Shown: one piece after another, positions 1-64,000 of the stretch
How positions within the stretch are numbered: position 1 is the stretch's first letter
Layout of the letters: the number at the start of each line of letters is the position of its first letter
Made by a program: the position numbers and the translations under genes
Assembly: GCA_036676985.1 (NCBI GenBank)
Contig: JAKFBU010000039.1
Span: 32,001 to 96,000, forward strand
Length of the DNA: 64,000 nt
Direction of reading: 5' to 3'
Origin: Candidatus Sericytochromatia bacterium
GTDB taxonomy: Bacteria > Cyanobacteriota > Sericytochromatia > S15B-MN24 > UBA4093
The notes under the pieces: model-generated
The model's input: the letters and a program-made list of their open reading frames with translations, nothing else
Database searches by the model: none
Told to the model about the DNA's origin: nothing

Positions 1-773
1 CAGAAGCTCTCGTTCAGCAGGCGCAGGACCTGCTTGTCCACCGGGAAGGCCGTGAGGGAGGCGTGGCTCGCGAGCATCTCCTGCAGGAGCAGGACGTCGT
101 TGAGCTCGCGGTCCGTCAGATAGCCGAGCTGGACCAACAGGGCGCCGATGCGCTCGCCGGTGATCTTCTGGAGCTCCATGGCCTCGGCGAGCTGGGGCTT
201 GGAGATGAGATTGAGGTCGACGAGCCAGTCGCCGAGCCGCTGCTTGCGCAGCACGGTGCCGCTCGTGTCCGCCGCGGCGTTGGCCTGGGGCAGGACGCCC
301 TCGTAGAAGTAGCCGATCGCGGCCTCGATGTCCTGGTGCCGGAAGTTGACGGGGATGATCATGTAGCCGGTCATGAGCGACGCGAGCTCGATGACCTCGT
401 GGTTGTTGCGGTCCGTCACGGCCATCAGGAGGCGCTTGCCGACGAGCAGCAGGGGCATGACCTTGTGCTGGCGCGCGAAGCTGAGGTTGAGGGACGGCAA
501 GAGGTCCCGGTCCACCGGAAAGTCGGTCAAAGACGCGTGGCTCGCGAGCGTTTCCTGCAAGAGGAGCACATCCCCCAGCTCGCGCTCGGTGAGGTAGCCG
601 AGCTGGACCAGCAGGGTGCCCAGACGCTCGCCGGTCTCGGTCTGCTTCTGCATGGCCTCGGCCAGCTGGCGACTGGAGATGAGGTTCAGCTCGACGAGCC
701 AGTCTCCGACGCGCTGCTTGCGCAGGGAGGGCACCTCGGGGGCGCCGGCGGCGGGCACGTTCGGCTGTTCCAT
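1..773 (-). CDS. N-terminal part of a protein with two tandem MshEN / GSPII-E N-terminal modules (PilB/GspE-like N-terminus); runs off the window
   Basis: Not in the ORF track. Manual translation from ATG 773 (RBS AAGGAG): QRVGDWLVELNLISSRQLAEAMQKQTETGERLGTLLVQLGYLTE, then QRLGDWLVDLNLISKPQLAEAMELQKITGERIGALLVQLGYLTD, matching the MshEN RLGxxL motif pairs. Confidence 0.85.
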   Translation of the reverse strand, partial: MEQPNVPAAGAPEVPSLRKQRVGDWLVELNLISSRQLAEAMQKQTETGERLGTLLVQLGYLTERELGDVLLLQETLASHASLTDFPVDRDLLPSLNLSFARQHKVMPLLLVGKRLLMAVTDRNNHEVIELASLMTGYMIIPVNFRHQDIEAAIGYFYEGVLPQANAAADTSGTVLRKQRLGDWLVDLNLISKPQLAEAMELQKITGERIGALLVQLGYLTDRELNDVLLLQEMLASHASLTAFPVDKQVLRLLNESF

Positions 774-888
774 GGACGCTCCTTTCTCGGCTCGACGGTC
801 TCTCCTCTCCTACCCCAACGACGGGCAATCGTCGCAGCGTTCCTTCGCTTGGTGGGTATAGTGACCTCGTCCCATGAGGAGGCCCCGC

Positions 889-2526
889 ATGTCAGACGTC
901 CGCACCGATCCCCCCGTCCGGCCCGCCAAGCTGCCGCCCAAGCCCCCAGCGGGCAACGATCGGCCACCCCAGGACCCGCCCAAGCAGCAGGCTCAGGGCG
1001 ATCGCCTCCGCCTCTCCTCGGAGGCCCGGGCCGCGAGCTCCAAGGCTGTCGAGGCCGAGGTCACGAACCAGGACCTGACGATCGGGGCCCGGATCAACGA
1101 CCGGACCACTTTCACGGGCCGCTACATCTACGACTCCGAGACCATGCTGCAGGGGGCGGGCCTCGTGAAGCTCGACTACCAGCTGGGCGAGTCGACCACG
1201 GCCTTCGTGGGGGCGGGCCACATGCCGGGCTTCTTCCACCACTCCATCGGCCCCAACCTCCGCCAGGACTCGCCGCACTCGGCCGTCTTCTTCGGCGTCG
1301 AGGACCTGCGCGGCACGAGCCGGGAGCTGGGGCACGGGCTGCGGCTGGACCTGGGCTTGAGCTCGGTCGCCGTGGGCACTCTCGCCTACAACCACGAGAT
1401 CAAGGGGCTGGACATGAACTCGTCGGCGGGCCTGAGCAAGGCCACCGTCACGGGCGAGGCCACGCTTTCTCGGCGCTTCGGCGACCTGGAGGCGTCGGTC
1501 GGCTACGGCAACCACCTGGATCTCGGCATGATCGGCAACTACTACATGACGGGCGGATCGGGCCTCTTCCCGCAGACCCACTACCTGCAGGCCGGTCTCG
1601 GCGGCCGGGCGGGTGCGCTGGACTTCCGGGCCGACGCCTACGTGCCCCTCGCGACGGCCACCAACGAGTTCTCGCGCGACCCCAAGCTCCGCGCCGAGGT
1701 CGCGGGCCCCTACATGCCCACCATCGCGGCCGTGGCCTCGCCCCGTGGCCTGGAGCAGATCGAGGCCACCAAGAGCTGGGCCATCAACCGGGAGTGGGAG
1801 GCGACGGCCTCGGCGAGCGTCGTGCGCCCCTTCGATCGGCCGCAGTACGCAGCCCAGGTGGGCATCCGCTACACCTTCGGCGGTAAGGACTCGGGCCGGC
1901 CGCAGCGCGCCACGCGCCCCAGCCCGGATTACCGCGCCGAGGTTCCGCGCCCTCGCGAGCCGAAGGCAGCCCCGGTGGCTCAGCCGAAGCTCAAGGACTA
2001 CTTCAGCCCGGCCGAGATCCGGGCCATGAAGGGCAAGTCGGTCGAGGAGCTCGCGGGCATCCTCAAGACGCCCGAGCAGGTGGTGGCGTACCTCGAGGAG
2101 TTCGTGAGCTACGACTACGACCGGGTCAAGGACCCCAAGGGCGACTACGGCTCCATGACCCCCAACGAGGTGGCGACGCTCTTGAAGGGCGTCTGCCGCG
2201 ATCAGCACCCCTTCATCGTCTCGGTGATGAAGGAGGGCCAGGGCGTCAACGGCAAGACCATCGGCTACGCAGCACCGGACACGGCGCATGCGATCGCCGT
2301 CTACCAGGATCCCGGCACGGGCAAGTGGAACGTCATCGAGTACGGCCGCATCCACTACACGCAGTCGGACTCGGCCGAGGAGGCCTTCGACCGGATCCGG
2401 CCGGACGCCCTGGTCTCGGGCGAGTGGTCCGAGAACGGGCCGAACGGCAAGAACCACCAGAAGTCGATCCGCTACTCCGAGACGGCCCGCGAGTTCTACC
2501 GCTTCGTCCAGCCGAGCAAGAACTAG
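889..2526 (+). CDS. Hypothetical protein: beta-barrel-like N-terminal region plus C-terminal transglutaminase-like domain
   Basis: RBS GAGGAGG before ATG 889; amphipathic strands ending QVGIRYTF; C-terminal GVCRDQH...HAIAVY...NVIEYG resembles a papain/transglutaminase C-H-D/E set. Confidence 0.6.
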   Translation: MSDVRTDPPVRPAKLPPKPPAGNDRPPQDPPKQQAQGDRLRLSSEARAASSKAVEAEVTNQDLTIGARINDRTTFTGRYIYDSETMLQGAGLVKLDYQLGESTTAFVGAGHMPGFFHHSIGPNLRQDSPHSAVFFGVEDLRGTSRELGHGLRLDLGLSSVAVGTLAYNHEIKGLDMNSSAGLSKATVTGEATLSRRFGDLEASVGYGNHLDLGMIGNYYMTGGSGLFPQTHYLQAGLGGRAGALDFRADAYVPLATATNEFSRDPKLRAEVAGPYMPTIAAVASPRGLEQIEATKSWAINREWEATASASVVRPFDRPQYAAQVGIRYTFGGKDSGRPQRATRPSPDYRAEVPRPREPKAAPVAQPKLKDYFSPAEIRAMKGKSVEELAGILKTPEQVVAYLEEFVSYDYDRVKDPKGDYGSMTPNEVATLLKGVCRDQHPFIVSVMKEGQGVNGKTIGYAAPDTAHAIAVYQDPGTGKWNVIEYGRIHYTQSDSAEEAFDRIRPDALVSGEWSENGPNGKNHQKSIRYSETAREFYRFVQPSKN

Positions 2527-3587
2527 CCCCGGACCCGTCCGTATTGCTTGGGCCAGGGCAGGTCGGCCCGCAGCTGCTGGGCGGCGTGCAGGGGCCAGTA
2601 GGGGTCGTTGAGCATGGCCCGCGCCAACAAGACCGCATCCGCCTCCCCGAGCGCCACGATCTGCTCGGCCTGCTCGGGCGTGAGGATCTTGCCGACGGCG
2701 CCCGTCGGGATCCGGGCCTCCTTGCGGACCGCCCGGGAGAAGGGCACCTGGTAGCCGGGTCCCACCGGGATCTTGGCGTCCGGGACGGCCCCGCCCGACG
2801 AGCAGTCGATGAGGTCCACCCCCACGGCCTTGAGGTACTCCGCCAGCGCGATCGACTGCACCAGGTCCCAGCCGCCCTCGGCCCAGTCGGTGGCCGAGAT
2901 CCGCACGAAGACGGGCCGGTCGGTCGGCCACACCTCGCGCACGGCCTCCGCGACCAGTAGCGGCAGCCGCATGCGGTTCTCAAGCGACCCTCCGAAGTCG
3001 TCCTCCCGCTGGTTGGTCAGGGGCGACAGGAACTCGTGCAGCAGGTAGCCGTGGGCCATGTGAATCTCGGCCACCTCGAAGCCCGCCGCAAGGCTGCGCC
3101 GGGCGGCCTCCCGGAAATCGGCGACGACCTGGTCGAGGTCCGCCCGCGTCAGCTCCCGGGGCACGGGGTCGCCCGGTTCGAAGGCAAGCGGCGAGGGAGC
3201 CACCGGCTGCCAGCCCCCGGCCTCGGGGGGCACCGGGCCGCCGCCCCGCCATGGGGCGTCCGTCGAGGCCTTGCGGCCTGCATGGGCGAGCTGGATGCCG
3301 GGGACGGCACCCTGGGCCTTCATGAAGGCCGTGATGGGCTGGAAGGCGGCGACGTGACCGTCGCTCCATATGCCCGTGTCTTGAGGGCTGATGCGGCCCT
3401 CCGGGTTCACGGCCGTCGCCTCCACGATGACCAGCGCCGCTCCGCCCACCGCGCGGCTGCCCAGGTGCACCATGTGCCAGTCGTTGGGCAGGCCGTCGTC
3501 GGCCGAGTACTGGCACATGGGAGAGACGAACACGCGGTTCTTGAAGGTGAGGCCCCTCAGCGTGAAGGGGGAGAACAGCTGGCTCAT
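2523..3587 (-). CDS. NADH:flavin oxidoreductase, old yellow enzyme (YqjM/NamA-like)
   Basis: SPMCQYSA, QLAHAGRKAS, EIHMAHGYLLHEFLSPLTNQREDDFGGSLENR, WPKQY motifs. Confidence 0.93.
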   Translation of the reverse strand: MSQLFSPFTLRGLTFKNRVFVSPMCQYSADDGLPNDWHMVHLGSRAVGGAALVIVEATAVNPEGRISPQDTGIWSDGHVAAFQPITAFMKAQGAVPGIQLAHAGRKASTDAPWRGGGPVPPEAGGWQPVAPSPLAFEPGDPVPRELTRADLDQVVADFREAARRSLAAGFEVAEIHMAHGYLLHEFLSPLTNQREDDFGGSLENRMRLPLLVAEAVREVWPTDRPVFVRISATDWAEGGWDLVQSIALAEYLKAVGVDLIDCSSGGAVPDAKIPVGPGYQVPFSRAVRKEARIPTGAVGKILTPEQAEQIVALGEADAVLLARAMLNDPYWPLHAAQQLRADLPWPKQYGRVRG

Positions 3588-3885
3588 GGTGGCACCTCGT
3601 CGGAGGGGGACATTCTCGGGCTACGAGCATACCGCGTTCGACCCGGCCGTGCAGCATGGGACAGGGAGGGCTGGTAGGCCGGCGTCGGTCGGGGTACAAG
3701 CAAGCAAAGACTTCTCCGGTGCGGCCTAGCCGCCGATGCCCAAACGAGGCACGCTTTGAGGGCGACATGGGCCTGAAACCGGGCCCATTGCCGCATGCTA
3801 GTAGGGCGGGCCTTGCTGCTCGAACCCGAATGGTGTATGTCTCTCGGAGGAGATGATGTGGTCTCCTCGAGATGATGGGGTCTCT

Positions 3886-5118
3886 ATGAACGACTTACCG
3901 GGCCACCTGCAGGCCTTTGCCGTCCCGCAACACTACGATCGCTACACGCCGATCGACCAGGCCGTGTGGCGCTACGTCATGCGCCAGAACCACCACTTCC
4001 TCGGCCAGCACGCGCATGAGGCCTACGTCGAGGGTCTCCGCTCGTCGGGCATCGGCGTGGAGTCCATCCCGCGCACCGAGGTGATGCACGAGGCGCTCGG
4101 CCGCTTCGGCTGGGGGGCGGTGAACGTGGACGGCTTCATCCCGCCCGCGGCGTTCATGGAGTTCCAGGCGCGAGGCATCCTGCCCATCGCGGCCGACATG
4201 CGCTCGCTCGACCACATCTCCTACACGCCCGCTCCCGACATCATCCACGAGTCGGCGGGGCATGCGCCCATCCTCTTCGATGAACGGTTCTCGACCTTCG
4301 TGAAGCGGCTGGCGAGCATCGGCGCCAAGGCCATGGGCACCGAGGCGGATCAGGAGCTGTACGAGGCGATCCGCCGGCTGTCCATCGTCAAGGAGGACCC
4401 GGACGCGACGCCCGAGGAGGTCGCGGAGGCCGAGGCGAACTTCCGGCGCAAGCAGGCGGCCATCACGGAGACGTCGGCGGCGGCCCTCATGTCGCGCTTC
4501 TACTGGTGGACGGTGGAGTACGGGCTCATCGGGTCCCTGGAGGCTCCCAAGATCTACGGGGCGGGCCTGCTGTCGTCGGTGGGCGAGAGCAAGCGCGCGC
4601 TGACCGACCAGGTGAAGAAAGTCCCCTTCAGCCTGGAGGCGGTCCTGAGCACGTCGTACGACATCACGACCTACCAGCCGCAGCTCTTCGTCTGCGAGTC
4701 GTTCGATCAGTTGGTCGACGCGGCAGAGGAGCTGGACGGGTACCTGGCGCAGCGCAAGGACGTGCTAGCGGCGTCGCCGTCGGCGGCTCCGGTGGTGACG
4801 CCGCGCCCGGCGGGCCCGGCGAAGGATCCGGTGCCTTCGGTGAGTCAGGCGAACCAGAAGGAGCTGCAGGAGCTGTACGGGCGCGTGCGCGCGATGCGCG
4901 AGGGCTCGGACGAGGTCTCGGACGGACTTCGCGAGGTCTGGCGGGAGCTGGACGCGCGGTACCCGGCAGACTGGCTGCTGCGGCTGGAGCTCCTGGAGCT
5001 TGCGACCGAGCGTCGGGTGCTGGAGAGCGAGCGCACCCGGCTGCGGGAGCAGCTCTTGGCGCTGAAGACGGACGCGGAGCGGACGGAGCTGATTGAGGAT
5101 GGGTTGGCGCTCCTGTAG
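3886..5118 (+). CDS. phhA: Aromatic amino acid hydroxylase (phenylalanine 4-monooxygenase)
   Basis: YTPAPDIIHESAGH, WWTVEYGL, IYGAGLLSSVGES, YDITTYQPQLFV. Start could be 3853. Confidence 0.88.
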   Translation: MNDLPGHLQAFAVPQHYDRYTPIDQAVWRYVMRQNHHFLGQHAHEAYVEGLRSSGIGVESIPRTEVMHEALGRFGWGAVNVDGFIPPAAFMEFQARGILPIAADMRSLDHISYTPAPDIIHESAGHAPILFDERFSTFVKRLASIGAKAMGTEADQELYEAIRRLSIVKEDPDATPEEVAEAEANFRRKQAAITETSAAALMSRFYWWTVEYGLIGSLEAPKIYGAGLLSSVGESKRALTDQVKKVPFSLEAVLSTSYDITTYQPQLFVCESFDQLVDAAEELDGYLAQRKDVLAASPSAAPVVTPRPAGPAKDPVPSVSQANQKELQELYGRVRAMREGSDEVSDGLREVWRELDARYPADWLLRLELLELATERRVLESERTRLREQLLALKTDAERTELIEDGLALL

Positions 5119-5134
5119 CGCCGACCAGGTTACC

Positions 5135-5287
5135 ACCCCCCCTTCCCCCCCTGCCTTCGGCAAGGGGGGCTCTTTTCTAGGGACGGCCACCTGGCGGTGG
5201 CAGATTCGTCAGGGGTATCTCCCCTCAAATCCCTGCGCAGCAGGACTCTTTGTGCCCCCCTTGCGAAGCAGGGGGGGAAGGGGGGGT
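5135..5287. repeat. Palindromic intergenic element (REP/MITE-like) with C-rich/G-rich inverted arms
   Basis: Left arm acccccccttccccccctgccttcggcaagggggg is nearly the reverse complement of right arm ccccccttgcgaagcagggggggaagggggggt; lies between convergent genes. Confidence 0.75.
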
Positions 5288-5300
5288 CAAGAGCAGGGAC

Positions 5301-7091
5301 TTACCCCCGAAACTCCCCCAACTCGAACCAGAACGTGCTCCCCTGACCGACCTCGCTCTCGAAGCCGATCCGGCCGTTCATGCGCTCGAGGATCATCTGG
5401 CAGATGCTCAGCCCCAGCCCCGTGCCGCCCTTCTGGCGCACGTTCGAGGCGTCCGCCTGCGTGAACTTCTGGAACACCTTGTCCCGGAACTCCTCCGGGA
5501 TGCCCGGGCCGCGATCGCGCACCTCCACCCGGACCTGCCCCTCCGCCCGCCGGATCGAGACCTCCACCGTCTCGCCCATCGGCGAGTACTTGATCGCATT
5601 GGACAGCAAGTTGCCGATCACCTGCGTCAGCCGCCCCGCGTCCGCCCAGACCACGGCCCCGGCATCCGACTCGGCGAACGCGAGCCGCACACCCTCCCGC
5701 TCGGCCAAAATGCTGTTGGTGGCGAGCGCCTCCTCCACCAGGGGGCGCAGATCCATGGCCTCGAACCGGAACTCCATCATCTCCGACTCGATCTTCTGCA
5801 CGTCCAACAGGTCGTTGATGAGCCGGATCAGCTGCTCGCCGTTCTTGTAGGCGATGTCCACCATCTCCTTGGAGGCCGCCGGCAGGGGCCCCAGGTGCTC
5901 CGCCTTCAGGACCGCCAGGGAGGCGTGGATGCAGGTCAAGGGCGTCCGCAGCTCGTGGCTCACGGTCGAGACGAACTCGTTCTTGAGCCGCTCGACCTTC
6001 TTGCGCTCGGAGACGTCTCGCACCAGCGCCAGCACGAAGCGCTCCTGACCCGTTTCGAAGAGGCTCAGGCGCGCCTCCACCGGAAAGGTCGACCCGTCGC
6101 GGCGCCGGCTCAAGAGCTCCAGCGTCAGGGACTGGCCCGACGCGAGCTGTTGCCACGCACGATCGACCATGTTCTCGTCCAGGTCCGGATACAGATCGCG
6201 CACCGAGGCGCTCACGAGCTCCAGGTAGGTGTAGCCCAGGCTGTCGCAGGCCTGCTGGTTGACCTCACAGATGCGTCCCTCCTGGTCCAGGAGCAGGAAG
6301 GCGTCCGCCGCCTGGTCGATGAGCTTCTGGAAGCGCGCCTCGCTTTGCCAGAGCGCAGCCTGGGCCTTGCGACGGTCGGCCATCTCCGCCCGCAGCTCCT
6401 CGGCGGCCACCTCGGCGTTCACGTTCGCGTCGTGCAGGCTCTGCTGCAGGCGCTCGTTCTCGAAACGCAGTCGCAGGGTCTCGCTGGTCATCACGGAGTG
6501 GCGGCGCGACACGAACAACATCATCACGAGAAAGATACCGATCAAGAGGCCGGCGGAGCGCTGCAGGTCGCCCCCATGCCAGACGAGGCTCACCATGAAG
6601 GGCACGAGCGTCGGGATGGCGTAGACGACGTACACCTCCCAGACAGCAGCGATCATCGGGACCGCCCCCGCGGCCATGCCCGCGAGCAGGATGGCCACGA
6701 AGGCCTGGTGCATGAGGCTGCCGGCCGGCACGAGCAAGGCGCTCCCCAGGCCCCAGAGAGCGCCCGAGGCCATGCCGAGGGCCAGCACGCTCCAGAGCCA
6801 GCGCCGTCTGGCCCGCTCCGCCCGCGGCTGCCGCATGAACATGGGCACCAGGGCGACGCGCGCCGCGCTGAGCAGCAGCACGAGGGAATACCATACCGCC
6901 AGATGCCCATGCGGCACCACGTTCCAGAGGACCGCGCACAGGATGGCCGCATTGACGAGAAAGGTCGCCGTCCCCGCAAGGGCTTGCGAGCAGAGCATCT
7001 CGAGCTGCTCGATCCGCACGTCCACCGAGACGGAGGGCGTCTCTGCGCTCGAGGAGGTCAGCATCCGGGACGAGGGCTGCGTGATCGTCAT
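5301..7091 (-). CDS. Membrane PAS-domain sensor histidine kinase
   Basis: Multiple N-terminal TM helices, PAS (RRDGSTFPVE), H-box VSHELRTPL, N-box NLLSNAIKYS, G boxes DRGPGI and GTGLGL. Confidence 0.93.
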   Translation of the reverse strand: MTITQPSSRMLTSSSAETPSVSVDVRIEQLEMLCSQALAGTATFLVNAAILCAVLWNVVPHGHLAVWYSLVLLLSAARVALVPMFMRQPRAERARRRWLWSVLALGMASGALWGLGSALLVPAGSLMHQAFVAILLAGMAAGAVPMIAAVWEVYVVYAIPTLVPFMVSLVWHGGDLQRSAGLLIGIFLVMMLFVSRRHSVMTSETLRLRFENERLQQSLHDANVNAEVAAEELRAEMADRRKAQAALWQSEARFQKLIDQAADAFLLLDQEGRICEVNQQACDSLGYTYLELVSASVRDLYPDLDENMVDRAWQQLASGQSLTLELLSRRRDGSTFPVEARLSLFETGQERFVLALVRDVSERKKVERLKNEFVSTVSHELRTPLTCIHASLAVLKAEHLGPLPAASKEMVDIAYKNGEQLIRLINDLLDVQKIESEMMEFRFEAMDLRPLVEEALATNSILAEREGVRLAFAESDAGAVVWADAGRLTQVIGNLLSNAIKYSPMGETVEVSIRRAEGQVRVEVRDRGPGIPEEFRDKVFQKFTQADASNVRQKGGTGLGLSICQMILERMNGRIGFESEVGQGSTFWFELGEFRG

Positions 7092-7780
7092 GGCCGTCCC
7101 CTCCGCGCGGAGCGCGCGTAGGTGTCCTCGGAGAGCGTTTCTCGGCGCACGGACTCACCCGGCGAGGACGTCTCCCGCACCGTCCGGTAGACCTCCTGCC
7201 CGTCCAGCGAGGCCGCCACGGGATAGGTCTGCAGGCGTACGCTGCGCGAGCCCGGGTCGTCACCTAAGAAGCGTATCGTCAGGGCCTCGTCCGACACCGC
7301 GGCGCTCAGCCGGACCGGTGCTGCCGTGTCGTTCAGGAGCTTGAGGTCCGCCTTGCCAAACCAGACGGTGGCATCCCGCCCGGGCGGCACCGAGCGGACC
7401 CGGCGGTTGTGGGAAACGCGCTCGACGATCTTGAGCCCCGAAAGCGCTGCCGCGTTGTAGACCGTGGACGAGACCTGGCAGATGCCCCCGCCCACGCTCA
7501 CCGTCACGTCCCGCTCCAGGTAGGAGGGCGCGCTGCGGTAGCCGCGCTCGGGCGTCCGCGGGCCGACGTGGCGGTTGAAGGACCACTCCTCGCCGGGCTC
7601 CAGGACGGCCCCCTCCAGCGCAGCCGCGGCCCGCCGGATGTTGTCCCGTTGCTCGGGACTGCGCTCTGTGAGGCTGGTTCGGAACATGCCCAACTCCGCC
7701 TGAAAGGGTCGCCGGGCCCAGGCCCCGACCCCGAGGATCAGGACCAGGACGGGGACGGCTGCCCACCAGGCTTGCTTCAT
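7088..7780 (-). CDS. VanW-family protein
   Basis: FSFN-like WSFNRHVGPRT, GGGICQVSSTVYNAA, GRDATV..DLK; N-terminal hydrophobic anchor; ATG overlaps the upstream stop. Confidence 0.88.
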   Translation of the reverse strand: MKQAWWAAVPVLVLILGVGAWARRPFQAELGMFRTSLTERSPEQRDNIRRAAAALEGAVLEPGEEWSFNRHVGPRTPERGYRSAPSYLERDVTVSVGGGICQVSSTVYNAAALSGLKIVERVSHNRRVRSVPPGRDATVWFGKADLKLLNDTAAPVRLSAAVSDEALTIRFLGDDPGSRSVRLQTYPVAASLDGQEVYRTVRETSSPGESVRRETLSEDTYARSARRGRP

Positions 7781-10700
7781 TCGCGGATCTCCAGTCGGGT
7801 CTCGGCCCCGCGCGCCCGGACCTCTGGAGCATACATGCCCTCGATGACCGGCGGCAGCACGTGGAAGCGCCCGGGAATTTGGGGCCGCATCACGTAGTAG
7901 AAGCTCGTCGAGCCCGTGGCGAGCTGGTTCTGGAAGAACACCATTCGCTCGTCCCGCACCATCTGCGAGCTCCACCAGCCTCCGCTCTTCTCGTCCAGGA
8001 TCTCGGCGCCCGCGGGCAGCGGATCCTCGAGGAGCATGTAGCGCAGGGCGTCCCTGGCCTCGACGGTGAGGCGCACGAGCACCCGATCCTGGGACTTCAC
8101 GCTCCCCTGGATCCGCGCGAGCTTGGCGAGCGTCTTCTCATCGAAGCGCCGGCCGCCAGCCGAGCCCTCCTTCTCGGACTCGGCGAAGGCCTTCGGGTCG
8201 AGGAGGTAGTACTCCCGCTTCAAGGAGAGCTGCTCGCTCGCCTTGGCCGGGATATCCTCCTGGCCAAAGACGTAGGATAGCAGGCCCGAGAAGGGCAGGT
8301 CACCGGGCCCCTGGGAGCGCACCGTGACCGTATGGCCGCCCGCCGGGAGGCGATCGCCCCCGATGGCCGCCGTGCCGCCCGTCCAGCGGGCGTTCCCCTC
8401 GAAGGAGACGCTCTGGGCGGACTGCCCGTCCACCTGGACCTCGGCCGAGGCGGGGATGCCCGTCTCTGCAAAGCGACCCGTGGCCTCGGCGAGCGCCATG
8501 ACGATGGCGCCCGTGTCCTTGGTCGTGATCCAGCGATCGCCCTGGCGCACGGCCAAGAGCCACCGGACCGCACCCTGGACCTCGGGGGCGTTCGGCTCGA
8601 GGCGCAGGCCGGCGCGCAGGGCGTAGGCCGTGGCCTCCGTGTCCAGGTCGTACCAGGAGTACTCTTCGGCCCGGCTCTCCCACCACACCTGGGTGCCGGA
8701 GCGGCTCGCCCGGCGCTTCAGCTCGGTCCAGAGCTCCCGGCCCCGCGCATCGTCCGACAGGGCGAGCGTCGCGAGGCTCAGGCCATAGTTGGAGAGGTGA
8801 CGACGGTTGGCGTACAGCTTGTCCTTAAGGGCCAGGGACGCTCCCTTCCACTCCTCGAGCGCCCAGACGACCGACGCGAGGCGATCGGGGCCCGCCCCGC
8901 GCACGACCTCGGTGCGCCTGACCTCGTCCAGGCCGAGGACCTTGCCCTGGGTCGCCAGGAAGGCGGCCGCCCGATCGCCCACCCGCGCGTCGACGTCGAA
9001 GCCCGCGCGGCGGGTCTCGGCGAGGCCGTAGAGGGCGTAAGCCGTCAGCTCGATCTCGCTCTCGTCCTGGCTGAACCAGCCCCAGCCGCCGTCGGCGTTC
9101 TGCATGCGGGTGATCCGCTGCAGGCCGTCCTTGACGAGCTCGGGCATGGAGGCGACGAAGGCCGGGGCCTCGATGCCGAGCTCGTTGACCGTCCGGTAGG
9201 CCCGGATCTCGGGCACGAAGCGGCTCGTGGTCTGCTCGATGCAGCCGTAGGGGTAGCGGCGCAGGTAGTCGAGGGCCGTGAGCATGGCCGCCGCCGGCGT
9301 GGGCGCGAAGGAGAGGTCCATGCGCACCGTCTCGGCGATCGCCTCGCGCGGCACCGTCACCCGGGACTCCGCGGGCCCCGCCTCGGTGGCCGAGCCCGTG
9401 AAGGCCACCCGCTCGGGCGAGCCATGGGCGAGCACCGGGAAGGACAGCTCCAGGGCGTCGCTCGCCCCGGTCCCCAGGGCCTTGGCGAGCACGCTCGCGG
9501 TGGCCGCGAGCTGCGGCTCGACCCAGTAGTCGAGGCGGCGCGAGCCGTTCTGCGGGATGGTGAGCGTCTTCTCGCCGCCGTCCTCCACCTTCAGGTTGGT
9601 GGCGGTCAGCTGCAGTCGTACGCTCTGCTCGCGGTCGGTGTAGTTGTGGACGATGGCCGCCAGGGCGAAGCGATCGCCCACCACCGCGAAGCGCGGCGTC
9701 GCGAGCCTCACGAGCAGGTCCTTGGTCGCGAGGAACTGCGCCCGCACGTCGCCCACCTTGGTATCGGCCGTGTGGCCGCGGGCCGTCACGATCCAGGTCG
9801 TGAGGTTGTCCGGCAGGTCGAAGGACACCTCGGCCACGCCGCCGGGCCCCGTGCGGATGCTCGGGAACCAGGCCGCCGTATCCTTGAAGTTCTTGCGGAT
9901 CCGGGGCTCCTCGGTGTCCTTGCCGGGACCGCCCGAGTAGTCCTCCGCGAAGGAGTAGTTCGTGCTGACCTGGTTCCAGCGCGGGCCGTGGAAGGTCTGA
10001 CGGATGTCGGGCGTGATGTCCGGCGACAGGGCGTAGATCGCCTCGTCCACCACCCCGAGGGTCACCTCGGCAGCCACCGGCTTGCCCAACGCGTCCGTGG
10101 TCCGCACCGTGAGGCTCGCGCGCTCGCCCGGCAGGTAGCGGGCCTTGCCGGGCGTGACTTTCACGTCCAGGAAGCCCTCCTCGGGATCGAGGTTGAGCGA
10201 CTTCTCGGCGTAGTGGAAGGCCTTGCCGTCCACCACCGTCGCCGCCACGAAGGCATTGGGCCGGTACTCGCGGCGCACAGGCACGGTCGTGAGGTAGCTC
10301 GTCTGGCCCGTGCCGAGCACCCGGGCCTCGAAGAGCCGCTGGCCCTCGACGGTCAGCAGCGGGGCGACGTCCTTGTTGGGGACCTGAACGAGGACCTTCG
10401 CCTCCTCGCCGATGCGGTAGTACTTCTTGTCGAAGGTCAGGCGCACGAGGCCCTGGCGGTAGGTGTCGCCGGCCCACTCCTCGTCGGCGACCCAGAGCCA
10501 CGAGAGGGACTCGACGCGGTTGCCGTGGCCGTCGATGGAAGCGGCCATGAGCCGGAACTCCCCGCCCTTTTCGGGGATGGCGAAGGGCACCGCGGCCACT
10601 CCCTTGGCGTCGGTTCGCGCCTTGGCGGTCGAGACCGTCGTCACCTTCTGCTCGTAGGTCTTGCCCTCGTCCGAGGAGACGTAGTCCACCTTTTGCAAGG

Positions 10701-12516
10701 CCACCTCGACCTCGGCCGCTGCGGGCTTGCCGTCGTAGTCCTCGGCCTTGACGGTCGCCTGGCCCTTGGCGCCCGGACGGTAGACGTAGCGATCGGGCTC
10801 GAGGGTGACGGCGTAGTCCCCCTGGGTCACGAGGAAGCCCCCGCGTCCCTTCACGATCTGGCGGCTGGCGTCGACGGCCTCGAGCTCGATGGTGAAGCGC
10901 TGGTCCATCTGGACGTCCTGCCGTACCGGCAGCTCGGCCGGGATCTGGAGGGTCGCATGGCCCGCGTCGTCCGTCACGGCCTCGCCCTGCAGGACCACGT
11001 TCTCGTAGCCCCAGTCGTAGCCGTAGTCGCTGTCGCCGAACCCCGAGAAGAACGTGTCCTCCTCGGTGGCCCAGGGGTAGTAGGAGCGCGAGTAGACGGT
11101 ATAGCGGATCTTGGCACCCGTGGCGGGGGCTCCGAAGTAGTAGTTCGCGGCCACCATGACCTTGGCAGTCTCGCCGCTGGTGTAGCGGGGCTTGTCGGGA
11201 CGTGCCTCCAGCTTGAACTCGGGCTTGCGGTACTCCTCGACCTTGAAGGTCGTGTCGTAGCGCTCGCCGTCGATGAGGGTCACGAGGCGGTAGCCGCCGA
11301 GGGGCGGCTCCTCGGCGAGGACGATGCGGCCGTCGAGCGCCCCCATGTCGTCGAGGCGCAGGGTCTCCTCGCTGACGACGGTGTCCTGCGGGTCCATGAC
11401 CTGCACGGTCACGGGCACGCCACGCACGAGCCGGTTTTCGCCGAAGCGATCGCGCCGCACGATGGCCTTGTAGAAGACCTCCTGGCCCGGCCGGTAGATG
11501 GGCCGGTCCGTGATGAGCTGTACCTCGTAGCTCCGGCTCGAGGAGTAGTAGTAGGACTGGACGTGCGCCGGGGCCTCTCCCTGCTTGCCCAAGAGCATCA
11601 GGGTCTGCGCGGACGCGAAGGGTCGCATGAGCAGGCCGTCGGGGCCCGTGCGATCGCTCCAGCGCACGCCCTGCTCGTCCAGGGCGCGGACCTCGACGTT
11701 GGCGAGGGGCTTTTTGGTCACGAGGTCCACGGCGTAGACGAGGACGCGCTCGGCCGAGCGCTTGGCGACCAGGGAGACGTTGGTGACCTCGAACCAGTAG
11801 GTGTCGCGGTCGGTCGTGGGGATGCCGGGGCGCACGAGGTCGCTGGTGCCCTCGATATCGAGCATGTAGGTGCCCTTGCCCAGCTGCTCCGGGATGTCGA
11901 TGGACCGGTAGAACCAGTCGTCCTCGTCATCCGCGCGCTTCTGGACGGGTTTCTCCCACTCCTTGACGAGCGTGGCCCGGTCGCCCAGGTCCTCGGCCTT
12001 GGCGTCGTTGAGGCTCCGGAAGGTGTTGAAGTTCGTCGCGAGGCGATCCACGTCGATCCGGTAGAGGCGGATCTTGAGGTGGTCGATGAGGGTGCCGCGC
12101 AGGCCGATGCGGAGCTTGTCCTGTGGGGTGAATACGCGCTGGTGCTGCGAGAACGAGAGGCTCGGAGCCCGGGGGCTCAGGGAAAACCGCAGGCCCTCGA
12201 CGGTCTTGTCCTCCTCGACGAGGATGGGCGGGCTGGACCACTGGCTCTCGTAGCCCCGGGCCCGGGCCTGGACGTTGTAGCGGCCGATGGGCAGGCGGTC
12301 CATGCGGAAGGTGCCGTCCTCCTGCGTGAGGGCGGTCCGGGTCATCTGGCCCATGAAGTGCACGCGGGCGTTGGCGAGGGGTTGACCGTCGTTATCGAGG
12401 ACCAGGCCCGTCACCGAGCCGGCGGGCTTTTCGGCGGCGAGGATGCCGGCTCCTGTCAGGCCGCTGAGGGCCAGCAGGAAGACCATGAGCCAGACGACGG
12501 TGCTGCGACGATTCAT
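7777..12516 (-). CDS. Bacterial alpha-2-macroglobulin with N-terminal carboxypeptidase-regulatory-like domain
   Basis: TDRPIYRPGQ (MG2), VEEYRKPEF, LPDNLTTW, thioester YPYGCIEQ, QNADGGWGW, EDPLPAG, MYAPE; signal peptide. Confidence 0.93.
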   Translation of the reverse strand: MNRRSTVVWLMVFLLALSGLTGAGILAAEKPAGSVTGLVLDNDGQPLANARVHFMGQMTRTALTQEDGTFRMDRLPIGRYNVQARARGYESQWSSPPILVEEDKTVEGLRFSLSPRAPSLSFSQHQRVFTPQDKLRIGLRGTLIDHLKIRLYRIDVDRLATNFNTFRSLNDAKAEDLGDRATLVKEWEKPVQKRADDEDDWFYRSIDIPEQLGKGTYMLDIEGTSDLVRPGIPTTDRDTYWFEVTNVSLVAKRSAERVLVYAVDLVTKKPLANVEVRALDEQGVRWSDRTGPDGLLMRPFASAQTLMLLGKQGEAPAHVQSYYYSSSRSYEVQLITDRPIYRPGQEVFYKAIVRRDRFGENRLVRGVPVTVQVMDPQDTVVSEETLRLDDMGALDGRIVLAEEPPLGGYRLVTLIDGERYDTTFKVEEYRKPEFKLEARPDKPRYTSGETAKVMVAANYYFGAPATGAKIRYTVYSRSYYPWATEEDTFFSGFGDSDYGYDWGYENVVLQGEAVTDDAGHATLQIPAELPVRQDVQMDQRFTIELEAVDASRQIVKGRGGFLVTQGDYAVTLEPDRYVYRPGAKGQATVKAEDYDGKPAAAEVEVALQKVDYVSSDEGKTYEQKVTTVSTAKARTDAKGVAAVPFAIPEKGGEFRLMAASIDGHGNRVESLSWLWVADEEWAGDTYRQGLVRLTFDKKYYRIGEEAKVLVQVPNKDVAPLLTVEGQRLFEARVLGTGQTSYLTTVPVRREYRPNAFVAATVVDGKAFHYAEKSLNLDPEEGFLDVKVTPGKARYLPGERASLTVRTTDALGKPVAAEVTLGVVDEAIYALSPDITPDIRQTFHGPRWNQVSTNYSFAEDYSGGPGKDTEEPRIRKNFKDTAAWFPSIRTGPGGVAEVSFDLPDNLTTWIVTARGHTADTKVGDVRAQFLATKDLLVRLATPRFAVVGDRFALAAIVHNYTDREQSVRLQLTATNLKVEDGGEKTLTIPQNGSRRLDYWVEPQLAATASVLAKALGTGASDALELSFPVLAHGSPERVAFTGSATEAGPAESRVTVPREAIAETVRMDLSFAPTPAAAMLTALDYLRRYPYGCIEQTTSRFVPEIRAYRTVNELGIEAPAFVASMPELVKDGLQRITRMQNADGGWGWFSQDESEIELTAYALYGLAETRRAGFDVDARVGDRAAAFLATQGKVLGLDEVRRTEVVRGAGPDRLASVVWALEEWKGASLALKDKLYANRRHLSNYGLSLATLALSDDARGRELWTELKRRASRSGTQVWWESRAEEYSWYDLDTEATAYALRAGLRLEPNAPEVQGAVRWLLAVRQGDRWITTKDTGAIVMALAEATGRFAETGIPASAEVQVDGQSAQSVSFEGNARWTGGTAAIGGDRLPAGGHTVTVRSQGPGDLPFSGLLSYVFGQEDIPAKASEQLSLKREYYLLDPKAFAESEKEGSAGGRRFDEKTLAKLARIQGSVKSQDRVLVRLTVEARDALRYMLLEDPLPAGAEILDEKSGGWWSSQMVRDERMVFFQNQLATGSTSFYYVMRPQIPGRFHVLPPVIEGMYAPEVRARGAETRLEIRE

Positions 12517-13196
12517 AGCTGTTTCTCGCTCTCGGGACCAAACACGACGGTGGCGAATCGGTACATCAGGGCGGGCTCGCGGGGCTTGAGGCCCGCCTTC
12601 TTGCGGCACTCGGCCACCTGGTATCGGGCGGTCCTGGCCTCACCGGGCAGGAGCACTCCGCCCCGTCCGCGAGCCGTGACGAACAGCCCATCTCTCAGGG
12701 GGGAGATCTCGGCGGCACTCGCGACGGGCACCATGGGGCCGACCAGGGACACGTAGAAGCGGAGCGCGGGCCACTCGCTGCGGGCGATGGGCTGGTGTCG
12801 GTAGTCGTAGCGCAGGGCCTTGACGGAGGCGACGGCGATCTCCTCGGCGAGGGTGGCGCGCTGCGGATGCACGGTCCCCCAGCACCCGCGCGTCTTGCCG
12901 TCCCGGGTGATGGTGACGAAGACGCCGCCGGGGACGGTAAGCCTGCGATCGCGCACCTTCAAGGACTTTTCGGGCCGCCGTCCCTCGAAGAGGTAGTCAT
13001 GGGCGGCCTCCGTGGCGATGGCATGCGCCTCTCGCGCGAGGGCCGTGTCATGCCGGTAGTCCTGAAGTGGAAGTGCCTCGGCAGGGCGCAGGAAAAGGAG
13101 CAAGGCGACCTGAAGGCAGATCCCCCATGCCTTGAGACCCCCAACAATCCCGTTCACCCTGAGGCGCTCGAAGGGCGAACGGTTCCTCCAGTGCAT
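12513..13196 (-). CDS. AMMECR1-domain protein (start uncertain, within or just after a repeat)
   Basis: GVFVTI...RGCWG, DGLFV...GVLLP, KKAG motifs; hydrophobic signal-like segment upstream. Confidence 0.8.
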   Translation of the reverse strand: MHWRNRSPFERLRVNGIVGGLKAWGICLQVALLLFLRPAEALPLQDYRHDTALAREAHAIATEAAHDYLFEGRRPEKSLKVRDRRLTVPGGVFVTITRDGKTRGCWGTVHPQRATLAEEIAVASVKALRYDYRHQPIARSEWPALRFYVSLVGPMVPVASAAEISPLRDGLFVTARGRGGVLLPGEARTARYQVAECRKKAGLKPREPALMYRFATVVFGPESEKQL

Positions 13197-13290
13197 GACG
13201 ACTCGGAGGGCATGGATGGTGACAGCCCCCCACAACAACCCCCGTTCGTCTTGAGCCCGGTCGAAAGGCGAACGGTTCCTCCAGTGCATG
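13142..13290. repeat. Two copies of a ~58 bp hairpin repeat (TTCGAC..GCTCA family)
   Basis: caacaa..ccgttc....tgag....tcgaa.ggcgaacggttcctccagtgcatg at 13142 and 13233; ccgttc/gaacgg stem. Confidence 0.8.
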
Positions 13291-13321
13291 TCCCGCACGG
13301 GGGCATTAATCAGCACCATGC

Positions 13322-14362
13322 CTAGCCCCTCCTCACGACCGCACCCGGGTAATACGCCGCGAGGATCCGCCGGTATCCCCACCCCTGCTCGGCCCGCCCC
13401 TTCGCACCCCACTGGCACAGGCCCACCCCGTGCCCCAGGCCGCGCCCGACAAACACGAAAACCTCCCCGTCCCGCCGCACCTCGAAGTTGAGGCTCTTGA
13501 GCGCCCCCCACCCGATCCTCCGCCCCAGCGCCTGCCAGAAGCGGTACCCCGACATCCGCTCGCCGTCCACCGTCACGGCCCCGACCCAGCCACCGGCGCT
13601 GCGATCGCTGACCCGCACCTCGGTCACGACCGATCGCTCCAGGGCCGACGCCACCTCATCCGTCCGCACCCGCACCGACCACGGACCCGCGTGGGGGGAC
13701 ACGGCACAAAACGCATCCCGGCCCTCCTGCAGGTAGGCCACGGCCTCTCCGCCGAAGGCCACCTGGTTGCTCGCGAGCGTCCCGCCGCACGTCGAGTGAT
13801 ACAGCGGCTGCGCGGCAACTCCACCGAACGTCAGGATCTGCCCCCGCGTCCCCTCGACCGCCCGAGCGCAAGACTCGGAGCCAAGCCCCGCATACGCCTG
13901 GCAATGCGTCAGGTCGCAGAGCATCCGGCCCGGATGATCCCCACCCCGCACGGCGAGCGTCCGCGCGAGCACGGCCTGGGCCTTGAGGGCCTCGACCGGC
14001 CAGTTACCCGCAAGCTCCGCTCCCACTACCCCTGCGACGTACGCTTCGAGCGGAGCCACGTTCACGAGCACCAGCCGCCCACCCTCGGCACGGGCGAACA
14101 AGCGTCCCGGATAGCGCCGCACGGTCCCCTCCAGCCGGATTCCGAAGCCCTCGCGCCCGAGAGTGACGCTTTCCTGCGGACGCCCATCGACGCGCAGGCG
14201 CCGCCCCACGGCCTCGAGCCGCACGGGCTGCGGCGCGAGCACGACCGCCTCGGCGAGCCCCCGACGCTCGAGGATCCGCACCTCCACGCGGTCGTTCCCG
14301 CGTGCCTGGGCAGCACCCGCCAGGGCGCAGAGTAGAAATGCGACGAGCCACCAGGCCCTCAT
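13322..14362 (-). CDS. SpoIID/LytB-domain protein (lytic transglycosylase-like)
   Basis: LEAYVAGVVGAE, EALKAQAVLART, CQAY, YHSTCGG, GHGVGLCQWGA, ILAAYYPG. Confidence 0.92.
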   Translation of the reverse strand: MRAWWLVAFLLCALAGAAQARGNDRVEVRILERRGLAEAVVLAPQPVRLEAVGRRLRVDGRPQESVTLGREGFGIRLEGTVRRYPGRLFARAEGGRLVLVNVAPLEAYVAGVVGAELAGNWPVEALKAQAVLARTLAVRGGDHPGRMLCDLTHCQAYAGLGSESCARAVEGTRGQILTFGGVAAQPLYHSTCGGTLASNQVAFGGEAVAYLQEGRDAFCAVSPHAGPWSVRVRTDEVASALERSVVTEVRVSDRSAGGWVGAVTVDGERMSGYRFWQALGRRIGWGALKSLNFEVRRDGEVFVFVGRGLGHGVGLCQWGAKGRAEQGWGYRRILAAYYPGAVVRRG

Positions 14363-15255
14363 GGCTGCCATGCCTCGAAGACGCGACGGGCCACGGGGGC
14401 CGCATCCGCATAACCCGTGCCGTCTTTGACGAACGCCACCACCGCGAGCCCCGGCGCGTAGCCCGCGAACCACCCGTGGCGGCGGTGCTTCGCATCGAGC
14501 TGGGTGGCGGTCCCCGTCTTTCCGAAGAGCGCGAGCGCCGGCACGTCGGCCTCTCGGGCGCTGCCCGACAGCACCGCCCGACGCATGCCCGCCTGGACGG
14601 GCCCGATTGCCCGCGCCTCAGCGATCCGTCCGAGCACGCGAGCCGGGCCCGGGGCCACGTGCGGACGAAGGCGAACACCACCGTTGGCCAGAGCACCCGT
14701 GAAGCACGCGACCTGCAATGGCGTGGCCAGTAGCGCGGGCGTATCCCCGTAGGCCAGATCCTCGAGCTGGTCGCGGGTGCGCGGCGGCCTCAAGCTGCCA
14801 GCGCCCTCGCCAACTAGACCGCTCTCGGTCGACTGCCCGAAACCCGCCGTGCGAAAGGCCTGGGTCAGGCGCTCCGGCCCCAGGTCCAGACCCACCCGGA
14901 AGAAGTAGAGCGAGCAGGACTGGGCGATCGCCTCTTCTAGCCCCACCCGACCGTGCACGTGCCAGCACGTCCGACCATGCCCGCGTCCCCGGCAGGTATG
15001 GACCCGCGAGCCGTCCGCCACGCCCGACGAGACGCCCGCCATGGCCGTGACCAGCTTGGCCAGGGAGCCCACGGGGAAGGCGGTCCCCACGGCCGTCTGC
15101 GGGTTGACGAGGGCGAGGAGGCGGCCGTCACGGGGGTCGAGCGCCACCACGCAGCCCGGACGGGTGCCGAGCGCCTTGGTCGCGACCTGTTGCAACGGCA
15201 GGGAGGCGGTCGAGACCGCGCCCGCCATCGCCACCGCCCCGAGCACGGACATCAT
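14359..15255 (-). CDS. Penicillin-binding protein, transpeptidase domain only
   Basis: GSLAK (SxxK), SCS at the SxN position, GKTGTA, HGWFAGYAP; start overlaps the upstream stop. Confidence 0.85.
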   Translation of the reverse strand: MMSVLGAVAMAGAVSTASLPLQQVATKALGTRPGCVVALDPRDGRLLALVNPQTAVGTAFPVGSLAKLVTAMAGVSSGVADGSRVHTCRGRGHGRTCWHVHGRVGLEEAIAQSCSLYFFRVGLDLGPERLTQAFRTAGFGQSTESGLVGEGAGSLRPPRTRDQLEDLAYGDTPALLATPLQVACFTGALANGGVRLRPHVAPGPARVLGRIAEARAIGPVQAGMRRAVLSGSAREADVPALALFGKTGTATQLDAKHRRHGWFAGYAPGLAVVAFVKDGTGYADAAPVARRVFEAWQP

Positions 15256-16703
15256 GCGGCCGCTTCCGTCGGCGAACGCCGGAGGAGGACCACCAGGTAC
15301 ACGGTCATCAGGGCCAGGATGATCAGGAAGACCGCCAGGCGTTCCATCCGCGGGGCGTTCATCACCGTAATCATCCACTTGGCGCCGATCAAGGAGGCTG
15401 CCGAGGCGGCGATGACGAGCGGCGGCATCAGCGCATGGAAGCGGAACCGAGAGATCTGGGCCTCGCCCAGGAGCCCTAGCACGAAGGTGACCATGAGGAG
15501 CCCGGCGATGTAGGCCGCGACCGGGTCCACATGGATGAAGTAACCCATGAGCCAGGGCAGGCACAGGGCGAACAGCGCCTCGATCCCGAGCAGGACGGCC
15601 TTGGGGGCGTACGCCTGGCGCACGGTGACGAGCGCATAGGGGATGAACAGGGCCGCGAGCAGCCCGAACGAGGTGTAGACGTGGGTGAGATCGGCTCCGT
15701 ACTGGCGCAAGTAGGTGCGATCCAGGAAGACCTGGAGGAGGGCCCGGCCCGCGAAGGCCGCCATGACGAGCCCCCCGAGCGCCATGGCCCGCTGCCCCGC
15801 AAGGACCATGGGCATGAGGCCGAGCCCCGCGAGCGTCACTCCGAACATCCCGTACAGCCGGTTCGCCAGGAGCAGGGTGCCGCCCGCCACGAGCACGAGC
15901 ACCAGGGTCGGCAGCGGGCCCGCGTTCTCGATGCGCTCGGAGAGGAGGACGTAGCCCGCGAGCAGCATGGCGAGCAAGAGGCCGAGCAGGCCCGGAACTA
16001 CGAGGCCCGGCATCAGGCGCACGATCCAGGAGCCGAGCGGCACGGCCACGGCGGCGGTCAGGACGGCCCCCGCGAAGGGCGCCCCCACGCGCGGCAGGAA
16101 GCTCGTGAGGTAGGAGAACGCGAGCGACAGGGCGCCGAAGCAGAGGGCCCAGGCGGATCCCAGGTTGCCCGCGGGGAGGGCGCGATCGCCCCAGATCAAG
16201 GCGGCGCCCAGGACGCCGACTACGGCCAACGAGGCGCTGAACCCGCCCGAGCGCGGGTGATCGAAGAGTGCCAGCGGCAGCGCCACGGCCGACAGCCCGA
16301 TCAGGAAAGCGCATACGGCGTAAGAGAGGAGCACCGGGTCCGGGATGAAGACGTTCGCGGCCACCAGGAAGGCCAGGCCGAGCCCCGCCCGACCGAGCGC
16401 ATCGCGTGCCGGCTCGTCCCGCCACGTCAGGATGCTCGGGCCCATTCCGAGGACGAGGCCGAGCCAGCCGCCCACGAGGATGCCCCCCGCCGTGAGGGCC
16501 CCCTTGTCCGGGCTCGGGGAGACGAGGTAGCCAACGAGGGCCAGGACGAGGAGGATGGCGCCCGAGACGCCCTTGAGCGAGCCCCCGGGCTCCTCGGTGC
16601 CTGCCGTGAGGCGCCAGTTGCGCACCATGGCGGCGATGAAGGGGAGGAGGGCTCCGGCGATCGCCACCAGCCACAGCAAAGAAGGTAGGTCTCGGGTGGG
16701 CAT
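15252..16703 (-). CDS. Polytopic membrane protein of unknown function
   Basis: 483 aa, almost entirely hydrophobic helices; first gene of the coupled operon; RBS GAGGA. Confidence 0.75.
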   Translation of the reverse strand: MPTRDLPSLLWLVAIAGALLPFIAAMVRNWRLTAGTEEPGGSLKGVSGAILLVLALVGYLVSPSPDKGALTAGGILVGGWLGLVLGMGPSILTWRDEPARDALGRAGLGLAFLVAANVFIPDPVLLSYAVCAFLIGLSAVALPLALFDHPRSGGFSASLAVVGVLGAALIWGDRALPAGNLGSAWALCFGALSLAFSYLTSFLPRVGAPFAGAVLTAAVAVPLGSWIVRLMPGLVVPGLLGLLLAMLLAGYVLLSERIENAGPLPTLVLVLVAGGTLLLANRLYGMFGVTLAGLGLMPMVLAGQRAMALGGLVMAAFAGRALLQVFLDRTYLRQYGADLTHVYTSFGLLAALFIPYALVTVRQAYAPKAVLLGIEALFALCLPWLMGYFIHVDPVAAYIAGLLMVTFVLGLLGEAQISRFRFHALMPPLVIAASAASLIGAKWMITVMNAPRMERLAVFLIILALMTVYLVVLLRRSPTEAAA

Positions 16704-16802
16704 GCGTTTTCCTCTCGGTTGTACAAGGCTCGCTTGATTTTAAACGTCCCCGTACCGTCGGGCAATCACGAGACGAAGGCCCCCTTGGCAGGGTTCCATG
16801 CG

Positions 16803-16830
16803 AAAACGCCGCCGGGCGAACCCGGCGGCG
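16803..16830 (-). terminator. Rho-independent terminator
   Basis: cgccgccggg-cgaa-cccggcggcg hairpin with TTTT on the minus strand, downstream of 16849. Confidence 0.65.
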
Positions 16831-16848
16831 CTCTTCTGGTGCTCGATC

Positions 16849-17829
16849 CTAGTGCCCCTTGGTCATCAGGTCGATGACCCCGTCCACGCCCATGCCGCGG
16901 AAGCGGCGGATCTCCGCCTCGACGTCCTTGGGGTTGAAGCTCGAGGTGTCGTTCCAGATGGCCACCTTGCCGTACGGCTTCAGCTTCTCGACCACCTCGG
17001 GCGTCACGAACTCCGCCCGCAAGGGGAACATGACCGGCTCGCCGGCCAACTTGGCCATCTTGATCAGCTTGTCGAGCTGCGAGTCCGAGTACGCCGTCCC
17101 CGGCGGCTGCGGACGGGTCGACAGGGACAGGTTGATGATGGCCTCGGGATGGGCCGCGCGCAGCTTCTTGAGGTCGCCCTCGTGCACCCAGGGGTCCAGG
17201 GCCGAATCGAAGAGCTCGTTGGCGATCCCACCGAGACCGCCCGGGCCCCAGCCCACGCCCACGTTGAGGATCAGCCGCTCGTCGGGCACCTGGTTCTTGG
17301 CCAGGACCTCGAGCACTTCGTCTACGGCCGTGGCCTGCTTGATGTCGAGCTTCAGGCCCCGACCCGAGCGCATGCCCACCTTCACCCACTCATCGAGGGT
17401 CATGCCGCCGATGTCCGTGGGGTCATGGGCCATGATGGCCTGGCGATCGCCAATGGCAGGCAGGGCTCGCAGGCCGCCTTCGAGGCGGACGTCGCCCTCG
17501 AGCCAGTCATGCTCCCCGCGCAGGGCCGCGGCCATCTCGTCGGGCGTGTTGGTGTAGTGCGCGTTGCGGGCAGCCCCGATCGACTTGTCGCCCGTCCAGG
17601 CGAGGTCGGGCCGCGCGTCGGCCAGCGCGTTCAGCTCGTTTAGCTTGGCCTTGCTCAGGTTGGGATGGTCGTAGAAGTCCTTGATGTTGTCGACGTAGTG
17701 GTCGAGCTTGTCGACGACGCCCTCGACCGCATCGACGCCCTTGTCCACGATGGGCAGGTCGCGCGCCTTGTCCACCGCCGCGCTGAACAACTTCTTGGCC
17801 CCGTCAAGGGGATTGGGGATCCCGAACAC
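16849..17829 (-). CDS. FAM151/menorin-like (DUF2181) phosphodiesterase-fold protein
   Basis: AHYTN...WLEGDV...IMAHDP...TLDEWV...GLKLDIK follows the DUF2181 pattern; GTG start with GGAGG RBS. Confidence 0.7.
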   Translation of the reverse strand: MFGIPNPLDGAKKLFSAAVDKARDLPIVDKGVDAVEGVVDKLDHYVDNIKDFYDHPNLSKAKLNELNALADARPDLAWTGDKSIGAARNAHYTNTPDEMAAALRGEHDWLEGDVRLEGGLRALPAIGDRQAIMAHDPTDIGGMTLDEWVKVGMRSGRGLKLDIKQATAVDEVLEVLAKNQVPDERLILNVGVGWGPGGLGGIANELFDSALDPWVHEGDLKKLRAAHPEAIINLSLSTRPQPPGTAYSDSQLDKLIKMAKLAGEPVMFPLRAEFVTPEVVEKLKPYGKVAIWNDTSSFNPKDVEAEIRRFRGMGVDGVIDLMTKGH

Positions 17830-17879
17830 GTTGCACCTCCGTCCGCTCGCTGGGGTTCTTATACCCGGACGGAACGCAA

Positions 17880-19358
17880 TCAGCGCGTCAGGATCTTGGC
17901 CTCGAAGGGCTTCAGGTTGAGGGTGAGGCGACCTTTCCGGACGATCGCCGTATCAGAGGCCAACCGGTTGGCAAGCTTGGTGCCCTCGGTAAGGCGGCTG
18001 CCCTTGCGCATGGCAAGGTCGCGGGTGAGGGGGCGATCGCTCGCGTTAACCACCACGAGCACCTCGTCGCCGTCCAGGTGGCGCGCGAAGGCGTAGACCT
18101 GATCGTCCGCGAAGAGCTCGGTCTGGGTGCCGCGGCGCAGGGGCATGAGCTCCTTGCGCAAGGCGATGAGCCTCTGGGTATAGGCGAGCATCTCGGGGTT
18201 GGTGCCCCAGGCCATGTCGCGCCGGCTGTCGGGGTCCTTGCCGCCCGGCATGGCGACCTCGGTGCCGTAGTAGAGGGTCGGGATGCCCCGCAGGCCCATG
18301 AGGAAAGCCAGCGCGAGCCGCAGGCGCCGCTCGTCGCCGCCCGCCTCGGTGATGAAGCGGACCTCGTCGTGGCTGTCGATGAAGGGCGCGAGCATTCCGG
18401 CATCGGGATACAGCGCGTCGAGCTTCAGGGTCTCTGAGAGGAGCTTGGCGGACTTGCCCCGGGCGAAGACGTCCCGCATGGTCCCGAACAGCTGGAAGTC
18501 AAAAAGGCTGTCGAGCCCGCCCTCGGTCATGTAGGGCGGCAGCTTGCGGGCGTCGTGGTAAGAGACCTCGCCCACCAGAAAGAAGGGCTTTCCCGCCCGC
18601 TCGTGGATGGCCTTGCTGAAGCGGTTCCAGAAGGCGAGCGGCACGTGCCGGACGGTGTCGAGGCGGAAGCCGTCCAGGTCAGCGCGCGGGATCCAGGCTG
18701 CCCACTCGTCCTCCATGTACTTGGCAACCTCGACGTTCTCCGTGTTGAAGTCGGGCAGCCCCGCCACGTCGAAGTTCTCGTTCTGATAGGGGTCGTCCCA
18801 GTCCGTGATGGCGCCGTTCTTATGGAACCAGCGCTCGTAGCGGGGATCCTTGACCATGGGCGCGTCGTAGCCCGGGTGGTTCACGACGGCGTCCAGCACC
18901 ACCTTCATGCCGCGCTCGTGGGCCGACTGGACCACCTGGCGGAACAGTTGCTCGTCGCCGAAGTGCTCGTCCACCTTCGCGATGTTCTGGATCCAGTAGC
19001 CGTGATAACCCCAGTACTTTCCGACCAGCGGGTTGTCCTGGTTGTCGCTGATGGGCGTGAACCAGAGAGCCGTCACGCCCAGCTGCTGCAGATAGTCCAG
19101 CTTCTGGAGGACGCCCGCGAGATCACCGCCGTGATAGGCGAAAGGGTCCTGGGGATTGGCGTTGCGATCGTTCGAGTGGTCGCCATTGTAGAAGCGATCT
19201 GGCAAAATAAGGTAGAGGATCTCGTCGCGCCACGATTGGAGGCCGTTTCCAGCCCGCGGCGCGGCGGCCTGAGCCGGTTCCCGGCCCTGCAGGGCGCCGG
19301 TGACCAGCGTGATTCCGAGCGCGAGGCCCAGGCTCCTGCGCGCGATGCGACGTCTCAT
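17880..19358 (-). CDS. Secreted GH13 alpha-amylase-family glycosidase
   Basis: DRFYNGD, GGDLAG, YHGYW, DAVVNH, DGFRLDT, GEV, DSHD, GIPTLYYG; signal peptide. Confidence 0.92.
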   Translation of the reverse strand: MRRRIARRSLGLALGITLVTGALQGREPAQAAAPRAGNGLQSWRDEILYLILPDRFYNGDHSNDRNANPQDPFAYHGGDLAGVLQKLDYLQQLGVTALWFTPISDNQDNPLVGKYWGYHGYWIQNIAKVDEHFGDEQLFRQVVQSAHERGMKVVLDAVVNHPGYDAPMVKDPRYERWFHKNGAITDWDDPYQNENFDVAGLPDFNTENVEVAKYMEDEWAAWIPRADLDGFRLDTVRHVPLAFWNRFSKAIHERAGKPFFLVGEVSYHDARKLPPYMTEGGLDSLFDFQLFGTMRDVFARGKSAKLLSETLKLDALYPDAGMLAPFIDSHDEVRFITEAGGDERRLRLALAFLMGLRGIPTLYYGTEVAMPGGKDPDSRRDMAWGTNPEMLAYTQRLIALRKELMPLRRGTQTELFADDQVYAFARHLDGDEVLVVVNASDRPLTRDLAMRKGSRLTEGTKLANRLASDTAIVRKGRLTLNLKPFEAKILTR

Positions 19359-19386
19359 ACACTCTTCCTTTCGAGCGAGGAACGGC

Positions 19387-20355
19387 ATGAATCCCACCCA
19401 GCATACTCCCTTGCCCCTCAGAGAGGTAGTCAGGCCGACGAACCTGTTCGAGAGCGATCGCCTCTCGGCCGCCCTCGGCGTGTCGCTCACCATCGCGAGC
19501 GAGACGGGCCAGCACACGGGCAGCTTCAAGTTTCGGGCCGCCTACAACGTCGCGCTCACCGTGCCGCAGGACCTGATCATCACGGCGTCGTCGGGCAACT
19601 TCGGTCAGGCACTCGCCTATGCGTGCCGGCTGCTCGGCAAGGCCTGCATCGTGGTCATGCCGACCACCTCCGCCAAGGTCAAGATGGAGGCCGTCGCGCG
19701 CTACGGCGGCCGGGTGGAGCTGGTGGACACCACGGTCAAGACGCGCGCCGCGCGGGTCGCGGAGCTGGCCGCCGAGCATCCCGAGGCCTACGTCGCGAGC
19801 TCCTACGACGATCCGCTGGTCATCGCTGGCAACGCGAGCCTGGGCACGGAGCTTGCCGCCTGCGGGCGCGACTTCGACCGCATCGTCGTGCCGGTGGGCG
19901 GCGGCGGGCTGTCGGCGGGCGTGGTCACGGGTCTGCGCGAGGCGGGCAGCGCCATCCCCGTGATCGGGGCGGAGCCCTTGCTCGCAAACGACGCGGCGCG
20001 CTCCTTGCGCGCGGGGCGGATCGTGAGCAACGAAGGCGAGCCGTTGACGCTCGCGGACGGCGCGCGGACCGTGAGCCTCGGCCGGCACAACTGGGAGGTC
20101 CTGAAGGACGGCCTGCGGGATCTCATCGAGGTGCCCGAGGAGCGGATCCGCGAGGCGGTGGGGCTCTTTGCGCGGCTCGCGGAGCACCGGGTGGAGCCGA
20201 CGGGTGCCTTGACGCTCGCGGCCGTCCTGACGTGGCCCGAGGAGTTTCGGTGCCAACGCGTGTGCGTCATCGTGAGCGGCGGGAACGTGGACGCGGATGT
20301 TTACGAGCGCTTGATCTCGGACTCGGTGGCTGGGACTTTCAAAGGGATTTTATAA
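19387..20355 (+). CDS. PLP-dependent threonine/serine dehydratase-family enzyme
   Basis: TGSFKFR, SSGNFGQ, VPVGGGGL, TLADG, VEPTGA, VSGGNVD. Confidence 0.9.
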   Translation: MNPTQHTPLPLREVVRPTNLFESDRLSAALGVSLTIASETGQHTGSFKFRAAYNVALTVPQDLIITASSGNFGQALAYACRLLGKACIVVMPTTSAKVKMEAVARYGGRVELVDTTVKTRAARVAELAAEHPEAYVASSYDDPLVIAGNASLGTELAACGRDFDRIVVPVGGGGLSAGVVTGLREAGSAIPVIGAEPLLANDAARSLRAGRIVSNEGEPLTLADGARTVSLGRHNWEVLKDGLRDLIEVPEERIREAVGLFARLAEHRVEPTGALTLAAVLTWPEEFRCQRVCVIVSGGNVDADVYERLISDSVAGTFKGIL

Positions 20356-20503
20356 GGAGAACCCCCCCAGCCCCCCTCTAGAGGGGGGTGTAAGGATCAT
20401 GGATGGGTAGAAAGCACGGTGGCTCCTTAGGATCTGGGCTGAAGTAACCGCTCCCGGTGGCTTCCCCCCCTCTAGAGGGGGGGTAGGGGGGGTCCTCCTT
20501 GTT
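20355..20503. repeat. Palindromic intergenic element, copy A of the CCCCCCTCTAGAGGGGGG family
   Basis: Inverted arms, each containing cccccctctagagggggg; close match to 50529-50683. Confidence 0.85.
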
Positions 20504-20504
20504 C

Positions 20505-20957
20505 CTAAACCGTCTCTTCAATCCCCAGTAGCTCGATATCGAACACCAGGTTGGAGTTCGGCGGGATCATGCCCGCCCGCCGCTCGCCGTACCCCAGCGG
20601 GGCCGGGATCAGCACCCGGCGCTTCTCGCCCACCTTCATCTGGGCGACCTCCTGGTCCCAGCCCGTGATGACCTCGCCTCGACCCAGCCGGAACACAAAG
20701 GGCCGCCCCCGATCCACCGAGCTGTCGAACTTGCGGCCGTCCTCCAGCCAGCCCGTGTAGTGCACCCGCACCCGCGACCCGCGCGCGGGCACCGGCCCGT
20801 CGCCGGGCTGCAGGATCTTCACGAGGACGCCCGCCTCGTCGGCCTCCATGCCCGTGAGGTCGAGCGGCGTGGGCTTTTCGGCCCACCGGATGCGCTTCGC
20901 GACAAACCAGATGACGATACAGAGGACGACTAGGATCAGAAGCTGTTGGGTGTTCAT
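20505..20957 (-). CDS. Membrane-anchored FKBP-type peptidyl-prolyl isomerase
   Basis: VHYTGWL.DGRKFDSS, VITGWD, MKVGEKR, LGYG, IPPNSNLVFDIEL; N-terminal TM helix. Confidence 0.93.
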   Translation of the reverse strand: MNTQQLLILVVLCIVIWFVAKRIRWAEKPTPLDLTGMEADEAGVLVKILQPGDGPVPARGSRVRVHYTGWLEDGRKFDSSVDRGRPFVFRLGRGEVITGWDQEVAQMKVGEKRRVLIPAPLGYGERRAGMIPPNSNLVFDIELLGIEETV

Positions 20958-21983
20958 CTAGGCGGGCACCTTTCCTCGGAACAGACGGTAGATGGTGATG
21001 AAGTAGACGACGGCAAGCACGATGCCGATGGTCCACCATACCAGACCCACGGCCATGCCGTAGCGGGACGTGGCCGCCTCGTAGATGGTCAGGTTGCGGG
21101 CCGGATCCGTCGCCAGGAGCACGTTGGGATACGCCGTGAAGCCCGCACTCGTCATCATCCCCACGATGTAGGCCGACGAGCCCGCGAAGGCCAGCTTCTC
21201 GCGCCCCGTAAAGGAGGCCACGCCCATCATGACGAGGCCCGCGATCGCCACCAGCGGCAGCACGAAGCCCCAGGGCCGCTCGACGAAGTTCCCCCACAAG
21301 GTCGGACGCACGTAGAACGTGGCCCAGGTGGCCAGCGCCGTGAGCACGATGGTCGCCATCCAGCCCATCCGGGCGATGCGGCGGCTGCGGGCGTTCAGCT
21401 CGCCCGTCGTCTTGACGACGATCCAGTTGGCGCCGTGCATCACCAGCGTCGCCACCCCCAACAGGCCGATGAGCACCGTGTACCAGTCGAGGACGCCCGG
21501 CCGCGGGCTCAAGGGGTTGAAGTCCGTCCACAGGGCCACGAAGAAGTAGCCGTTCTCGCCGATGGGCACCCCGCGCATGATGTTGCCGAGCGCCGTCCCG
21601 AAGAACAGGGCCAACAGCGAGCTCCCGATGAAGAAGGTCGTGTCCCAGAACGACTCCCACATGGGGTGCCGGACGTGGGCCCGCAGCTCGATAGCCACCC
21701 CGCGCAGCATCAAGAGCCAGAGGACGATCATCAAGGGCAGGTAGAAGCCGCTGAAGCTGACGGCGTAGAGCAGCGGAAAGGCGAAGAAGAGCGTGCCGCC
21801 CGCCGCGATGAGCCAGACCTCGTTGCCGTCCCAGACCGGCCCGATGGCCTTCAGGATGGTGTGCCGCTCGGGGTCGGACTTGGCGGCGAGCAGGTGGATG
21901 GTTCCCGCCCCCAGGTCGAAGCCGTCCAGGACCACGTACATGATGAGCATCGCGAGGACCAGGACGAACCACAGGGTCTCCAT
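20958..21983 (-). CDS. cydB: Cytochrome bd ubiquinol oxidase subunit II
   Basis: LDGFDLGAG, PVWDGNEVWLI, RGVAIE. Confidence 0.95.
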   Translation of the reverse strand: METLWFVLVLAMLIMYVVLDGFDLGAGTIHLLAAKSDPERHTILKAIGPVWDGNEVWLIAAGGTLFFAFPLLYAVSFSGFYLPLMIVLWLLMLRGVAIELRAHVRHPMWESFWDTTFFIGSSLLALFFGTALGNIMRGVPIGENGYFFVALWTDFNPLSPRPGVLDWYTVLIGLLGVATLVMHGANWIVVKTTGELNARSRRIARMGWMATIVLTALATWATFYVRPTLWGNFVERPWGFVLPLVAIAGLVMMGVASFTGREKLAFAGSSAYIVGMMTSAGFTAYPNVLLATDPARNLTIYEAATSRYGMAVGLVWWTIGIVLAVVYFITIYRLFRGKVPA

Positions 21984-22014
21984 GGCCGCCTCCTTCCCAA
22001 GAACCCCCAGGCGC

Positions 22015-23370
22015 CTAACTGACGGACTGCGCCTCGCCGGGCGCCATCGGCCTCGTCTCAGGGCCATGGGCTATCTCGCGCAACACCAGCGCCAGGAACA
22101 AGAGGCCCAAGAGCGCGTACATGCCGAGGAACCCGAGGAACGTGAACCAGATGTTGCCGCTCGAGACGTTGGGCGACACGCCCTCCACCGTCCGGAGGAG
22201 ACCCGTGACCAGGTAGGGCTGCCGGCCGAGCTCCGCCACCATCCAGCCCGCGGTGTTGGCGATGTACGGGAAGGGGATGCTCAGCATCAGGATCCAGAGC
22301 AGCCAGCCCGTGTCGTAGAGCTTGCGACTCCATAACAGCAGGACGCTGAGGCCCATGATGGCGATGAAGAAGGTCCCGAGCCCGACCATGATGTGGTAGC
22401 TGTAGTACAGGAGCGGGATGTTGTCCGGCCACTGGTTCTCCGGAAACGAGTCCAGGCCCTTGATCTCGGCTCCCCAATTCTGATAGGTGAGGAAGCTGAG
22501 CGCGTACGGGACGATGAGCGGGTTGTCCAGGCGCTTGTTGACCATGTCCGGCTGGCCGAGGATGGCGATGCCGGCGCCTCGCTCGGTCCTGAAGAGCCCC
22601 TCCATGGCCGCGAGCTTGATGGGCTGCTTGTGCGTGACCTGACGACCCGCCAGGTCACCGCTCGGATACAGCTGGAACACCGAGGCGATGAAGCCCGCGA
22701 TGACGCCGACCTTCACGAAGACGCGGCCGTACTCCATGTGCTGCTTGGCGAGCAGGTAGTAGGCGCCGATGGCCGCCATGAAGAAGGAGGCCGTCACCAC
22801 CGACGCGCTCTGGTTGTGCATGAACTGCACGAACGCCCAGGGGTTGGTCAACAGCGCCCAGTAGTCGGCCAGCTCCACCTCGCCGGTGGGCAAGACCTTG
22901 TGGCCCACGGGGGACTGCATCCAGGCGTTGGTGACGATGATGAACCACCCCGACGCCCAGGTGCCGAGAAAGACCATGAGCGAGGAGATCCAGTGGACCT
23001 TCTGGCCGAAGCGATGCTCCCCGAACAGGAAGAGGCCCAGGAACGCGGACTCGAGGAAGAAGGCGTAGGCTCCCTCCATGGCGAGCGTCTGGGCGATGAT
23101 CCCGCCCGCGAAGGCGGAGAACTGGGCCCAGTTGGTGCCGAACTGGAACTCCATGGGGATGCCCGTGACCACGCCGATGACAAAGTTGACGGCGAAGATC
23201 TTGGCCCAGAACCGCGCCCCGTTGTTGTAGAGCTCGTTCCGGGTGCGCATGTACATCGACTTCAGGGCGAAGATGAGCAGCGCCAGCCCCATGGTGAGCT
23301 GGGGGAACAGGTAATGGAAGGTGATCGTGAACGCGAACTGCCACCGGGCGATGAGTGTCGGATCGTCCAT
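22015..23370 (-). CDS. cydA: Cytochrome bd ubiquinol oxidase subunit I (short Q-loop)
   Basis: RWQFAFTITFHYLF, EFQFGTNW, QPIKLAAMEG, GWMVAELGRQP. Confidence 0.95.
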   Translation of the reverse strand: MDDPTLIARWQFAFTITFHYLFPQLTMGLALLIFALKSMYMRTRNELYNNGARFWAKIFAVNFVIGVVTGIPMEFQFGTNWAQFSAFAGGIIAQTLAMEGAYAFFLESAFLGLFLFGEHRFGQKVHWISSLMVFLGTWASGWFIIVTNAWMQSPVGHKVLPTGEVELADYWALLTNPWAFVQFMHNQSASVVTASFFMAAIGAYYLLAKQHMEYGRVFVKVGVIAGFIASVFQLYPSGDLAGRQVTHKQPIKLAAMEGLFRTERGAGIAILGQPDMVNKRLDNPLIVPYALSFLTYQNWGAEIKGLDSFPENQWPDNIPLLYYSYHIMVGLGTFFIAIMGLSVLLLWSRKLYDTGWLLWILMLSIPFPYIANTAGWMVAELGRQPYLVTGLLRTVEGVSPNVSSGNIWFTFLGFLGMYALLGLLFLALVLREIAHGPETRPMAPGEAQSVS

Positions 23371-23497
23371 CGTGACCTCTTCGGAGCCGTCGACTCGGCT
23401 ACACCGAACAGGACGATAGCGGGCGCCTGGAGGTCAGGCTACGTTCCCATCGCCAAAGGTCATGGGCATGGCGCCAGGACCCGTGCGGTTCGGGGCT

Positions 23498-24352
23498 CTA
23501 GAGGTCCCCGAACTGAACGAGGGTTCCGAAGCGCTCGTCCGTTTCGATCTCGTAAACCGGCGCCGTGGTCGGGCTCGCGGTCTTGTCGTTGAAGCCGATG
23601 AGGGTGTAGGCCCCGGCGATCGCCCCCTCGGGGGTCACGAAGGCGACGGACTGGACGTCGGCGTACTTGCGATCGCCGAGCACCAGGTGGTTGCGCTGGT
23701 TCGTAAAAAGGAAGCCCACCGGCTCCTCGCCCGCCTGCAAGGCGAAGACGAGCGGCGCGTCGTCGAACGCGAAGGGGCGCGCGGGGTAGCGGCGCTGGAG
23801 GTAGCGTCCCAGCTGGTCGAGGTACTCGCCGTAGGCATCCGTCACGCCGGCGCCCGGCAGGCCGGTCAGGAGCTCGAAGGAGAGGCCGGTCGAGCGGGCC
23901 CGCAGGGTCGTGGGCTTGAAGACTTCGGGAGTGACCGACAGGGTGACGGGCCCCGAGTAGTTGAAGGTGTAGCCCGTCTTGCCCGAGGCCAGGAGCGCCC
24001 GCATCTCGATGTTGAGGTCCGTCCGATCCTTGGAGGTGCCGAGGAAGGAGAGGACGTAGGCGGTGCTGTCGCCGGACCCGATGCGCAGGCCGACGGGGTT
24101 GGCGTGGAGGTTGAAGAAGTCGATGTCCTTGCGGCGGCTGGCGTCGTCGGCCGTCTTCTGGGCGCCGGCCAGTAGGCCGCTCAGGACGCTCGCGGGCACC
24201 GCGCTCGGCGCGAGGAACTGGACCGGAAGCTCGCCCTTTGCCTCGAGGGTCGCCGTGGCGGCCGTCCGGATCGAGGACTGGGGCAGGCCGCAGCCGACCG
24301 ACAGGGCTACCACGCCCGCCATGAGCCCGACCAACATCGCCTTGCGCGTCAT
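23498..24352 (-). CDS. Putative lipoprotein of unknown function
   Basis: Lipobox-like SVGC after a hydrophobic leader; RBS GGAGGA. Confidence 0.75.
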   Translation of the reverse strand: MTRKAMLVGLMAGVVALSVGCGLPQSSIRTAATATLEAKGELPVQFLAPSAVPASVLSGLLAGAQKTADDASRRKDIDFFNLHANPVGLRIGSGDSTAYVLSFLGTSKDRTDLNIEMRALLASGKTGYTFNYSGPVTLSVTPEVFKPTTLRARSTGLSFELLTGLPGAGVTDAYGEYLDQLGRYLQRRYPARPFAFDDAPLVFALQAGEEPVGFLFTNQRNHLVLGDRKYADVQSVAFVTPEGAIAGAYTLIGFNDKTASPTTAPVYEIETDERFGTLVQFGDL

Positions 24353-24451
24353 GCCATCCTCCTTCGCCTTAGGATCTTAACTTAAAGATAACCCATCTCC
24401 CGCTTCAGTGGAAGGGGGTTTGGTGAGCGTTCAGGCCGTGTTCAGAGCGAA

Positions 24452-24481
24452 TTGACGCACGAATGCCCGCTCGCCTACAAT
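24452..24481 (+). promoter_or_regulatory. Sigma70-type promoter
   Basis: TTGACG-N18-TACAAT, 35 nt upstream of ATG 24517. Confidence 0.55.
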
Positions 24482-24516
24482 GAGCAAGTTAACCTCGTCT
24501 TAAATGCGGAGGTCCC

Positions 24517-25116
24517 ATGCGTCGCTGGATTCCCCTGATGGCCTTGGTGCTCGCAGGCTGCGGCACGGTCGGCCAGGCTCCCCGGCTCGAGACGGCGGAC
24601 GCTTCCCGCCCGCAGGCGCTCGTCGAGCCCTCGGACTCGCAGGCCAAGGCGGACAAGAAGGCCCACAAGTGGGCCGAGGACGCTCGCCAGGTGGGCGTGG
24701 GCTACGCCTTCTACCGATCGACGCTCCTGAGCGGGACGACCCACGTCTATCACTCCAAGCAGCTGAACCAGGTATACATCGTGGCGTTCGCGGGCACGAG
24801 CTGGATCAGCAAGGACCGCGTGGACCAGGACGGCAAGCACGCGGCGATCGCGCGCCTGCTGGGCACGGTGAAGACGACGGGCGCCTCGGCCAAGGTCGTC
24901 TACGAGGAGGCCAAGCGCGCGGGCCTCGGCGAGGAGAAGGTGACCATCGGCGGTCTGATCCAGCCGCCCTTGCCGCTGGTGCCGAGCCTGTGGACCTTTC
25001 ATGTGTACAAGCCGCAGGTGTTCCTGAACGCCCAGACGGGCAAGCCGCTCCTGAGCATCACGAGCCGCCAGGTGTCCGATTACCTGGTGCCCGAGTGGTT
25101 CGATCCCGAGATTTAA
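24517..25116 (+). CDS. Putative lipoprotein of unknown function
   Basis: LAGC lipobox; RBS GGAGG. Confidence 0.78.
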   Translation: MRRWIPLMALVLAGCGTVGQAPRLETADASRPQALVEPSDSQAKADKKAHKWAEDARQVGVGYAFYRSTLLSGTTHVYHSKQLNQVYIVAFAGTSWISKDRVDQDGKHAAIARLLGTVKTTGASAKVVYEEAKRAGLGEEKVTIGGLIQPPLPLVPSLWTFHVYKPQVFLNAQTGKPLLSITSRQVSDYLVPEWFDPEI

Positions 25117-25118
25117 AA

Positions 25119-25193
25119 GGGAACCGTTTGCCCCCCTTCGACAAGCTCAGGACAGGCTTCGACAGGCTCAAGACAAACGGTTTTGTTGTGGGG
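25119..25193. repeat. Third copy of the TTCGAC(A)AGCTCA hairpin family, with internal duplication
   Basis: gggaaccgtttg..ttcgacaagctcagg acagg cttcgacaggctcaagacaaacggttttgttgtgggg matches the reverse complement of the 13233 unit. Confidence 0.75.
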
Positions 25194-25225
25194 ACAGGGA
25201 AAAAGCGTCCATCCCCAAAAGACTT

Positions 25226-25253
25226 AACCGGCCGCCCCTCGGGGCGGCCGGTT
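25226..25253. terminator. Terminator hairpin between convergent genes
   Basis: aaccggccgccc-ctcg-gggcggccggtt. Confidence 0.65.
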
Positions 25254-25271
25254 CGATTTCTTGATGTCCGA

Positions 25272-26234
25272 CTAGCGCTTGAAGATGGCGTTCTCCACCG
25301 TGTTCGTGAGCTTCTTGCGGAACATCTTCTCGTACAGGTAGCCGAGGCCCATGCCGGCGGCGATACCGATGGCCGTCCCCACGAACGGGATGGGGATCAG
25401 GGTCCCGATGGCCGCACCCGCGAAGGTGCTCGCCGAGCCGATGACGGTGTAAGCGCCGGTGTCGGCGACGAAGCCGCTCACGGCCTGCTTGCCCGTGGCC
25501 TTGCCGGTCATGAAGGCCAGGCCGTTGGTCACGGCCGAGGTGATGCCGGCGAACAGGAAGTTCCGCTTGAGGCCGCTCACGGCCGCCTGGAACCCGGCGC
25601 TCGCGGCGTTCTTGAGCGACTGGAAGGCGTTGCCGATCGCACCGCCGACGCCGCTACCGCCGCTGATGCCGCCCGCGAGGCCCTCGTCGACCATCATGCC
25701 GCCCGAGCCGAAATCGCCGGGGATGTCGGTGGGGATGTCGGACGGCAGGCCGCCGATCTCGCCGGGGATGGCACCGCCGCCGGAGCCGGGGTTGAAGAAC
25801 CCGCCGCCTACTCCGCCGCCGCCGAAGCCGCCGCCGAGACCGAGCCGATCAGCGATCCAGGTACCGACTTTGGCCAGCAGGGGCGAGCCAACGCGGACGG
25901 CACCGGGGAGATCGAGGCTGTCACCAGGACGGGGATTGGGGCGCGGAGTGGGGCTGGGCGGGGTCGGCCGGGGCGTGGGCGCCGGGGGCGTCGGACGGGG
26001 GGTCGACGACGACTTGGGGGGCAGCCGCAGCACCTGGCCGGGGTAGATCAGGTGGGGGTTGGAGCCGATGGTGGTCTTGTTCAGGTTGTAGATCTCGCGC
26101 CACCGATCCTCGTCGCCGAGTTGGGTGCGCGCAATCCCGTAGAGCGTGTCGCCCTTCTTCACCGTGTAGGAACGGTAGGCGACGGCGCGGGTCGACTGGA
26201 CCGATGCGGCGCTCAGCGTGTTCTGGATTGCCAT
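25272..26234 (-). CDS. LysM protein with Pro-rich and Gly-rich linkers and C-terminal glycine-zipper membrane segment
   Basis: YTVKKGDTLYGIA...IYNLN...NPHLIYPGQVLRLP; GAAIGTLIPIPFVGTAIGIAAG; RBS GGAGG. Confidence 0.85.
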   Translation of the reverse strand: MAIQNTLSAASVQSTRAVAYRSYTVKKGDTLYGIARTQLGDEDRWREIYNLNKTTIGSNPHLIYPGQVLRLPPKSSSTPRPTPPAPTPRPTPPSPTPRPNPRPGDSLDLPGAVRVGSPLLAKVGTWIADRLGLGGGFGGGGVGGGFFNPGSGGGAIPGEIGGLPSDIPTDIPGDFGSGGMMVDEGLAGGISGGSGVGGAIGNAFQSLKNAASAGFQAAVSGLKRNFLFAGITSAVTNGLAFMTGKATGKQAVSGFVADTGAYTVIGSASTFAGAAIGTLIPIPFVGTAIGIAAGMGLGYLYEKMFRKKLTNTVENAIFKR

Positions 26235-26505
26235 TGCGAGACCTCCTGTTCGCGAGGGGTTATGCAACGGTTATAGGGTGGTAAATGAACAGCTTGCTAA
26301 AGATGAAGAAACTTTTTACATTCTCCGGCCCCCAATGTGCGGCCATTTCGCATGTCAACAACCTCACAACAGCGCAACACGGTTACGAACCCCCGAGGTC
26401 ACATTGTCACCATCTTCGCCAGAGGACAGACAAACATCCTAAAATCAGAGCTTTTGCCCATTTCCCACACGGTGGCAGGATGACGCCAAATGAGGTAAGT
26501 TGCCT

Positions 26506-27231
26506 ATGATGTCTCATCAACAACTATTGCTTGCCATCGACGACCTCAACCGCGAGCTGGCGCCCCTGCGCTTCGCGGAGCCGGTGAGTCACGTCTACAA
26601 CCCTCTCGTCTACGCACGATCCGGCTACGAGGCCTACCTTAACCTGGCGGGAAATGGGCCCAAACGCGCCTTCTTCCTCGGCATGAACCCGGGCCCCTGG
26701 GGCATGGCCCAGACGGGCGTTCCCTTCGGCGAGCCGCGAATCGTCCGGGAGTGGCTAGGCATCGAGGCGGAGATCGGCAAGCCCGACCCGGAACACCCCA
26801 AGCGTCCCATCCTCGGCTTCGACTGCCCGCGGGCCGAGGTCAGCGGCAGCCGGGTCTGGGGCGCCATCCGGACCCACTTTGAGACGCCCGAGCGCTTCTT
26901 CGAGCGGTATTTCCTCGCCAACTACTGTCCCTTGATCTTCATGGAGGCCTCGGCTCGCAACCGCACTCCGGACAAGCTTCCCGCCAAGGAGCGGCAGGCG
27001 CTGTTTGCGGCATGCGATCGCTACCTGCTGCGCACCGTGGAGATCCTGCGGCCCGAGTGGGTGATTGGCATCGGCACCTTCGCCGAGCAGCGGGCCCGCC
27101 TCGTCCTGGCGGGAACGGGCGTCCGGATCGGACGCATCCTCCATCCCAGCCCCGCCAATCCCGCGACCAACCAGGGCTGGGCCAAGGTCGTGGCCCGCGA
27201 GCTCACGGAGCTGGGACTCTGTCCCCTCTAG
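26506..27231 (+). CDS. SMUG1-type (family 3) uracil-DNA glycosylase
   Basis: YNPL, GMNPGPWGMAQTGVPFG, EVSG, NYCPL, HPSP. Confidence 0.92.
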   Translation: MMSHQQLLLAIDDLNRELAPLRFAEPVSHVYNPLVYARSGYEAYLNLAGNGPKRAFFLGMNPGPWGMAQTGVPFGEPRIVREWLGIEAEIGKPDPEHPKRPILGFDCPRAEVSGSRVWGAIRTHFETPERFFERYFLANYCPLIFMEASARNRTPDKLPAKERQALFAACDRYLLRTVEILRPEWVIGIGTFAEQRARLVLAGTGVRIGRILHPSPANPATNQGWAKVVARELTELGLCPL

Positions 27232-27358
27232 TCGCTCTGCGTTAGGACATCCTGCCCAATAGTCCTCGGTCGTTTTGGTCAATCCGCCGCATACGGGCCC
27301 TCCCGGTGCGGGTCCATACTGGATCCGTCGTGGCCTGGAAGGCCGAGGAGGTGGACGG

Positions 27359-28063
27359 ATGAAGCTGAGCGAAGCGGCGTGTCACCTGGGGATCGGGCTG
27401 GTAGCAGGCCTCGTGGGGACGGCGGCCATTACCGCCTCGCAGATGATCGAGATGCGGATCCGGGGTCGAAAGCAAAGCACGACCCCGGCCAAGGCCGTCG
27501 AGAAGGTGCTCGGCATCGAGCCGATCAATCGACTGGCCGAGGAACGGCTCTCGACCCTCACCCACTGGGGCTACGGCACGGGCTGGGGAACGTTCCGGAG
27601 CGTGCTCGGCGTGATCGGGGTCCACGGCCCCGTGGCGAACGGCCTGCACACGGGCGCCATCTACGGGACGGCCCTGGTGATGCTGCCCTCGCTCAAGGTC
27701 GCCCCTCCCGCGAGGGAGTGGGGCCTCAAGGAGCTCGGGATCGAGTTGTTCCATCATGCGGTCTATGGCATGGCGGCCGGGACGACCTATGACATTCTCT
27801 GCCAGCGCGCCTTGGGGACGTCGAAGGGCCGATCCGCCTGGAACCTCTTGGTCGGCGGCTTGACGGCCATCGGACTCCGGCAGCTGAGCCAGTCGCTCGA
27901 GCAGCGGCGGCGGGCGCGCGGGCCTCTGGCGCGATCGCGCCGGATCGCGAGCGTCGTCTGGCAGCGCGACTGGCCCCGGGCGATCCGCGAGTTCGACGCC
28001 TTGCGCCGCGATCTCACGCCGACGGGCTTGGCGTCCGTGTCGATGACGCGCGTCCGCCACTAG
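27359..28063 (+). CDS. Hypothetical membrane protein
   Basis: GLVAGLVGTAA, HWGYG, HHAVYG helices; RBS GGAGG. Confidence 0.7.
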   Translation: MKLSEAACHLGIGLVAGLVGTAAITASQMIEMRIRGRKQSTTPAKAVEKVLGIEPINRLAEERLSTLTHWGYGTGWGTFRSVLGVIGVHGPVANGLHTGAIYGTALVMLPSLKVAPPAREWGLKELGIELFHHAVYGMAAGTTYDILCQRALGTSKGRSAWNLLVGGLTAIGLRQLSQSLEQRRRARGPLARSRRIASVVWQRDWPRAIREFDALRRDLTPTGLASVSMTRVRH

Positions 28064-28080
28064 TCGCTTGGCGTGGAGCA

Positions 28081-28109
28081 CGATCCCCGCCCGGTTCGGG
28101 CGGGGATCG
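28081..28109. terminator. Bidirectional terminator hairpin
   Basis: cgatccccgccc-ggttc-gggcggggatcg between convergent genes. Confidence 0.65.
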
Positions 28110-28114
28110 TACGT

Positions 28115-28660
28115 TTAGAAGCTGTACGAGCCGCCGAGCTCGACGGTCCCCATGGTGCCCTGGGCGGACCCTCCCTGGGCTGACAGGGAGGGCAGCTGCG
28201 TAAAGGACAGCGTGAGCTCCACCGAGACGTTGGCGGAAGGCCGGAAGCCGAGTGCCAGGCTGGGTCCGAAGCCCCAGGATGAGGCCAGGGCTTGCGGGCT
28301 CGTCACCATCCAAAGGCCCCGGACATCCAGCGCCGGCGTCACGTAGAACTGGCTGGACAAGGCGAGCGGCAGGCCCACCTGCAACGTCGGGTCGAAGAAC
28401 GCGTAACTCGCTCCCTGCGTGAAGTCGCGGGTGTAGGCGTAGTCCAGCGCGAGGCCGATCTGGAACGGCCGGATCCCGAAGTTGCTCCCGAAGACCTGGA
28501 CACTGCCGCCGTAGCTCGTGGAGGTCGGCGCTGACGCGGGGCCGGTGATCGAAAGCGTCCGGAGCTTGGGCAGGCTAATCCCCACTCCGGCCGCCTGAGC
28601 GGGCTGGGCCAGAATCCCGACGGCCATGAGCGTCAGGAACCATCGACTGTGTGCGTGCAT
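28115..28660 (-). CDS. Small outer-membrane beta-barrel protein
   Basis: Signal peptide (AQA), alternating strands, C-terminal GGSYSF. Confidence 0.7.
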   Translation of the reverse strand: MHAHSRWFLTLMAVGILAQPAQAAGVGISLPKLRTLSITGPASAPTSTSYGGSVQVFGSNFGIRPFQIGLALDYAYTRDFTQGASYAFFDPTLQVGLPLALSSQFYVTPALDVRGLWMVTSPQALASSWGFGPSLALGFRPSANVSVELTLSFTQLPSLSAQGGSAQGTMGTVELGGSYSF

Positions 28661-28821
28661 CGTGCCTCCTCGCCGCATGAAATCACCAAGCGGGCTATAC
28701 CCATGTGACAAGCAACCGAACCTTTGGGGCCCTGCTGTCGTCACAGACTAGCGAGCCTCAGTTTGACGACGGTTGGACCCGGGAACAAAGCGCACGATTG
28801 GCGCGCACTAAGGAGAAACTC

Positions 28822-30180
28822 ATGTCAGGACGCGTAGCGGCACTTTCCCTCAGCCTACTGCTCTCGATGGCCTTGCTGCCGAGCGCCCCGGCGGTGGCCC
28901 AGATGAAGACCAGCAAGGACGCCAAACCTGTCGCGGCTCCCGCGGCCAACACCATCCAGAGCTTCTCGCAGGCGATCGTCCCCATCAACCGGCCGACGCT
29001 GGCCCTCTTGCCCGCTCAGGCGAGCCTCTACAGCCCGCACAACGATGCGCTGTACGGCCGGCTGCAGGCCGCCCTCATCGGGCTGGGGCGCTTCAACGTG
29101 CTCGAGCGCGGCAAGATCCAGGCGTTGGTGGGTGAGCGCGATCTGGTTCGTAACGGCTACGCCCAGCCCTTCGAGATCGGCAAGCTGCTCAACGCCCAGA
29201 AGCTGCTCATCGCCGAGATGACGAGCGATCCGAGCGCCCAACGCATCTACGACAAGAAGGGTAAGAACAACCGCTTCGAGAGCTATGCACGAGCGACCGT
29301 CCGCTTCATCGACGTCTCGACGGGCGTGGCCTACGACGCCTTCGAGGTGACGGCCGAGGCGAGCGACGCCTCGTCGCGCGAGCGCGCCGAAGCCCAGGCC
29401 ATGGACTACATCGTGGGCCAGATCTTGAGCGGCGTGCGCAGTCGCACGCGCCTCAGCGCCATGGTCACGGATCGCTCGGGACGCCGGGTCCACCTGAACG
29501 AGGGCCGGAACATCGGCATCAAGCCCGGCCAGTACTTCGACGCGGTGGACGCCTACGGCGAGCACATCGGGCACCTGCACGTGACCGCCGCCTCGGACAC
29601 CCAGGCGACGGCCGAGATCATCCGCGGCTACTACTCGGTCGCCTCGGGCCTAAGGGTCATCGAGCAGGCGGGCGGCGGGTGGCCGTTCGGCATCGGCTTC
29701 GCCAACCGCTCGTTCATCTCGGCGGGCAACATCGAGGGGGCGTTCAACGCCCTGGATCTGCACTTCAACCAGTCCGGCGTCGGCCTGGGGGGCGGCGTGG
29801 AGCTCGGTCACCTCTCGCATCGCGGGGGCCTGCAGGGCTTTGGGGCCATGGTTCGCCTGGAGCCGCAGGTGGAGATCGTTCCCGAGCGCTTTTGGCTGTA
29901 TGCCCACCTGGGCGGCGGCCTGGGGCTCTACTCGGCGGGCATTCCCAACTCGAGCGACCTCGGGACGTCGCTCTCGCTGAACGCGCTGGCAGCGGTGGGC
30001 GCCAACGTGCAGCCCCTGGGTGGGCTGAACCTGTTCGTGGACGGTGGCTACATGAGCCCCTGGCAGCTCACCGACTGGCAGCGCCGCGTGGGTGAGAACT
30101 CGATCCGCGTGACCGAACCGATGCCCAACCCGATCATCGGGGGAGCGTTCGCCCGAGCGGGAGTCAGCTGGGCCTTTTAA
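28822..30180 (+). CDS. CsgG/HfaB-like domain + FlgT-C-like domain + C-terminal beta-barrel protein
   Basis: GRFNVLERGKI, VRFIDVSTG, LNEGRNIGIKPG, C-terminal GVSWAF; signal peptide. Confidence 0.65.
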   Translation: MSGRVAALSLSLLLSMALLPSAPAVAQMKTSKDAKPVAAPAANTIQSFSQAIVPINRPTLALLPAQASLYSPHNDALYGRLQAALIGLGRFNVLERGKIQALVGERDLVRNGYAQPFEIGKLLNAQKLLIAEMTSDPSAQRIYDKKGKNNRFESYARATVRFIDVSTGVAYDAFEVTAEASDASSRERAEAQAMDYIVGQILSGVRSRTRLSAMVTDRSGRRVHLNEGRNIGIKPGQYFDAVDAYGEHIGHLHVTAASDTQATAEIIRGYYSVASGLRVIEQAGGGWPFGIGFANRSFISAGNIEGAFNALDLHFNQSGVGLGGGVELGHLSHRGGLQGFGAMVRLEPQVEIVPERFWLYAHLGGGLGLYSAGIPNSSDLGTSLSLNALAAVGANVQPLGGLNLFVDGGYMSPWQLTDWQRRVGENSIRVTEPMPNPIIGGAFARAGVSWAF

Positions 30181-30195
30181 GCCTGGAAATTGCTT

Positions 30196-30223
30196 GAGCC
30201 CGGCCCTTTGCGGGGCCGGGCTC
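30196..30223. terminator. Terminator hairpin
   Basis: gagcccggccc-tttgcg-gggccgggctc. Confidence 0.65.
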
Positions 30224-30240
30224 GAACTGTTCGTGTGTCG

Positions 30241-30463
30241 TTACTGGGCCGGACGGTTGGCCAGTTTGATCGCAGCAAAGCTGGAGAGCGGCGTGATAAC
30301 CAGGGCCGAGACGACGAAGGCGATGGGGTGCGGCAGCATGAACATGTTGAAGACGCAGAACAGCAGGAAGATGACCGATACGGCGATCGCCGGGCGATTG
30401 CCGGCCGCGGGCGCGATCTTCTTGGCTACCAGCGGCCCGATGAACGCGCCGATCGCCCAGCTA
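30241..30463 (-). pseudogene. 3' remnant of a small membrane-protein gene, cut at the island edge
   Basis: Manual translation SWAIGAFIGPLVAKKIAP...FNMFMLPHPIAF...ANRPAQ* with host-like codons; in-frame TGA just upstream, where the AT-richer DNA begins. Confidence 0.6.
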
Positions 30464-30642
30464 GACCATCAAGTGGCAACTTCGGCCCCGAAGGCTCTTT
30501 AGGCAGGCGATTCGAGGTTACGGTTTCCTTGATTACTCTCACCTTGTCGGTTGGAATCCGTTTGAGACTTCGATCTCGGGGAAATCGATCCAGTAGAGCC
30601 TAAACGCGAGGTATTAGGCTACCACCACTCACAATTGCTAAA

Positions 30643-31446
30643 CTAATCAGGCAGTGAATCGATAAGCCTTCTGACATAATTTTTTTTCGGATCATATTTA
30701 ACCACTTCGAATGCATCTTGCAATGCACTTACCGAGGTCTCCAATACATCGTAATCAACATCAGATGGCTCTTGAACTACAGCTATCATTTTAGCAGTAT
30801 CATAACCAAATGACGCTCTTGCTTTACTTGCGTTATACGCCAATCTTTTGGCCATATCGAGCTTTTGCCAGTTTTTCCCAATATGAAGTGAGACAGGTTG
30901 AACAACTAGGCGAGGTATCTCGTTTTGGATTTCCACAAGATCGAAAGAAATAGCAAGCTTCTTGTCTACTTCTCGAGACGTTAGACGCGCGAGTCGCTGA
31001 TTTCCGCTCACAACAAAGTCGTTATGAACTCGAGTCAAAAAAGCAGCTTGCTTATCCTTGCCAGCGGCCTTCTGCCTAACTTTTTCAACATCGCTTAAGC
31101 GCACAAATTGCTTAAATAAGTGTCGAACGTCTTGTTCCAATTCATCGTAGTAACCCATAAAAACTGGTGAAAACGCAAGCATACCACCCACGCTTGCATT
31201 AATTTCCTCGAGAAATCCCTCAATTTTATCTTCGCCTTCTACACCTCCTTGAACTACCTCAAGGATTTCTTTCAAGCTCTTAATATCGACTTCAGGATCA
31301 ATACATTTTAAAGGATCAAAGTTTTTTGCAAATTTACAAAAAACCCTCTTTTTTGAGAGATCGTGTATAACCAATCCAATATTCATAAATTCGCCGCGAA
31401 CCTGATCAGGAACGAAGCGAGCGACGCAATACTGAAACTCGTTCAC
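30643..31446 (-). CDS. DUF3037-domain protein
   Basis: FQYCVARFVPDQVRGEFMNIGLVI...FSP...LFKQFV signature. Confidence 0.85.
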   Translation of the reverse strand: MNEFQYCVARFVPDQVRGEFMNIGLVIHDLSKKRVFCKFAKNFDPLKCIDPEVDIKSLKEILEVVQGGVEGEDKIEGFLEEINASVGGMLAFSPVFMGYYDELEQDVRHLFKQFVRLSDVEKVRQKAAGKDKQAAFLTRVHNDFVVSGNQRLARLTSREVDKKLAISFDLVEIQNEIPRLVVQPVSLHIGKNWQKLDMAKRLAYNASKARASFGYDTAKMIAVVQEPSDVDYDVLETSVSALQDAFEVVKYDPKKNYVRRLIDSLPD

Positions 31447-31457
31447 GTGGCCCCCCG

Positions 31458-32429
31458 TTACGTTACATCACTCTGCGGCACGGATCTTTCAAAGGCGCCA
31501 TACAGCAAACTACGAACCAATGGTGCTCTCGCTAACAAAAAGGTCTTTAAAGTTGATTTGTCTAGGTCGTTTAATTTCCACGCAGACGGAACAATTGAAA
31601 TAGCCGAAGAAATCTGAATATCGTCTACACTTTCCATGCGTGTTAGATATTCTTCAAAGCAACCACGTCGAATTGCTTGAGAATGCAATCCCTGGTATCC
31701 AGGCAGGACATTTCCAGCACCCGAAACAAGGCCCAATTGAGAGTGTGTCCAATCAGCTCCAGTAAAGCAATGGCCGTGGTCAATTTGATAGTAATCAAAT
31801 TTAGCTTCACCAACTCGGCGTAAAAGCGTATTCCCTTTATTTGCCACCCTATCGCCATTTAATGTCCAGGTATCAAAAACTATTGTTCCTACCATTTCTT
31901 GCCGATTTCTAATCTTCGAAAAAAGGCGAAGGCTTCGCATTAAGCCTTGAATCATGACATGGTCTAATGTATATGAATTTTTAATCTCTAAACAACCGAA
32001 ATGTATTCCCGCCGAACGAACAGGAGATGTTGACTTTCTTCGCTGCCTTAGCTGTGGATTTTTCTCAATAAAACTCCTAGGAACCCATATAAGCTCACAA
32101 TCTGGCACCGGAAGCACCAAAGATTTTGCAAGCCGATAGGCCAAATATTCGTTTGGAAGGGTCTTCGGGTATAAGTAATCTGGCCTTACATCGTTAAACT
32201 TAACAATATAAGTTTTGCCATTGTCACATTCAATAAGAGCTGACTCTGAGACGCCAGCGCCAGCAAACCCCTTAAAAAATTTGGCCGTAACATACTTCCT
32301 AAGGGAATATATGTTTGATACTCGCCGGCCTGCCCAGGAGATGGACTTCGGCTGTTGCCAGCCACGTACCAAAAGAATGGGTCTTCGTTTAGAGGCGGCC
32401 ACAATTTGACCAACGATAGTCTTTGACAT
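31458..32429 (-). CDS. HipA-like (HipA_2-type) kinase; true start may be ~35 codons downstream
   Basis: YIVKF, NEYLAYRLAKSLVLPVP, FDTWTLNGDR, GNTL, IDHG. Confidence 0.85.
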   Translation of the reverse strand: MSKTIVGQIVAASKRRPILLVRGWQQPKSISWAGRRVSNIYSLRKYVTAKFFKGFAGAGVSESALIECDNGKTYIVKFNDVRPDYLYPKTLPNEYLAYRLAKSLVLPVPDCELIWVPRSFIEKNPQLRQRRKSTSPVRSAGIHFGCLEIKNSYTLDHVMIQGLMRSLRLFSKIRNRQEMVGTIVFDTWTLNGDRVANKGNTLLRRVGEAKFDYYQIDHGHCFTGADWTHSQLGLVSGAGNVLPGYQGLHSQAIRRGCFEEYLTRMESVDDIQISSAISIVPSAWKLNDLDKSTLKTFLLARAPLVRSLLYGAFERSVPQSDVT

Positions 32430-32618
32430 TCTAGGAGCGAGCCCCTTTTAAGCCAGATTTAGGAACGAATTCCGAGTTGGGCCAACGATTAAAATAGATT
32501 GCAATTAAGTTATGAAACTAGCCTAGCTATCACTTTATCATCATACACTAAATCTTCTGGTCCGGGAACTTGCTTGGCTGGCTAAGCTCCTTGCTTAAAG
32601 CCATTATGGCTCATAGTG

Positions 32619-34022
32619 CTAGAGTGCATTCCTCGTTGCAATAGACTTATAGACTTCCACCGTCTCGGTCGGAACCCGCGCCAGGTTCCGGCCGGCCCTT
32701 CGATCAATCTTGTAGAGGCCGAAGCGCGAGGCGTAGCCCTCCACCCACTCGAAGTTGTCCGTCAGGGTCCAGTGGACGTAGCCGCGCACGTCCACGCCGT
32801 CCCAGATCGCATGCATGACCTGCTTCAGGTGCTCGACGAGGTAGGAGCTGCGCACGGCCCCCTTGCGATCGTCGATCCCGTTTTCGGTGATGATGATCGG
32901 CACCCGGCGCCCGTCCGGAAGGCGCGAATAGCCGTCTGCCAGCATGAGCGCCCGGTACAGGCCTTCCGGATAGATCTCCCAGCCCAGGTCGTTGACCGGA
33001 GCCCCCGGTGTCGCCAGGCGATCCTTGGGCCCGAAGGACGTGACCCGCCAGCGCGTGTAGTAGTTGATGCCGATGAAGTCCACCGAGTTCTTGGCCTCGG
33101 GCACCTGGGCCTTCACGCCCTTGGCCCCCGGAATGCCGAAGTCCAGATCGCCCGTCGTCACGGCCTTGAGCATCGCCCGGTTGAAGACCTGGTCGTTGAA
33201 GTAGGCGTAAAGATGGTCGATGGGATTCCAGGCGTTGTAGGGGTCGAAGATGGCGAGGTGCTGCGAGATCCCGACCTGAGCGGCCAGGCCGTCGCCATCC
33301 GCGTCCTGGGTATCCGCCGCATGCAGGGCGCGGTACGCGAGGGCGTGCGCGCGGGCCATGTTGGCCATCACCTGGAGGGCCTCGTCCCGGTTCTTGTGCT
33401 GGGGCGGCCAGATACCGGCGTCGTACGACTGGAAGGCGTAGACGTTGGGCTCGTTGATGGTGATCCACCAGTCCACCTCGCCCCCGTACTCGCGGGCGAC
33501 GAAGTCGGCGAAGCGCTCGAAGTCCTTGAGCGTCTCTTCCGCGAGCCAGCCGCCCTGGGCGGCCACCCAGACCGGGTTGGTGAAATGGTGCAGGGTCACC
33601 ATCGGCTTGATGCCGTGGCGCTTCAGCGAGCGAAAGACCTCGTGGTAGTGGGCGATGGCCGCGGCATCCCACTTGCCCTTCTCGGGCTCGATGCGCGACC
33701 ACTCGATGGACAGGCGGTGGACGTTGTGGCCCATGTCGGCCGCGAGGGCGAAGTCGGAGTCGAAGCGGTTGTAGTGGTCCACGCCTTCCTCGGACGTATC
33801 GCCGTTGGCGACGACGCCCTTCAGCTTCTCGAAGTCCGACCAGTCGTTGCGGAGGTGGCCCTCGACCTGGTGTGCGGCCGTCGCGGCGCCCCACATGAAG
33901 CCCTTGGGGAAGGGGACGTCATGCATCGACTTGGCGGAAGCGGGCCCCAGGTTGAAAGCCGAGAGGGCCACCAGGAAGCGCGCCAGATGACCGCCCAGGG
34001 ACCCGAGCTTGCTCCGACGCAA
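32619..34022 (-). CDS. GH1 beta-glucosidase with putative signal peptide
   Basis: FMWGAATAAHQVEG, RLSIEWSRIEP, TINEP, ITENG, DNFEW..GY..RFGL. Confidence 0.93.
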   Translation of the reverse strand: MRRSKLGSLGGHLARFLVALSAFNLGPASAKSMHDVPFPKGFMWGAATAAHQVEGHLRNDWSDFEKLKGVVANGDTSEEGVDHYNRFDSDFALAADMGHNVHRLSIEWSRIEPEKGKWDAAAIAHYHEVFRSLKRHGIKPMVTLHHFTNPVWVAAQGGWLAEETLKDFERFADFVAREYGGEVDWWITINEPNVYAFQSYDAGIWPPQHKNRDEALQVMANMARAHALAYRALHAADTQDADGDGLAAQVGISQHLAIFDPYNAWNPIDHLYAYFNDQVFNRAMLKAVTTGDLDFGIPGAKGVKAQVPEAKNSVDFIGINYYTRWRVTSFGPKDRLATPGAPVNDLGWEIYPEGLYRALMLADGYSRLPDGRRVPIIITENGIDDRKGAVRSSYLVEHLKQVMHAIWDGVDVRGYVHWTLTDNFEWVEGYASRFGLYKIDRRAGRNLARVPTETVEVYKSIATRNAL

Positions 34023-34024
34023 GG

Positions 34025-34795
34025 CTAGTGACCGCCGCCTTCGCCGTGCAGGTCGTTCTCCTTGCTGGCCTCCGCCTTGGCGAAGAGACCGATGGAGGCG
34101 ACGGCGGCCGCAACCGCGGCGACCTCACCCACGCCCGTCTCGGCGAGCAGGCCGCCGACCGCAGCACCCCAGTCCGCCGTGCTGGCGAGGGCGTAGTAGG
34201 CCTTGGTCTCCTTGGAGAGGCGCGGGTCGAGGAAGGCGGTGGCGGTGTCGTAGGTGCCCCAGACGGCGATGCCCACGCCCACGACCGGGATGGCCTTGGC
34301 CACACCGCGGCCCACCGAGCTCTCGGCGATGCGCGCGAGCGTTACCTCGGAGAGGCGGGGGAACTGGGTCTTCAGGCTGGTCAAGACGCCCTTGTAGGTC
34401 TGGGCGATCTTGGGCATGGCCTCGAGCAGAGGCTTGCAGAGCGTCGGATGGGCGTTGATCTTCTTGAGGAGGGTACCAGCGAGGTCCGGGGCGTAGCGGC
34501 CCATGTCGATCATGGCGTTGATGATTCGCGAGTCGAGGCGGGGGTTGTGGGCCAGGACCTCGGCGATCTCGGCCGCGATGTGCGGGGCCTCTTTGGCGAG
34601 CTTGGCGAGCTCGATGCCCGTGTGCGAGTTGTGGGCGGTGTGCCGGTTGTGCTCGTTGAAGATGGAGTCGTGCGGCGTGCCGTGGGAATTCTTTTGCTCG
34701 GCCTTGGCCTCGGGAGCCTTGTGATTGCCCGGCTCGGCGGTCTTCTTGGGGGGGACCTTGGCGCCGTGGGAACCGGCCGACTGAATTCCGCTCAT
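34025..34795 (-). CDS. Hypothetical protein with disordered N-terminus and Ala/Gly-rich hydrophobic C-terminus
   Basis: RBS GGAGG, host codon usage, KAIPVVGVGIAVW segment. Confidence 0.7.
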   Translation of the reverse strand: MSGIQSAGSHGAKVPPKKTAEPGNHKAPEAKAEQKNSHGTPHDSIFNEHNRHTAHNSHTGIELAKLAKEAPHIAAEIAEVLAHNPRLDSRIINAMIDMGRYAPDLAGTLLKKINAHPTLCKPLLEAMPKIAQTYKGVLTSLKTQFPRLSEVTLARIAESSVGRGVAKAIPVVGVGIAVWGTYDTATAFLDPRLSKETKAYYALASTADWGAAVGGLLAETGVGEVAAVAAAVASIGLFAKAEASKENDLHGEGGGH

Positions 34796-34935
34796 CGCAA
34801 CCTCCGGAGATTAGAAAGCACTAATCATCATTTACCCAGGTTGCTCGCTTGGTCCACGTGCGTACTGCATGGATGGCAGCCGGCAGAACGCCGGCGCTCC
34901 CAGGGATCAAATCCTCTTTGGGTCGTGCTTCTAGG

Positions 34936-36396
34936 CTAATCAGCTTGGCGAAGGCGGCACTTGTCGACTTTGCCACTCGGCGTTCGGGGCAGGGCGTCCA
35001 CCAGCGTGACCTTGCGAGGTAGCTTGTACGGCGCGAGACGGGTGGACAGGGCCTGGATGACCTCCTCGGTGTCCACCGGTGCGGACGGCACGACGTAGGC
35101 GCGCACGATCTCTCCGAAGACCTCGTGAGGCTCCCCCACGACGGCCGCCTCATGGACACGGCCGTCCGCACACAAAGCTTGTTCGACCTCCCAGGAGGAG
35201 ACGTTGGCACCGCCCGAGACGATGATTTCCTTCAGCCGACCCCGAAGCGCCACGAAGCCTGCGGAGTCTATGACCGCCAGGTCTCCGGTCGAAAGCCAAC
35301 CGTCCTTCAAAGGGTCCTCGCCCAGGTAGCCGATCATGCGACTGGGCGTCCGGACCTGGAGCTCCCCTTCCGTCCCAGCGGGCAGGGGCAACTCGGGCTC
35401 GCGCAGATCCACCACCCGCAACTCAATGCCCCGCAAGGGTAGGCCAATGGAGTCGGCCCGTTCGTTGAGACTTTCGGCCGGCAAGGTCGTGACCCGTGGC
35501 CCCGCCTCGGTCAGGCCGTAGGTTACATGCACCCGGGCCTCGGTCTTGGTGGAGAACTCGGCGGCGAACTCGCGGAGCAGCGTGGGCTCGATGGGGGCCG
35601 CGCCGATCGTGAGGGTCTCGAGGGACGAGAGGTCGGATGCCGCGACGATGGGCGATCGCATCGACCGCTTGTCCTGAATGAGCCGCACGTGGGTGGGCGT
35701 CAGGGAGCTGACGGTGATCCGTTCGGTTTCGATGGCCTTGAGGTACGCCCGGGGCATGAAGGGGCCGCGCATCAGGACGAGCGTGCCGCCGTGCCACAGG
35801 GTGGCGATCAGCTGCGCGACGAGCGTCGCCGAGTGGTACATGGGCGAGACGACGAGGACCCGATCATCGGGCCCAAGTCCGATTGACTCGGCGTGGGCGA
35901 GGGCGTTCCAGACGGATCCCGCCTCGGAGAGGCGCGCGATCCGTGGCTGACCGGTCGAGCCCGAGGTCGGCACCAGAAGCTCCGCCCCCGGATGATGCCC
36001 CCCATGGTCGGTCTCGGACTCCTGCACGAAGGGCTCGGCCACGAGAGGCGCCGGGCCGTCCTGCGCCGCGGCCGCGAGCCCCGCGTTGACGAGCTTCACC
36101 GGGATCGTGAGCCCCGCGAGCAACGCTGCCCGCTCGTCGGGCGGCGTGGAGGGCGGCAAGGGTAGCGGGTGGGCCCCCAGGCGCAGCACCGCGAGCAAGG
36201 CCACGACGAAGTGGGTGTCGTTGTCGAGCATCAGGGGGACGATGGTCCCGGGCCCCACGCCGACGGCACGCAGGCGATCGCACAGCCCGCAGACCCTGCG
36301 CCGCAAGGTCGCGTAGCTCACGCGCTCCGCGCCCGTGACCAGGGCCTCGTGGCCAGGACGGGTGCGGGCGTGACGATCGAGGGCGGTATTGAGCAT
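34936..36396 (-). CDS. AMP-dependent acyl-CoA/acyl-ACP ligase
   Basis: TSGSTGQPR, YGLTE, TGD, GRLKE, LPRTPSGKVDK. Confidence 0.92.
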   Translation of the reverse strand: MLNTALDRHARTRPGHEALVTGAERVSYATLRRRVCGLCDRLRAVGVGPGTIVPLMLDNDTHFVVALLAVLRLGAHPLPLPPSTPPDERAALLAGLTIPVKLVNAGLAAAAQDGPAPLVAEPFVQESETDHGGHHPGAELLVPTSGSTGQPRIARLSEAGSVWNALAHAESIGLGPDDRVLVVSPMYHSATLVAQLIATLWHGGTLVLMRGPFMPRAYLKAIETERITVSSLTPTHVRLIQDKRSMRSPIVAASDLSSLETLTIGAAPIEPTLLREFAAEFSTKTEARVHVTYGLTEAGPRVTTLPAESLNERADSIGLPLRGIELRVVDLREPELPLPAGTEGELQVRTPSRMIGYLGEDPLKDGWLSTGDLAVIDSAGFVALRGRLKEIIVSGGANVSSWEVEQALCADGRVHEAAVVGEPHEVFGEIVRAYVVPSAPVDTEEVIQALSTRLAPYKLPRKVTLVDALPRTPSGKVDKCRLRQAD

Positions 36397-36398
36397 GG

Positions 36399-37169
36399 CT
36401 AGAGGCTCAGCATCCCGAGTTCGCGCCCGCCCGTGACGGGAATCTCGGCCCCCGTCACGTAGGAAGCCTGCACGGAGGCCAAAAAGGCGACCACGGCCGC
36501 GACCTCCTCGGGCGTGCCCTCGCGGCGCATGGCGATGGCCTTCTTCATAGCCTCGGCAGCCCGCTCGCTGAGGCCCGCCGTCCGCTCGGTGGCGATGCGA
36601 CCGGGGATCACGAGGTTGGCGGTGATGCCCTGACGCGCGTACTCCTGGGCGATGGTCTTGATGAGCCCCACGAGGCCCGCCTTGGCCGCGGCGTAGGCGC
36701 CCTCGGCAAAACCGCCCTGCAGGCCCATCAACGAGCCGAGAGCCATCACCCGGCCCCAGCCTCGCTGGGCCATGCCCGGAAGAAAGACCTGGGCGCAGCG
36801 GTAGAGGCCACCGAGATCCGTGGCGAGCACGTCGTTCCAGTGGGTCTCGGGGAGGGTGGCGAGGCGCGCGGGACGGTCTGGAGCGGCCGCCGCGTACACG
36901 AGCACCTCAACGGGCCCGAGCTCCGCCTCGATGGCCTCCCGGGCCTCCAGCCAGCGCGCCTGATCCGCCCGAGCGGCATCCAGGACGACCGATCCGGCCT
37001 GGGCCCCGCCGGCCCGCAGCTGATCGACGGTCTCAGCGAGCGCCTCGGCGCTCCGGCCCATGACGGCCACCCGCATGCCCTCGGCTCCGAGCGCGAGCGC
37101 CACGGCCCGGCCGATGCCGCGCGAGGCGCCGACGACGAGGGCGGTCTTGCCCGTGAGCCCCAAGTCCAT
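36399..37169 (-). CDS. SDR ketoreductase (FabG-like)
   Basis: VGASRGIG, YAAAK, PGRIAT, SYVTG. Confidence 0.9.
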   Translation of the reverse strand: MDLGLTGKTALVVGASRGIGRAVALALGAEGMRVAVMGRSAEALAETVDQLRAGGAQAGSVVLDAARADQARWLEAREAIEAELGPVEVLVYAAAAPDRPARLATLPETHWNDVLATDLGGLYRCAQVFLPGMAQRGWGRVMALGSLMGLQGGFAEGAYAAAKAGLVGLIKTIAQEYARQGITANLVIPGRIATERTAGLSERAAEAMKKAIAMRREGTPEEVAAVVAFLASVQASYVTGAEIPVTGGRELGMLSL

Positions 37170-37171
37170 GG

Positions 37172-37426
37172 CTAGGCCTCCCGGCTCGCGAAGTGGTGGG
37201 CGATCGCCCCCACCGTCGCCAGTCCCGCAAGCTCCGTCTCGTCGACCGCACGTCCGAGGCGCGTCTCGAGGCCCACGGCCAGGTCTAGGAGCGCCACCGA
37301 GTCCACGCCAAGGTCCTCGATCAGGCGGTGCTCTGGCCGGATCTCGGCCGGCGCGATGCGCGGACGGAAGTCGTCCATGGAGGCGAGGATCTCGCGCAGG
37401 TGAGTCAGGATGGCGTCTGGCTGCAT
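37172..37426 (-). CDS. Acyl carrier protein
   Basis: DLGVDSV phosphopantetheine motif, TVG; about 84 aa. Confidence 0.88.
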   Translation of the reverse strand: MQPDAILTHLREILASMDDFRPRIAPAEIRPEHRLIEDLGVDSVALLDLAVGLETRLGRAVDETELAGLATVGAIAHHFASREA

Positions 37427-37431
37427 GGATG

Positions 37432-38199
37432 TCACCATTGGTTGTTGAGGTGGGAGCCGCCCCCCACGGGCAGGACCGTCCCGGTGATGAAGCTAGCGGC
37501 CTCGGAGGCCAAAAAGACCACGGCGTCCGCCACCTCTTCCGGGCGGCCGAGCCGCTTGAGGGCCGAGCCCTCCGCGTGCCGAGCGGCCATCTCGGCGGTG
37601 GCGATTTCCCGGAACCGCTCCGTGTCGATGAAGCCCGGAGCCACGACGTTCGACGTGACGCCGAAGGGGCCGTAGTCAAGGGCGAGTCCGCGCGCCATGG
37701 CCTCCTGGGCCGCCTTGAGCGTGCTGTAGAGGCCGTTGCCCCGAGCCCCCACCGACGCGACCAGCGAGCCGATGAACACCACCCGACCCCAGCGCCGGCG
37801 CTTCATCGCGGGCAACACGAGGCCGTTGAGCTGGATGACGCCCCGGAAGTTGACGTTCATGGACTCCGTCCAGTCCTCGGGCGCGTACTGAGCGAGCCGC
37901 AGGCGCCGCGAGAAGCGGGCCGCATTGTGCACGAGCACCTCGGCATCACCCCAGTGGGACGTCAGACGCTCGTGCGCCGCGACGACCGAATGGGGATCCC
38001 CCATGTCCGCCACCAGCGACAGGGCCTCCCCCCCCGCCGCGCGGGCGAGCGTACAGGTCTCGTCCAGCAGCTCCGGGTTGCGGCCGAGCACCGCGACCTT
38101 CGCCCCCTGTGAGGCGAGCGCCACGGCGACCGCGCGGCCGATACCGCGGCCCCCGCCCGTGATGAGAGCTACCTTGCCTTCGAGCCCGAGCCGCCTCAC
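37432..38199 (-). CDS. SDR ketoreductase (FabG-like)
   Basis: TGGGRGIG, YSTLK, PGFIDT, SFITG; GTG start overlaps the upstream stop. Confidence 0.9.
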   Translation of the reverse strand: MRRLGLEGKVALITGGGRGIGRAVAVALASQGAKVAVLGRNPELLDETCTLARAAGGEALSLVADMGDPHSVVAAHERLTSHWGDAEVLVHNAARFSRRLRLAQYAPEDWTESMNVNFRGVIQLNGLVLPAMKRRRWGRVVFIGSLVASVGARGNGLYSTLKAAQEAMARGLALDYGPFGVTSNVVAPGFIDTERFREIATAEMAARHAEGSALKRLGRPEEVADAVVFLASEAASFITGTVLPVGGGSHLNNQW

Positions 38200-39641
38200 T
38201 GCCAGCCGCTCCGGCGCAGGCGCGAGGCCGGCGATCGCGACGGAAACATGCGCAGCGCCCCCAACAGCTCGTCGCGGGTATGCCGGGGCTCGATGATCCG
38301 GTCCACGATGCCGCGCTGGGCGGCCGCAAGGGCCGACGAGCCGCGCTCGGCCCACTCGGCGCCAAGGCGCTCCAGGGCGCTCTCGTCGTCCTTGCCGCCC
38401 AGGATCTGCATGGCGATCTCGGCGCCGGCCACGCCGATCTTGGCCTGCGGATAGGCGAAAACCACCGAGCCGCCGCCCTGCTTCGAGTTGAGCAGGCCGT
38501 AGGCGCCGCCGTAGCACTTGCGGGTGACGACCGTGAGGCGTGGGACGTCGGTGTTGAGGGCCTTGTAGAAGTTCGCGCCCTCGATGAGGATGCCGTCGTG
38601 CTCGGGCTCCACGCCGGGCAGGATCCCGGGCACATCCACCAGGAACACGAGCGGCAGCCCGAAGGCGTCGCAGAGCTTGACGAAGCGCGTCATCTTGCGG
38701 GCGGAGCGGGTCGTCACGGCCCCGCAGTCCACAGCCGGCTGGTTGGCGATGACGCCCACCGAGCGCCCCCCCAGACGGATGAAGCCCGTCACGACGTTCT
38801 TGGCCCAGCGCGGCCACAGCTCGCAGAAGTCCCCGCCGTCCGCGAGCCCCTGGATGTGGGGCACCACGTCGTAGGCATGCGCGGGGTGCGCGGGCAGCGC
38901 GGGCATGGGGCCCAGGGGCGAGCGCGCCGGGCGGGTGCAGCGGGCGTCCAGGTACGAGAGGACCTCGCGGGTCTGGGCGAGGGCCTCCGCCTCGTTGGGG
39001 GCCGTGCGGTGCGCCACGCCCGAGATCTCGGCGTGGGTCTTGGCGCCGCCCAGCTCCGGCAGTCGCACGCTCTGGCCCGTCGCGGCCCGGATGACCGCCG
39101 GGCTCGTCGTCACCAGGAAGCTCGAGCGCTCGACCATGATCACCACGTCGGACAACGAGGCGAGGTAGGCCGGGAAGCCCGAGCAGAAGCCCATGGCCAC
39201 GGCGACCAGGGGAATGCGGCCCGAGTAGACGATGTAGCGGTGGAAGACGGCCGTGGCCCCCTCTAGGGAGCCGACGCCCTCGCTCAGGCGCGCCCCGTTG
39301 GAGTGCAGCATGGCCACGAGCGGCGCTCCAGCGTCCACGGCGCGGTCCATGAGGTCCACGATCTTCTGGGCGCCCCTCTCGCCGAGCGTGCCCTCCAGGA
39401 CCGAGAAGTCCATGGCGTAGGCGAAGGTGATCCGGCCGTCGACCTCGCCGATGCCCGCGATCACCCCGTCCCCGCGGGCGTCCGCCGGCTGGGGGCCGAA
39501 GGACTGGGGAACGGGCTCGACCTCGGCGCCCCACTCGACGAAGGTGCCCGCGTCGAAGAAGGCCTCCATGCGCTCGCGGGCGGACATGGCCCCGTGGCGC
39601 ACCCGGCGCGCGGGCGCCTGCGGAACGACTTCCTCGATCAT
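38196..39641 (-). CDS. Acyl-CoA carboxylase/decarboxylase carboxyltransferase subunit (AccD/PccB-like)
   Basis: GDGVIAG, GARLSEG, ELGGA, GVIANQP, DVPG, RKCYGGAY. Confidence 0.9.
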   Translation of the reverse strand: MIEEVVPQAPARRVRHGAMSARERMEAFFDAGTFVEWGAEVEPVPQSFGPQPADARGDGVIAGIGEVDGRITFAYAMDFSVLEGTLGERGAQKIVDLMDRAVDAGAPLVAMLHSNGARLSEGVGSLEGATAVFHRYIVYSGRIPLVAVAMGFCSGFPAYLASLSDVVIMVERSSFLVTTSPAVIRAATGQSVRLPELGGAKTHAEISGVAHRTAPNEAEALAQTREVLSYLDARCTRPARSPLGPMPALPAHPAHAYDVVPHIQGLADGGDFCELWPRWAKNVVTGFIRLGGRSVGVIANQPAVDCGAVTTRSARKMTRFVKLCDAFGLPLVFLVDVPGILPGVEPEHDGILIEGANFYKALNTDVPRLTVVTRKCYGGAYGLLNSKQGGGSVVFAYPQAKIGVAGAEIAMQILGGKDDESALERLGAEWAERGSSALAAAQRGIVDRIIEPRHTRDELLGALRMFPSRSPASRLRRSGWQ

Positions 39642-40897
39642 GGCTGAGCCCCCACATGCGAGACGACGGCCATCTCCACGCCGTCGGCGATGGTGGCGGC
39701 CGCGTCGTAGCGCTCGATCTTGTCGGAAAGGCCCGTGAGCTTTTGCGTGTACTGATCCCGCCGTTCCATGGTCTCGATCACCGCCTGGCGCAAGAGGCCC
39801 GGCTTGTCGATGACGTGCCGGCGGTGGATGGCGCGGGCGATCCCCAGGCGCTCGGCGTCATGACCGTTCCACTCCTGGTCGCCGCGCATGGGAACGAGCA
39901 GCATGGGCTTCTTCGCCTTGATGGCCTGGTAGATGGTGCCGGAGCCGCCGTTGAGGATCGAGAGGGCGCTGCGCGCCATGACCTCCTCGCCGGGCAGGAA
40001 GTCCCGGATGGTGAAGTTGTCGGGGATCTGCCGGGGCAGCTCGAGGCCTGCGGTGGTCATGAGCACCCGGTAAGGCAGGTCGCGCAATTCCCGGAAGAGG
40101 GCCGGGAACACGTCCGGGTTGGCGGAACTGCCCGCCGAGAGGTAGAGCCAGGGCTGGTCGTGCGGCAGGTCCTCGTCCCAGCCGGCCGGAGTGGGCGCCG
40201 ACCAGTAGAGGGGGCCCGCGACGCGGATCTGCGGGGGCAGGTGGGCCTTGGTCTTGCACCACTCCGGGGCATCGGTGAGGTAGGTGGCGACGCTGCCCTC
40301 GAAGAGCCTGAGGATGTCCGCGTGGGGCGGCAGGCCGTGCTCGGCCAAGAGCGCGTTGTAGATCGTGACGTTGTCCTTGAAGATGCGCGCCGAGACGATG
40401 GGCACCAGCTGGTTGAGGATTGCCATGCCGAGCGTCCGGCCGAGCATGCCCGTGACCTTGAGCGTCACCTTGTGCTCGAGGGGTGGGGTGATCTTGGTGC
40501 CCCAGTAGTGGGTCCAGTGGGTGTTGGTCAGGGCGATGACGCCCACCTTCTCGATGGCCGCCGCCACGTGGATCGAGGGGCGGTAGTCGCTCACGATGAC
40601 CGACGGCTTGAGCTTCTGGATCATCTCGCGCTCGGCCGAGACCAGGCGGCGCAGGGACTCGGGCGTGTGGAAGTCGAAGCCGTTGACCAGCACCTCGTCC
40701 ATGGTCATGTCGAGGAGCGGGTAGACCTCGATGCCCGCCCGGCGCACCAGCGAGTCCTCGGGCAGGACGAACGGGCCGTCGCCCACGAAGACGCAGCGGT
40801 AGCCGCGGCGCTGCAGCTCCAGGGCGACCAGGAGCGAGCGGCCCACATGCGAGAGGCCCCACGAGTGCGGGGCGAAGACGATGGGCGCCTTGGTCAT
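39638..40897 (-). CDS. GT-B glycosyltransferase (GT1/GT28-like)
   Basis: LSHVGR, YLSAGSS, NGGSGT, VPMRGDQ. Confidence 0.85.
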   Translation of the reverse strand: MTKAPIVFAPHSWGLSHVGRSLLVALELQRRGYRCVFVGDGPFVLPEDSLVRRAGIEVYPLLDMTMDEVLVNGFDFHTPESLRRLVSAEREMIQKLKPSVIVSDYRPSIHVAAAIEKVGVIALTNTHWTHYWGTKITPPLEHKVTLKVTGMLGRTLGMAILNQLVPIVSARIFKDNVTIYNALLAEHGLPPHADILRLFEGSVATYLTDAPEWCKTKAHLPPQIRVAGPLYWSAPTPAGWDEDLPHDQPWLYLSAGSSANPDVFPALFRELRDLPYRVLMTTAGLELPRQIPDNFTIRDFLPGEEVMARSALSILNGGSGTIYQAIKAKKPMLLVPMRGDQEWNGHDAERLGIARAIHRRHVIDKPGLLRQAVIETMERRDQYTQKLTGLSDKIERYDAAATIADGVEMAVVSHVGAQP

Positions 40898-41931
40898 GAG
40901 CGGACCTCCTCGGTGGGGTGTTCGTCGGCGGGCACGCGGTAGAAGGCCACCCCGCCGGAGTAGCCGCCACCCAGCGTGGCGAGGGCGATGAGGGCGCCGG
41001 GCCGCCAGGCCGGCAGGCGACGGGCGCGCTCCAGGGCGATCGCGATGGACGCCGCCACGGTGTTGCCCGTCTCGGGGATGGTCACGACCCGCTTCTCCAC
41101 GGGCAGCTCAAGTAGCTCGAAGATGCGGTCGAGCATCACGAGGTTGGCCTGGTGCGGGATGACCATGTCGAGGTCGTCCAGGCCCACGCCCATCTCGCCG
41201 CATGCCCGGCGCACGAGGTCCGCCATGGCCCTGACGCCCTTGGCCGTGAGCTCGGCAGCGTCGCGGATGACGATGTAATGGCGCCCCGCCGCCACCGTCT
41301 CGGCGCTGGGGGGCTCGACGGTGCCGCCCGCGGGAACCATGACCATCTGGTTCAGGTCGCCCTCGGTCTGGAGCATGAGGCCGATGAAGCCCTCGTCCGG
41401 ACGGCTCGCCGGGCCCAGGATGGCCGCCCCCGCGCCGTCCCCGAAGATGGGGGCCGTGCGGCGGTCCTGGTGGTTGATGAAGCGCGATCGCAGCTCCGCT
41501 CCCATCACGAGCACCCGGGAGAGCCCCGTGTCCACCCCGCGCAGGCCGTGGTCGAGAGCAAAGAGAAAGCCCGCGCAGGCCGAGTTGACGTCCATGGCAG
41601 GGCAGGTGGCCCCCAGCTTGGCCTGCACCGCGCAGGCCGTGGCGGGGGTGGGCCAGTCGCCGGAGATGGTGGCGAGGACCATGCGATCCAGGTCCGTGGG
41701 GGCGAGGCCCGCATCCGCGAGGGCCGCGCGAGCGGCGGCCACCGCGAGGTCGGAGGTGGCAAGCGACGGGTCGGCCCAGTGGCGCGATCGCACGCCCGTG
41801 TGGCGCTCGATCCACTCCGGGGTGAGGCGCAGGCCCGTGCGCGCGATGAAGGCCTCGTTGGTCAGGGGCTCGCCCGGCAAGAAGGAGCCGGTGCCGAGTA
41901 GCCGAGCGGTCTGACGCGGACGGTAGAGCAC
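40894..41931 (-). CDS. KAS III (FabH-like) condensing enzyme
   Basis: SACAGF, FGDGAGA, IPHQAN, GNTVAAS; Cys-His-Asn intact. Confidence 0.92.
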   Translation of the reverse strand: MLYRPRQTARLLGTGSFLPGEPLTNEAFIARTGLRLTPEWIERHTGVRSRHWADPSLATSDLAVAAARAALADAGLAPTDLDRMVLATISGDWPTPATACAVQAKLGATCPAMDVNSACAGFLFALDHGLRGVDTGLSRVLVMGAELRSRFINHQDRRTAPIFGDGAGAAILGPASRPDEGFIGLMLQTEGDLNQMVMVPAGGTVEPPSAETVAAGRHYIVIRDAAELTAKGVRAMADLVRRACGEMGVGLDDLDMVIPHQANLVMLDRIFELLELPVEKRVVTIPETGNTVAASIAIALERARRLPAWRPGALIALATLGGGYSGGVAFYRVPADEHPTEEVRS

Positions 41932-41933
41932 GA

Positions 41934-42944
41934 CTAAATCCTCAGCACCACGCAAGCCGCCGTCACGCCACCCCCCACGGCCACCATGGCCACATGCTGC
42001 CCGCTCCGCAGGCGTCCTTCACGCCGGGCGTCATGCACCGACAGGAGCACGCTCGCCGAGCTCGCGTTGCCGTAGCGCTCGAGGGTGTGGAAGGCCCGCT
42101 CTTCGGGCACGCCGCAGTCGCGCAGGGCCCGGCGCAGGATAGGAGCGCTCGCCTGGTGCGGGATGACGAGGTCCACGTCGTCGGGAGCAAGGCCCGCGGC
42201 CTCGAGGGCCTCGCGGTAGACCACGGGGTAGCAGTCCCGGACGAGCTCCGAGACGTCTTCCGTGAGCCGGATCTGGTACTCGTCCCGGGCGATGGCCTCC
42301 GGGGTGGGCGGATAGAGGCCGGGGGGCATCATGGCCGCCGCGTGCTCCGCCTTGGTCCAGAGGGATCCGCCGAGAAAGGCCCCCGGGCCCCGACCCAGGA
42401 CCAGGGCTGCCGCCCCGTCGCCCGCGACCGCCATGGGCCCGGGCAGGCCGGGTGGCGTGAGCTTGGTCCAGGCCTCGGAAGCGACCAAGAGGATGGTGCC
42501 CGTGCCGAGGGACATCATGGAGGCTGCGACCGTGAGGCCGTAGAGGCTGCTCGAGCAGCCCGCCTTCAGCTCGAGGGCAAAGCCCCCGATGCCCAGGGCC
42601 TTGGCCACGTGGTTGCCTGTGTTCACGCTCGGGCGCGGGGCGGTGGTCGTGATCATGAGCAGCCCGTCGATGGCCTCGGGGGAGATCCCCGCGTCGTCGA
42701 GCGCGCGGCGGGCGGCCTCGATGGCGAGGTCCTGGCTCGTGGTCTCCGCGTGGTCCGCGGGCTGGCCGATGACGTGGGTCCAGTGGCGGGTCTCGACGCC
42801 CGAGAGCTTGCGCAGGCCTTCCGGGCTGAGGGCCTGGGTGGCGCCCGCGGCCTCGAGCAGCTCCTGGTTGGTGATCCGGCGCTCCGGAAGGGCCGCGCCG
42901 GCCCCCAGGATGGTCATCCCGTCGAAGCGACCGAAACGGCTCAT
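41934..42944 (-). CDS. Second, more divergent KAS III (FabH-like) condensing enzyme
   Basis: AGCSSS, AGDGAAA, IPHQAS, YGNASSAS. Confidence 0.9.
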   Translation of the reverse strand: MSRFGRFDGMTILGAGAALPERRITNQELLEAAGATQALSPEGLRKLSGVETRHWTHVIGQPADHAETTSQDLAIEAARRALDDAGISPEAIDGLLMITTTAPRPSVNTGNHVAKALGIGGFALELKAGCSSSLYGLTVAASMMSLGTGTILLVASEAWTKLTPPGLPGPMAVAGDGAAALVLGRGPGAFLGGSLWTKAEHAAAMMPPGLYPPTPEAIARDEYQIRLTEDVSELVRDCYPVVYREALEAAGLAPDDVDLVIPHQASAPILRRALRDCGVPEERAFHTLERYGNASSASVLLSVHDARREGRLRSGQHVAMVAVGGGVTAACVVLRI

Positions 42945-43723
42945 GCGCGCTCCGCCACGATGACGCCGTAGCCGAAGCGGCGCTTGTGGATCTTCCAGAA
43001 GGCCCCGAGGTCCCGGAGGTAGGCGCGGAACTGCGGATCCCGGACGAAGAGCCCGATCATGCGGGCCACGGCCTTGAGGCCGCCCGTGCCGTTGTCCCGC
43101 AGGAAGGAGCCCAACGTGGAGCGATCGGAGATGGTGGGGTGGAACTCCCAGTAGACGATGCGGAATCCCGCCCGCTCGTAGGCCGCGCGCCACTCGTCCT
43201 CGCTCAGGGGGTTCATGCGCACGCCCTCTAGGCCCTCGAGCGTGTCGAGCACCTCGGTCGGCACGGGCTCGTGGCAGGTCATGACGATGTCCGCGATGCG
43301 CCCGCCCGGCTTGAGCACGCGGCGCAGCTCGGGCAGCACCCGGTCCTTGTCCAGAAAGAGGGTCACGGACTCGGCGAAGAGCAGGTCGAAGGTCTCGTCG
43401 GCAAAGGTGAGGGCGTAGGCGTCGCCCTCGACGAAGGTCGCCTTGGCGCCGAGCGAGCGGGCGCGCTCCCTGGCGCGCTGGATCATACCGGGGCTGCGAT
43501 CGACCCCCGTCACCTCGGCCCCGTAGCGGGTCGAGAGCAGGCAGGACGTCTGCCCGACGCCGCAGCCCACGTCCAGGAGCTTGTCGCCGGCCTTGAGGCC
43601 CGTCTCGCGGATGAGGCGGTACGTCGCGGCCATGCCGCCCGGGTGCATGCTCGACATGCCGAGGGCGGCGATGCGCTCGAACCGGTCCAAACGCGCGAAA
43701 TCTTGAGCGTTGAGCTGCAGCAT
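42941..43723 (-). CDS. Class I SAM-dependent methyltransferase
   Basis: HPGG, LLDVGCGVG, FADETFD, RVLKPGG. Confidence 0.9.
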   Translation of the reverse strand: MLQLNAQDFARLDRFERIAALGMSSMHPGGMAATYRLIRETGLKAGDKLLDVGCGVGQTSCLLSTRYGAEVTGVDRSPGMIQRARERARSLGAKATFVEGDAYALTFADETFDLLFAESVTLFLDKDRVLPELRRVLKPGGRIADIVMTCHEPVPTEVLDTLEGLEGVRMNPLSEDEWRAAYERAGFRIVYWEFHPTISDRSTLGSFLRDNGTGGLKAVARMIGLFVRDPQFRAYLRDLGAFWKIHKRRFGYGVIVAERA

Positions 43724-43727
43724 GGGG

Positions 43728-43777
43728 TCATTATACCAGAGCGACACGGCGTTTGGACTACTGATATACTTTGTAGT
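43728..43777. promoter_or_regulatory. Back-to-back extended -10 promoters with an overlapping inverted repeat
   Basis: Minus TGGTATAAT 6 nt before ATG 43723; plus TGATATACT 43762-43770; ACTAC-N11-GTAGT at 43757-43777. Confidence 0.6.
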
Positions 43778-43808
43778 GCCCGTCCGATCTGCCAAAGAGG
43801 ATGCCCGC

Positions 43809-44627
43809 ATGTCCCGCACCGCGCCCAAGAGCCATGGCCCCATCCGTTTCGCGCTCTGGATCGTCTACGACCTGGCCTGGATCGCCTTCGCCGGTCTGCT
43901 CTACGGCGCGGGCGTGCTCGCCGCAGGGGCGTTCCTCACGTGGGTCCACGGGCTGTGGGGCTGGACCGGCGTCGCCTTCGGCGTGCTGCCCGCCTACATC
44001 CTCATGCTCCTGGTGGTGGTGGTCCTGATGGGCGTGGTGAGCGCCCTCAGCCCAAAGGTGACGCCGGGCATCTACGAGAAGTTCAAGCCGGGCCCCTTCT
44101 TCGCCCTCGTCTGGCGCACGGGCCTGAGCAACGTCATCTTCGCCATGCCCTTCCTGCGCACGGTGCACTTCATCGCCCTCCTGCGCTTCCTGTACTACCG
44201 CGGCCAGGGCATGAAGACCCATTACGAGAACTGGATCAGCCCGGACGTCACGATCGCCGACGCCTTCATGATCACCCTCGGGCGCGGCGTGAACATCGGG
44301 GGCCTCGCGAGCCTGAGCGGCCACCTGGCCCTGCCCGATCGCATGATCATCCTGCCCATCGTCATCGGCGACCGGGCGGTCATCGGGGCCCATGCCAAGA
44401 TCGGCCCGGGCGTGGAGGTGGGCGCGGACGCCATGGTGGGGGCGAACGCGACCCTGTCCATCAACGTCAAGGTCGGCGAGGGCGCCACCGTCGAGGCCGG
44501 CAGCTTCGTCAAGACGAGCACGATCATCGGCCCCTACGAGAAGTGGGGAGGCTTTCCGGCCGAAAAGATCGGTGAGGTGCGGCGCCCGAAGGCCGAGACC
44601 GCCTCAGCCGCGCCAAGCCAGGATTGA
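43809..44627 (+). CDS. Membrane protein with left-handed beta-helix (hexapeptide) acyltransferase-like domain
   Basis: Two N-terminal TM helices; IVIGDRAVIGAHAKIGPGVEVGADAMVGA repeats; WGGFPA. Confidence 0.8.
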   Translation: MSRTAPKSHGPIRFALWIVYDLAWIAFAGLLYGAGVLAAGAFLTWVHGLWGWTGVAFGVLPAYILMLLVVVVLMGVVSALSPKVTPGIYEKFKPGPFFALVWRTGLSNVIFAMPFLRTVHFIALLRFLYYRGQGMKTHYENWISPDVTIADAFMITLGRGVNIGGLASLSGHLALPDRMIILPIVIGDRAVIGAHAKIGPGVEVGADAMVGANATLSINVKVGEGATVEAGSFVKTSTIIGPYEKWGGFPAEKIGEVRRPKAETASAAPSQD

Positions 44628-44761
44628 CGGCAAAGCCCCGGATCGCATCCCCTAGGTACGGGGGCGGGAGCCTCGTCAGCAAGTTTCGCTCAAACTTAAC
44701 CGACCGTTAAGAAGCCGTTCTCCCGCTGGGCGCGATAACGCTCCTGGTGGAGGAGTACGAC

Positions 44762-45427
44762 ATGCGGATTCCAGGCTCCAACCTGATCATGAACCGGCTG
44801 GCCAGCAAGGCCCGCCAGGCCGCGCCCATCGAAAAGGCCGCCCAGGCCGTCAAGGCCGTGGCGCCCCGCGTGTTCTTCTTCCATGGCGTGGATGCCAAGG
44901 GGCTCAAGGACCACGGCCGCGGGGCCATGGACGCCCTCGCCGAGCGCTTCCGCAAGGAAGGCTTCCCCGAGGCAAAGGCCCTCCACTACAACAGCGACAA
45001 CTTCCTAGTCAATCAGCTCGCCATTCCCCGCGAGCAGCTGTTCGGCACCTTTTCGGATCGCCTGACCAAGCAGATCCTCGACGAGATCGATCGCATGCCG
45101 CTCGTGCCCGGCCAGAAGGTCAACCTGGTGGGCTACAGCCTCGGCACCAAGGTCGCGGCCAACGTGGCCGAGGCCCTCGACCAGCGCAAGGTCCCCGTCG
45201 GCGTGCTCGCCCTCATCGAGCCCAAGAACGGCAACACGGCGCAGGCCCTGCGCAAGCTGCCCAAGGCCGAGAAGGTCGTGCTCGTCGAGAACCAACGCAA
45301 CCTCACCTTCCAGAATCCCTTCGGCGACACCTTCGTCTCGAAGCACGTGCCCCACAAGAACCACTTCGAGATGGTCGAGCAGCCCGACGAGGGCATGATC
45401 CGCTACCTGCTGGATCAGATGAAGTAG
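44762..45427 (+). CDS. Alpha/beta hydrolase, thioesterase-like
   Basis: FFHG, GYSLG nucleophile elbow, NHFEM; RBS GGAGGAG. Confidence 0.75.
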   Translation: MRIPGSNLIMNRLASKARQAAPIEKAAQAVKAVAPRVFFFHGVDAKGLKDHGRGAMDALAERFRKEGFPEAKALHYNSDNFLVNQLAIPREQLFGTFSDRLTKQILDEIDRMPLVPGQKVNLVGYSLGTKVAANVAEALDQRKVPVGVLALIEPKNGNTAQALRKLPKAEKVVLVENQRNLTFQNPFGDTFVSKHVPHKNHFEMVEQPDEGMIRYLLDQMK

Positions 45428-45434
45428 CCAGCCC

Positions 45435-47624
45435 TTGCTCCACCGGTTCCTGGCTTCCCTCGCGCACGGCGTCCGCCGCTTCCCGCACCTCTTCATCGCC
45501 TGCTGGCTCATGCTGGCCGCCCTCGGGCTGGTGGCGCGGCCCGCGCTCGAATCGCGCCTCGTCCAGGCCGGCAACCCGCCCATCGGCAGCGAATCGGCCG
45601 AGGTCCAGCGGGTGCTGCGCGAGGCCTTTCCCCGCTACGCGGGCCTCTCTCACCTGATCGTCCTGCACCACCCCGATCGACCGCTCGATCCGGCACAGGA
45701 GCGTGCCCTTCGGGATCGGCTCGGCACCTTACCCCTCGTCCGCTCGGTCTCCGGGTGGGAGCTCGACGCTCGGGATACGGACGCGCTCCTGGTCGTCACG
45801 GACCCCGCGATCCCGGCCGTTCAGGCCGTTCAGGCGTTGCGCGGCGCCGTACCGCCGCTATCCGGCGTCGAGGTGTCGGTCACAGGGGCGTCGGCTGCCT
45901 CCTACGACCTGTTCGAGCTCCTGGGCGAGCGCCTGGCCGTCATCGAGGTCGTCTCCCTCCTGCTCGCCGCCCTCGCGCTCGGGTACGTCTTCGGAAGCCC
46001 GTTGCTCGTGGCGGTGACGCTGGGTGCAGGGCTCTGCTGCCTCGCCATCCTGCCCGGTCTGACCTACCTCGTGTCCCAGGGACTGCCCGTGAGCAGCCTG
46101 AACATGGTGATCGCCGCCGTGTTCGCCCTGGCCCTCGGCCTCGACTACCCGCTGTTCTTCCTGAGCCGCCTGCGCGAGGAATACGCGGGGGAGGCGGCAA
46201 CCGCCCTCGAGGCGAGCCTCGAGGGAGCCGGAGCCACCATCGTCGTGTCGGCCGCCGTGATGACGGCCGGCGGACTGTCCCTGTGGGCCGTGCCCTCCGG
46301 AGAGCTGCGCTCGATCGCCGTCACCATCGCGGGCTCGGCCGTGCTGGCGGCAGGCCTCACGCTCACCTTCATCCCGGCCCTGCTCGGGCTTTTCGCCCGA
46401 CGATGGGATCTCGGGCGCCAGCTCAGGCTCGAGCGGCGGGAGGCGGGCGATCGCCTCTGGGCCGAGCTCGCGCGCCGCGTGACGAGCCGCCCGGTTTCGG
46501 CCCTCATGGGGTCGCTCCTCTTCTTCGGGCTCCTGATAGCGCCGGTCACCCAGCTCAAGAGCTGGGCGCCGTACATCTCCCAGCTGCCGTCGGAGCTGGA
46601 GTCCAAGCGTGGCCTGGATCGGCTGCTCGCCCTCGAGGAGGGAGGCGGCATCAGCCCCCTCCTCGTGCTGTGGCAGGCCGACGGGCCCGACCAGGTGCTC
46701 GATCCGGGCTTCATCCGCCACATGCGGGGGGTTTCGCAGGATCTGACCCGGGATCCGCGCATCGCCCACGTGGAGAGCGCGGCCTCGCTGCCCGTGGCCC
46801 CGGAGGGCATCCGCACCCTCGCCCGGGCCCCGACCATGCTGCTCGGCGGCCGGGACCTGGGGATCAGCCCGGACGGCCGGGTGGCGCTCATGCGAGTGAC
46901 CTCGACGTACGCGCCGGACGATCCGCGGGGAGAGGGGCTGGTCGGTGAGCTGCGCGATCGCCTCCAGGCCAAGCCATACCCTGGCGTGACGCCGCTCGTC
47001 GGCGGCATGCAGGCGGAGCTGGCCGACACCCAGACAGCCTTCGCCCGGGGCCTGCCCTGGGTGGTCGGGACGACGCTCCTGTCGGTGACGCTCTTGCTCG
47101 GGTGGTACCTGCGATCGGCCGTCCTGCCCCTCAAGGCCCTCGTGACCAATCTCCTGCCCGTGCTAGCGGCCCTCGGCATCGTCGTCATGGTCTTCCATTG
47201 GGGTTGGGGGCCGGAGGTCCTGCGGGCGGGCCCGCCCATGCCCCTCCAGTCCACCACCGTCACGATCCTGCTCTCCGTGCTGTTTGCCGTGAGCATGGAC
47301 TACGAGATCTTCATGCTGGCGCGGATCCGCGAGGCCTATGACGCGAGCGGCGCACCGACAGAGGCGATCGCCCACGGCCTCAGCCGATCCGGCCGCGTGG
47401 TGCTGGGGGCCGCCCTCATCCTGCTCGGCGTCTTTATTCCCTACACGGCCATCGAGGTGCGCGGCCTCAAGGAGCTGGGAGTGGGCCTGTCCGCGGCCAT
47501 CCTGCTCGACGCGACGTTGGTGCGCCTGCTCCTGGTGCCCGCCGTCATGGTCCTGATGGGTCGCTGGAACTACTGGGTTCCCAGCAAGCAAGATTTAGCC
47601 AGATTTAAACAAACTGGGAACTAA
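45435..47624 (+). CDS. MMPL-family RND transporter
   Basis: Two halves with GLDYPLFFLSRLREE and SMDYEIFMLARIRE; DATLVRLLLVPA...WNYW. Confidence 0.9.
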   Translation: MLHRFLASLAHGVRRFPHLFIACWLMLAALGLVARPALESRLVQAGNPPIGSESAEVQRVLREAFPRYAGLSHLIVLHHPDRPLDPAQERALRDRLGTLPLVRSVSGWELDARDTDALLVVTDPAIPAVQAVQALRGAVPPLSGVEVSVTGASAASYDLFELLGERLAVIEVVSLLLAALALGYVFGSPLLVAVTLGAGLCCLAILPGLTYLVSQGLPVSSLNMVIAAVFALALGLDYPLFFLSRLREEYAGEAATALEASLEGAGATIVVSAAVMTAGGLSLWAVPSGELRSIAVTIAGSAVLAAGLTLTFIPALLGLFARRWDLGRQLRLERREAGDRLWAELARRVTSRPVSALMGSLLFFGLLIAPVTQLKSWAPYISQLPSELESKRGLDRLLALEEGGGISPLLVLWQADGPDQVLDPGFIRHMRGVSQDLTRDPRIAHVESAASLPVAPEGIRTLARAPTMLLGGRDLGISPDGRVALMRVTSTYAPDDPRGEGLVGELRDRLQAKPYPGVTPLVGGMQAELADTQTAFARGLPWVVGTTLLSVTLLLGWYLRSAVLPLKALVTNLLPVLAALGIVVMVFHWGWGPEVLRAGPPMPLQSTTVTILLSVLFAVSMDYEIFMLARIREAYDASGAPTEAIAHGLSRSGRVVLGAALILLGVFIPYTAIEVRGLKELGVGLSAAILLDATLVRLLLVPAVMVLMGRWNYWVPSKQDLARFKQTGN

Positions 47625-47684
47625 ATTTTACCGACCCGTCCCGGGCACCGTCCGATAAGCTCTGAGGGGAACCAACTGGGAAGG

Positions 47685-48986
47685 GTGGCACAAATGGCAG
47701 GACTGGTCGATTCTCGCAACTTCAGCTCGGCAGTGCAGCGGATGGCGGGCGCTCAGCGCTCCCCCGTGGAGGCGGGCGGCGGCCTTTCCAAGCCCAACGT
47801 CATCTCCATGCCCTCGCCGAACCAGAACGATCGGCCCGGTGGGATCGATATCGACACCATCGTCCTCCACCACACCGCCGGCGGCGGTCGGGCCGAGGAC
47901 ACCGGTCGCTTCTTCCAGAACGCCTCGGCGCAGGTGAGCTCGCACTACATCGTGGGCAAGGACGGCACCATCGTGCAGTCGGTCCCCGACAACAAGCGCT
48001 CCTGGCACGCCGGCACCAGCAGCTTCAAGGGCAAGGACGACGTCAACGACTTCTCGCTGGGCATCGAGATCGTCAACCTGGGCAACGGTAAGGATCCCTA
48101 CACCGATGCCCAGTACGATGCGCTCATCAAGCTCGTGGCCTGGATGTGCCAGACCTACAAGGTCCCCATGGACCGGATCACCGGGCACAGGGACGTGGCC
48201 CTCCCGCGCGGCCGCAAGGTCGATCCGTCCGATAACTTCGACTGGAACCGGGTTCGCAACGGCGTCGACAAGCTGCTCAAGGGTCAGCAGGCTCCGGCTC
48301 CCAAGCCCGAACCCAAGCCGGAACCCAAGCCCGAACCGAAGCCGGAGCCCAAGCCGGAGCCCAAGCCTCAGCCCGCTCAGGATACCGTTCAGATCAGCCC
48401 CGACGCCCGCGCCCAGGCGCCGGCGCCCGTCACGTCGCGCGACATCCAGCCCGTGGTGGCGAACGACATCCAGCCGTTCACCCCGCCCGCCGCACCGCCT
48501 GCGACCGCCTACGGGCCGCCCCTCTCGACCGCTCCCTACACCGCGGCGGTTCCTGTTTACCCGCAGGCTCCGCTCGCCTACGGCACGCCGACGCCCATGG
48601 GCACCATCGGCACGACCCCCGGCACTCCCTTGCCGATGGTCCAGCCCGCGGCCTTTGCCTACCAGCAGCCTGCTGCCTACGGGTACCAGCAGCCTGCGGC
48701 CTACGCGTATCAGCAGCAGGTCGCCTACCAGCAGCCCGCGACCCACGCGTACCAGCAGCCGGTCGCTTACCAGCAGCCCGCGACCTACGCGTATCAGCAG
48801 CCCGGCTACGGCTACGCGACGTACCAGGCCCCCGTGGCCTATCAGCAGCCCGTTTCGTACGCGGCCTATCAGCAGCCGGTCGCTTACCAGCAGCCCGTCA
48901 CGTACGCGTCCTACCAGCAGCCCGTCGCGTACCAGCAGCCCGGCTACGGCTACGTCCAGCCCGCCTACGGCTACGCCCAGGCCTGA
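47685..48986 (+). CDS. N-acetylmuramoyl-L-alanine amidase (Amidase_2) with PKPE linker and YQQP repeat tail
   Basis: IVLHHT, SSHYIV, SWHAG, SLGIEI, GHRDVA, RKVDP. Confidence 0.88.
   Translation: MAQMAGLVDSRNFSSAVQRMAGAQRSPVEAGGGLSKPNVISMPSPNQNDRPGGIDIDTIVLHHTAGGGRAEDTGRFFQNASAQVSSHYIVGKDGTIVQSVPDNKRSWHAGTSSFKGKDDVNDFSLGIEIVNLGNGKDPYTDAQYDALIKLVAWMCQTYKVPMDRITGHRDVALPRGRKVDPSDNFDWNRVRNGVDKLLKGQQAPAPKPEPKPEPKPEPKPEPKPEPKPQPAQDTVQISPDARAQAPAPVTSRDIQPVVANDIQPFTPPAAPPATAYGPPLSTAPYTAAVPVYPQAPLAYGTPTPMGTIGTTPGTPLPMVQPAAFAYQQPAAYGYQQPAAYAYQQQVAYQQPATHAYQQPVAYQQPATYAYQQPGYGYATYQAPVAYQQPVSYAAYQQPVAYQQPVTYASYQQPVAYQQPGYGYVQPAYGYAQA
48300..48372 (+). repeat. Coding tandem repeat (PKPE)n
   Basis: About six 12-bp units cccaagcc.ga. 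Confidence 0.85.
48657..48983 (+). repeat. Coding tandem repeat of AYQQP-type units
   Basis: Repeated (gcc)ta(c/t)cagcagcc. Confidence 0.85.
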
Positions 48987-49002
48987 TCCCTCCTCCCCCA
49001 CG

Positions 49003-49036
49003 CCTCGCCCTCACCGCTGCCGCGGTGGGGGCGAGG
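49003..49036 (+). terminator. Terminator-like hairpin
   Basis: cctcgccctcaccgc-tgcc-gcggtgggggcgagg after the amidase stop. Confidence 0.5.
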
Positions 49037-49152
49037 TGCTCCAAGGAGGTTTCAACGAAAGTTAAATCAAGCGCAACCTCGCAATAAGAAAGATCCCCCG
49101 GATCTCCCGGATAAGCAGTACAAGAGTTGTTAAGTGAGGGGGAGGTCCACCC

Positions 49153-49926
49153 ATGACGTTCGCGAAGAAATCTCTGCTCACCCTGCTGGCGGCCGTCGTC
49201 AGCGCGAGCCTCATCGCGGGCTGCGGCGAGGCCCCCGGCACCGTCGTCGACGACGGCAAGAACATGAAGGACCTGCGCCTGAACCAGAACAACCAGCAGG
49301 TGTCGCAGCAGAACCAGCAGGCGCTGATCCAGCAGATCATGCAGGGCGTGACGGCCACCCGCGCTCGGGTCAACAACATCCGCTGCGACCTGACGGGCTA
49401 CTTCGTCAACGAGAAGACCGGCCAGCAGGGTTCCAACCAGGCGAAGTTCGCCTTCGAGAAGCCCAACAAGACCTCCATCTACATGGTCCAGAGCAGCGAC
49501 CCCAAGACGGTCGGCACCAAGCTCGTCTGGACGGGCGGCAAGGACCTGGCCGTCAAGACGAAGTTCATCGGCTTCTGGGTCAAGACCAACATCGATGTCC
49601 ACGATCCCCGTGCCACCGACCAGCGCGGCTTCTTCCTCGACGAGACGGGGATCAACCCCCTGATGGACACCCTCCTGGATCCGCGCAACCAGGTGACGGT
49701 GATGGGCACGGGCCAGTTGAACGGCGTCCCCGTCGCCCAGCTGAGCATCGTCTCGCCGCGCAGCCTCCGGGGCATCGCCCGCGAGGTCTACGTCATCGAC
49801 GGCCAGAAGATGGTGCCCATCGTCCGGGAGATGTACGATAAGAGCGACAAGCTCGTCGTCCGCCTGAGAATGGACAACATGGTCCTCAACTCGACCATGC
49901 CGAGCAGCACCTTCCAGCTGGAGTAA
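49153..49926 (+). CDS. Lipoprotein, possibly LolA/LppX-like fold
   Basis: IAGC lipobox; FEKPNK, YVIDGQKMVPI, C-terminal STFQL pattern. Confidence 0.6.
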   Translation: MTFAKKSLLTLLAAVVSASLIAGCGEAPGTVVDDGKNMKDLRLNQNNQQVSQQNQQALIQQIMQGVTATRARVNNIRCDLTGYFVNEKTGQQGSNQAKFAFEKPNKTSIYMVQSSDPKTVGTKLVWTGGKDLAVKTKFIGFWVKTNIDVHDPRATDQRGFFLDETGINPLMDTLLDPRNQVTVMGTGQLNGVPVAQLSIVSPRSLRGIAREVYVIDGQKMVPIVREMYDKSDKLVVRLRMDNMVLNSTMPSSTFQLE

Positions 49927-49927
49927 C

Positions 49928-50518
49928 ATGACCGAGCTGAACGCCACCAACTGGGACGACCGCTATCGCGAGCGCAACACGCCGTGGGACCTTGGTGGTC
50001 CCACGCCTGTTTTTTTGCGCCTCATCCGCGCGGGGACCATCCCAAAAGGACGCCTCCTGGTGCCCGGAGCGGGACGGGGGTACGACGCGATCGCCTTCGC
50101 CCAGGCGGGTTACGAGGTGACGGCGCTCGATTTCTCCCCTTTGGCGTCGGAGGCGCTGCGAGCGTCGGCGGAGGCCGCGGGCGTGGCCCTGGACGTGCGC
50201 GTGGGGGACTTCTTCGAGGCCGAGGGTGAGTACGACGCGGCCATGGAGTACACCTTCTACTGCGCGATTGCGCCGGAGCTGCGCACGGCGTACCGGGACC
50301 GGATGGCCCGGCTGATCCGGCCGGGCGGGCTCTTGTTCGGGCTGTTCTTTCCGCTGCGGGAAAAGGACCCAGAGGGGCCGCCGTTTAAGGTGAGCATCGA
50401 GGAGATCAAGCGCTCGTTCGGGGAGTGCTTCGAGCTGGTGTGCGAGGAGATGCCGGAGGACTCGATCAAGCCCCGGAAGGGGAACGAGGTCCTGATGATC
50501 TGGCGGAGGAAGGGGTAG
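49928..50518 (+). CDS. TPMT/thiol-halide-type SAM methyltransferase
   Basis: WDDRY...PWDLG, LVPGAGRGYD, YTFYCAI, GPPF. Confidence 0.9.
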   Translation: MTELNATNWDDRYRERNTPWDLGGPTPVFLRLIRAGTIPKGRLLVPGAGRGYDAIAFAQAGYEVTALDFSPLASEALRASAEAAGVALDVRVGDFFEAEGEYDAAMEYTFYCAIAPELRTAYRDRMARLIRPGGLLFGLFFPLREKDPEGPPFKVSIEEIKRSFGECFELVCEEMPEDSIKPRKGNEVLMIWRRKG

Positions 50519-50528
50519 CCTTTTTTCT

Positions 50529-50683
50529 AAGGAGACCCCCCCCAGCCCCCCCTCTAGAGGGGGGGTGTAAGGATCATGGGTGGGTGGAAAGCCAGGTGGC
50601 TCCTTTAGATCAGGGATGAGATACCCCCTCTCAAGAGCTTCCCCCCCTCTAGAGGGGGGGCTAGGGGGGGTCCTCCTTGTTCC
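50529..50683. repeat. Palindromic intergenic element, copy B of the CCCCCCTCTAGAGGGGGG family
   Basis: Same arms and similar core (tgtaaggatcatgg..tgggt.gaaagc...ggtggctcct) as 20355-20503. Confidence 0.85.
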
Positions 50684-50684
50684 A

Positions 50685-51863
50685 CTACCCCAGCGCCGGC
50701 AACTCCTGCAGAAACCGCCGCCCCGTCGACGCCCACGTGAAGTGCGCCTCGATCCACGCCCGGGCGTTCGCTCCCAGCGCCGAGCGCAAGGGCGGCGCCT
50801 CGAAACACCGAACCAGCGCCCCCAGAATCTCTTTCGGCTCGTCGGCCACCAGGTACTCCCGACCGTCCCGGCCCCCGATGGCCTGGGTCGCGATCGTCGA
50901 GGCCACCACCGGCTTGCGCAACGCCATCCCCTCGAGCACCTTGTTCTGCAGCCCCGCCCCGAAGCGGATCGGCGCCACCACCACCTTCGCCTTCTCCAGG
51001 TACTGGTAGGGATCCTCCACGAAGCCCGTCACCACGATCCCCGGCCGCTCCGCGAGCGCCTGGATCTCCCGCGAGGGCTCCGTGCCCACGATGTAGAACT
51101 TGCACCCCGGCACCCGCTCGCGCAGCTTCGGCAAGATGCGATCCGCGATAAAGAGCGCCGCGTCCGTGTTGGGGTGGTAGTTCATCTTGCCGAGAAAGGC
51201 GATCGCGTCCTCTTCGGGCCCCTCGTATGCCGGGCGTGCGATCACGTGCTCCTGGACGCCCACGGGCGTCGTCACCAGCCGCGCGGGATCCGCCCCATGG
51301 TCGAGCAGGTAACGCCGATCGACGTCCGAGACCACGAAGCTCCGCGCATAGCGATTGACCGTCTCGACCTCGTAGCGCAGGAGACGCTCGCGCTCCACGC
51401 CGTAGACGAGCTTCCGAAGGCCCCCGGCCTGCTCCAGGGCCCGCTCGTAGTTGAGCGAGATGGCGTCCACCAGGTCGATCGCCACCGGGACGTCCAGGTC
51501 CCGCAACAGCTCGGCCACCCGCACGTGGCAGCCCACGATGGCCTGGTACTCGTGCTGGTGCGCCACGATCCACGACCGGATCTCGGGGAAGGTGAAGAGG
51601 TGCACCTGCATGGGCGCGGTCGATACCACGCCCCGCAGCCCGTTCAAGGCATAGCGCGCGGTCGAGAACCGGAAGGGTACGAGCCGATCGAAGATCTCCG
51701 CGAGCCCCGCCGTATCCCCCGGCTCGCCCCGATCCTGGTAGAGCAGGTCCACCGTGAAATGCTGGGCGAGGTAGCGGGCGGTGTTGATGAATCGGATGCC
51801 GAACCCCGCCGTCGGCGGGTTGGTGAGCTTGCGGGACGCAACCATGAGGATCCGAGGCTTCAT
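50685..51863 (-). CDS. GT4 glycosyltransferase
   Basis: FLGKMNYHPN, GAGLQNKVLEGMA. Confidence 0.9.
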   Translation of the reverse strand: MKPRILMVASRKLTNPPTAGFGIRFINTARYLAQHFTVDLLYQDRGEPGDTAGLAEIFDRLVPFRFSTARYALNGLRGVVSTAPMQVHLFTFPEIRSWIVAHQHEYQAIVGCHVRVAELLRDLDVPVAIDLVDAISLNYERALEQAGGLRKLVYGVERERLLRYEVETVNRYARSFVVSDVDRRYLLDHGADPARLVTTPVGVQEHVIARPAYEGPEEDAIAFLGKMNYHPNTDAALFIADRILPKLRERVPGCKFYIVGTEPSREIQALAERPGIVVTGFVEDPYQYLEKAKVVVAPIRFGAGLQNKVLEGMALRKPVVASTIATQAIGGRDGREYLVADEPKEILGALVRCFEAPPLRSALGANARAWIEAHFTWASTGRRFLQELPALG

Positions 51864-51889
51864 GGGCAACCTCCTCGGGCGACAGGCCC

Positions 51890-53020
51890 TCAAGAAAGGG
51901 TGGCGCGCTGCAGCATGCCGGCCGGGCACGTGTCGAGCTGGTCCAGGTAGAGCGCCTCGAAGCGGCTCACCATCTGATCCAGCGTGAAGTGGGCGGAGAC
52001 GTGGATGCGGCCCGCCTGGCCCATGCGCCGGGCCATGACCGGATCCGCGACCAGCTTGTGCAGGGCCTCGCAGAGACGCGCCGGCGAGCGGAGCTCGACC
52101 AGCAGGCCCGTGATGTTGTCCAGCACGATCTCGGGCATGCCTCCCACCGGGGTGGCCACCACGGGCAAGCCCGCCGCCATGGCCTCGGCCACCGACAGCG
52201 GCAAGCCCTCGTCCCAGGACGGCAGGGTGAAGACATCCGCCGCGGCCAACAGGCGATTCACGTCGTTCCGGAAGCCGAGGAAGGAGACGGCCTCCTCGAT
52301 GCCGAGACGGCGGGCCTGCGCCTTGCATTCGGGCAGCGCCTCACCGTCGCCCGCCAGCACCAGTCGGACTTCCGGGCAGCGCCAGCGCACCTGCGCCACG
52401 GCGGTGAGCAGCTCGTTCAGGCCCTTGTCCCGCGTACAGCGCCCCACGTAGATGATGACGGGCGCGTCGGCGGGCAGACCGAGCTCTGCGCGGACCTCGG
52501 CCCGCAGCCCAGCGTCCGGAGGCGACGAGCGGAAGGGAATGCCGTTGTGGATGGTCATGGCCTTGTGGCGGTTCAGGCCATGGCGCACCAGATCCTTCGT
52601 CAGGGCCTCGCTGCAGCCGACGACCCGATCCGAGCCGACGGAGAACATGCGGGCCACGTAGGGCTTCACCCGCTCGTCCCACGACCCATGGGCCGAGGTC
52701 ACCACGGGGACGGCCCGGCTCCAGCAGGCGAGGCTGGCGGCGAGGGCCGTGGTCGGCGAGTTGGCATGTACTACCTGGATCTCGTGGCGCTGGACGAGGT
52801 TCGCGATCTGGCGCGACAGGCCCCAGATGGCCCGGGGCGTCTTGGCCCGGGCAGGACCCGTGACGTGGGTGACGCGGTCGTCGAGCAAGCGGACCAGGTC
52901 GCCGCCCGCCGTCAGGACGACCACCCGATGCCGCCGATGAGCGAGCTCGTTCGAGAGGCGGACGACGAAGTGCTCGGCCCCTCCCATGCTCAGCTGGTTC
53001 GTGATGGCGAGGATGTTCAT
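51890..53020 (-). CDS. GT4 glycosyltransferase
   Basis: GGAEH, VGR..RDKG, EGLPLSVAEAMAAG. Confidence 0.92.
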   Translation of the reverse strand: MNILAITNQLSMGGAEHFVVRLSNELAHRRHRVVVLTAGGDLVRLLDDRVTHVTGPARAKTPRAIWGLSRQIANLVQRHEIQVVHANSPTTALAASLACWSRAVPVVTSAHGSWDERVKPYVARMFSVGSDRVVGCSEALTKDLVRHGLNRHKAMTIHNGIPFRSSPPDAGLRAEVRAELGLPADAPVIIYVGRCTRDKGLNELLTAVAQVRWRCPEVRLVLAGDGEALPECKAQARRLGIEEAVSFLGFRNDVNRLLAAADVFTLPSWDEGLPLSVAEAMAAGLPVVATPVGGMPEIVLDNITGLLVELRSPARLCEALHKLVADPVMARRMGQAGRIHVSAHFTLDQMVSRFEALYLDQLDTCPAGMLQRATLS

Positions 53021-54189
53021 GCGGGGCTCACCTCCAAGGTCGCTGGGAGGGTCAGAGCGGCGAACAGTCGCTCGTAGGCGCCGATGGTCCGATCGAAGGT
53101 GAAGTCCCGGGCCCGGATCGCCCCGCCATGGCGCAGGCGCTCGGCAAGGGCCGGATCGCCGATCACGCGGCAGATGCCTTCGGCCAGCGCCTTGACGTCC
53201 TCGGGCGGCACGAGCAGGCCGTCCACCTCATGGGTGATGATCTCGCGCGGGCCCTGCGGGCAGTCGAACGACACCACGGGACAGCGCACGGCCATGGCCT
53301 CGACGACGACGGTCGGAAAGGTCTCGACCAGCGACGGCATGACGAAGACGTCCGCCCGTCGAAGCCAGGCGTAGGGGTTGGAGTGAAAGCCGAGGAAGTG
53401 CACGTGCTCGTCGAGACCGAGCTCGGTGGTGAGGCGCCGGAGGTTCTCCGCCTCGGGCCCATCCCCCAGGAAGGCCAACCGGACGGGCATGCGCTCGAGC
53501 ACGTGGGGCAGTGCCTGCAACAGGAGCGCGTACCCCTTGTCGAGCGTGAAGCGACCCACCGCCAGCACGACCGGGCGGCCGTCGTCTTGCCAGGGCGGCG
53601 CAACGGGCTGTGCGGCGCGCTCGGCCACGTCGTCGGGCAAGATGGGGTTGTAGAGCACCTGCACCCGGCGGCGCGAAATCCCGTAGAAGCGCTCGAGATC
53701 CGCCGCCACTCCCAGCGAGACCGCCACCGACGCGTCGGCGAAGCGATAGAGATAGGGCAGTACGCGGCGGACCAGATGGTCGACGGGGCGCCTGCTGAGG
53801 CGGCTGTCGTACCACTCGTGATAGACCAGCGTGTGCTCGGCCAGGACGAGCCGGGCGACGCGGCCGCTCAACGCGTGGGCGATCGCGGCCAGGGCATTGA
53901 GGTAGGAGCGCTGGGAGATGAGCGCGGCGGGTCGCTCGGCCCGCAGGAAGTCCGCAAGCCGGCGTACGCCCTGGGCGAAGTTCGTGATCCCCAGAACGTG
54001 CACCGGCACGTCGGCAGGGAGCTCGGCCAAGAGGGCGCCCTCACGGCGGTTGAGGACCAGCACCGGGGACCACCCGGCCGAGCGCAAGCCCTTGAGGACG
54101 TTCACGACGATCCGCTCGACGCCGCCGATCTCGAGGTGATCGAGGTAAAAGGCGATGCGACGGGGATCCGGAGGAGCGAGGTGGGGCAT
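53017..54189 (-). CDS. GT4 glycosyltransferase
   Basis: GGVER, VGRF..DKG, ETFPTVVVEAMA. Confidence 0.92.
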   Translation of the reverse strand: MPHLAPPDPRRIAFYLDHLEIGGVERIVVNVLKGLRSAGWSPVLVLNRREGALLAELPADVPVHVLGITNFAQGVRRLADFLRAERPAALISQRSYLNALAAIAHALSGRVARLVLAEHTLVYHEWYDSRLSRRPVDHLVRRVLPYLYRFADASVAVSLGVAADLERFYGISRRRVQVLYNPILPDDVAERAAQPVAPPWQDDGRPVVLAVGRFTLDKGYALLLQALPHVLERMPVRLAFLGDGPEAENLRRLTTELGLDEHVHFLGFHSNPYAWLRRADVFVMPSLVETFPTVVVEAMAVRCPVVSFDCPQGPREIITHEVDGLLVPPEDVKALAEGICRVIGDPALAERLRHGGAIRARDFTFDRTIGAYERLFAALTLPATLEVSPA

Positions 54190-54438
54190 GGGGGGGTACC
54201 TCTGACGGAGCAAGGGGGCAGGTAGGTCGTACTTTACAGCCGGGCAAGCGAGCTTCCCTTGGCACTTTGGCCGAGGCACTCCGTCGGGTCTGCCGAGGGT
54301 TGCGCAACACTCCCGTGACGAAGCGCCGCCTTCGATGCAATACGGCCGTGATACGCTCCACACCATCATTCCAGCGGATCACCCACCCCATGACCGCGCC
54401 GTACCGGCCTTCGCCGGCCTAGAAACGATAGGTCCCCC

Positions 54439-55932
54439 ATGCCCCTGATAGACTGGAAGCGATTGGTTTTCCGGCAGCCCGCAGGAGGCGCCATGTCGCT
54501 CTCGATCGCCCTCGGCCTGGCCGTCGCCGGCTGCGGCTCGGCCCCCATGGCCCTGACTCCCGACGTGTCGGGCGATGCCTCCCTGGGCGCCCAGCCCTGG
54601 CTCGAAGTCCAGCGCCGGCGCCCGACCCCCAAGCCGGCGCCCACGGCCACCCCGGCCCCGACGGCGACCCCGGCGCCCACGCCGAGCCCCACTCCCACGT
54701 CCACGCCCATCCCGACCAGCGGCAGCGTTCTTTACGTCTCGCCCCAGGGCCAGGACGGCAATGCGGGAACGGCCACGAGCCCGCTGCGCACCATCTCGGC
54801 AGCCGCGAGCAAGGCCAAGCCGGGCATGACCATCCTCATCGCAGGCGGCACCTACCGCGAGCAGGTCATCACCAAGGTGGCGGGAGCCGCGGGCCAGGAG
54901 ATCACCTTTAGGAGCTACAACGGCACGGCCGTGATCGACGGCTCGGATCTCGCCTGGACGACCGGTGGTAACCAGAACCAGGGCCTGTTCGAGCTGCGCC
55001 ACTCCTTCGTGCGGCTCGACGGCCTCAAGATCGTCAACTCCAAGAACACGGGCGTGGTGCTCGCGGCCGATAACCTGACGATCCAGGGCTGCGAGATCGC
55101 CAACATCCAGCGCCACGCCATCAGCACCAACACCTCGCGCCAGGTGGCGGCCGGCAGCACGATGATCCGGAACATCACCCTGGACGGCAACGACGTGCAC
55201 AACGCGACCATGGGCGGATCGGGCTCCGGACAGGCCATCAGCCTCATCGCCGACGGCTTCGTCATCCGCGGCAACCGCGTCCACGGCAACGGGGACATCG
55301 GCATCGACGTGTGGCTTGGCTCCAAGCACGGCGAGGTGGTCTCCAACACCGTCTACTCGAACCCCAACTCGTCGGGGATCTACGTGGACGGGGCCTCGGA
55401 CGTCCGGATCCACCGCAACACCGTCTACGCCAACAAGAACGGCATCGGCGTCTCCTCCGAGGACACGCGCTACTCGACGGCGCGCATCTGGGTCTACAAC
55501 AACCTCGTCTACGACCATCCCACCAGCTCCGGCTGCTTCATCTGGGATCCGGACACGGGGGCCAAGGACGTGGTGTTCGCCCACAACACGCTCATCAACA
55601 ACAAGAACGCGTTCTACCTGTCCGGGAGCGGCAACACGGCCGAGATCGCGAACAACCTCGGCTACTCCACGTCCGCGGGGCTCTACGACTCGTCGACGGG
55701 CTCGACCTACCGGAACCACAACAACCTGTGGATGACCTCCGTGACGGGCTTCGTCGCGCCCGACAGCAAGGACTACCGCCTCACCTCGACCTCGCCCGCC
55801 ATCGACAAGGGCTCGAGCCTCGCGCCCTTCCAGGACGACCGGGGGCAAACGTATGCCGTCGACACGGACTTCATCGGCACGCGTCGGCCCGCGGGCGCAG
55901 CCCCCGACCTGGGAGCGTACGAGCGGCTCTAG
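54439..55932 (+). CDS. Right-handed parallel beta-helix lipoprotein (DUF1565-like start) with PT linker; alternative start 54493
   Basis: VAGC lipobox, YVSPQGQDGNAGT..PLRTI, GGTYRE, Asn-rich repeats, SPAIDKG, PDLGAYE. Confidence 0.85.
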   Translation: MPLIDWKRLVFRQPAGGAMSLSIALGLAVAGCGSAPMALTPDVSGDASLGAQPWLEVQRRRPTPKPAPTATPAPTATPAPTPSPTPTSTPIPTSGSVLYVSPQGQDGNAGTATSPLRTISAAASKAKPGMTILIAGGTYREQVITKVAGAAGQEITFRSYNGTAVIDGSDLAWTTGGNQNQGLFELRHSFVRLDGLKIVNSKNTGVVLAADNLTIQGCEIANIQRHAISTNTSRQVAAGSTMIRNITLDGNDVHNATMGGSGSGQAISLIADGFVIRGNRVHGNGDIGIDVWLGSKHGEVVSNTVYSNPNSSGIYVDGASDVRIHRNTVYANKNGIGVSSEDTRYSTARIWVYNNLVYDHPTSSGCFIWDPDTGAKDVVFAHNTLINNKNAFYLSGSGNTAEIANNLGYSTSAGLYDSSTGSTYRNHNNLWMTSVTGFVAPDSKDYRLTSTSPAIDKGSSLAPFQDDRGQTYAVDTDFIGTRRPAGAAPDLGAYERL

Positions 55933-56029
55933 AAGGGAGTGGCAGAAGGACTTCGGCTAGGCTCGCCTAGCCGCTAGACCCGGGACCCGGTAGGCTGCAT
56001 GGTGCTCGCCCCTCTTGGGAGAAGCCGCC

Positions 56030-57367
56030 ATGCGTCCCCGGGTCCTGTCCGTTCTGATCGTCCTGTGCGCCATGCCGTTCATGGCCTTCTGCGCCTCTCT
56101 GCCGCCGACCGACCAGGCCCGGTCCCCGCTCGTCCTCGACGGCCTCGAAGCGGGCCCGAGCATCCTCTACGTCTCGGAAGCGGGGAGCGATAGCCATCCC
56201 GGCACCTCTCCCGGGCAGCCCCTGCGCACCCTCGCCGCGGCCGCGGAGCGTGCGGGTGCCGGGACGACCGTCCGCATCGCGGGCGGCACCTACCACGAGC
56301 AGCTCCGGACGGTGCGCGGCGGCGCCCCAGGGCACCCGATCACCTTCGAGAGCTACGGCGGCACGGCCATCCTGGACGGGAGCCGACTTCCCTGGCGGGC
56401 GAAGGAGGACCAGAACCAGGGCCTGGTCGAGCTGCGCCACTCCAACGTGCGGCTCGAAGGTCTCAAGATCGGCAACTCCAAGAACACGGGCGTGGTGCTC
56501 GCGGCCGATAACCTGACGATCCGGGGCTGCGAGATCGCCAACCTCCAGCGCCACGCCATCAGCACCGACACCTCGCGCCAGGTAGCGGCGGGCGGCACGC
56601 TGATCCGGAACATCACCCTGGAGGGCAACGACATCCACGACGCGACCCTGGCAGGCTCCGGCTACGGGCAGGCCATCAGCCTCATCGCGGAGGACTTCGT
56701 CATCCAAGGCAACCGGGTGTACGACAACCGGGACATCGGGATCGACGTGTGGCTCGGTGCGCGCCATGGCGAGGTGACGGGCAACGAGGTCCACGGCAAC
56801 GGCTCGACCGGGATCTACGTGGACGGGGCGGCCTACGTGCGGATCCACGGCAACGCCGTGCATGACAACCGGCATGGCATCATCCTCTCCTCCGAGGACA
56901 AGCGCTACCGGACCCACCACGTGTGGGTCTACAACAACGTGGTCCACGACCACCGCTCGGGCAACGGGTGCGGAACCTGGGACCCGGACACCGGGGTCCA
57001 GGACGCTGTCTTCGCCCACAACACGCTCGTCGACAACCAGCGCTCGTTCTACCTGTCGGGCGCCGACAACACCGTCGAGATCGCGAACAACCTGGGCTTC
57101 GCCCTGCAGGACGACCTGATCGACCGGACGTCGGTCTCGGCGATCAGCCGCCACTCCAACGTGTGGCTCCCGCACCTCGCGGGCTTCCGGTCGGTCTCGG
57201 GGCGCGACTTCCGGCTCACGCCGGGCTCGGCGGCCATCGATCGGGGCCAGCCGCTCGCCGCCTTCCGGGACGACCGAGGCCGGACCTTCGCGATCGCAAC
57301 GGACGTCGCCGGCACGCCCCGGCGCTCCCGGCAGGCTCCTGACGCGGGGGCGTACGAGCTGCCCTGA
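56030..57367 (+). CDS. Paralogous right-handed beta-helix protein
   Basis: Same motifs as the upstream gene; shared NSKNTGVVLAADNLTI block. Confidence 0.85.
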   Translation: MRPRVLSVLIVLCAMPFMAFCASLPPTDQARSPLVLDGLEAGPSILYVSEAGSDSHPGTSPGQPLRTLAAAAERAGAGTTVRIAGGTYHEQLRTVRGGAPGHPITFESYGGTAILDGSRLPWRAKEDQNQGLVELRHSNVRLEGLKIGNSKNTGVVLAADNLTIRGCEIANLQRHAISTDTSRQVAAGGTLIRNITLEGNDIHDATLAGSGYGQAISLIAEDFVIQGNRVYDNRDIGIDVWLGARHGEVTGNEVHGNGSTGIYVDGAAYVRIHGNAVHDNRHGIILSSEDKRYRTHHVWVYNNVVHDHRSGNGCGTWDPDTGVQDAVFAHNTLVDNQRSFYLSGADNTVEIANNLGFALQDDLIDRTSVSAISRHSNVWLPHLAGFRSVSGRDFRLTPGSAAIDRGQPLAAFRDDRGRTFAIATDVAGTPRRSRQAPDAGAYELP

Positions 57368-57527
57368 GGTCCGCTCCGGCGCGTTCGCCCGCCGGATCCG
57401 CATGTTCACGGGCCGTATGGACTGATAATTACTTGTCGTTAGCTAAACCATAACCTGAACATAACCGACTTCTCGTTCGCATGCGGGATAACTGTCATGA
57501 CCCCATGCGTGATCCAGGAGTTAGTGA

Positions 57528-58325
57528 ATGATGTTCAAGCGTTTGGCCTCGGCCCTTCTGATAACGACCATGTTCCTGGCCGGCTGCGGCAGCAGCCCGC
57601 TCATTCCGACGGCGAGCCAGAAGACCGCCGCGCGTCCGATCTCCCAGAGCTCGGGCGGCTCGTATGCCCTCATGCCCGTCGCCCAGGGCGCGCCCAATCA
57701 GTCGTCGAGCGCCGGACTCAAGGCCTCCGCGGTCCGCGTCCTCGGGATGGTCGACCTCTCGGAGGACGAGATCGCCGAGGATGCCGACGAGACCTACGGC
57801 ATCCAGGCCAACGACAAGCCCAAGGGCTACAGCGGCCTCCTGCGCCGCACCGAGTCGAGCTTCACCATGGAGCACACCACGGGCTTCTTCAAGAAGACCA
57901 AGAAGCTCTACACGATCCAGCCCCTCAACAACGACGTCGCCGCCTCGCTGCAGGGCCAGGAGAACCGCAAGGTGCTCATCAAGGCCGTCGCGCAGGGCAA
58001 CAACACCCTCGTGGTCCACTCGGTGAAGCGGTTCGTGGATCTGGGCTTCCTCTTCAACTGGTACACCAAGGCCAAGATCGCCGGCACCGTGAAGGACATC
58101 CAGGGCAAGGCGCTCTCGGGTGTGATCGTCCGGGCCAAGAGCACCGAGGGCTTCCTGTTCACGGCCACGACCGAGGCCGACGGCGAGTTCGCGTTCAAGA
58201 ACGTCACGCCGGGCACCTACTCCGTCAGCTTCGTCAAGGACGGCTACCTGTCCGCCACGTCGAACGTCTTGACCAACAAGCGCAAGACGACCAGCGTCGA
58301 GGCCACGCTCGTTCCGACGAACTAA
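57528..58325 (+). CDS. Lipoprotein with C-terminal carboxypeptidase-regulatory-like domain
   Basis: LAGC lipobox; IAGTVKD..GKALSG...TTEADGEF...PGTYSV...GY. Confidence 0.8.
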   Translation: MMFKRLASALLITTMFLAGCGSSPLIPTASQKTAARPISQSSGGSYALMPVAQGAPNQSSSAGLKASAVRVLGMVDLSEDEIAEDADETYGIQANDKPKGYSGLLRRTESSFTMEHTTGFFKKTKKLYTIQPLNNDVAASLQGQENRKVLIKAVAQGNNTLVVHSVKRFVDLGFLFNWYTKAKIAGTVKDIQGKALSGVIVRAKSTEGFLFTATTEADGEFAFKNVTPGTYSVSFVKDGYLSATSNVLTNKRKTTSVEATLVPTN

Positions 58326-58337
58326 CCCCCGTCACCC

Positions 58338-58374
58338 GAGGCCCCCGGCGAATCGCCAGGGGCCTTCGCTTTTG
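58338..58374 (+). terminator. Rho-independent terminator
   Basis: gaggcccccggcg-aat-cgccagggggccttc followed by tttt. Confidence 0.55.
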
Positions 58375-58395
58375 TCAGTGAGCTTGCCTCTGAGG

Positions 58396-59529
58396 CTACC
58401 GGACAGGCGCAGAGGCCTGTCCCACCGTGACTACCGGCGCGGCCACGAGCTCGCGGTACATGGCCATGTGGCGCTGGGCGATGATGGGCCAGCCGATGGT
58501 CGATTCCACCAGGCGCTTGCCCGCCTCACCCAGGGTTTGCCGGAGCCCCGGGTCGCACCAGAGACGCTCGATGGCCTCCGCCAGGGCCACCTCGTCGCTG
58601 GGCGGGACGAGGATCCCCGCCTCACCATGGGCCACCGCCTCCGGCAGACCGCCGACGGTGGTGACGACGGCGGGCTTTCCGAAGGCGAAGGCGATCGCGA
58701 GCACGCCGGATTGCGACGCCTCCGTGTACGGCAACACGACCAGGCGCGCGCGCTGGAAGAGGTCGGCCACCTCCTCGTCGGCCAAGAAGCGGTTGATGAG
58801 CGTCACGCGCCCCGACGGCCCGATCTCCTCTTCGAAGAACGAAGGATCCCCTTCGCCGGCCACGACGACCCGGTAGCCGGTGAGGCGATCCGCCAGGAGG
58901 CGCTCGGCTCGGCACAGGACCTCGATGCCCTTGTACTTCACCACCCGGCCGAAGAAGAGGATGAGCGGCTCCTCCGGCACGTCGGGGGCATGGCGCCGCA
59001 AGAACCCGTAGTCCCCGTGCGGGATCACGGCGACCCGGTCTTTGGGGTAGCCTCGCTCGACGAGCACCTCGCGCAGGCGCTCGGCATGCACCACGATGCG
59101 ATCGCACCGCCCGGCCGTCCACCGGGTGAGGCGCGCCTTGAGCCACGCCTCCTCGCCCGGGTGCTGGGTGGCGTCGTGCTGCGTGAACACCACCTTGAGG
59201 TCGCCCAGCATGGCGGCCAGCACGCTGTTGGACGGATGATCCGTCACCAGGTGGACCACGTCCGGACGGATCGCGCGGATCATGCGCGCATTCCGGGCGT
59301 GCCGGAAGGGGTTCGCCTGGGTGGCGACCGAGCGCCAGCCCTGGCCGGGGAAGCTGAGCGGCAGCGTCGCATGACGCTCGATCCCGGGCGCGAGGTAGCC
59401 GTCCAGGGAGGCGGGATCCGGCGTGAAGCAGTGCACCTCGGCGTGGGCGGCGACGGCGTTGGCGAGCTGCGAGGCATAGTGCAGCATGCCGCCGCGCGGG
59501 CAGGACAGGGCGACGATGGCGACGCGCAT
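58396..59529 (-). CDS. GT4 glycosyltransferase
   Basis: VIPHG, FFGRVVKYKG, PYTEASQSGV, VGGLPE. Confidence 0.92.
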   Translation of the reverse strand: MRVAIVALSCPRGGMLHYASQLANAVAAHAEVHCFTPDPASLDGYLAPGIERHATLPLSFPGQGWRSVATQANPFRHARNARMIRAIRPDVVHLVTDHPSNSVLAAMLGDLKVVFTQHDATQHPGEEAWLKARLTRWTAGRCDRIVVHAERLREVLVERGYPKDRVAVIPHGDYGFLRRHAPDVPEEPLILFFGRVVKYKGIEVLCRAERLLADRLTGYRVVVAGEGDPSFFEEEIGPSGRVTLINRFLADEEVADLFQRARLVVLPYTEASQSGVLAIAFAFGKPAVVTTVGGLPEAVAHGEAGILVPPSDEVALAEAIERLWCDPGLRQTLGEAGKRLVESTIGWPIIAQRHMAMYRELVAAPVVTVGQASAPVR

Positions 59530-59716
59530 GGGGACCTCCTCTCCATGGAGCGGGCAAGCGAACCGACCCTCACCTTACGCGCGCCGGGACGGCGCATTCC
59601 TGCCTGCCCGGTCGGGATTTTTCGGCCGCATCGCACAAGTACCGCTCAGGCTTCCTTGCTTAGGATGCGAAAGCCCCACCCACCGTGTCCCCAACGCAGC
59701 AAGGGTGAACCCACAC

Positions 59717-61132
59717 ATGCTCAACCGCATCACGATCAACACGGCCTTCCAGATCGCCACCCGCATCCTGGAGCTGGTGAGCGGGCTGGTCGTCAACGCA
59801 TGGCTCGCCCGACAATGGGGCAGCCAGGCCTTCGGCCAGGTCGGCCACGTCAGCAGCCTCGCGGGTCTCTGCAGCTTCCTGTTCGACCTGGGGCTGAGCA
59901 ACCTCCTGGTCCGGAGCGTCTCCCGGGACAAGGAGAAAGCGCGCCACTATCTACTCAATGGCCTGATGGCCATCCTCCCGCTGTCGCTCGTCGGCAGCCT
60001 GGTCATCGTGGCCGCCGGGATGTGGACGACCACCGCGGCCTACCTGCCGGTGCTCGTGCTCGTGAGCCTGCAGATGGTGCTATCGGCCACCGCCGGGCTG
60101 TTCCGGGGAACCTTCTACGCCTACGAACGCATGGAGTTCGAAAGCATCCCCGTGATCCTGGACCGGCTGGCATGGATCGGCGGGGGCCTGTGGCTGTCCT
60201 TCCTGCCCCCTACCCTGGTGGGCCTCTTCGCCTGGGTGGTCTGCTGCAAATCGCTCAACACGCTCGTTAGCGCCTACCTGTTCTTCCGCCACATCTGGCC
60301 GCTCGCCGAGCCCGCTCGCCTGAGCCTCAAGGCCCAGCTGGGCCTGCTGCGACAATCGGTGCCCTTCGGGCTCAACCTCGCCTTCTCGACCGTCTACGTG
60401 AGCCTGGACATCCTCCTGGTGGCCCACTGGGCGGGAGACGACCAGGCGGGTTACTACCGGGCGGCCAGCATGCTGCTCGTGCCCCTGACACTCGTGGCCG
60501 CCGCCCTCAACAACTCCCTGTTCCCCCGCGTGAGCCACGCGGCCAAGCACGATCCCCAGTCGGCGGGCGCCTTCAGCATGGCCACCATCCAGCTCGTGCT
60601 GGCGCTCGCCATGCCGGTCGGCCTCTTCGTGGCGCTCTTCGCCGAGCCGCTCGTCCTCCTGCTCTTCGGCAGCGAGTATCGGCCGGCGGCCCAGATGCTC
60701 CAGATCCTGAGCCTGGTGGTGCCCCTGCGCTACCTCAACAACAGCCTGGCCGCCTCCTTGACCGCCCACAACCAGCAGGCCCGGCGGACGGTCTGCGCGG
60801 GCATCGCCGCGGCCTTCAACGTCGTGGCCAACGTGATCGTCATCCAGCGGTACCAGGCCTTCGGGGCGTGCCTCACGACGCTCGCGACCGACCTCTTGAT
60901 CGTGGTGCTGCTCGCCTACTGTCTCAACGCCCACCTGGGACGCCAGAGCTTCCAGCTCTTGCGCGGGCTCGGCAGCCTGGCCGTCGCCGCGGCCATCCTG
61001 GTGCCCTTGGCCCTTCTCAAGGCCCCGCTGCTCGTCACGGGGCTCACGCTCGCCGTCTGCTACCCCCTCTTGCTGTACCGAGCCCGCCTGCTCTCGAGCT
61101 TCGAGCTGGGTCTGCTCTTGAGGCGCTCCTGA
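59717..61132 (+). CDS. wzx: Wzx-type polysaccharide flippase
   Basis: FDLGL, LDILLV..GYYRAA, LFPRVS, LLFGSEY; many TM helices. Confidence 0.88.
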   Translation: MLNRITINTAFQIATRILELVSGLVVNAWLARQWGSQAFGQVGHVSSLAGLCSFLFDLGLSNLLVRSVSRDKEKARHYLLNGLMAILPLSLVGSLVIVAAGMWTTTAAYLPVLVLVSLQMVLSATAGLFRGTFYAYERMEFESIPVILDRLAWIGGGLWLSFLPPTLVGLFAWVVCCKSLNTLVSAYLFFRHIWPLAEPARLSLKAQLGLLRQSVPFGLNLAFSTVYVSLDILLVAHWAGDDQAGYYRAASMLLVPLTLVAAALNNSLFPRVSHAAKHDPQSAGAFSMATIQLVLALAMPVGLFVALFAEPLVLLLFGSEYRPAAQMLQILSLVVPLRYLNNSLAASLTAHNQQARRTVCAGIAAAFNVVANVIVIQRYQAFGACLTTLATDLLIVVLLAYCLNAHLGRQSFQLLRGLGSLAVAAAILVPLALLKAPLLVTGLTLAVCYPLLLYRARLLSSFELGLLLRRS

Positions 61133-61719
61133 TGACGCACGACGACTTCTGCACCTTCGACCCCCTGTTGCTGCTGCCGGCTCCGCCCCGGAGCGGGCTG
61201 CTCTTGGGCCCGCGCCTGGAGTGCGACCACTTGGCCGAAGGCTACGGGCACTTCGAGCGGATCCCGGAGCTGGGCGCCCCCCGGCCTCCCGCGGACGCCC
61301 TCGTGGCCCTCGAGTGGCAGGGCTCCGTCGCCGAGCTCGTGCAAGGTGCGGCGGCGCGGCTGGAGGTGCAGGGGGTCTTGCTCGCCCGGATCCCCAACCG
61401 GCAGCTCCCGTCGCGGCTGGCCCGCCGCCTGTACCCCCGGCTGGAGCACGCACCCGGAAGGGGGGCGAGCCTCGAGCAGATCCGGCGGGCCTCGATCCAG
61501 GCAGGCTTTGCCGAGCACGAGGTCCACTGCTGGCTGCCGAGCGACAGCTTCCCCTACGTGAGCTTCCCGGTTCACGAGCGGCGGATGTGGCGCTTCTACC
61601 TCGAGCAGCTCATGCCCACCTGGGGGCTGAAGAGCCGGATCTTCAGCCGCTGCGCAGGCTGGCTGCCTCCGACCTTGATCTCTCCTTACTTCCTGCTCGT
61701 GGCGCGGAAAGGCGGCTGA
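61132..61719 (+). CDS. Hypothetical protein resembling a degenerate class I methyltransferase fold
   Basis: TGATG coupling to wzx; LEVQGVLLARIPNR...QAGF pattern without a clear GxGxG. Confidence 0.55.
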   Translation: MTHDDFCTFDPLLLLPAPPRSGLLLGPRLECDHLAEGYGHFERIPELGAPRPPADALVALEWQGSVAELVQGAAARLEVQGVLLARIPNRQLPSRLARRLYPRLEHAPGRGASLEQIRRASIQAGFAEHEVHCWLPSDSFPYVSFPVHERRMWRFYLEQLMPTWGLKSRIFSRCAGWLPPTLISPYFLLVARKGG

Positions 61720-61721
61720 CC

Positions 61722-62687
61722 ATGGTGAGCCTCATCGAGGCCCGGTTGCACCGGCGAATGGGCATGCCCATCCGCCTCCTGCACGTGGGCCTCAACGCCC
61801 ACCGGCAAAACAAGATCCTGCTCTTCGGCTTCCGCAAGGAGCTGCGCGCGCCCGTCGTCGTCTGCCGGCTGAGCCGCACGCCACTTGGCAGCGAGCTCCT
61901 CCGGCAGGAGGCCTTGACCCGTTACGTGGCCTACGAGCGGCTCGGGCCCGACGAGCGGGAGGCCATGCCCTGGCTCGTCGTCGAGGAGCTGCCGACGGGC
62001 ACCTGTCTCATCGAGCCCTACGTGACGGGCAGCCCGGTCGCTTTGCCGACGCGGCCCGAGGACCTCGCGGCCTGGGGCGCCCTGTCGCTCGCCTGGATCA
62101 AGGGCCTGCGCCAGGCGACCCTCAACCGCATCGCGGCCCCCGAGGTCCTCTGCACCCAGGCCGAGTGGACGCTGAGACGAGCCGCCCAGGGGTTCGACGA
62201 TCCTGACATCCAGCGCATGGCCGAGCGACTGCTGGACGAGATCGGCATCCTGGCCGGCCTCTTGCCCGCGACGGTGCACGGGGACTTCTGGCACGGCAAC
62301 CTCAAGCTGGAGACGGGGCGCCTCAAGGTGCTCGACTGGGAGTACTCCCAGATCCAGGGAAACCCCTTCTTCGATCCGCTGCTCAACCTGGTGGCCCTCA
62401 GCGGTGCCCTCGGGGGCTCCCCTGTGGAGCGCTTCGAGGAGTGCTTCCTGCACGCCACCGACTACTCCCGGCAGATGGGCCGGATCCTGGGGGAGCACGC
62501 CGGGGAGGCCGGACCTCGCGAGGCCATGGCCCTGACGCTCGTGCTGGTGACCATGGAGCTGGTGCTCCGGAACCTCCCCATCACCCAGGACATCCGCGAG
62601 GACCGTCACTACCCGCTCCTGGAGCGACTTGCCCAGGAAAGGGAGCCCCTGGCCCGGATCTCGCAGGCCCTTTGGTCAAACGGCTGA
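61722..62687 (+). CDS. APH/choline-kinase-family phosphotransferase
   Basis: VHGDFWHGN and VLDWE catalytic motifs. Confidence 0.82.
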   Translation: MVSLIEARLHRRMGMPIRLLHVGLNAHRQNKILLFGFRKELRAPVVVCRLSRTPLGSELLRQEALTRYVAYERLGPDEREAMPWLVVEELPTGTCLIEPYVTGSPVALPTRPEDLAAWGALSLAWIKGLRQATLNRIAAPEVLCTQAEWTLRRAAQGFDDPDIQRMAERLLDEIGILAGLLPATVHGDFWHGNLKLETGRLKVLDWEYSQIQGNPFFDPLLNLVALSGALGGSPVERFEECFLHATDYSRQMGRILGEHAGEAGPREAMALTLVLVTMELVLRNLPITQDIREDRHYPLLERLAQEREPLARISQALWSNG

Positions 62688-62799
62688 AAAATCCTGGTCA
62701 CACCTCCTGAGAGCGATCGCCCGGTGCCTCACCATAATGGGGGCCACTGGTTGTTTGCTTTGCACAACGTCCTGTTCGTCGATCGGGAGGTAGCCGCCC

Positions 62800-64000
62800 A
62801 TGAAGCCAGATTCCCGCCCCGACTCCAGCCTCCTCGCCCTCGTCCGGAGGAGGTACCGCGCGATGGGCCTCACCGCCGCGGTCCTCTTGGTGGGAGGGTT
62901 CGCGCTCCTGGCGCGCATGCCGAGTCAGTACGAAGCGAGCGCCAAGCTGCTCATCGTCCGAAACGAGCAGCGCATGGGCGGCCTCAAGGTCGTCAGCGAC
63001 GCGCTTCCCGAGCTCACGGGTGCTAGCCACCCGCTCTACACCCAGATCGAAATCATGCGCAGCTACCCCATCCTCATGGAGGTCATCAAGCGGGTCGGCC
63101 TCAAGGAGTCGGACGGTACGCAGACGAGCCCCGATCAGCTCCTGGAGCGCCTCTCCATCACCTCCATCAAGGGCACGGACCTCATCTCCATCTCCTACCG
63201 CTCGACCGATCCCCTAAAGGCCCATAAGGTCGTCTCCAGCCTGTGCGACGCCTACATGAGCGCCACGGAGCGCTATCGGCGCGACGGCGTGCGGGATGGC
63301 CTGCGCTACCTGGACGAGCAGCTGGAGATCGTCCTCGGCCGCCTCAAGATCAGCGAGGCCCGGCTCGAGGCCTACAAGTCGCAGCAAGGCACGGTCTCTT
63401 TCCAGGAAGAGGTCCAGGCCTCGGTCAAGGAGCTCGCCGAGCTCGACCAGATGACCGCCATCCGCCGGCATGACTTCGAAGCCGCCAAAGCACGGGCCGA
63501 AAACCTGCGCCGCCAGCTGGGCATGCGCGCGCAGGACGGTCTGGTCGCCGCCACCCTCACGCAAAGCCCCCGCCTCCGCACCTTGCAAGAGCAGCTGCTC
63601 GCCGCCGAGACGGCTCCCATCCGGGCCGAGGCCGCCCCCGACCATCCCCAGCTCATGGCCCTCGACCGGCAGGCCGACCGCCTGCGCCAGCAGCTGAAAG
63701 ACGAGCTCAGGCGACTGGGCATGCCCCAGGCGCATCCCCTCAACGACGTGCAGCTCGACATCCTCAAGGAGCTGACGGCCGCCGAGAACGACGTGCAGGC
63801 CGCCGCAGCCGGGCTCAAGTCGGCCGATGGCAGCCGACGCCAGGTGCAGACGCGCCTGGCAGGCATGCCCTCGCGCGAGATCCAGCTCACCCGCCTGACG
63901 CGCGACGTCGAGGTGGCCAGTCGCCTCTATCAGGACATCCTGGCCAAGCGCGAGGAGGCCCGGCTCAATCTCGCCATCGCCCCCACCTACGCCCGCTTGC
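62800..64000 (+). CDS. Wzc/GumC-type polysaccharide co-polymerase; runs off the window
   Basis: Not in the ORF track. Manual translation: LVRRRY-TM-PSQYEASAKLLI, TQIEIMRS, GTDLISISYRSTDP, DHPQL, coiled coils, LTRDVEVASRLYQDIL. Confidence 0.88.
   Translation, partial: MKPDSRPDSSLLALVRRRYRAMGLTAAVLLVGGFALLARMPSQYEASAKLLIVRNEQRMGGLKVVSDALPELTGASHPLYTQIEIMRSYPILMEVIKRVGLKESDGTQTSPDQLLERLSITSIKGTDLISISYRSTDPLKAHKVVSSLCDAYMSATERYRRDGVRDGLRYLDEQLEIVLGRLKISEARLEAYKSQQGTVSFQEEVQASVKELAELDQMTAIRRHDFEAAKARAENLRRQLGMRAQDGLVAATLTQSPRLRTLQEQLLAAETAPIRAEAAPDHPQLMALDRQADRLRQQLKDELRRLGMPQAHPLNDVQLDILKELTAAENDVQAAAAGLKSADGSRRQVQTRLAGMPSREIQLTRLTRDVEVASRLYQDILAKREEARLNLAIAPTYARL

Follow-up and report, generated by a model that had tools for sequence, protein, structure and literature searches.

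Positions 34936-47624 of the window (the whole 64,000-nucleotide stretch analyzed, from a Candidatus Sericytochromatia bacterium) contain 12 genes, which Pfam and NCBIfam models identify as nine translationally coupled minus-strand genes and three divergent plus-strand genes (Table 1). A preliminary description had listed the same genes in the same order, coupled and divergently arranged, and all 12 were recovered in place. The eight junctions from MT to the AMP-ligase gene measure -4, +2, -4, -4, -4, -7, +2 and +2 nt; thus, the nine minus-strand genes are tightly coupled. The intergenic region between the two gene groups holds a weak sigma-70-like site (43741-43770, plus strand, 9 of 12 matches), the only one in 34000-48200, where 0.4 are expected.

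Table 1. Features of the locus. Coupled minus-strand genes (MT to AMP-ligase) and divergent plus-strand genes (LbH to MMPL) are each listed from first to last.
Feature	Position	Strand	Basis
MT, class I SAM methyltransferase	42941-43723	-	Pfam Methyltransf_11
KAS_A, A-type KAS III	41934-42944	-	Pfam ACP_syn_III + ACP_syn_III_C
KAS_B, FabH-like B-type KAS III	40894-41931	-	Pfam; NCBIfam PRK09352
GT, GT1-like (GT-B) glycosyltransferase	39638-40897	-	weak Pfam; PDB GT1 matches
CT, divergent PccB-like carboxyltransferase (acyl-CoA carboxylase beta subunit)	38196-39641	-	Pfam Carboxyl_trans
SDR1, FabG-like ketoreductase	37432-38199	-	Pfam adh_short_C2, KR
ACP, dedicated acyl carrier protein	37172-37438	-	Pfam PP-binding; GVDSV motif
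SDR2, FabG-like ketoreductase	36399-37169	-	Pfam; NCBIfam
AMP-dependent ligase	34936-36396	-	Pfam AMP-binding + AMP-binding_C
Divergent intergenic region MT/LbH, 85 bp	43724-43808		sigma-70-like site
LbH, membrane-anchored left-handed beta-helix (hexapeptide) acyltransferase	43809-44627	+	Pfam Hexapep
Hydrolase, small alpha/beta, thioesterase-like	44747-45427	+	GYSLG motif; weak Pfam Thioesterase
MMPL-family RND transporter	45435-47624	+	Pfam MMPL
Possibly associated, this genome only: 256-aa ORF without assigned function	34025-34795	-	not at G002/G018 loci
Possibly associated, this genome only: GH1 beta-glucosidase	32619-34022	-	Pfam Glyco_hydro_1

No FabF/FabB, FabD, FabZ/FabA dehydratase or enoyl-reductase domain was found in the window ORFs scanned, in agreement with the earlier statement that the locus lacks them. 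In the same genome, housekeeping FabH, FabD and FabF are encoded on contig C43 and FabZ on contig C19, and there are three biotin carboxylase genes. The locus had been called self-contained, which is too strong: biotin carboxylase and BCCP must be supplied from elsewhere in the genome, as, probably, must the FabD function.

Chain-assembly and tailoring proteins

The two KAS III proteins belong to distinct lineages in our tree. KAS_A (336 amino acids; its ATG overlaps the MT stop codon as ATGA) falls in a 13-row clade separate from FabH (SH-aLRT 99) and does not reach the cut-off of the NCBIfam FabH subfamily (170 versus 249). Its best PDB match is nevertheless FabH (4dfe, 123 bits), with OleA at 45 bits, and Cys130, His263 and Asn293 are invariant in all 18 family members. 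KAS_B (345 amino acids; GTG start 2 nt past the KAS_A stop) exceeds the cut-off of the KAS III subfamily model PRK09352 (264.1 versus 249), and its PDB matches are FabH 4ryb (178.7 bits), PqsD (152) and OleA (54). It clusters with carboxyltransferase-adjacent KAS III genes, beside generic FabH, and carries Cys-His-Asn, as do six of six B-type rows. Because both proteins have this triad, both are predicted to be active condensing enzymes. In 4 of the 13 A-type rows, all from one distant family, Asn is replaced by Ser; the ancestral A-type activity thus may not be decarboxylative.

CT (481 amino acids; Carboxyl_trans, 8e-109) matches PccB best among PDB entries (347.6 bits), followed by AccD5 (299), the MccB structure 5inf (283), AccD6 (280), AccD4 (267) and a long-chain carboxylase (140). 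The Pfam model gives it 364 bits, compared with 546-685 for the four other carboxyltransferases of the genome. Thirteen family representatives share at least 66% identity and one shares 49%, after which come generic PccB proteins at 46% or less. The active-site region is strongly divergent: AGG has become SGF, and the Asp of PccB GGAYD, for which Gly, Val or Ala is found, is Gly in CT. The Phe in TAVFHRY is retained at the position that, by a mapping inferred from residue spacing, corresponds to Gly161 of MccB. In the passages of Ray et al. (2016, PMC5187497) that concern these residues, the Phe is a feature of carboxylating enzymes whose acyl-CoA substrates have at most four carbons, medium-chain MccB has Gly in its place, and replacement of the Asp is tied to acceptance of longer chains. 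The top PDB match and the retained Phe make CT lean toward short chains, although rules derived from PccB and MccB may not transfer to so divergent an active site. At a distantly related locus, L014, biotin carboxylase and BCCP are encoded directly after the carboxyltransferase. This marks the carboxyltransferase as a true carboxylase partner, and a dedicated carboxylase with its own subunits hints at an unusual substrate rather than plain acetyl-CoA.

The AMP-ligase (486 amino acids; AMP-binding, 2.4e-62), the product of the last operon gene, matched 100 NCBIfam families. None of the best 25 of these 100 matches reached its cut-off, and none of the 25 was a FAAL model. The top model is long-chain-fatty-acid-CoA ligase PRK06187 (313 versus 476); the model of the ACP ligase AmcH gave 219 (cut-off 370). 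The best PDB matches, at 206 bits, are a feruloyl-CoA synthetase and a fatty-acyl-CoA synthetase, and by these similarities the enzyme is CoA-ligase-like. The 88-residue ACP (PP-binding, 4.8e-9) has its phosphopantetheine serine in the GVDSV motif. SDR1 (255 amino acids; adh_short_C2, 7e-56; KR, 8.5e-12) scores 197.8 against its best NCBIfam model, a FabG subfamily (cut-off 222), and SDR2 (256 amino acids; confirmed ATG start at 37169, preceded by GGGAGG) scores 201.6 against 3-oxoacyl-ACP reductase (cut-off 297.75).

MT, the first operon gene (Methyltransf_11, 6.2e-25), starts at Met41 of the longer ORF 42941-43843; its start and stop codons were confirmed, and its orthologue in genome G018 aligns from residue 44. 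Its best NCBIfam model (DVU_1556 family) falls short of the cut-off (114 versus 155 bits), so we leave the protein without a specific family. GT (419 amino acids) has weak Pfam matches (EryCIII-like_C, 23.3 bits; Glyco_tran_28_C, 22.2 bits) and an MGT score of 67 (NCBIfam cut-off 260). Over residues ~224-411 it matches the GT1 enzymes 7vm0, YjiC, CalG2/G4 and OleD/OleI in the PDB (E 1e-10 to 1e-5).

LbH (272 amino acids; Hexapep, 5e-11) has three to four hydrophobic segments in residues 14-128 and weak NCBIfam matches to the Pls/PosA terminal domain (43.6 bits), LpxD (36) and heptaprenylglyceryl-phosphate O-acetyltransferase (34). The hydrolase (226 amino acids) gave no PDB sequence match at E ≤1. 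All three orthologues share the nucleophile motif GYSLG and two His residues without change, and each weakly matches Pfam Thioesterase (best E 2.6e-6); the window protein scores 20.6 bits, below the 26.4 cut-off. The MMPL protein (729 amino acids; Pfam MMPL, 9e-66, in two stretches) has hydrophobic stretches consistent with ~11-12 membrane spans, and its best NCBIfam match is the actII MMPL subfamily (171 bits versus 874.7), with MmpL3 at 159 (cut-off 1400). MMPL pumps also export non-lipid polyketides; thus, the transporter does not establish a lipid product. The GH1 gene (Glyco_hydro_1, 1.2e-88) lies on the operon strand, 0.9 kb downstream of the cluster, and encodes a signal-peptide-like N-terminus.

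Distribution and related loci

The preliminary description had made co-occurrence in other genomes a test of its claim, and such conservation was found. All 12 genes occur in the same order in genome G002 at 52-75% protein identity, and 10 of the 12 do so in G018 at 48-69%; both are metagenome-assembled genomes labelled Candidatus Sericytochromatia. Identities in G002 and G018 are 72% and 59% for GT, 62% and 58% for ACP, and 70% and 69% for SDR2, and MMPL has 52% identity in G002. The two genes not recovered in G018 are SDR1 and MMPL; the contig there stops 0.9 kb past the hydrolase gene. Because only the SDR2 locus was recovered in G018, whereas SDR2 is in all three clusters, SDR1 is accessory. 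The G018 cluster carries a DegT-type aminotransferase and no SDR1, so the chemistry differs among clusters. The G002 and G018 loci yielded neither GH1 nor the neighboring 256-aa ORF; thus, neither is part of the conserved cluster.

The cluster is present in 3 of 401 genomes sampled across the phylum. Of 5.8 billion proteins, only ~13-21 cluster representatives fall in a given marker-protein clade (the LbH family comprises 20 proteins, all with at least 50% identity). The KAS_A, LbH and carboxyltransferase families have the same narrow distribution, and their representatives have longest-contig sizes in common (10237, 220800, 24025, 18255, 8054, 71819, 8875, 7952 and 205877), from which at least nine contigs with two or more markers are inferred. 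The gene set is more than a chance grouping. It is a real biosynthetic gene cluster, conserved in Sericytochromatia-type bacteria with a horizontally patchy distribution, and the 12-gene set is confined to a small number of uncultured bacteria that are related to cyanobacteria and do not photosynthesize.

Looser relatives preserve two gene pairings. The AMP-ligase gene adjoins an A-type KAS gene at L004, L005, L013, L014 and L015, and the carboxyltransferase gene adjoins a B-type KAS gene at all three loci that have both (L014, L015 and L026). The paralogous cluster L015 has the order AMP-ligase, KAS_A-like, SDR, KAS_B-like, carboxyltransferase, ACP. There, a GT2/GT21-like transferase replaces GT1 while LbH and MMPL are kept, a swap that points to sugar attachment as part of the system. 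L014 has the core set without GT, LbH or MMPL. No dehydratase or enoyl reductase was found in the window cluster, L015 or L014.

Proposed pathway and alternatives

We tentatively favor a pathway in which the chain is extended decarboxylatively twice, without iteration, and undergoes ketoreduction on the dedicated ACP before glycosylation, tailoring and MMPL export. Gene content, catalytic motifs, conservation, rarity and the two gene pairings come directly from the computations above; the substrates, step order and product that we infer are as follows. The AMP-ligase would activate a carboxylic acid primer, either forming a CoA thioester or loading it straight onto the cluster ACP. KAS_A would condense this primer decarboxylatively with a malonyl-type unit, and a FabG-like SDR would reduce the 3-keto group. 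CT, with biotin carboxylase and BCCP encoded elsewhere, may provide a short malonyl-, methylmalonyl- or ethylmalonyl-type extender. KAS_B would then carry out a second condensation and the second SDR would reduce the new keto group, giving a 3,5-dihydroxy (or 5-hydroxy-3-oxo) acyl thioester. The small hydrolase, the membrane LbH acyltransferase or both may release the chain from ACP. The GT1-like enzyme would add a sugar, the methyltransferase and LbH would tailor the product, and the MMPL pump would export it.

The gene order of L015 is colinear with these steps, and this one paralogous locus suggests the order of the two condensations. A second KAS III that takes a 3-hydroxyacyl-ACP would be unusual, as the primers of FabH-type enzymes are normally acyl-CoAs. 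The product is probably an exported, glycosylated hydroxy-acyl compound made by discrete enzymes in a "mini type II" assembly line that does not iterate, with an acyl chain that is probably short and a route that is probably so far undescribed.

The preliminary description had proposed a single head-to-head, mycolate-like condensation, in which CT carboxylates a fatty acyl-CoA at C2 and a KAS III joins the alkylmalonyl unit to a second fatty chain activated by the AMP-ligase; an SDR would yield a 2-alkyl-3-hydroxy acid for glycosylation and MMPL export. The gene list does parallel FadD32, AccD4, Pks13, CmrA and MmpL3, the cluster lacks genes for iterative elongation, and the carboxyltransferase adjoins a KAS_B-type gene wherever looser loci have both. 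A divergent CT clade with its own biotin carboxylase and BCCP at L014 fits an unusual substrate, and the change of the PccB Asp to Gly, Val or Ala is of a kind that Ray et al., where they discuss this residue, tie to longer chains (PMC5187497). However, CT scores higher with PccB than with AccD4 or the long-chain carboxylase and keeps the Phe that, by the spacing-based mapping, MccB replaces with Gly. The 486-residue ligase is CoA-ligase-like, with no FAAL-type model in its best 25 of 100 NCBIfam matches, and MMPL falls far below the MmpL3 cut-off. A single condensation also needs fewer than two active KAS III proteins and two SDRs, and both KAS III proteins retain the Cys-His-Asn triad and score much higher with FabH than with OleA-type head-to-head enzymes. 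We consider this mechanism, which is weakly supported, quite unlikely. The earlier interpretation is thus partly supported as a whole, its underlying observation is confirmed, and its "glycolipid" label remains plausible.

A starter-unit role is improbable: in it, the AMP-ligase, ACP, KAS III and SDRs would prime with an unusual acid, housekeeping FAS II (FabF, FabG, FabZ, FabI) would elongate, and GT, LbH and MMPL would complete an envelope glycolipid. A complete housekeeping set is available in trans, KAS_B passes a generic KAS III cut-off, and KAS III plus a dedicated ACP is a known design of type II polyketide starter modules. Yet a second KAS III and two FabG-like SDRs would duplicate host functions, the cluster carries its own carboxyltransferase, and the L014 core without GT, LbH and MMPL suggests that the core product is a finished small unit, not a primer. 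We also regard as unlikely a small, glycosylated, non-lipid, polyketide-like metabolite (for example, an antibiotic or signal) protected by its sugar, pumped out by MMPL and, in this genome, deglycosylated outside the cell by secreted GH1. This would resemble the case of oleandomycin, which is glycosylated, exported and then reactivated. The actII-type MMPL match, the resemblance of GT to macrolide-type GT1 enzymes including OleD/OleI, the nearby GH1 gene and a best solved AMP-ligase relative annotated as feruloyl-CoA synthetase agree with it. However, GH1 and its neighboring ORF are confined to this genome among the three clusters, L015 uses a GT21-like transferase from a family that acts on membrane lipids, and the membrane-embedded LbH points to a hydrophobic substrate. 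A chance neighborhood of unrelated lipid-metabolism genes, or a mis-assembled contig, is scarcely credible. The source genome is a draft assembled from metagenomic data, and its contamination is estimated at 5.09%, but independent contigs from another sample (4878 and 8256 nt) span 37353-42230 and 42280-48200, bridging the cluster. These contigs and the shared order in G002 and G018 contradict such an origin, as do the mostly 4-bp overlaps or 2-nt gaps at the junctions and the matching marker distributions.

Comparison with known systems

The gene set had not been recognized as a described pathway, and this holds: no match was found in the literature, and scores stayed below the cut-off for every curated NCBIfam pathway model; the one cut-off passed was that of the generic KAS III subfamily, by KAS_B. 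With FAS II initiation and its first cycle (FabH, FabG, ACP) and with type II PKS starter modules, the cluster has in common discrete Cys-His-Asn KAS III enzymes, of which KAS_B passes the subfamily cut-off, FabG-like ketoreductases and a dedicated ACP. It differs in having two KAS III lineages, with KAS_A below FabH cut-offs and outside the FabH clade, in lacking FabD, FabF, FabZ and FabI, and in carrying its own carboxyltransferase, AMP-ligase, GT, LbH and MMPL.

The mycolic acid system of Corynebacteriales (FadD32, AccD4-containing carboxylase, Pks13, CmrA, MmpL3) has the same categories of adenylating enzyme, carboxyltransferase, condensing enzyme, ketoreductase and MMPL exporter. The window cluster, in contrast, has two condensing enzymes and two reductases instead of a Pks13-type megasynthase, a CT nearer to PccB than to AccD4, an MMPL far from MmpL3 and a ligase that is not FAAL-like among its best 25 of 100 NCBIfam matches. 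OleABCD olefin/beta-lactone systems and LstAB-type KAS III pairs have tandem thiolase-fold enzymes with an AMP-ligase, SDR and alpha/beta hydrolase nearby, as does the window cluster. However, its KAS III proteins score 45 and 54 bits with OleA versus 123 and 179 with FabH, its SDRs are FabG-type, and its carboxyltransferase and ACP fit decarboxylative rather than OleA-type chemistry. Aryl-polyene and flexirubin-type clusters have an AMP-ligase, ACP, ketoreductase, thioesterase, methyltransferase, glycosyltransferase, acyltransferase and MMPL/RND exporter. The accessory set of the window cluster is similar, but the FabF/FabB-type ketosynthases and polyene-building dehydratases of those clusters are absent from it.

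The stambomycin route to alkylmalonyl-CoA by an acyl-CoA synthetase and MccB, as far as the MccB passages of Ray et al. (2016, PMC5187497) describe it, likewise combines an AMP-ligase with a cluster-encoded PccB-like beta subunit and BC-BCCP encoded elsewhere, and in both enzymes a small residue replaces the PccB Asp. The similarity of CT to MccB is only moderate (5inf, 283 bits), CT has Phe at the inferred Gly161 position, and the extender of the window cluster would feed discrete KAS III enzymes rather than a modular PKS.

Gene content, neighbourhood and distribution

The 12 genes form a genuine and conserved cluster, which is rare and has an unusual mechanistic make-up. The preliminary description named nine minus-strand genes and three divergent plus-strand genes, and ORF listing together with Pfam and NCBIfam scans confirmed every named gene, the gene order and the divergent layout. 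The acyl carrier protein (ACP) carries its serine motif, and the hexapeptide (LbH) protein has three to four hydrophobic segments at its N-terminus. The product described as a thioesterase-like hydrolase is indeed an α/β hydrolase (226 aa, with a GYSLG motif), although its likeness to thioesterases is weak. Refined starts lie at an ATG at 42944 for the divergent KAS III (KAS_A), where it overlaps the methyltransferase stop, at a GTG at 41931 for the FabH-like KAS III (KAS_B), and at an ATG at 37169 for the second SDR gene (SDR2). All eight minus-strand junctions are overlaps of 4-7 bp or gaps of 2 nt, in keeping with the tight coupling proposed for the nine-gene operon. Placement of the methyltransferase and LbH starts leaves an 85-bp divergent spacer; the region's single sigma-70-like match falls within it, itself weak evidence. 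As had been stated from the sequence, domains of FabF/FabB, FabD, dehydratases and enoyl reductases are lacking from the cluster and from the window ORFs scanned. The housekeeping FabH, FabD and FabF genes of this genome are on another contig, and FabZ is on a third.

Features of the cluster, its surroundings and related loci (window coordinates unless another contig is named)
Feature	Location	Strand	Content
Cluster, operon arm	within 34936-47624	minus	In order: SAM methyltransferase, KAS III, KAS III, GT1-like glycosyltransferase, PccB-like carboxyltransferase (CT), SDR, ACP, SDR, AMP-ligase
Cluster, divergent arm	within 34936-47624	plus	Hexapeptide (LbH) protein, α/β hydrolase, MMPL transporter
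Low-GC island	30001-32600		DUF3037 and HipA-like kinase genes
DUF3037 gene	30643-31446	minus	Low-GC island
HipA-like kinase gene	31458-32429	minus	Low-GC island
GH1 and 256-aa ORF	32619-34795	minus	β-Glucosidase; uncharacterised ORF
Amidase	47685-48986		N-acetylmuramoyl-L-alanine amidase (Amidase_2)
Surface-polysaccharide-type region	50685-62687		Several GT4 glycosyltransferases, two right-handed β-helix (NosD-like) proteins, Polysacc_synt flippase
α-2-Macroglobulin gene	7777-12609		Bacterial type, 1610 aa
Cytochrome bd oxidase	20958-23370		Two subunits
Type I polyketide synthase	G000:C30:43125-45629 (same genome)		2198-aa open frame, ketosynthase and acyltransferase domains
L010 (G018 cluster copy)	G018:C59:8000-24025		Features noted at 1969-3555 and 13211-14320 (serine recombinase, DegT-type aminotransferase)
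L015 (paralogous locus)	G002:C51:17000-36900, about 7900-19300		MMPL, GT2/GT21-like transferase, LbH, AMP-ligase, KAS_A-like, SDR, KAS_B-like, CT, ACP
L014 (distant relative)	G032:C9:183000-202900, 5954-13895		KAS_B-like, CT, biotin carboxylase (BC), biotin carrier (BCCP), KAS_A-like, AMP-ligase, ACP-like ORF, SDR
L026	Soil metagenome contig		CT, KAS_B-like, LbH-like, KAS_A-like, MMPL

The surroundings of the cluster are mixed. The low-GC island beside it (GC 0.475 in 30001-32000 vs ~0.68 elsewhere) was probably acquired horizontally. The GH1 β-glucosidase, which has a signal-peptide-like N-terminus, and the 256-aa ORF are the next genes after the AMP-ligase on the same strand; neither occurs at the G002 or G018 locus, and they may be a sugar-removing partner for the cluster's putative glycoside. 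The amidase, which has a proline-rich stretch, immediately follows the MMPL gene and is not conserved at related loci. Also in the window are the surface-polysaccharide-type region and the α-2-macroglobulin and cytochrome bd genes, and the type I polyketide synthase lies outside it.

The genome is a 4.68-Mb MAG in 79 contigs. The cluster is not an assembly artefact: a second sample of the same study yielded contigs that span 37353-42230 and 42280-48200 at ~99% identity, and a groundwater study also contains fragments of the cluster. None of the listed sequencing runs that hold cluster sequence is an RNA run.

A close KAS_A homologue is present in only two of 40 relatives, the Candidatus Sericytochromatia MAGs G002 (63% identity) and G018 (56%), the next best match being at 37%. 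Conserved co-occurrence of these genes in other genomes is borne out by tblastn: all 12 proteins are matched in G002, with order kept, at 52-75% identity, and 10 of the 12 in G018 at 48-69%. The first SDR (SDR1) and MMPL were not found in G018 by tblastn, and the G018 contig stops 0.9 kb past the hydrolase gene. This copy lacks SDR1 and has a DegT/DnrJ/EryC1-type aminotransferase gene between those for LbH and hydrolase, which shows that tailoring differs between clusters. A large serine recombinase gene ~0.8 kb beyond its AMP-ligase gene fits mobility.

A KAS_A orthologue (E <= 1e-70) was detected in three of 401 genomes sampled across the phylum, and it is absent from one same-genus genome that is 87% complete. 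When KAS_A, LbH and CT were used as markers against 5.8 billion proteins, the KAS_A family comprised 21 representatives (the window's own included) with identities of at least 56% before a drop to 36% (147 bits), the LbH family 20 representatives, all at 50% or more, and the CT family 13 at 66% or more and one at 49%, followed by ordinary PccB at no more than 46%. The equal-sized longest contigs of these representatives imply at least nine contigs with two or more of the three markers. Scans of genome and metagenome contig collections with KAS_A alone or its alignment returned the G002 contig and nothing further. A contig scan with P0018, which missed that protein's own 71.8-kb contig, gave only relatives at 21-32% identity, L026 among them. 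A plasmid search produced three Ralstonia megaplasmid matches at no more than 30% identity, and the ESM Atlas only generic α/β hydrolase and KAS III clusters.

Catalytic features of the encoded enzymes

CT matches the Pfam Carboxyl_trans profile from position 5 to 478 of 493 (E 8.1e-109). Its score against this model is 364 bits, compared with 546-685 for the four other carboxyltransferases of the genome, and CT is far more divergent than these. Among PDB entries the best match is PccB (347.6 bits); AccD6 (280) and AccD4 (267.3) score lower, and a long-chain carboxylase reaches 139.6. The canonical motifs are replaced in all three orthologues, with SGF for the AGG oxyanion loop and GGAYG for GGAYD; AGG and GGAYD are present in two housekeeping paralogues. 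Ray et al. 2016 (PMC5187497) report that replacement of the Asp at the GGAYD position lets PccB accept longer chains, and that Gly161 of the medium-chain enzyme MccB corresponds to Phe in every enzyme whose substrates have at most four carbons. Mapping this position onto CT by the spacing of residues named in that paper suggests that CT keeps the Phe (TAVFHRY).

The cluster itself contains no BC or BCCP gene, but three genes for biotin carboxylase occur in the genome. At L014, BC and BCCP genes directly follow the CT gene. From this comparison of looser loci, CT is predicted to be a genuine subunit of a biotin-dependent carboxylase, and in this genome it must rely on one of those three biotin carboxylases.

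Both KAS III proteins score above the Pfam gathering thresholds for ACP_syn_III and ACP_syn_III_C. Alignment to FabH structures reveals Cys-His-Asn in each. No KAS_A family member departs from this triad (18 of 18), and all six B-type (FabH-like) rows have it; thus, both proteins should be active decarboxylative condensing enzymes. Against the NCBIfam KAS III subfamily cut-off of 249, KAS_B scores above (264.1) and KAS_A below (170.1). Structural matches are 178.7 bits to FabH and 53.8 to OleA for KAS_B, and 123.2 and 44.8, respectively, for KAS_A. By these scores, KAS_B is FabH-like and KAS_A is divergent, and neither is closer to the head-to-head enzyme OleA than to FabH, a result that runs against the single head-to-head condensation proposed in the preliminary description. 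In a quick maximum-likelihood tree of 30 rows of our choosing, every KAS III associated with an AMP-ligase falls in a single group of 13 rows (SH-aLRT 99). Those associated with CT fall in a group of six rows (SH-aLRT 87) next to ordinary FabH proteins, among which is the one of this genome.

The AMP-ligase (486 aa) reaches the cut-off of none of the best 25 of 100 matching NCBIfam families, and its best solved relatives are feruloyl-CoA and fatty-acyl-CoA synthetases. A cispentacin-type (AmcH) assignment was rejected: the score is 219 bits where 370 are required, and no FabF-type ketosynthase pair occurs in the cluster. Weak BioC matches (51-53 bits) and a BioZ structural match (149 bits) prompted the idea of BioC/BioH/BioZ-like pimelate logic, which was set aside because the methyltransferase and hydrolase are missing from paralogous core clusters. 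The glycosyltransferase scores 67.4 bits against the MGT model TIGR01426 (cut-off 260), and sequence comparison supports general GT1/GT-B likeness only. The LbH protein matches the Pls/PosA model TIGR02353 in the hexapeptide part only (43.6 bits, cut-off 423.1). The transporter matches Pfam MMPL at 222.5 bits.

A recurring core and candidate routes

Looser relatives share a core, which consists of AMP-ligase, ACP, A-type (KAS_A-like) KAS III, SDR, B-type KAS III and CT; neither a dehydratase nor an enoyl reductase occurs in any variant of it among the loci compared. The nine-gene L015 cluster lacks the methyltransferase, hydrolase and second SDR. L014, an eight-gene operon, comes from a family that belongs to the same class but is more distantly related, and it lacks the glycosyltransferase, LbH and MMPL. 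Families f6 and f7 carry an A-type homologue throughout (13 of 13 genomes), and the KAS_A-like gene adjoins an AMP-ligase gene at three other loci (L004, L005 and L013). The second recurrent pairing is that of CT with a B-type gene, the two being neighbours at L014, L015 and L026. At L015 the sugar transferase has been exchanged for an unrelated type, GT2/GT21-like in place of GT1, and LbH and MMPL are retained. This arrangement indicates that glycosylation and export belong to the system.

Our preferred reading, to which we give slightly less than an even chance, is that the cluster directs two single, non-iterative decarboxylative condensations, each with a FabG-type reduction, before off-loading, glycosylation, tailoring and MMPL export. 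KAS_A would carry out the first condensation on the AMP-ligase product, and KAS_B the second, using a short carboxylated extender from CT. Reduction after each step would yield a 3,5-dihydroxy or 5-hydroxy-3-oxo acyl-ACP. The chain would then be off-loaded by the hydrolase, the membrane LbH protein or both, and glycosylation, methylation or acylation, and export by MMPL would come last. The gene order of L015 is colinear with this scheme.

A mycolate-like head-to-head condensation would account for the private carboxylase and for the Asp-to-Gly change in CT. However, the PccB-like scores of CT, its retained Phe (by inferred mapping), an adenylating enzyme of the CoA-ligase type, and one KAS and one SDR more than needed make such a reaction quite improbable. 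We give a similarly small chance to a discrete-enzyme pathway in mycolate style, assembled independently in these non-photosynthetic cyanobacterial relatives, in which a dedicated biotin carboxylase system would form an alkylmalonyl unit, a FabH-derived KAS III would join this unit head-to-head with another activated chain, and the resulting α-branched β-hydroxy lipid would receive a sugar and be delivered to the envelope by MMPL. If that were true, the two KAS III types with CT, AMP-ligase, ACP and SDR would define a wider, undescribed branched-lipid family in soil bacteria (L014, L015 and L026). We also consider it unlikely that the cluster is a starter module supplying the fatty-acid synthase of the host, and a non-lipid glycosylated metabolite with the sugar as protecting group seems to us just as doubtful.

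Sericytochromatia are uncultured, and the 12.7-kb cluster is compact enough for synthesis and expression. Solving the pathway would show capacities of discrete KAS III beyond fatty-acid priming and would give a function to a core that is found repeatedly among soil bacteria (several so far). Were the product an envelope glycolipid, it would also tell us about the surface of cells in the nearest non-photosynthetic relatives of cyanobacteria. The present value of the cluster is moderate because orphan clusters are common.

Comparison with known systems

The earlier statement that this is not a recognised described pathway holds as far as full-text literature searches go, in which no pathway matching the cluster was found. 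Nor did we find in print a description of specialised lipid or metabolite chemistry of Sericytochromatia. The design, two KAS III lineages and a private carboxylase without elongation machinery, could not be matched to any characterised pathway. Judged by its sequences, the cluster falls outside the OleA, Pks13/AccD4/MmpL3, MGT and Pls/PosA groups, although its LbH protein shares with Pls/PosA-type acyltransferases both membrane segments and the β-helix.

The suggested parallel with mycolate synthesis stands for functional categories, which the two systems have in common, but not for Pks13-, AccD4- or MmpL3-type features. A Pks13-type multidomain condensase is absent, with no PKS domains in the window ORFs scanned; CT is closer to PccB than to the long-chain type AccD4; and the transporter scores 159.3 bits against the NCBIfam MmpL3 equivalog, the cut-off of which is 1400. 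With aryl-polyene clusters the accessory set is shared, but the FabF/FabB-type ketosynthases and FabZ/FabA-type dehydratases of aryl-polyene and flexirubin clusters are absent from the 12 genes and their neighbours. Overall, the cluster resembles a cut-down version of a type II fatty-acid or polyketide line.
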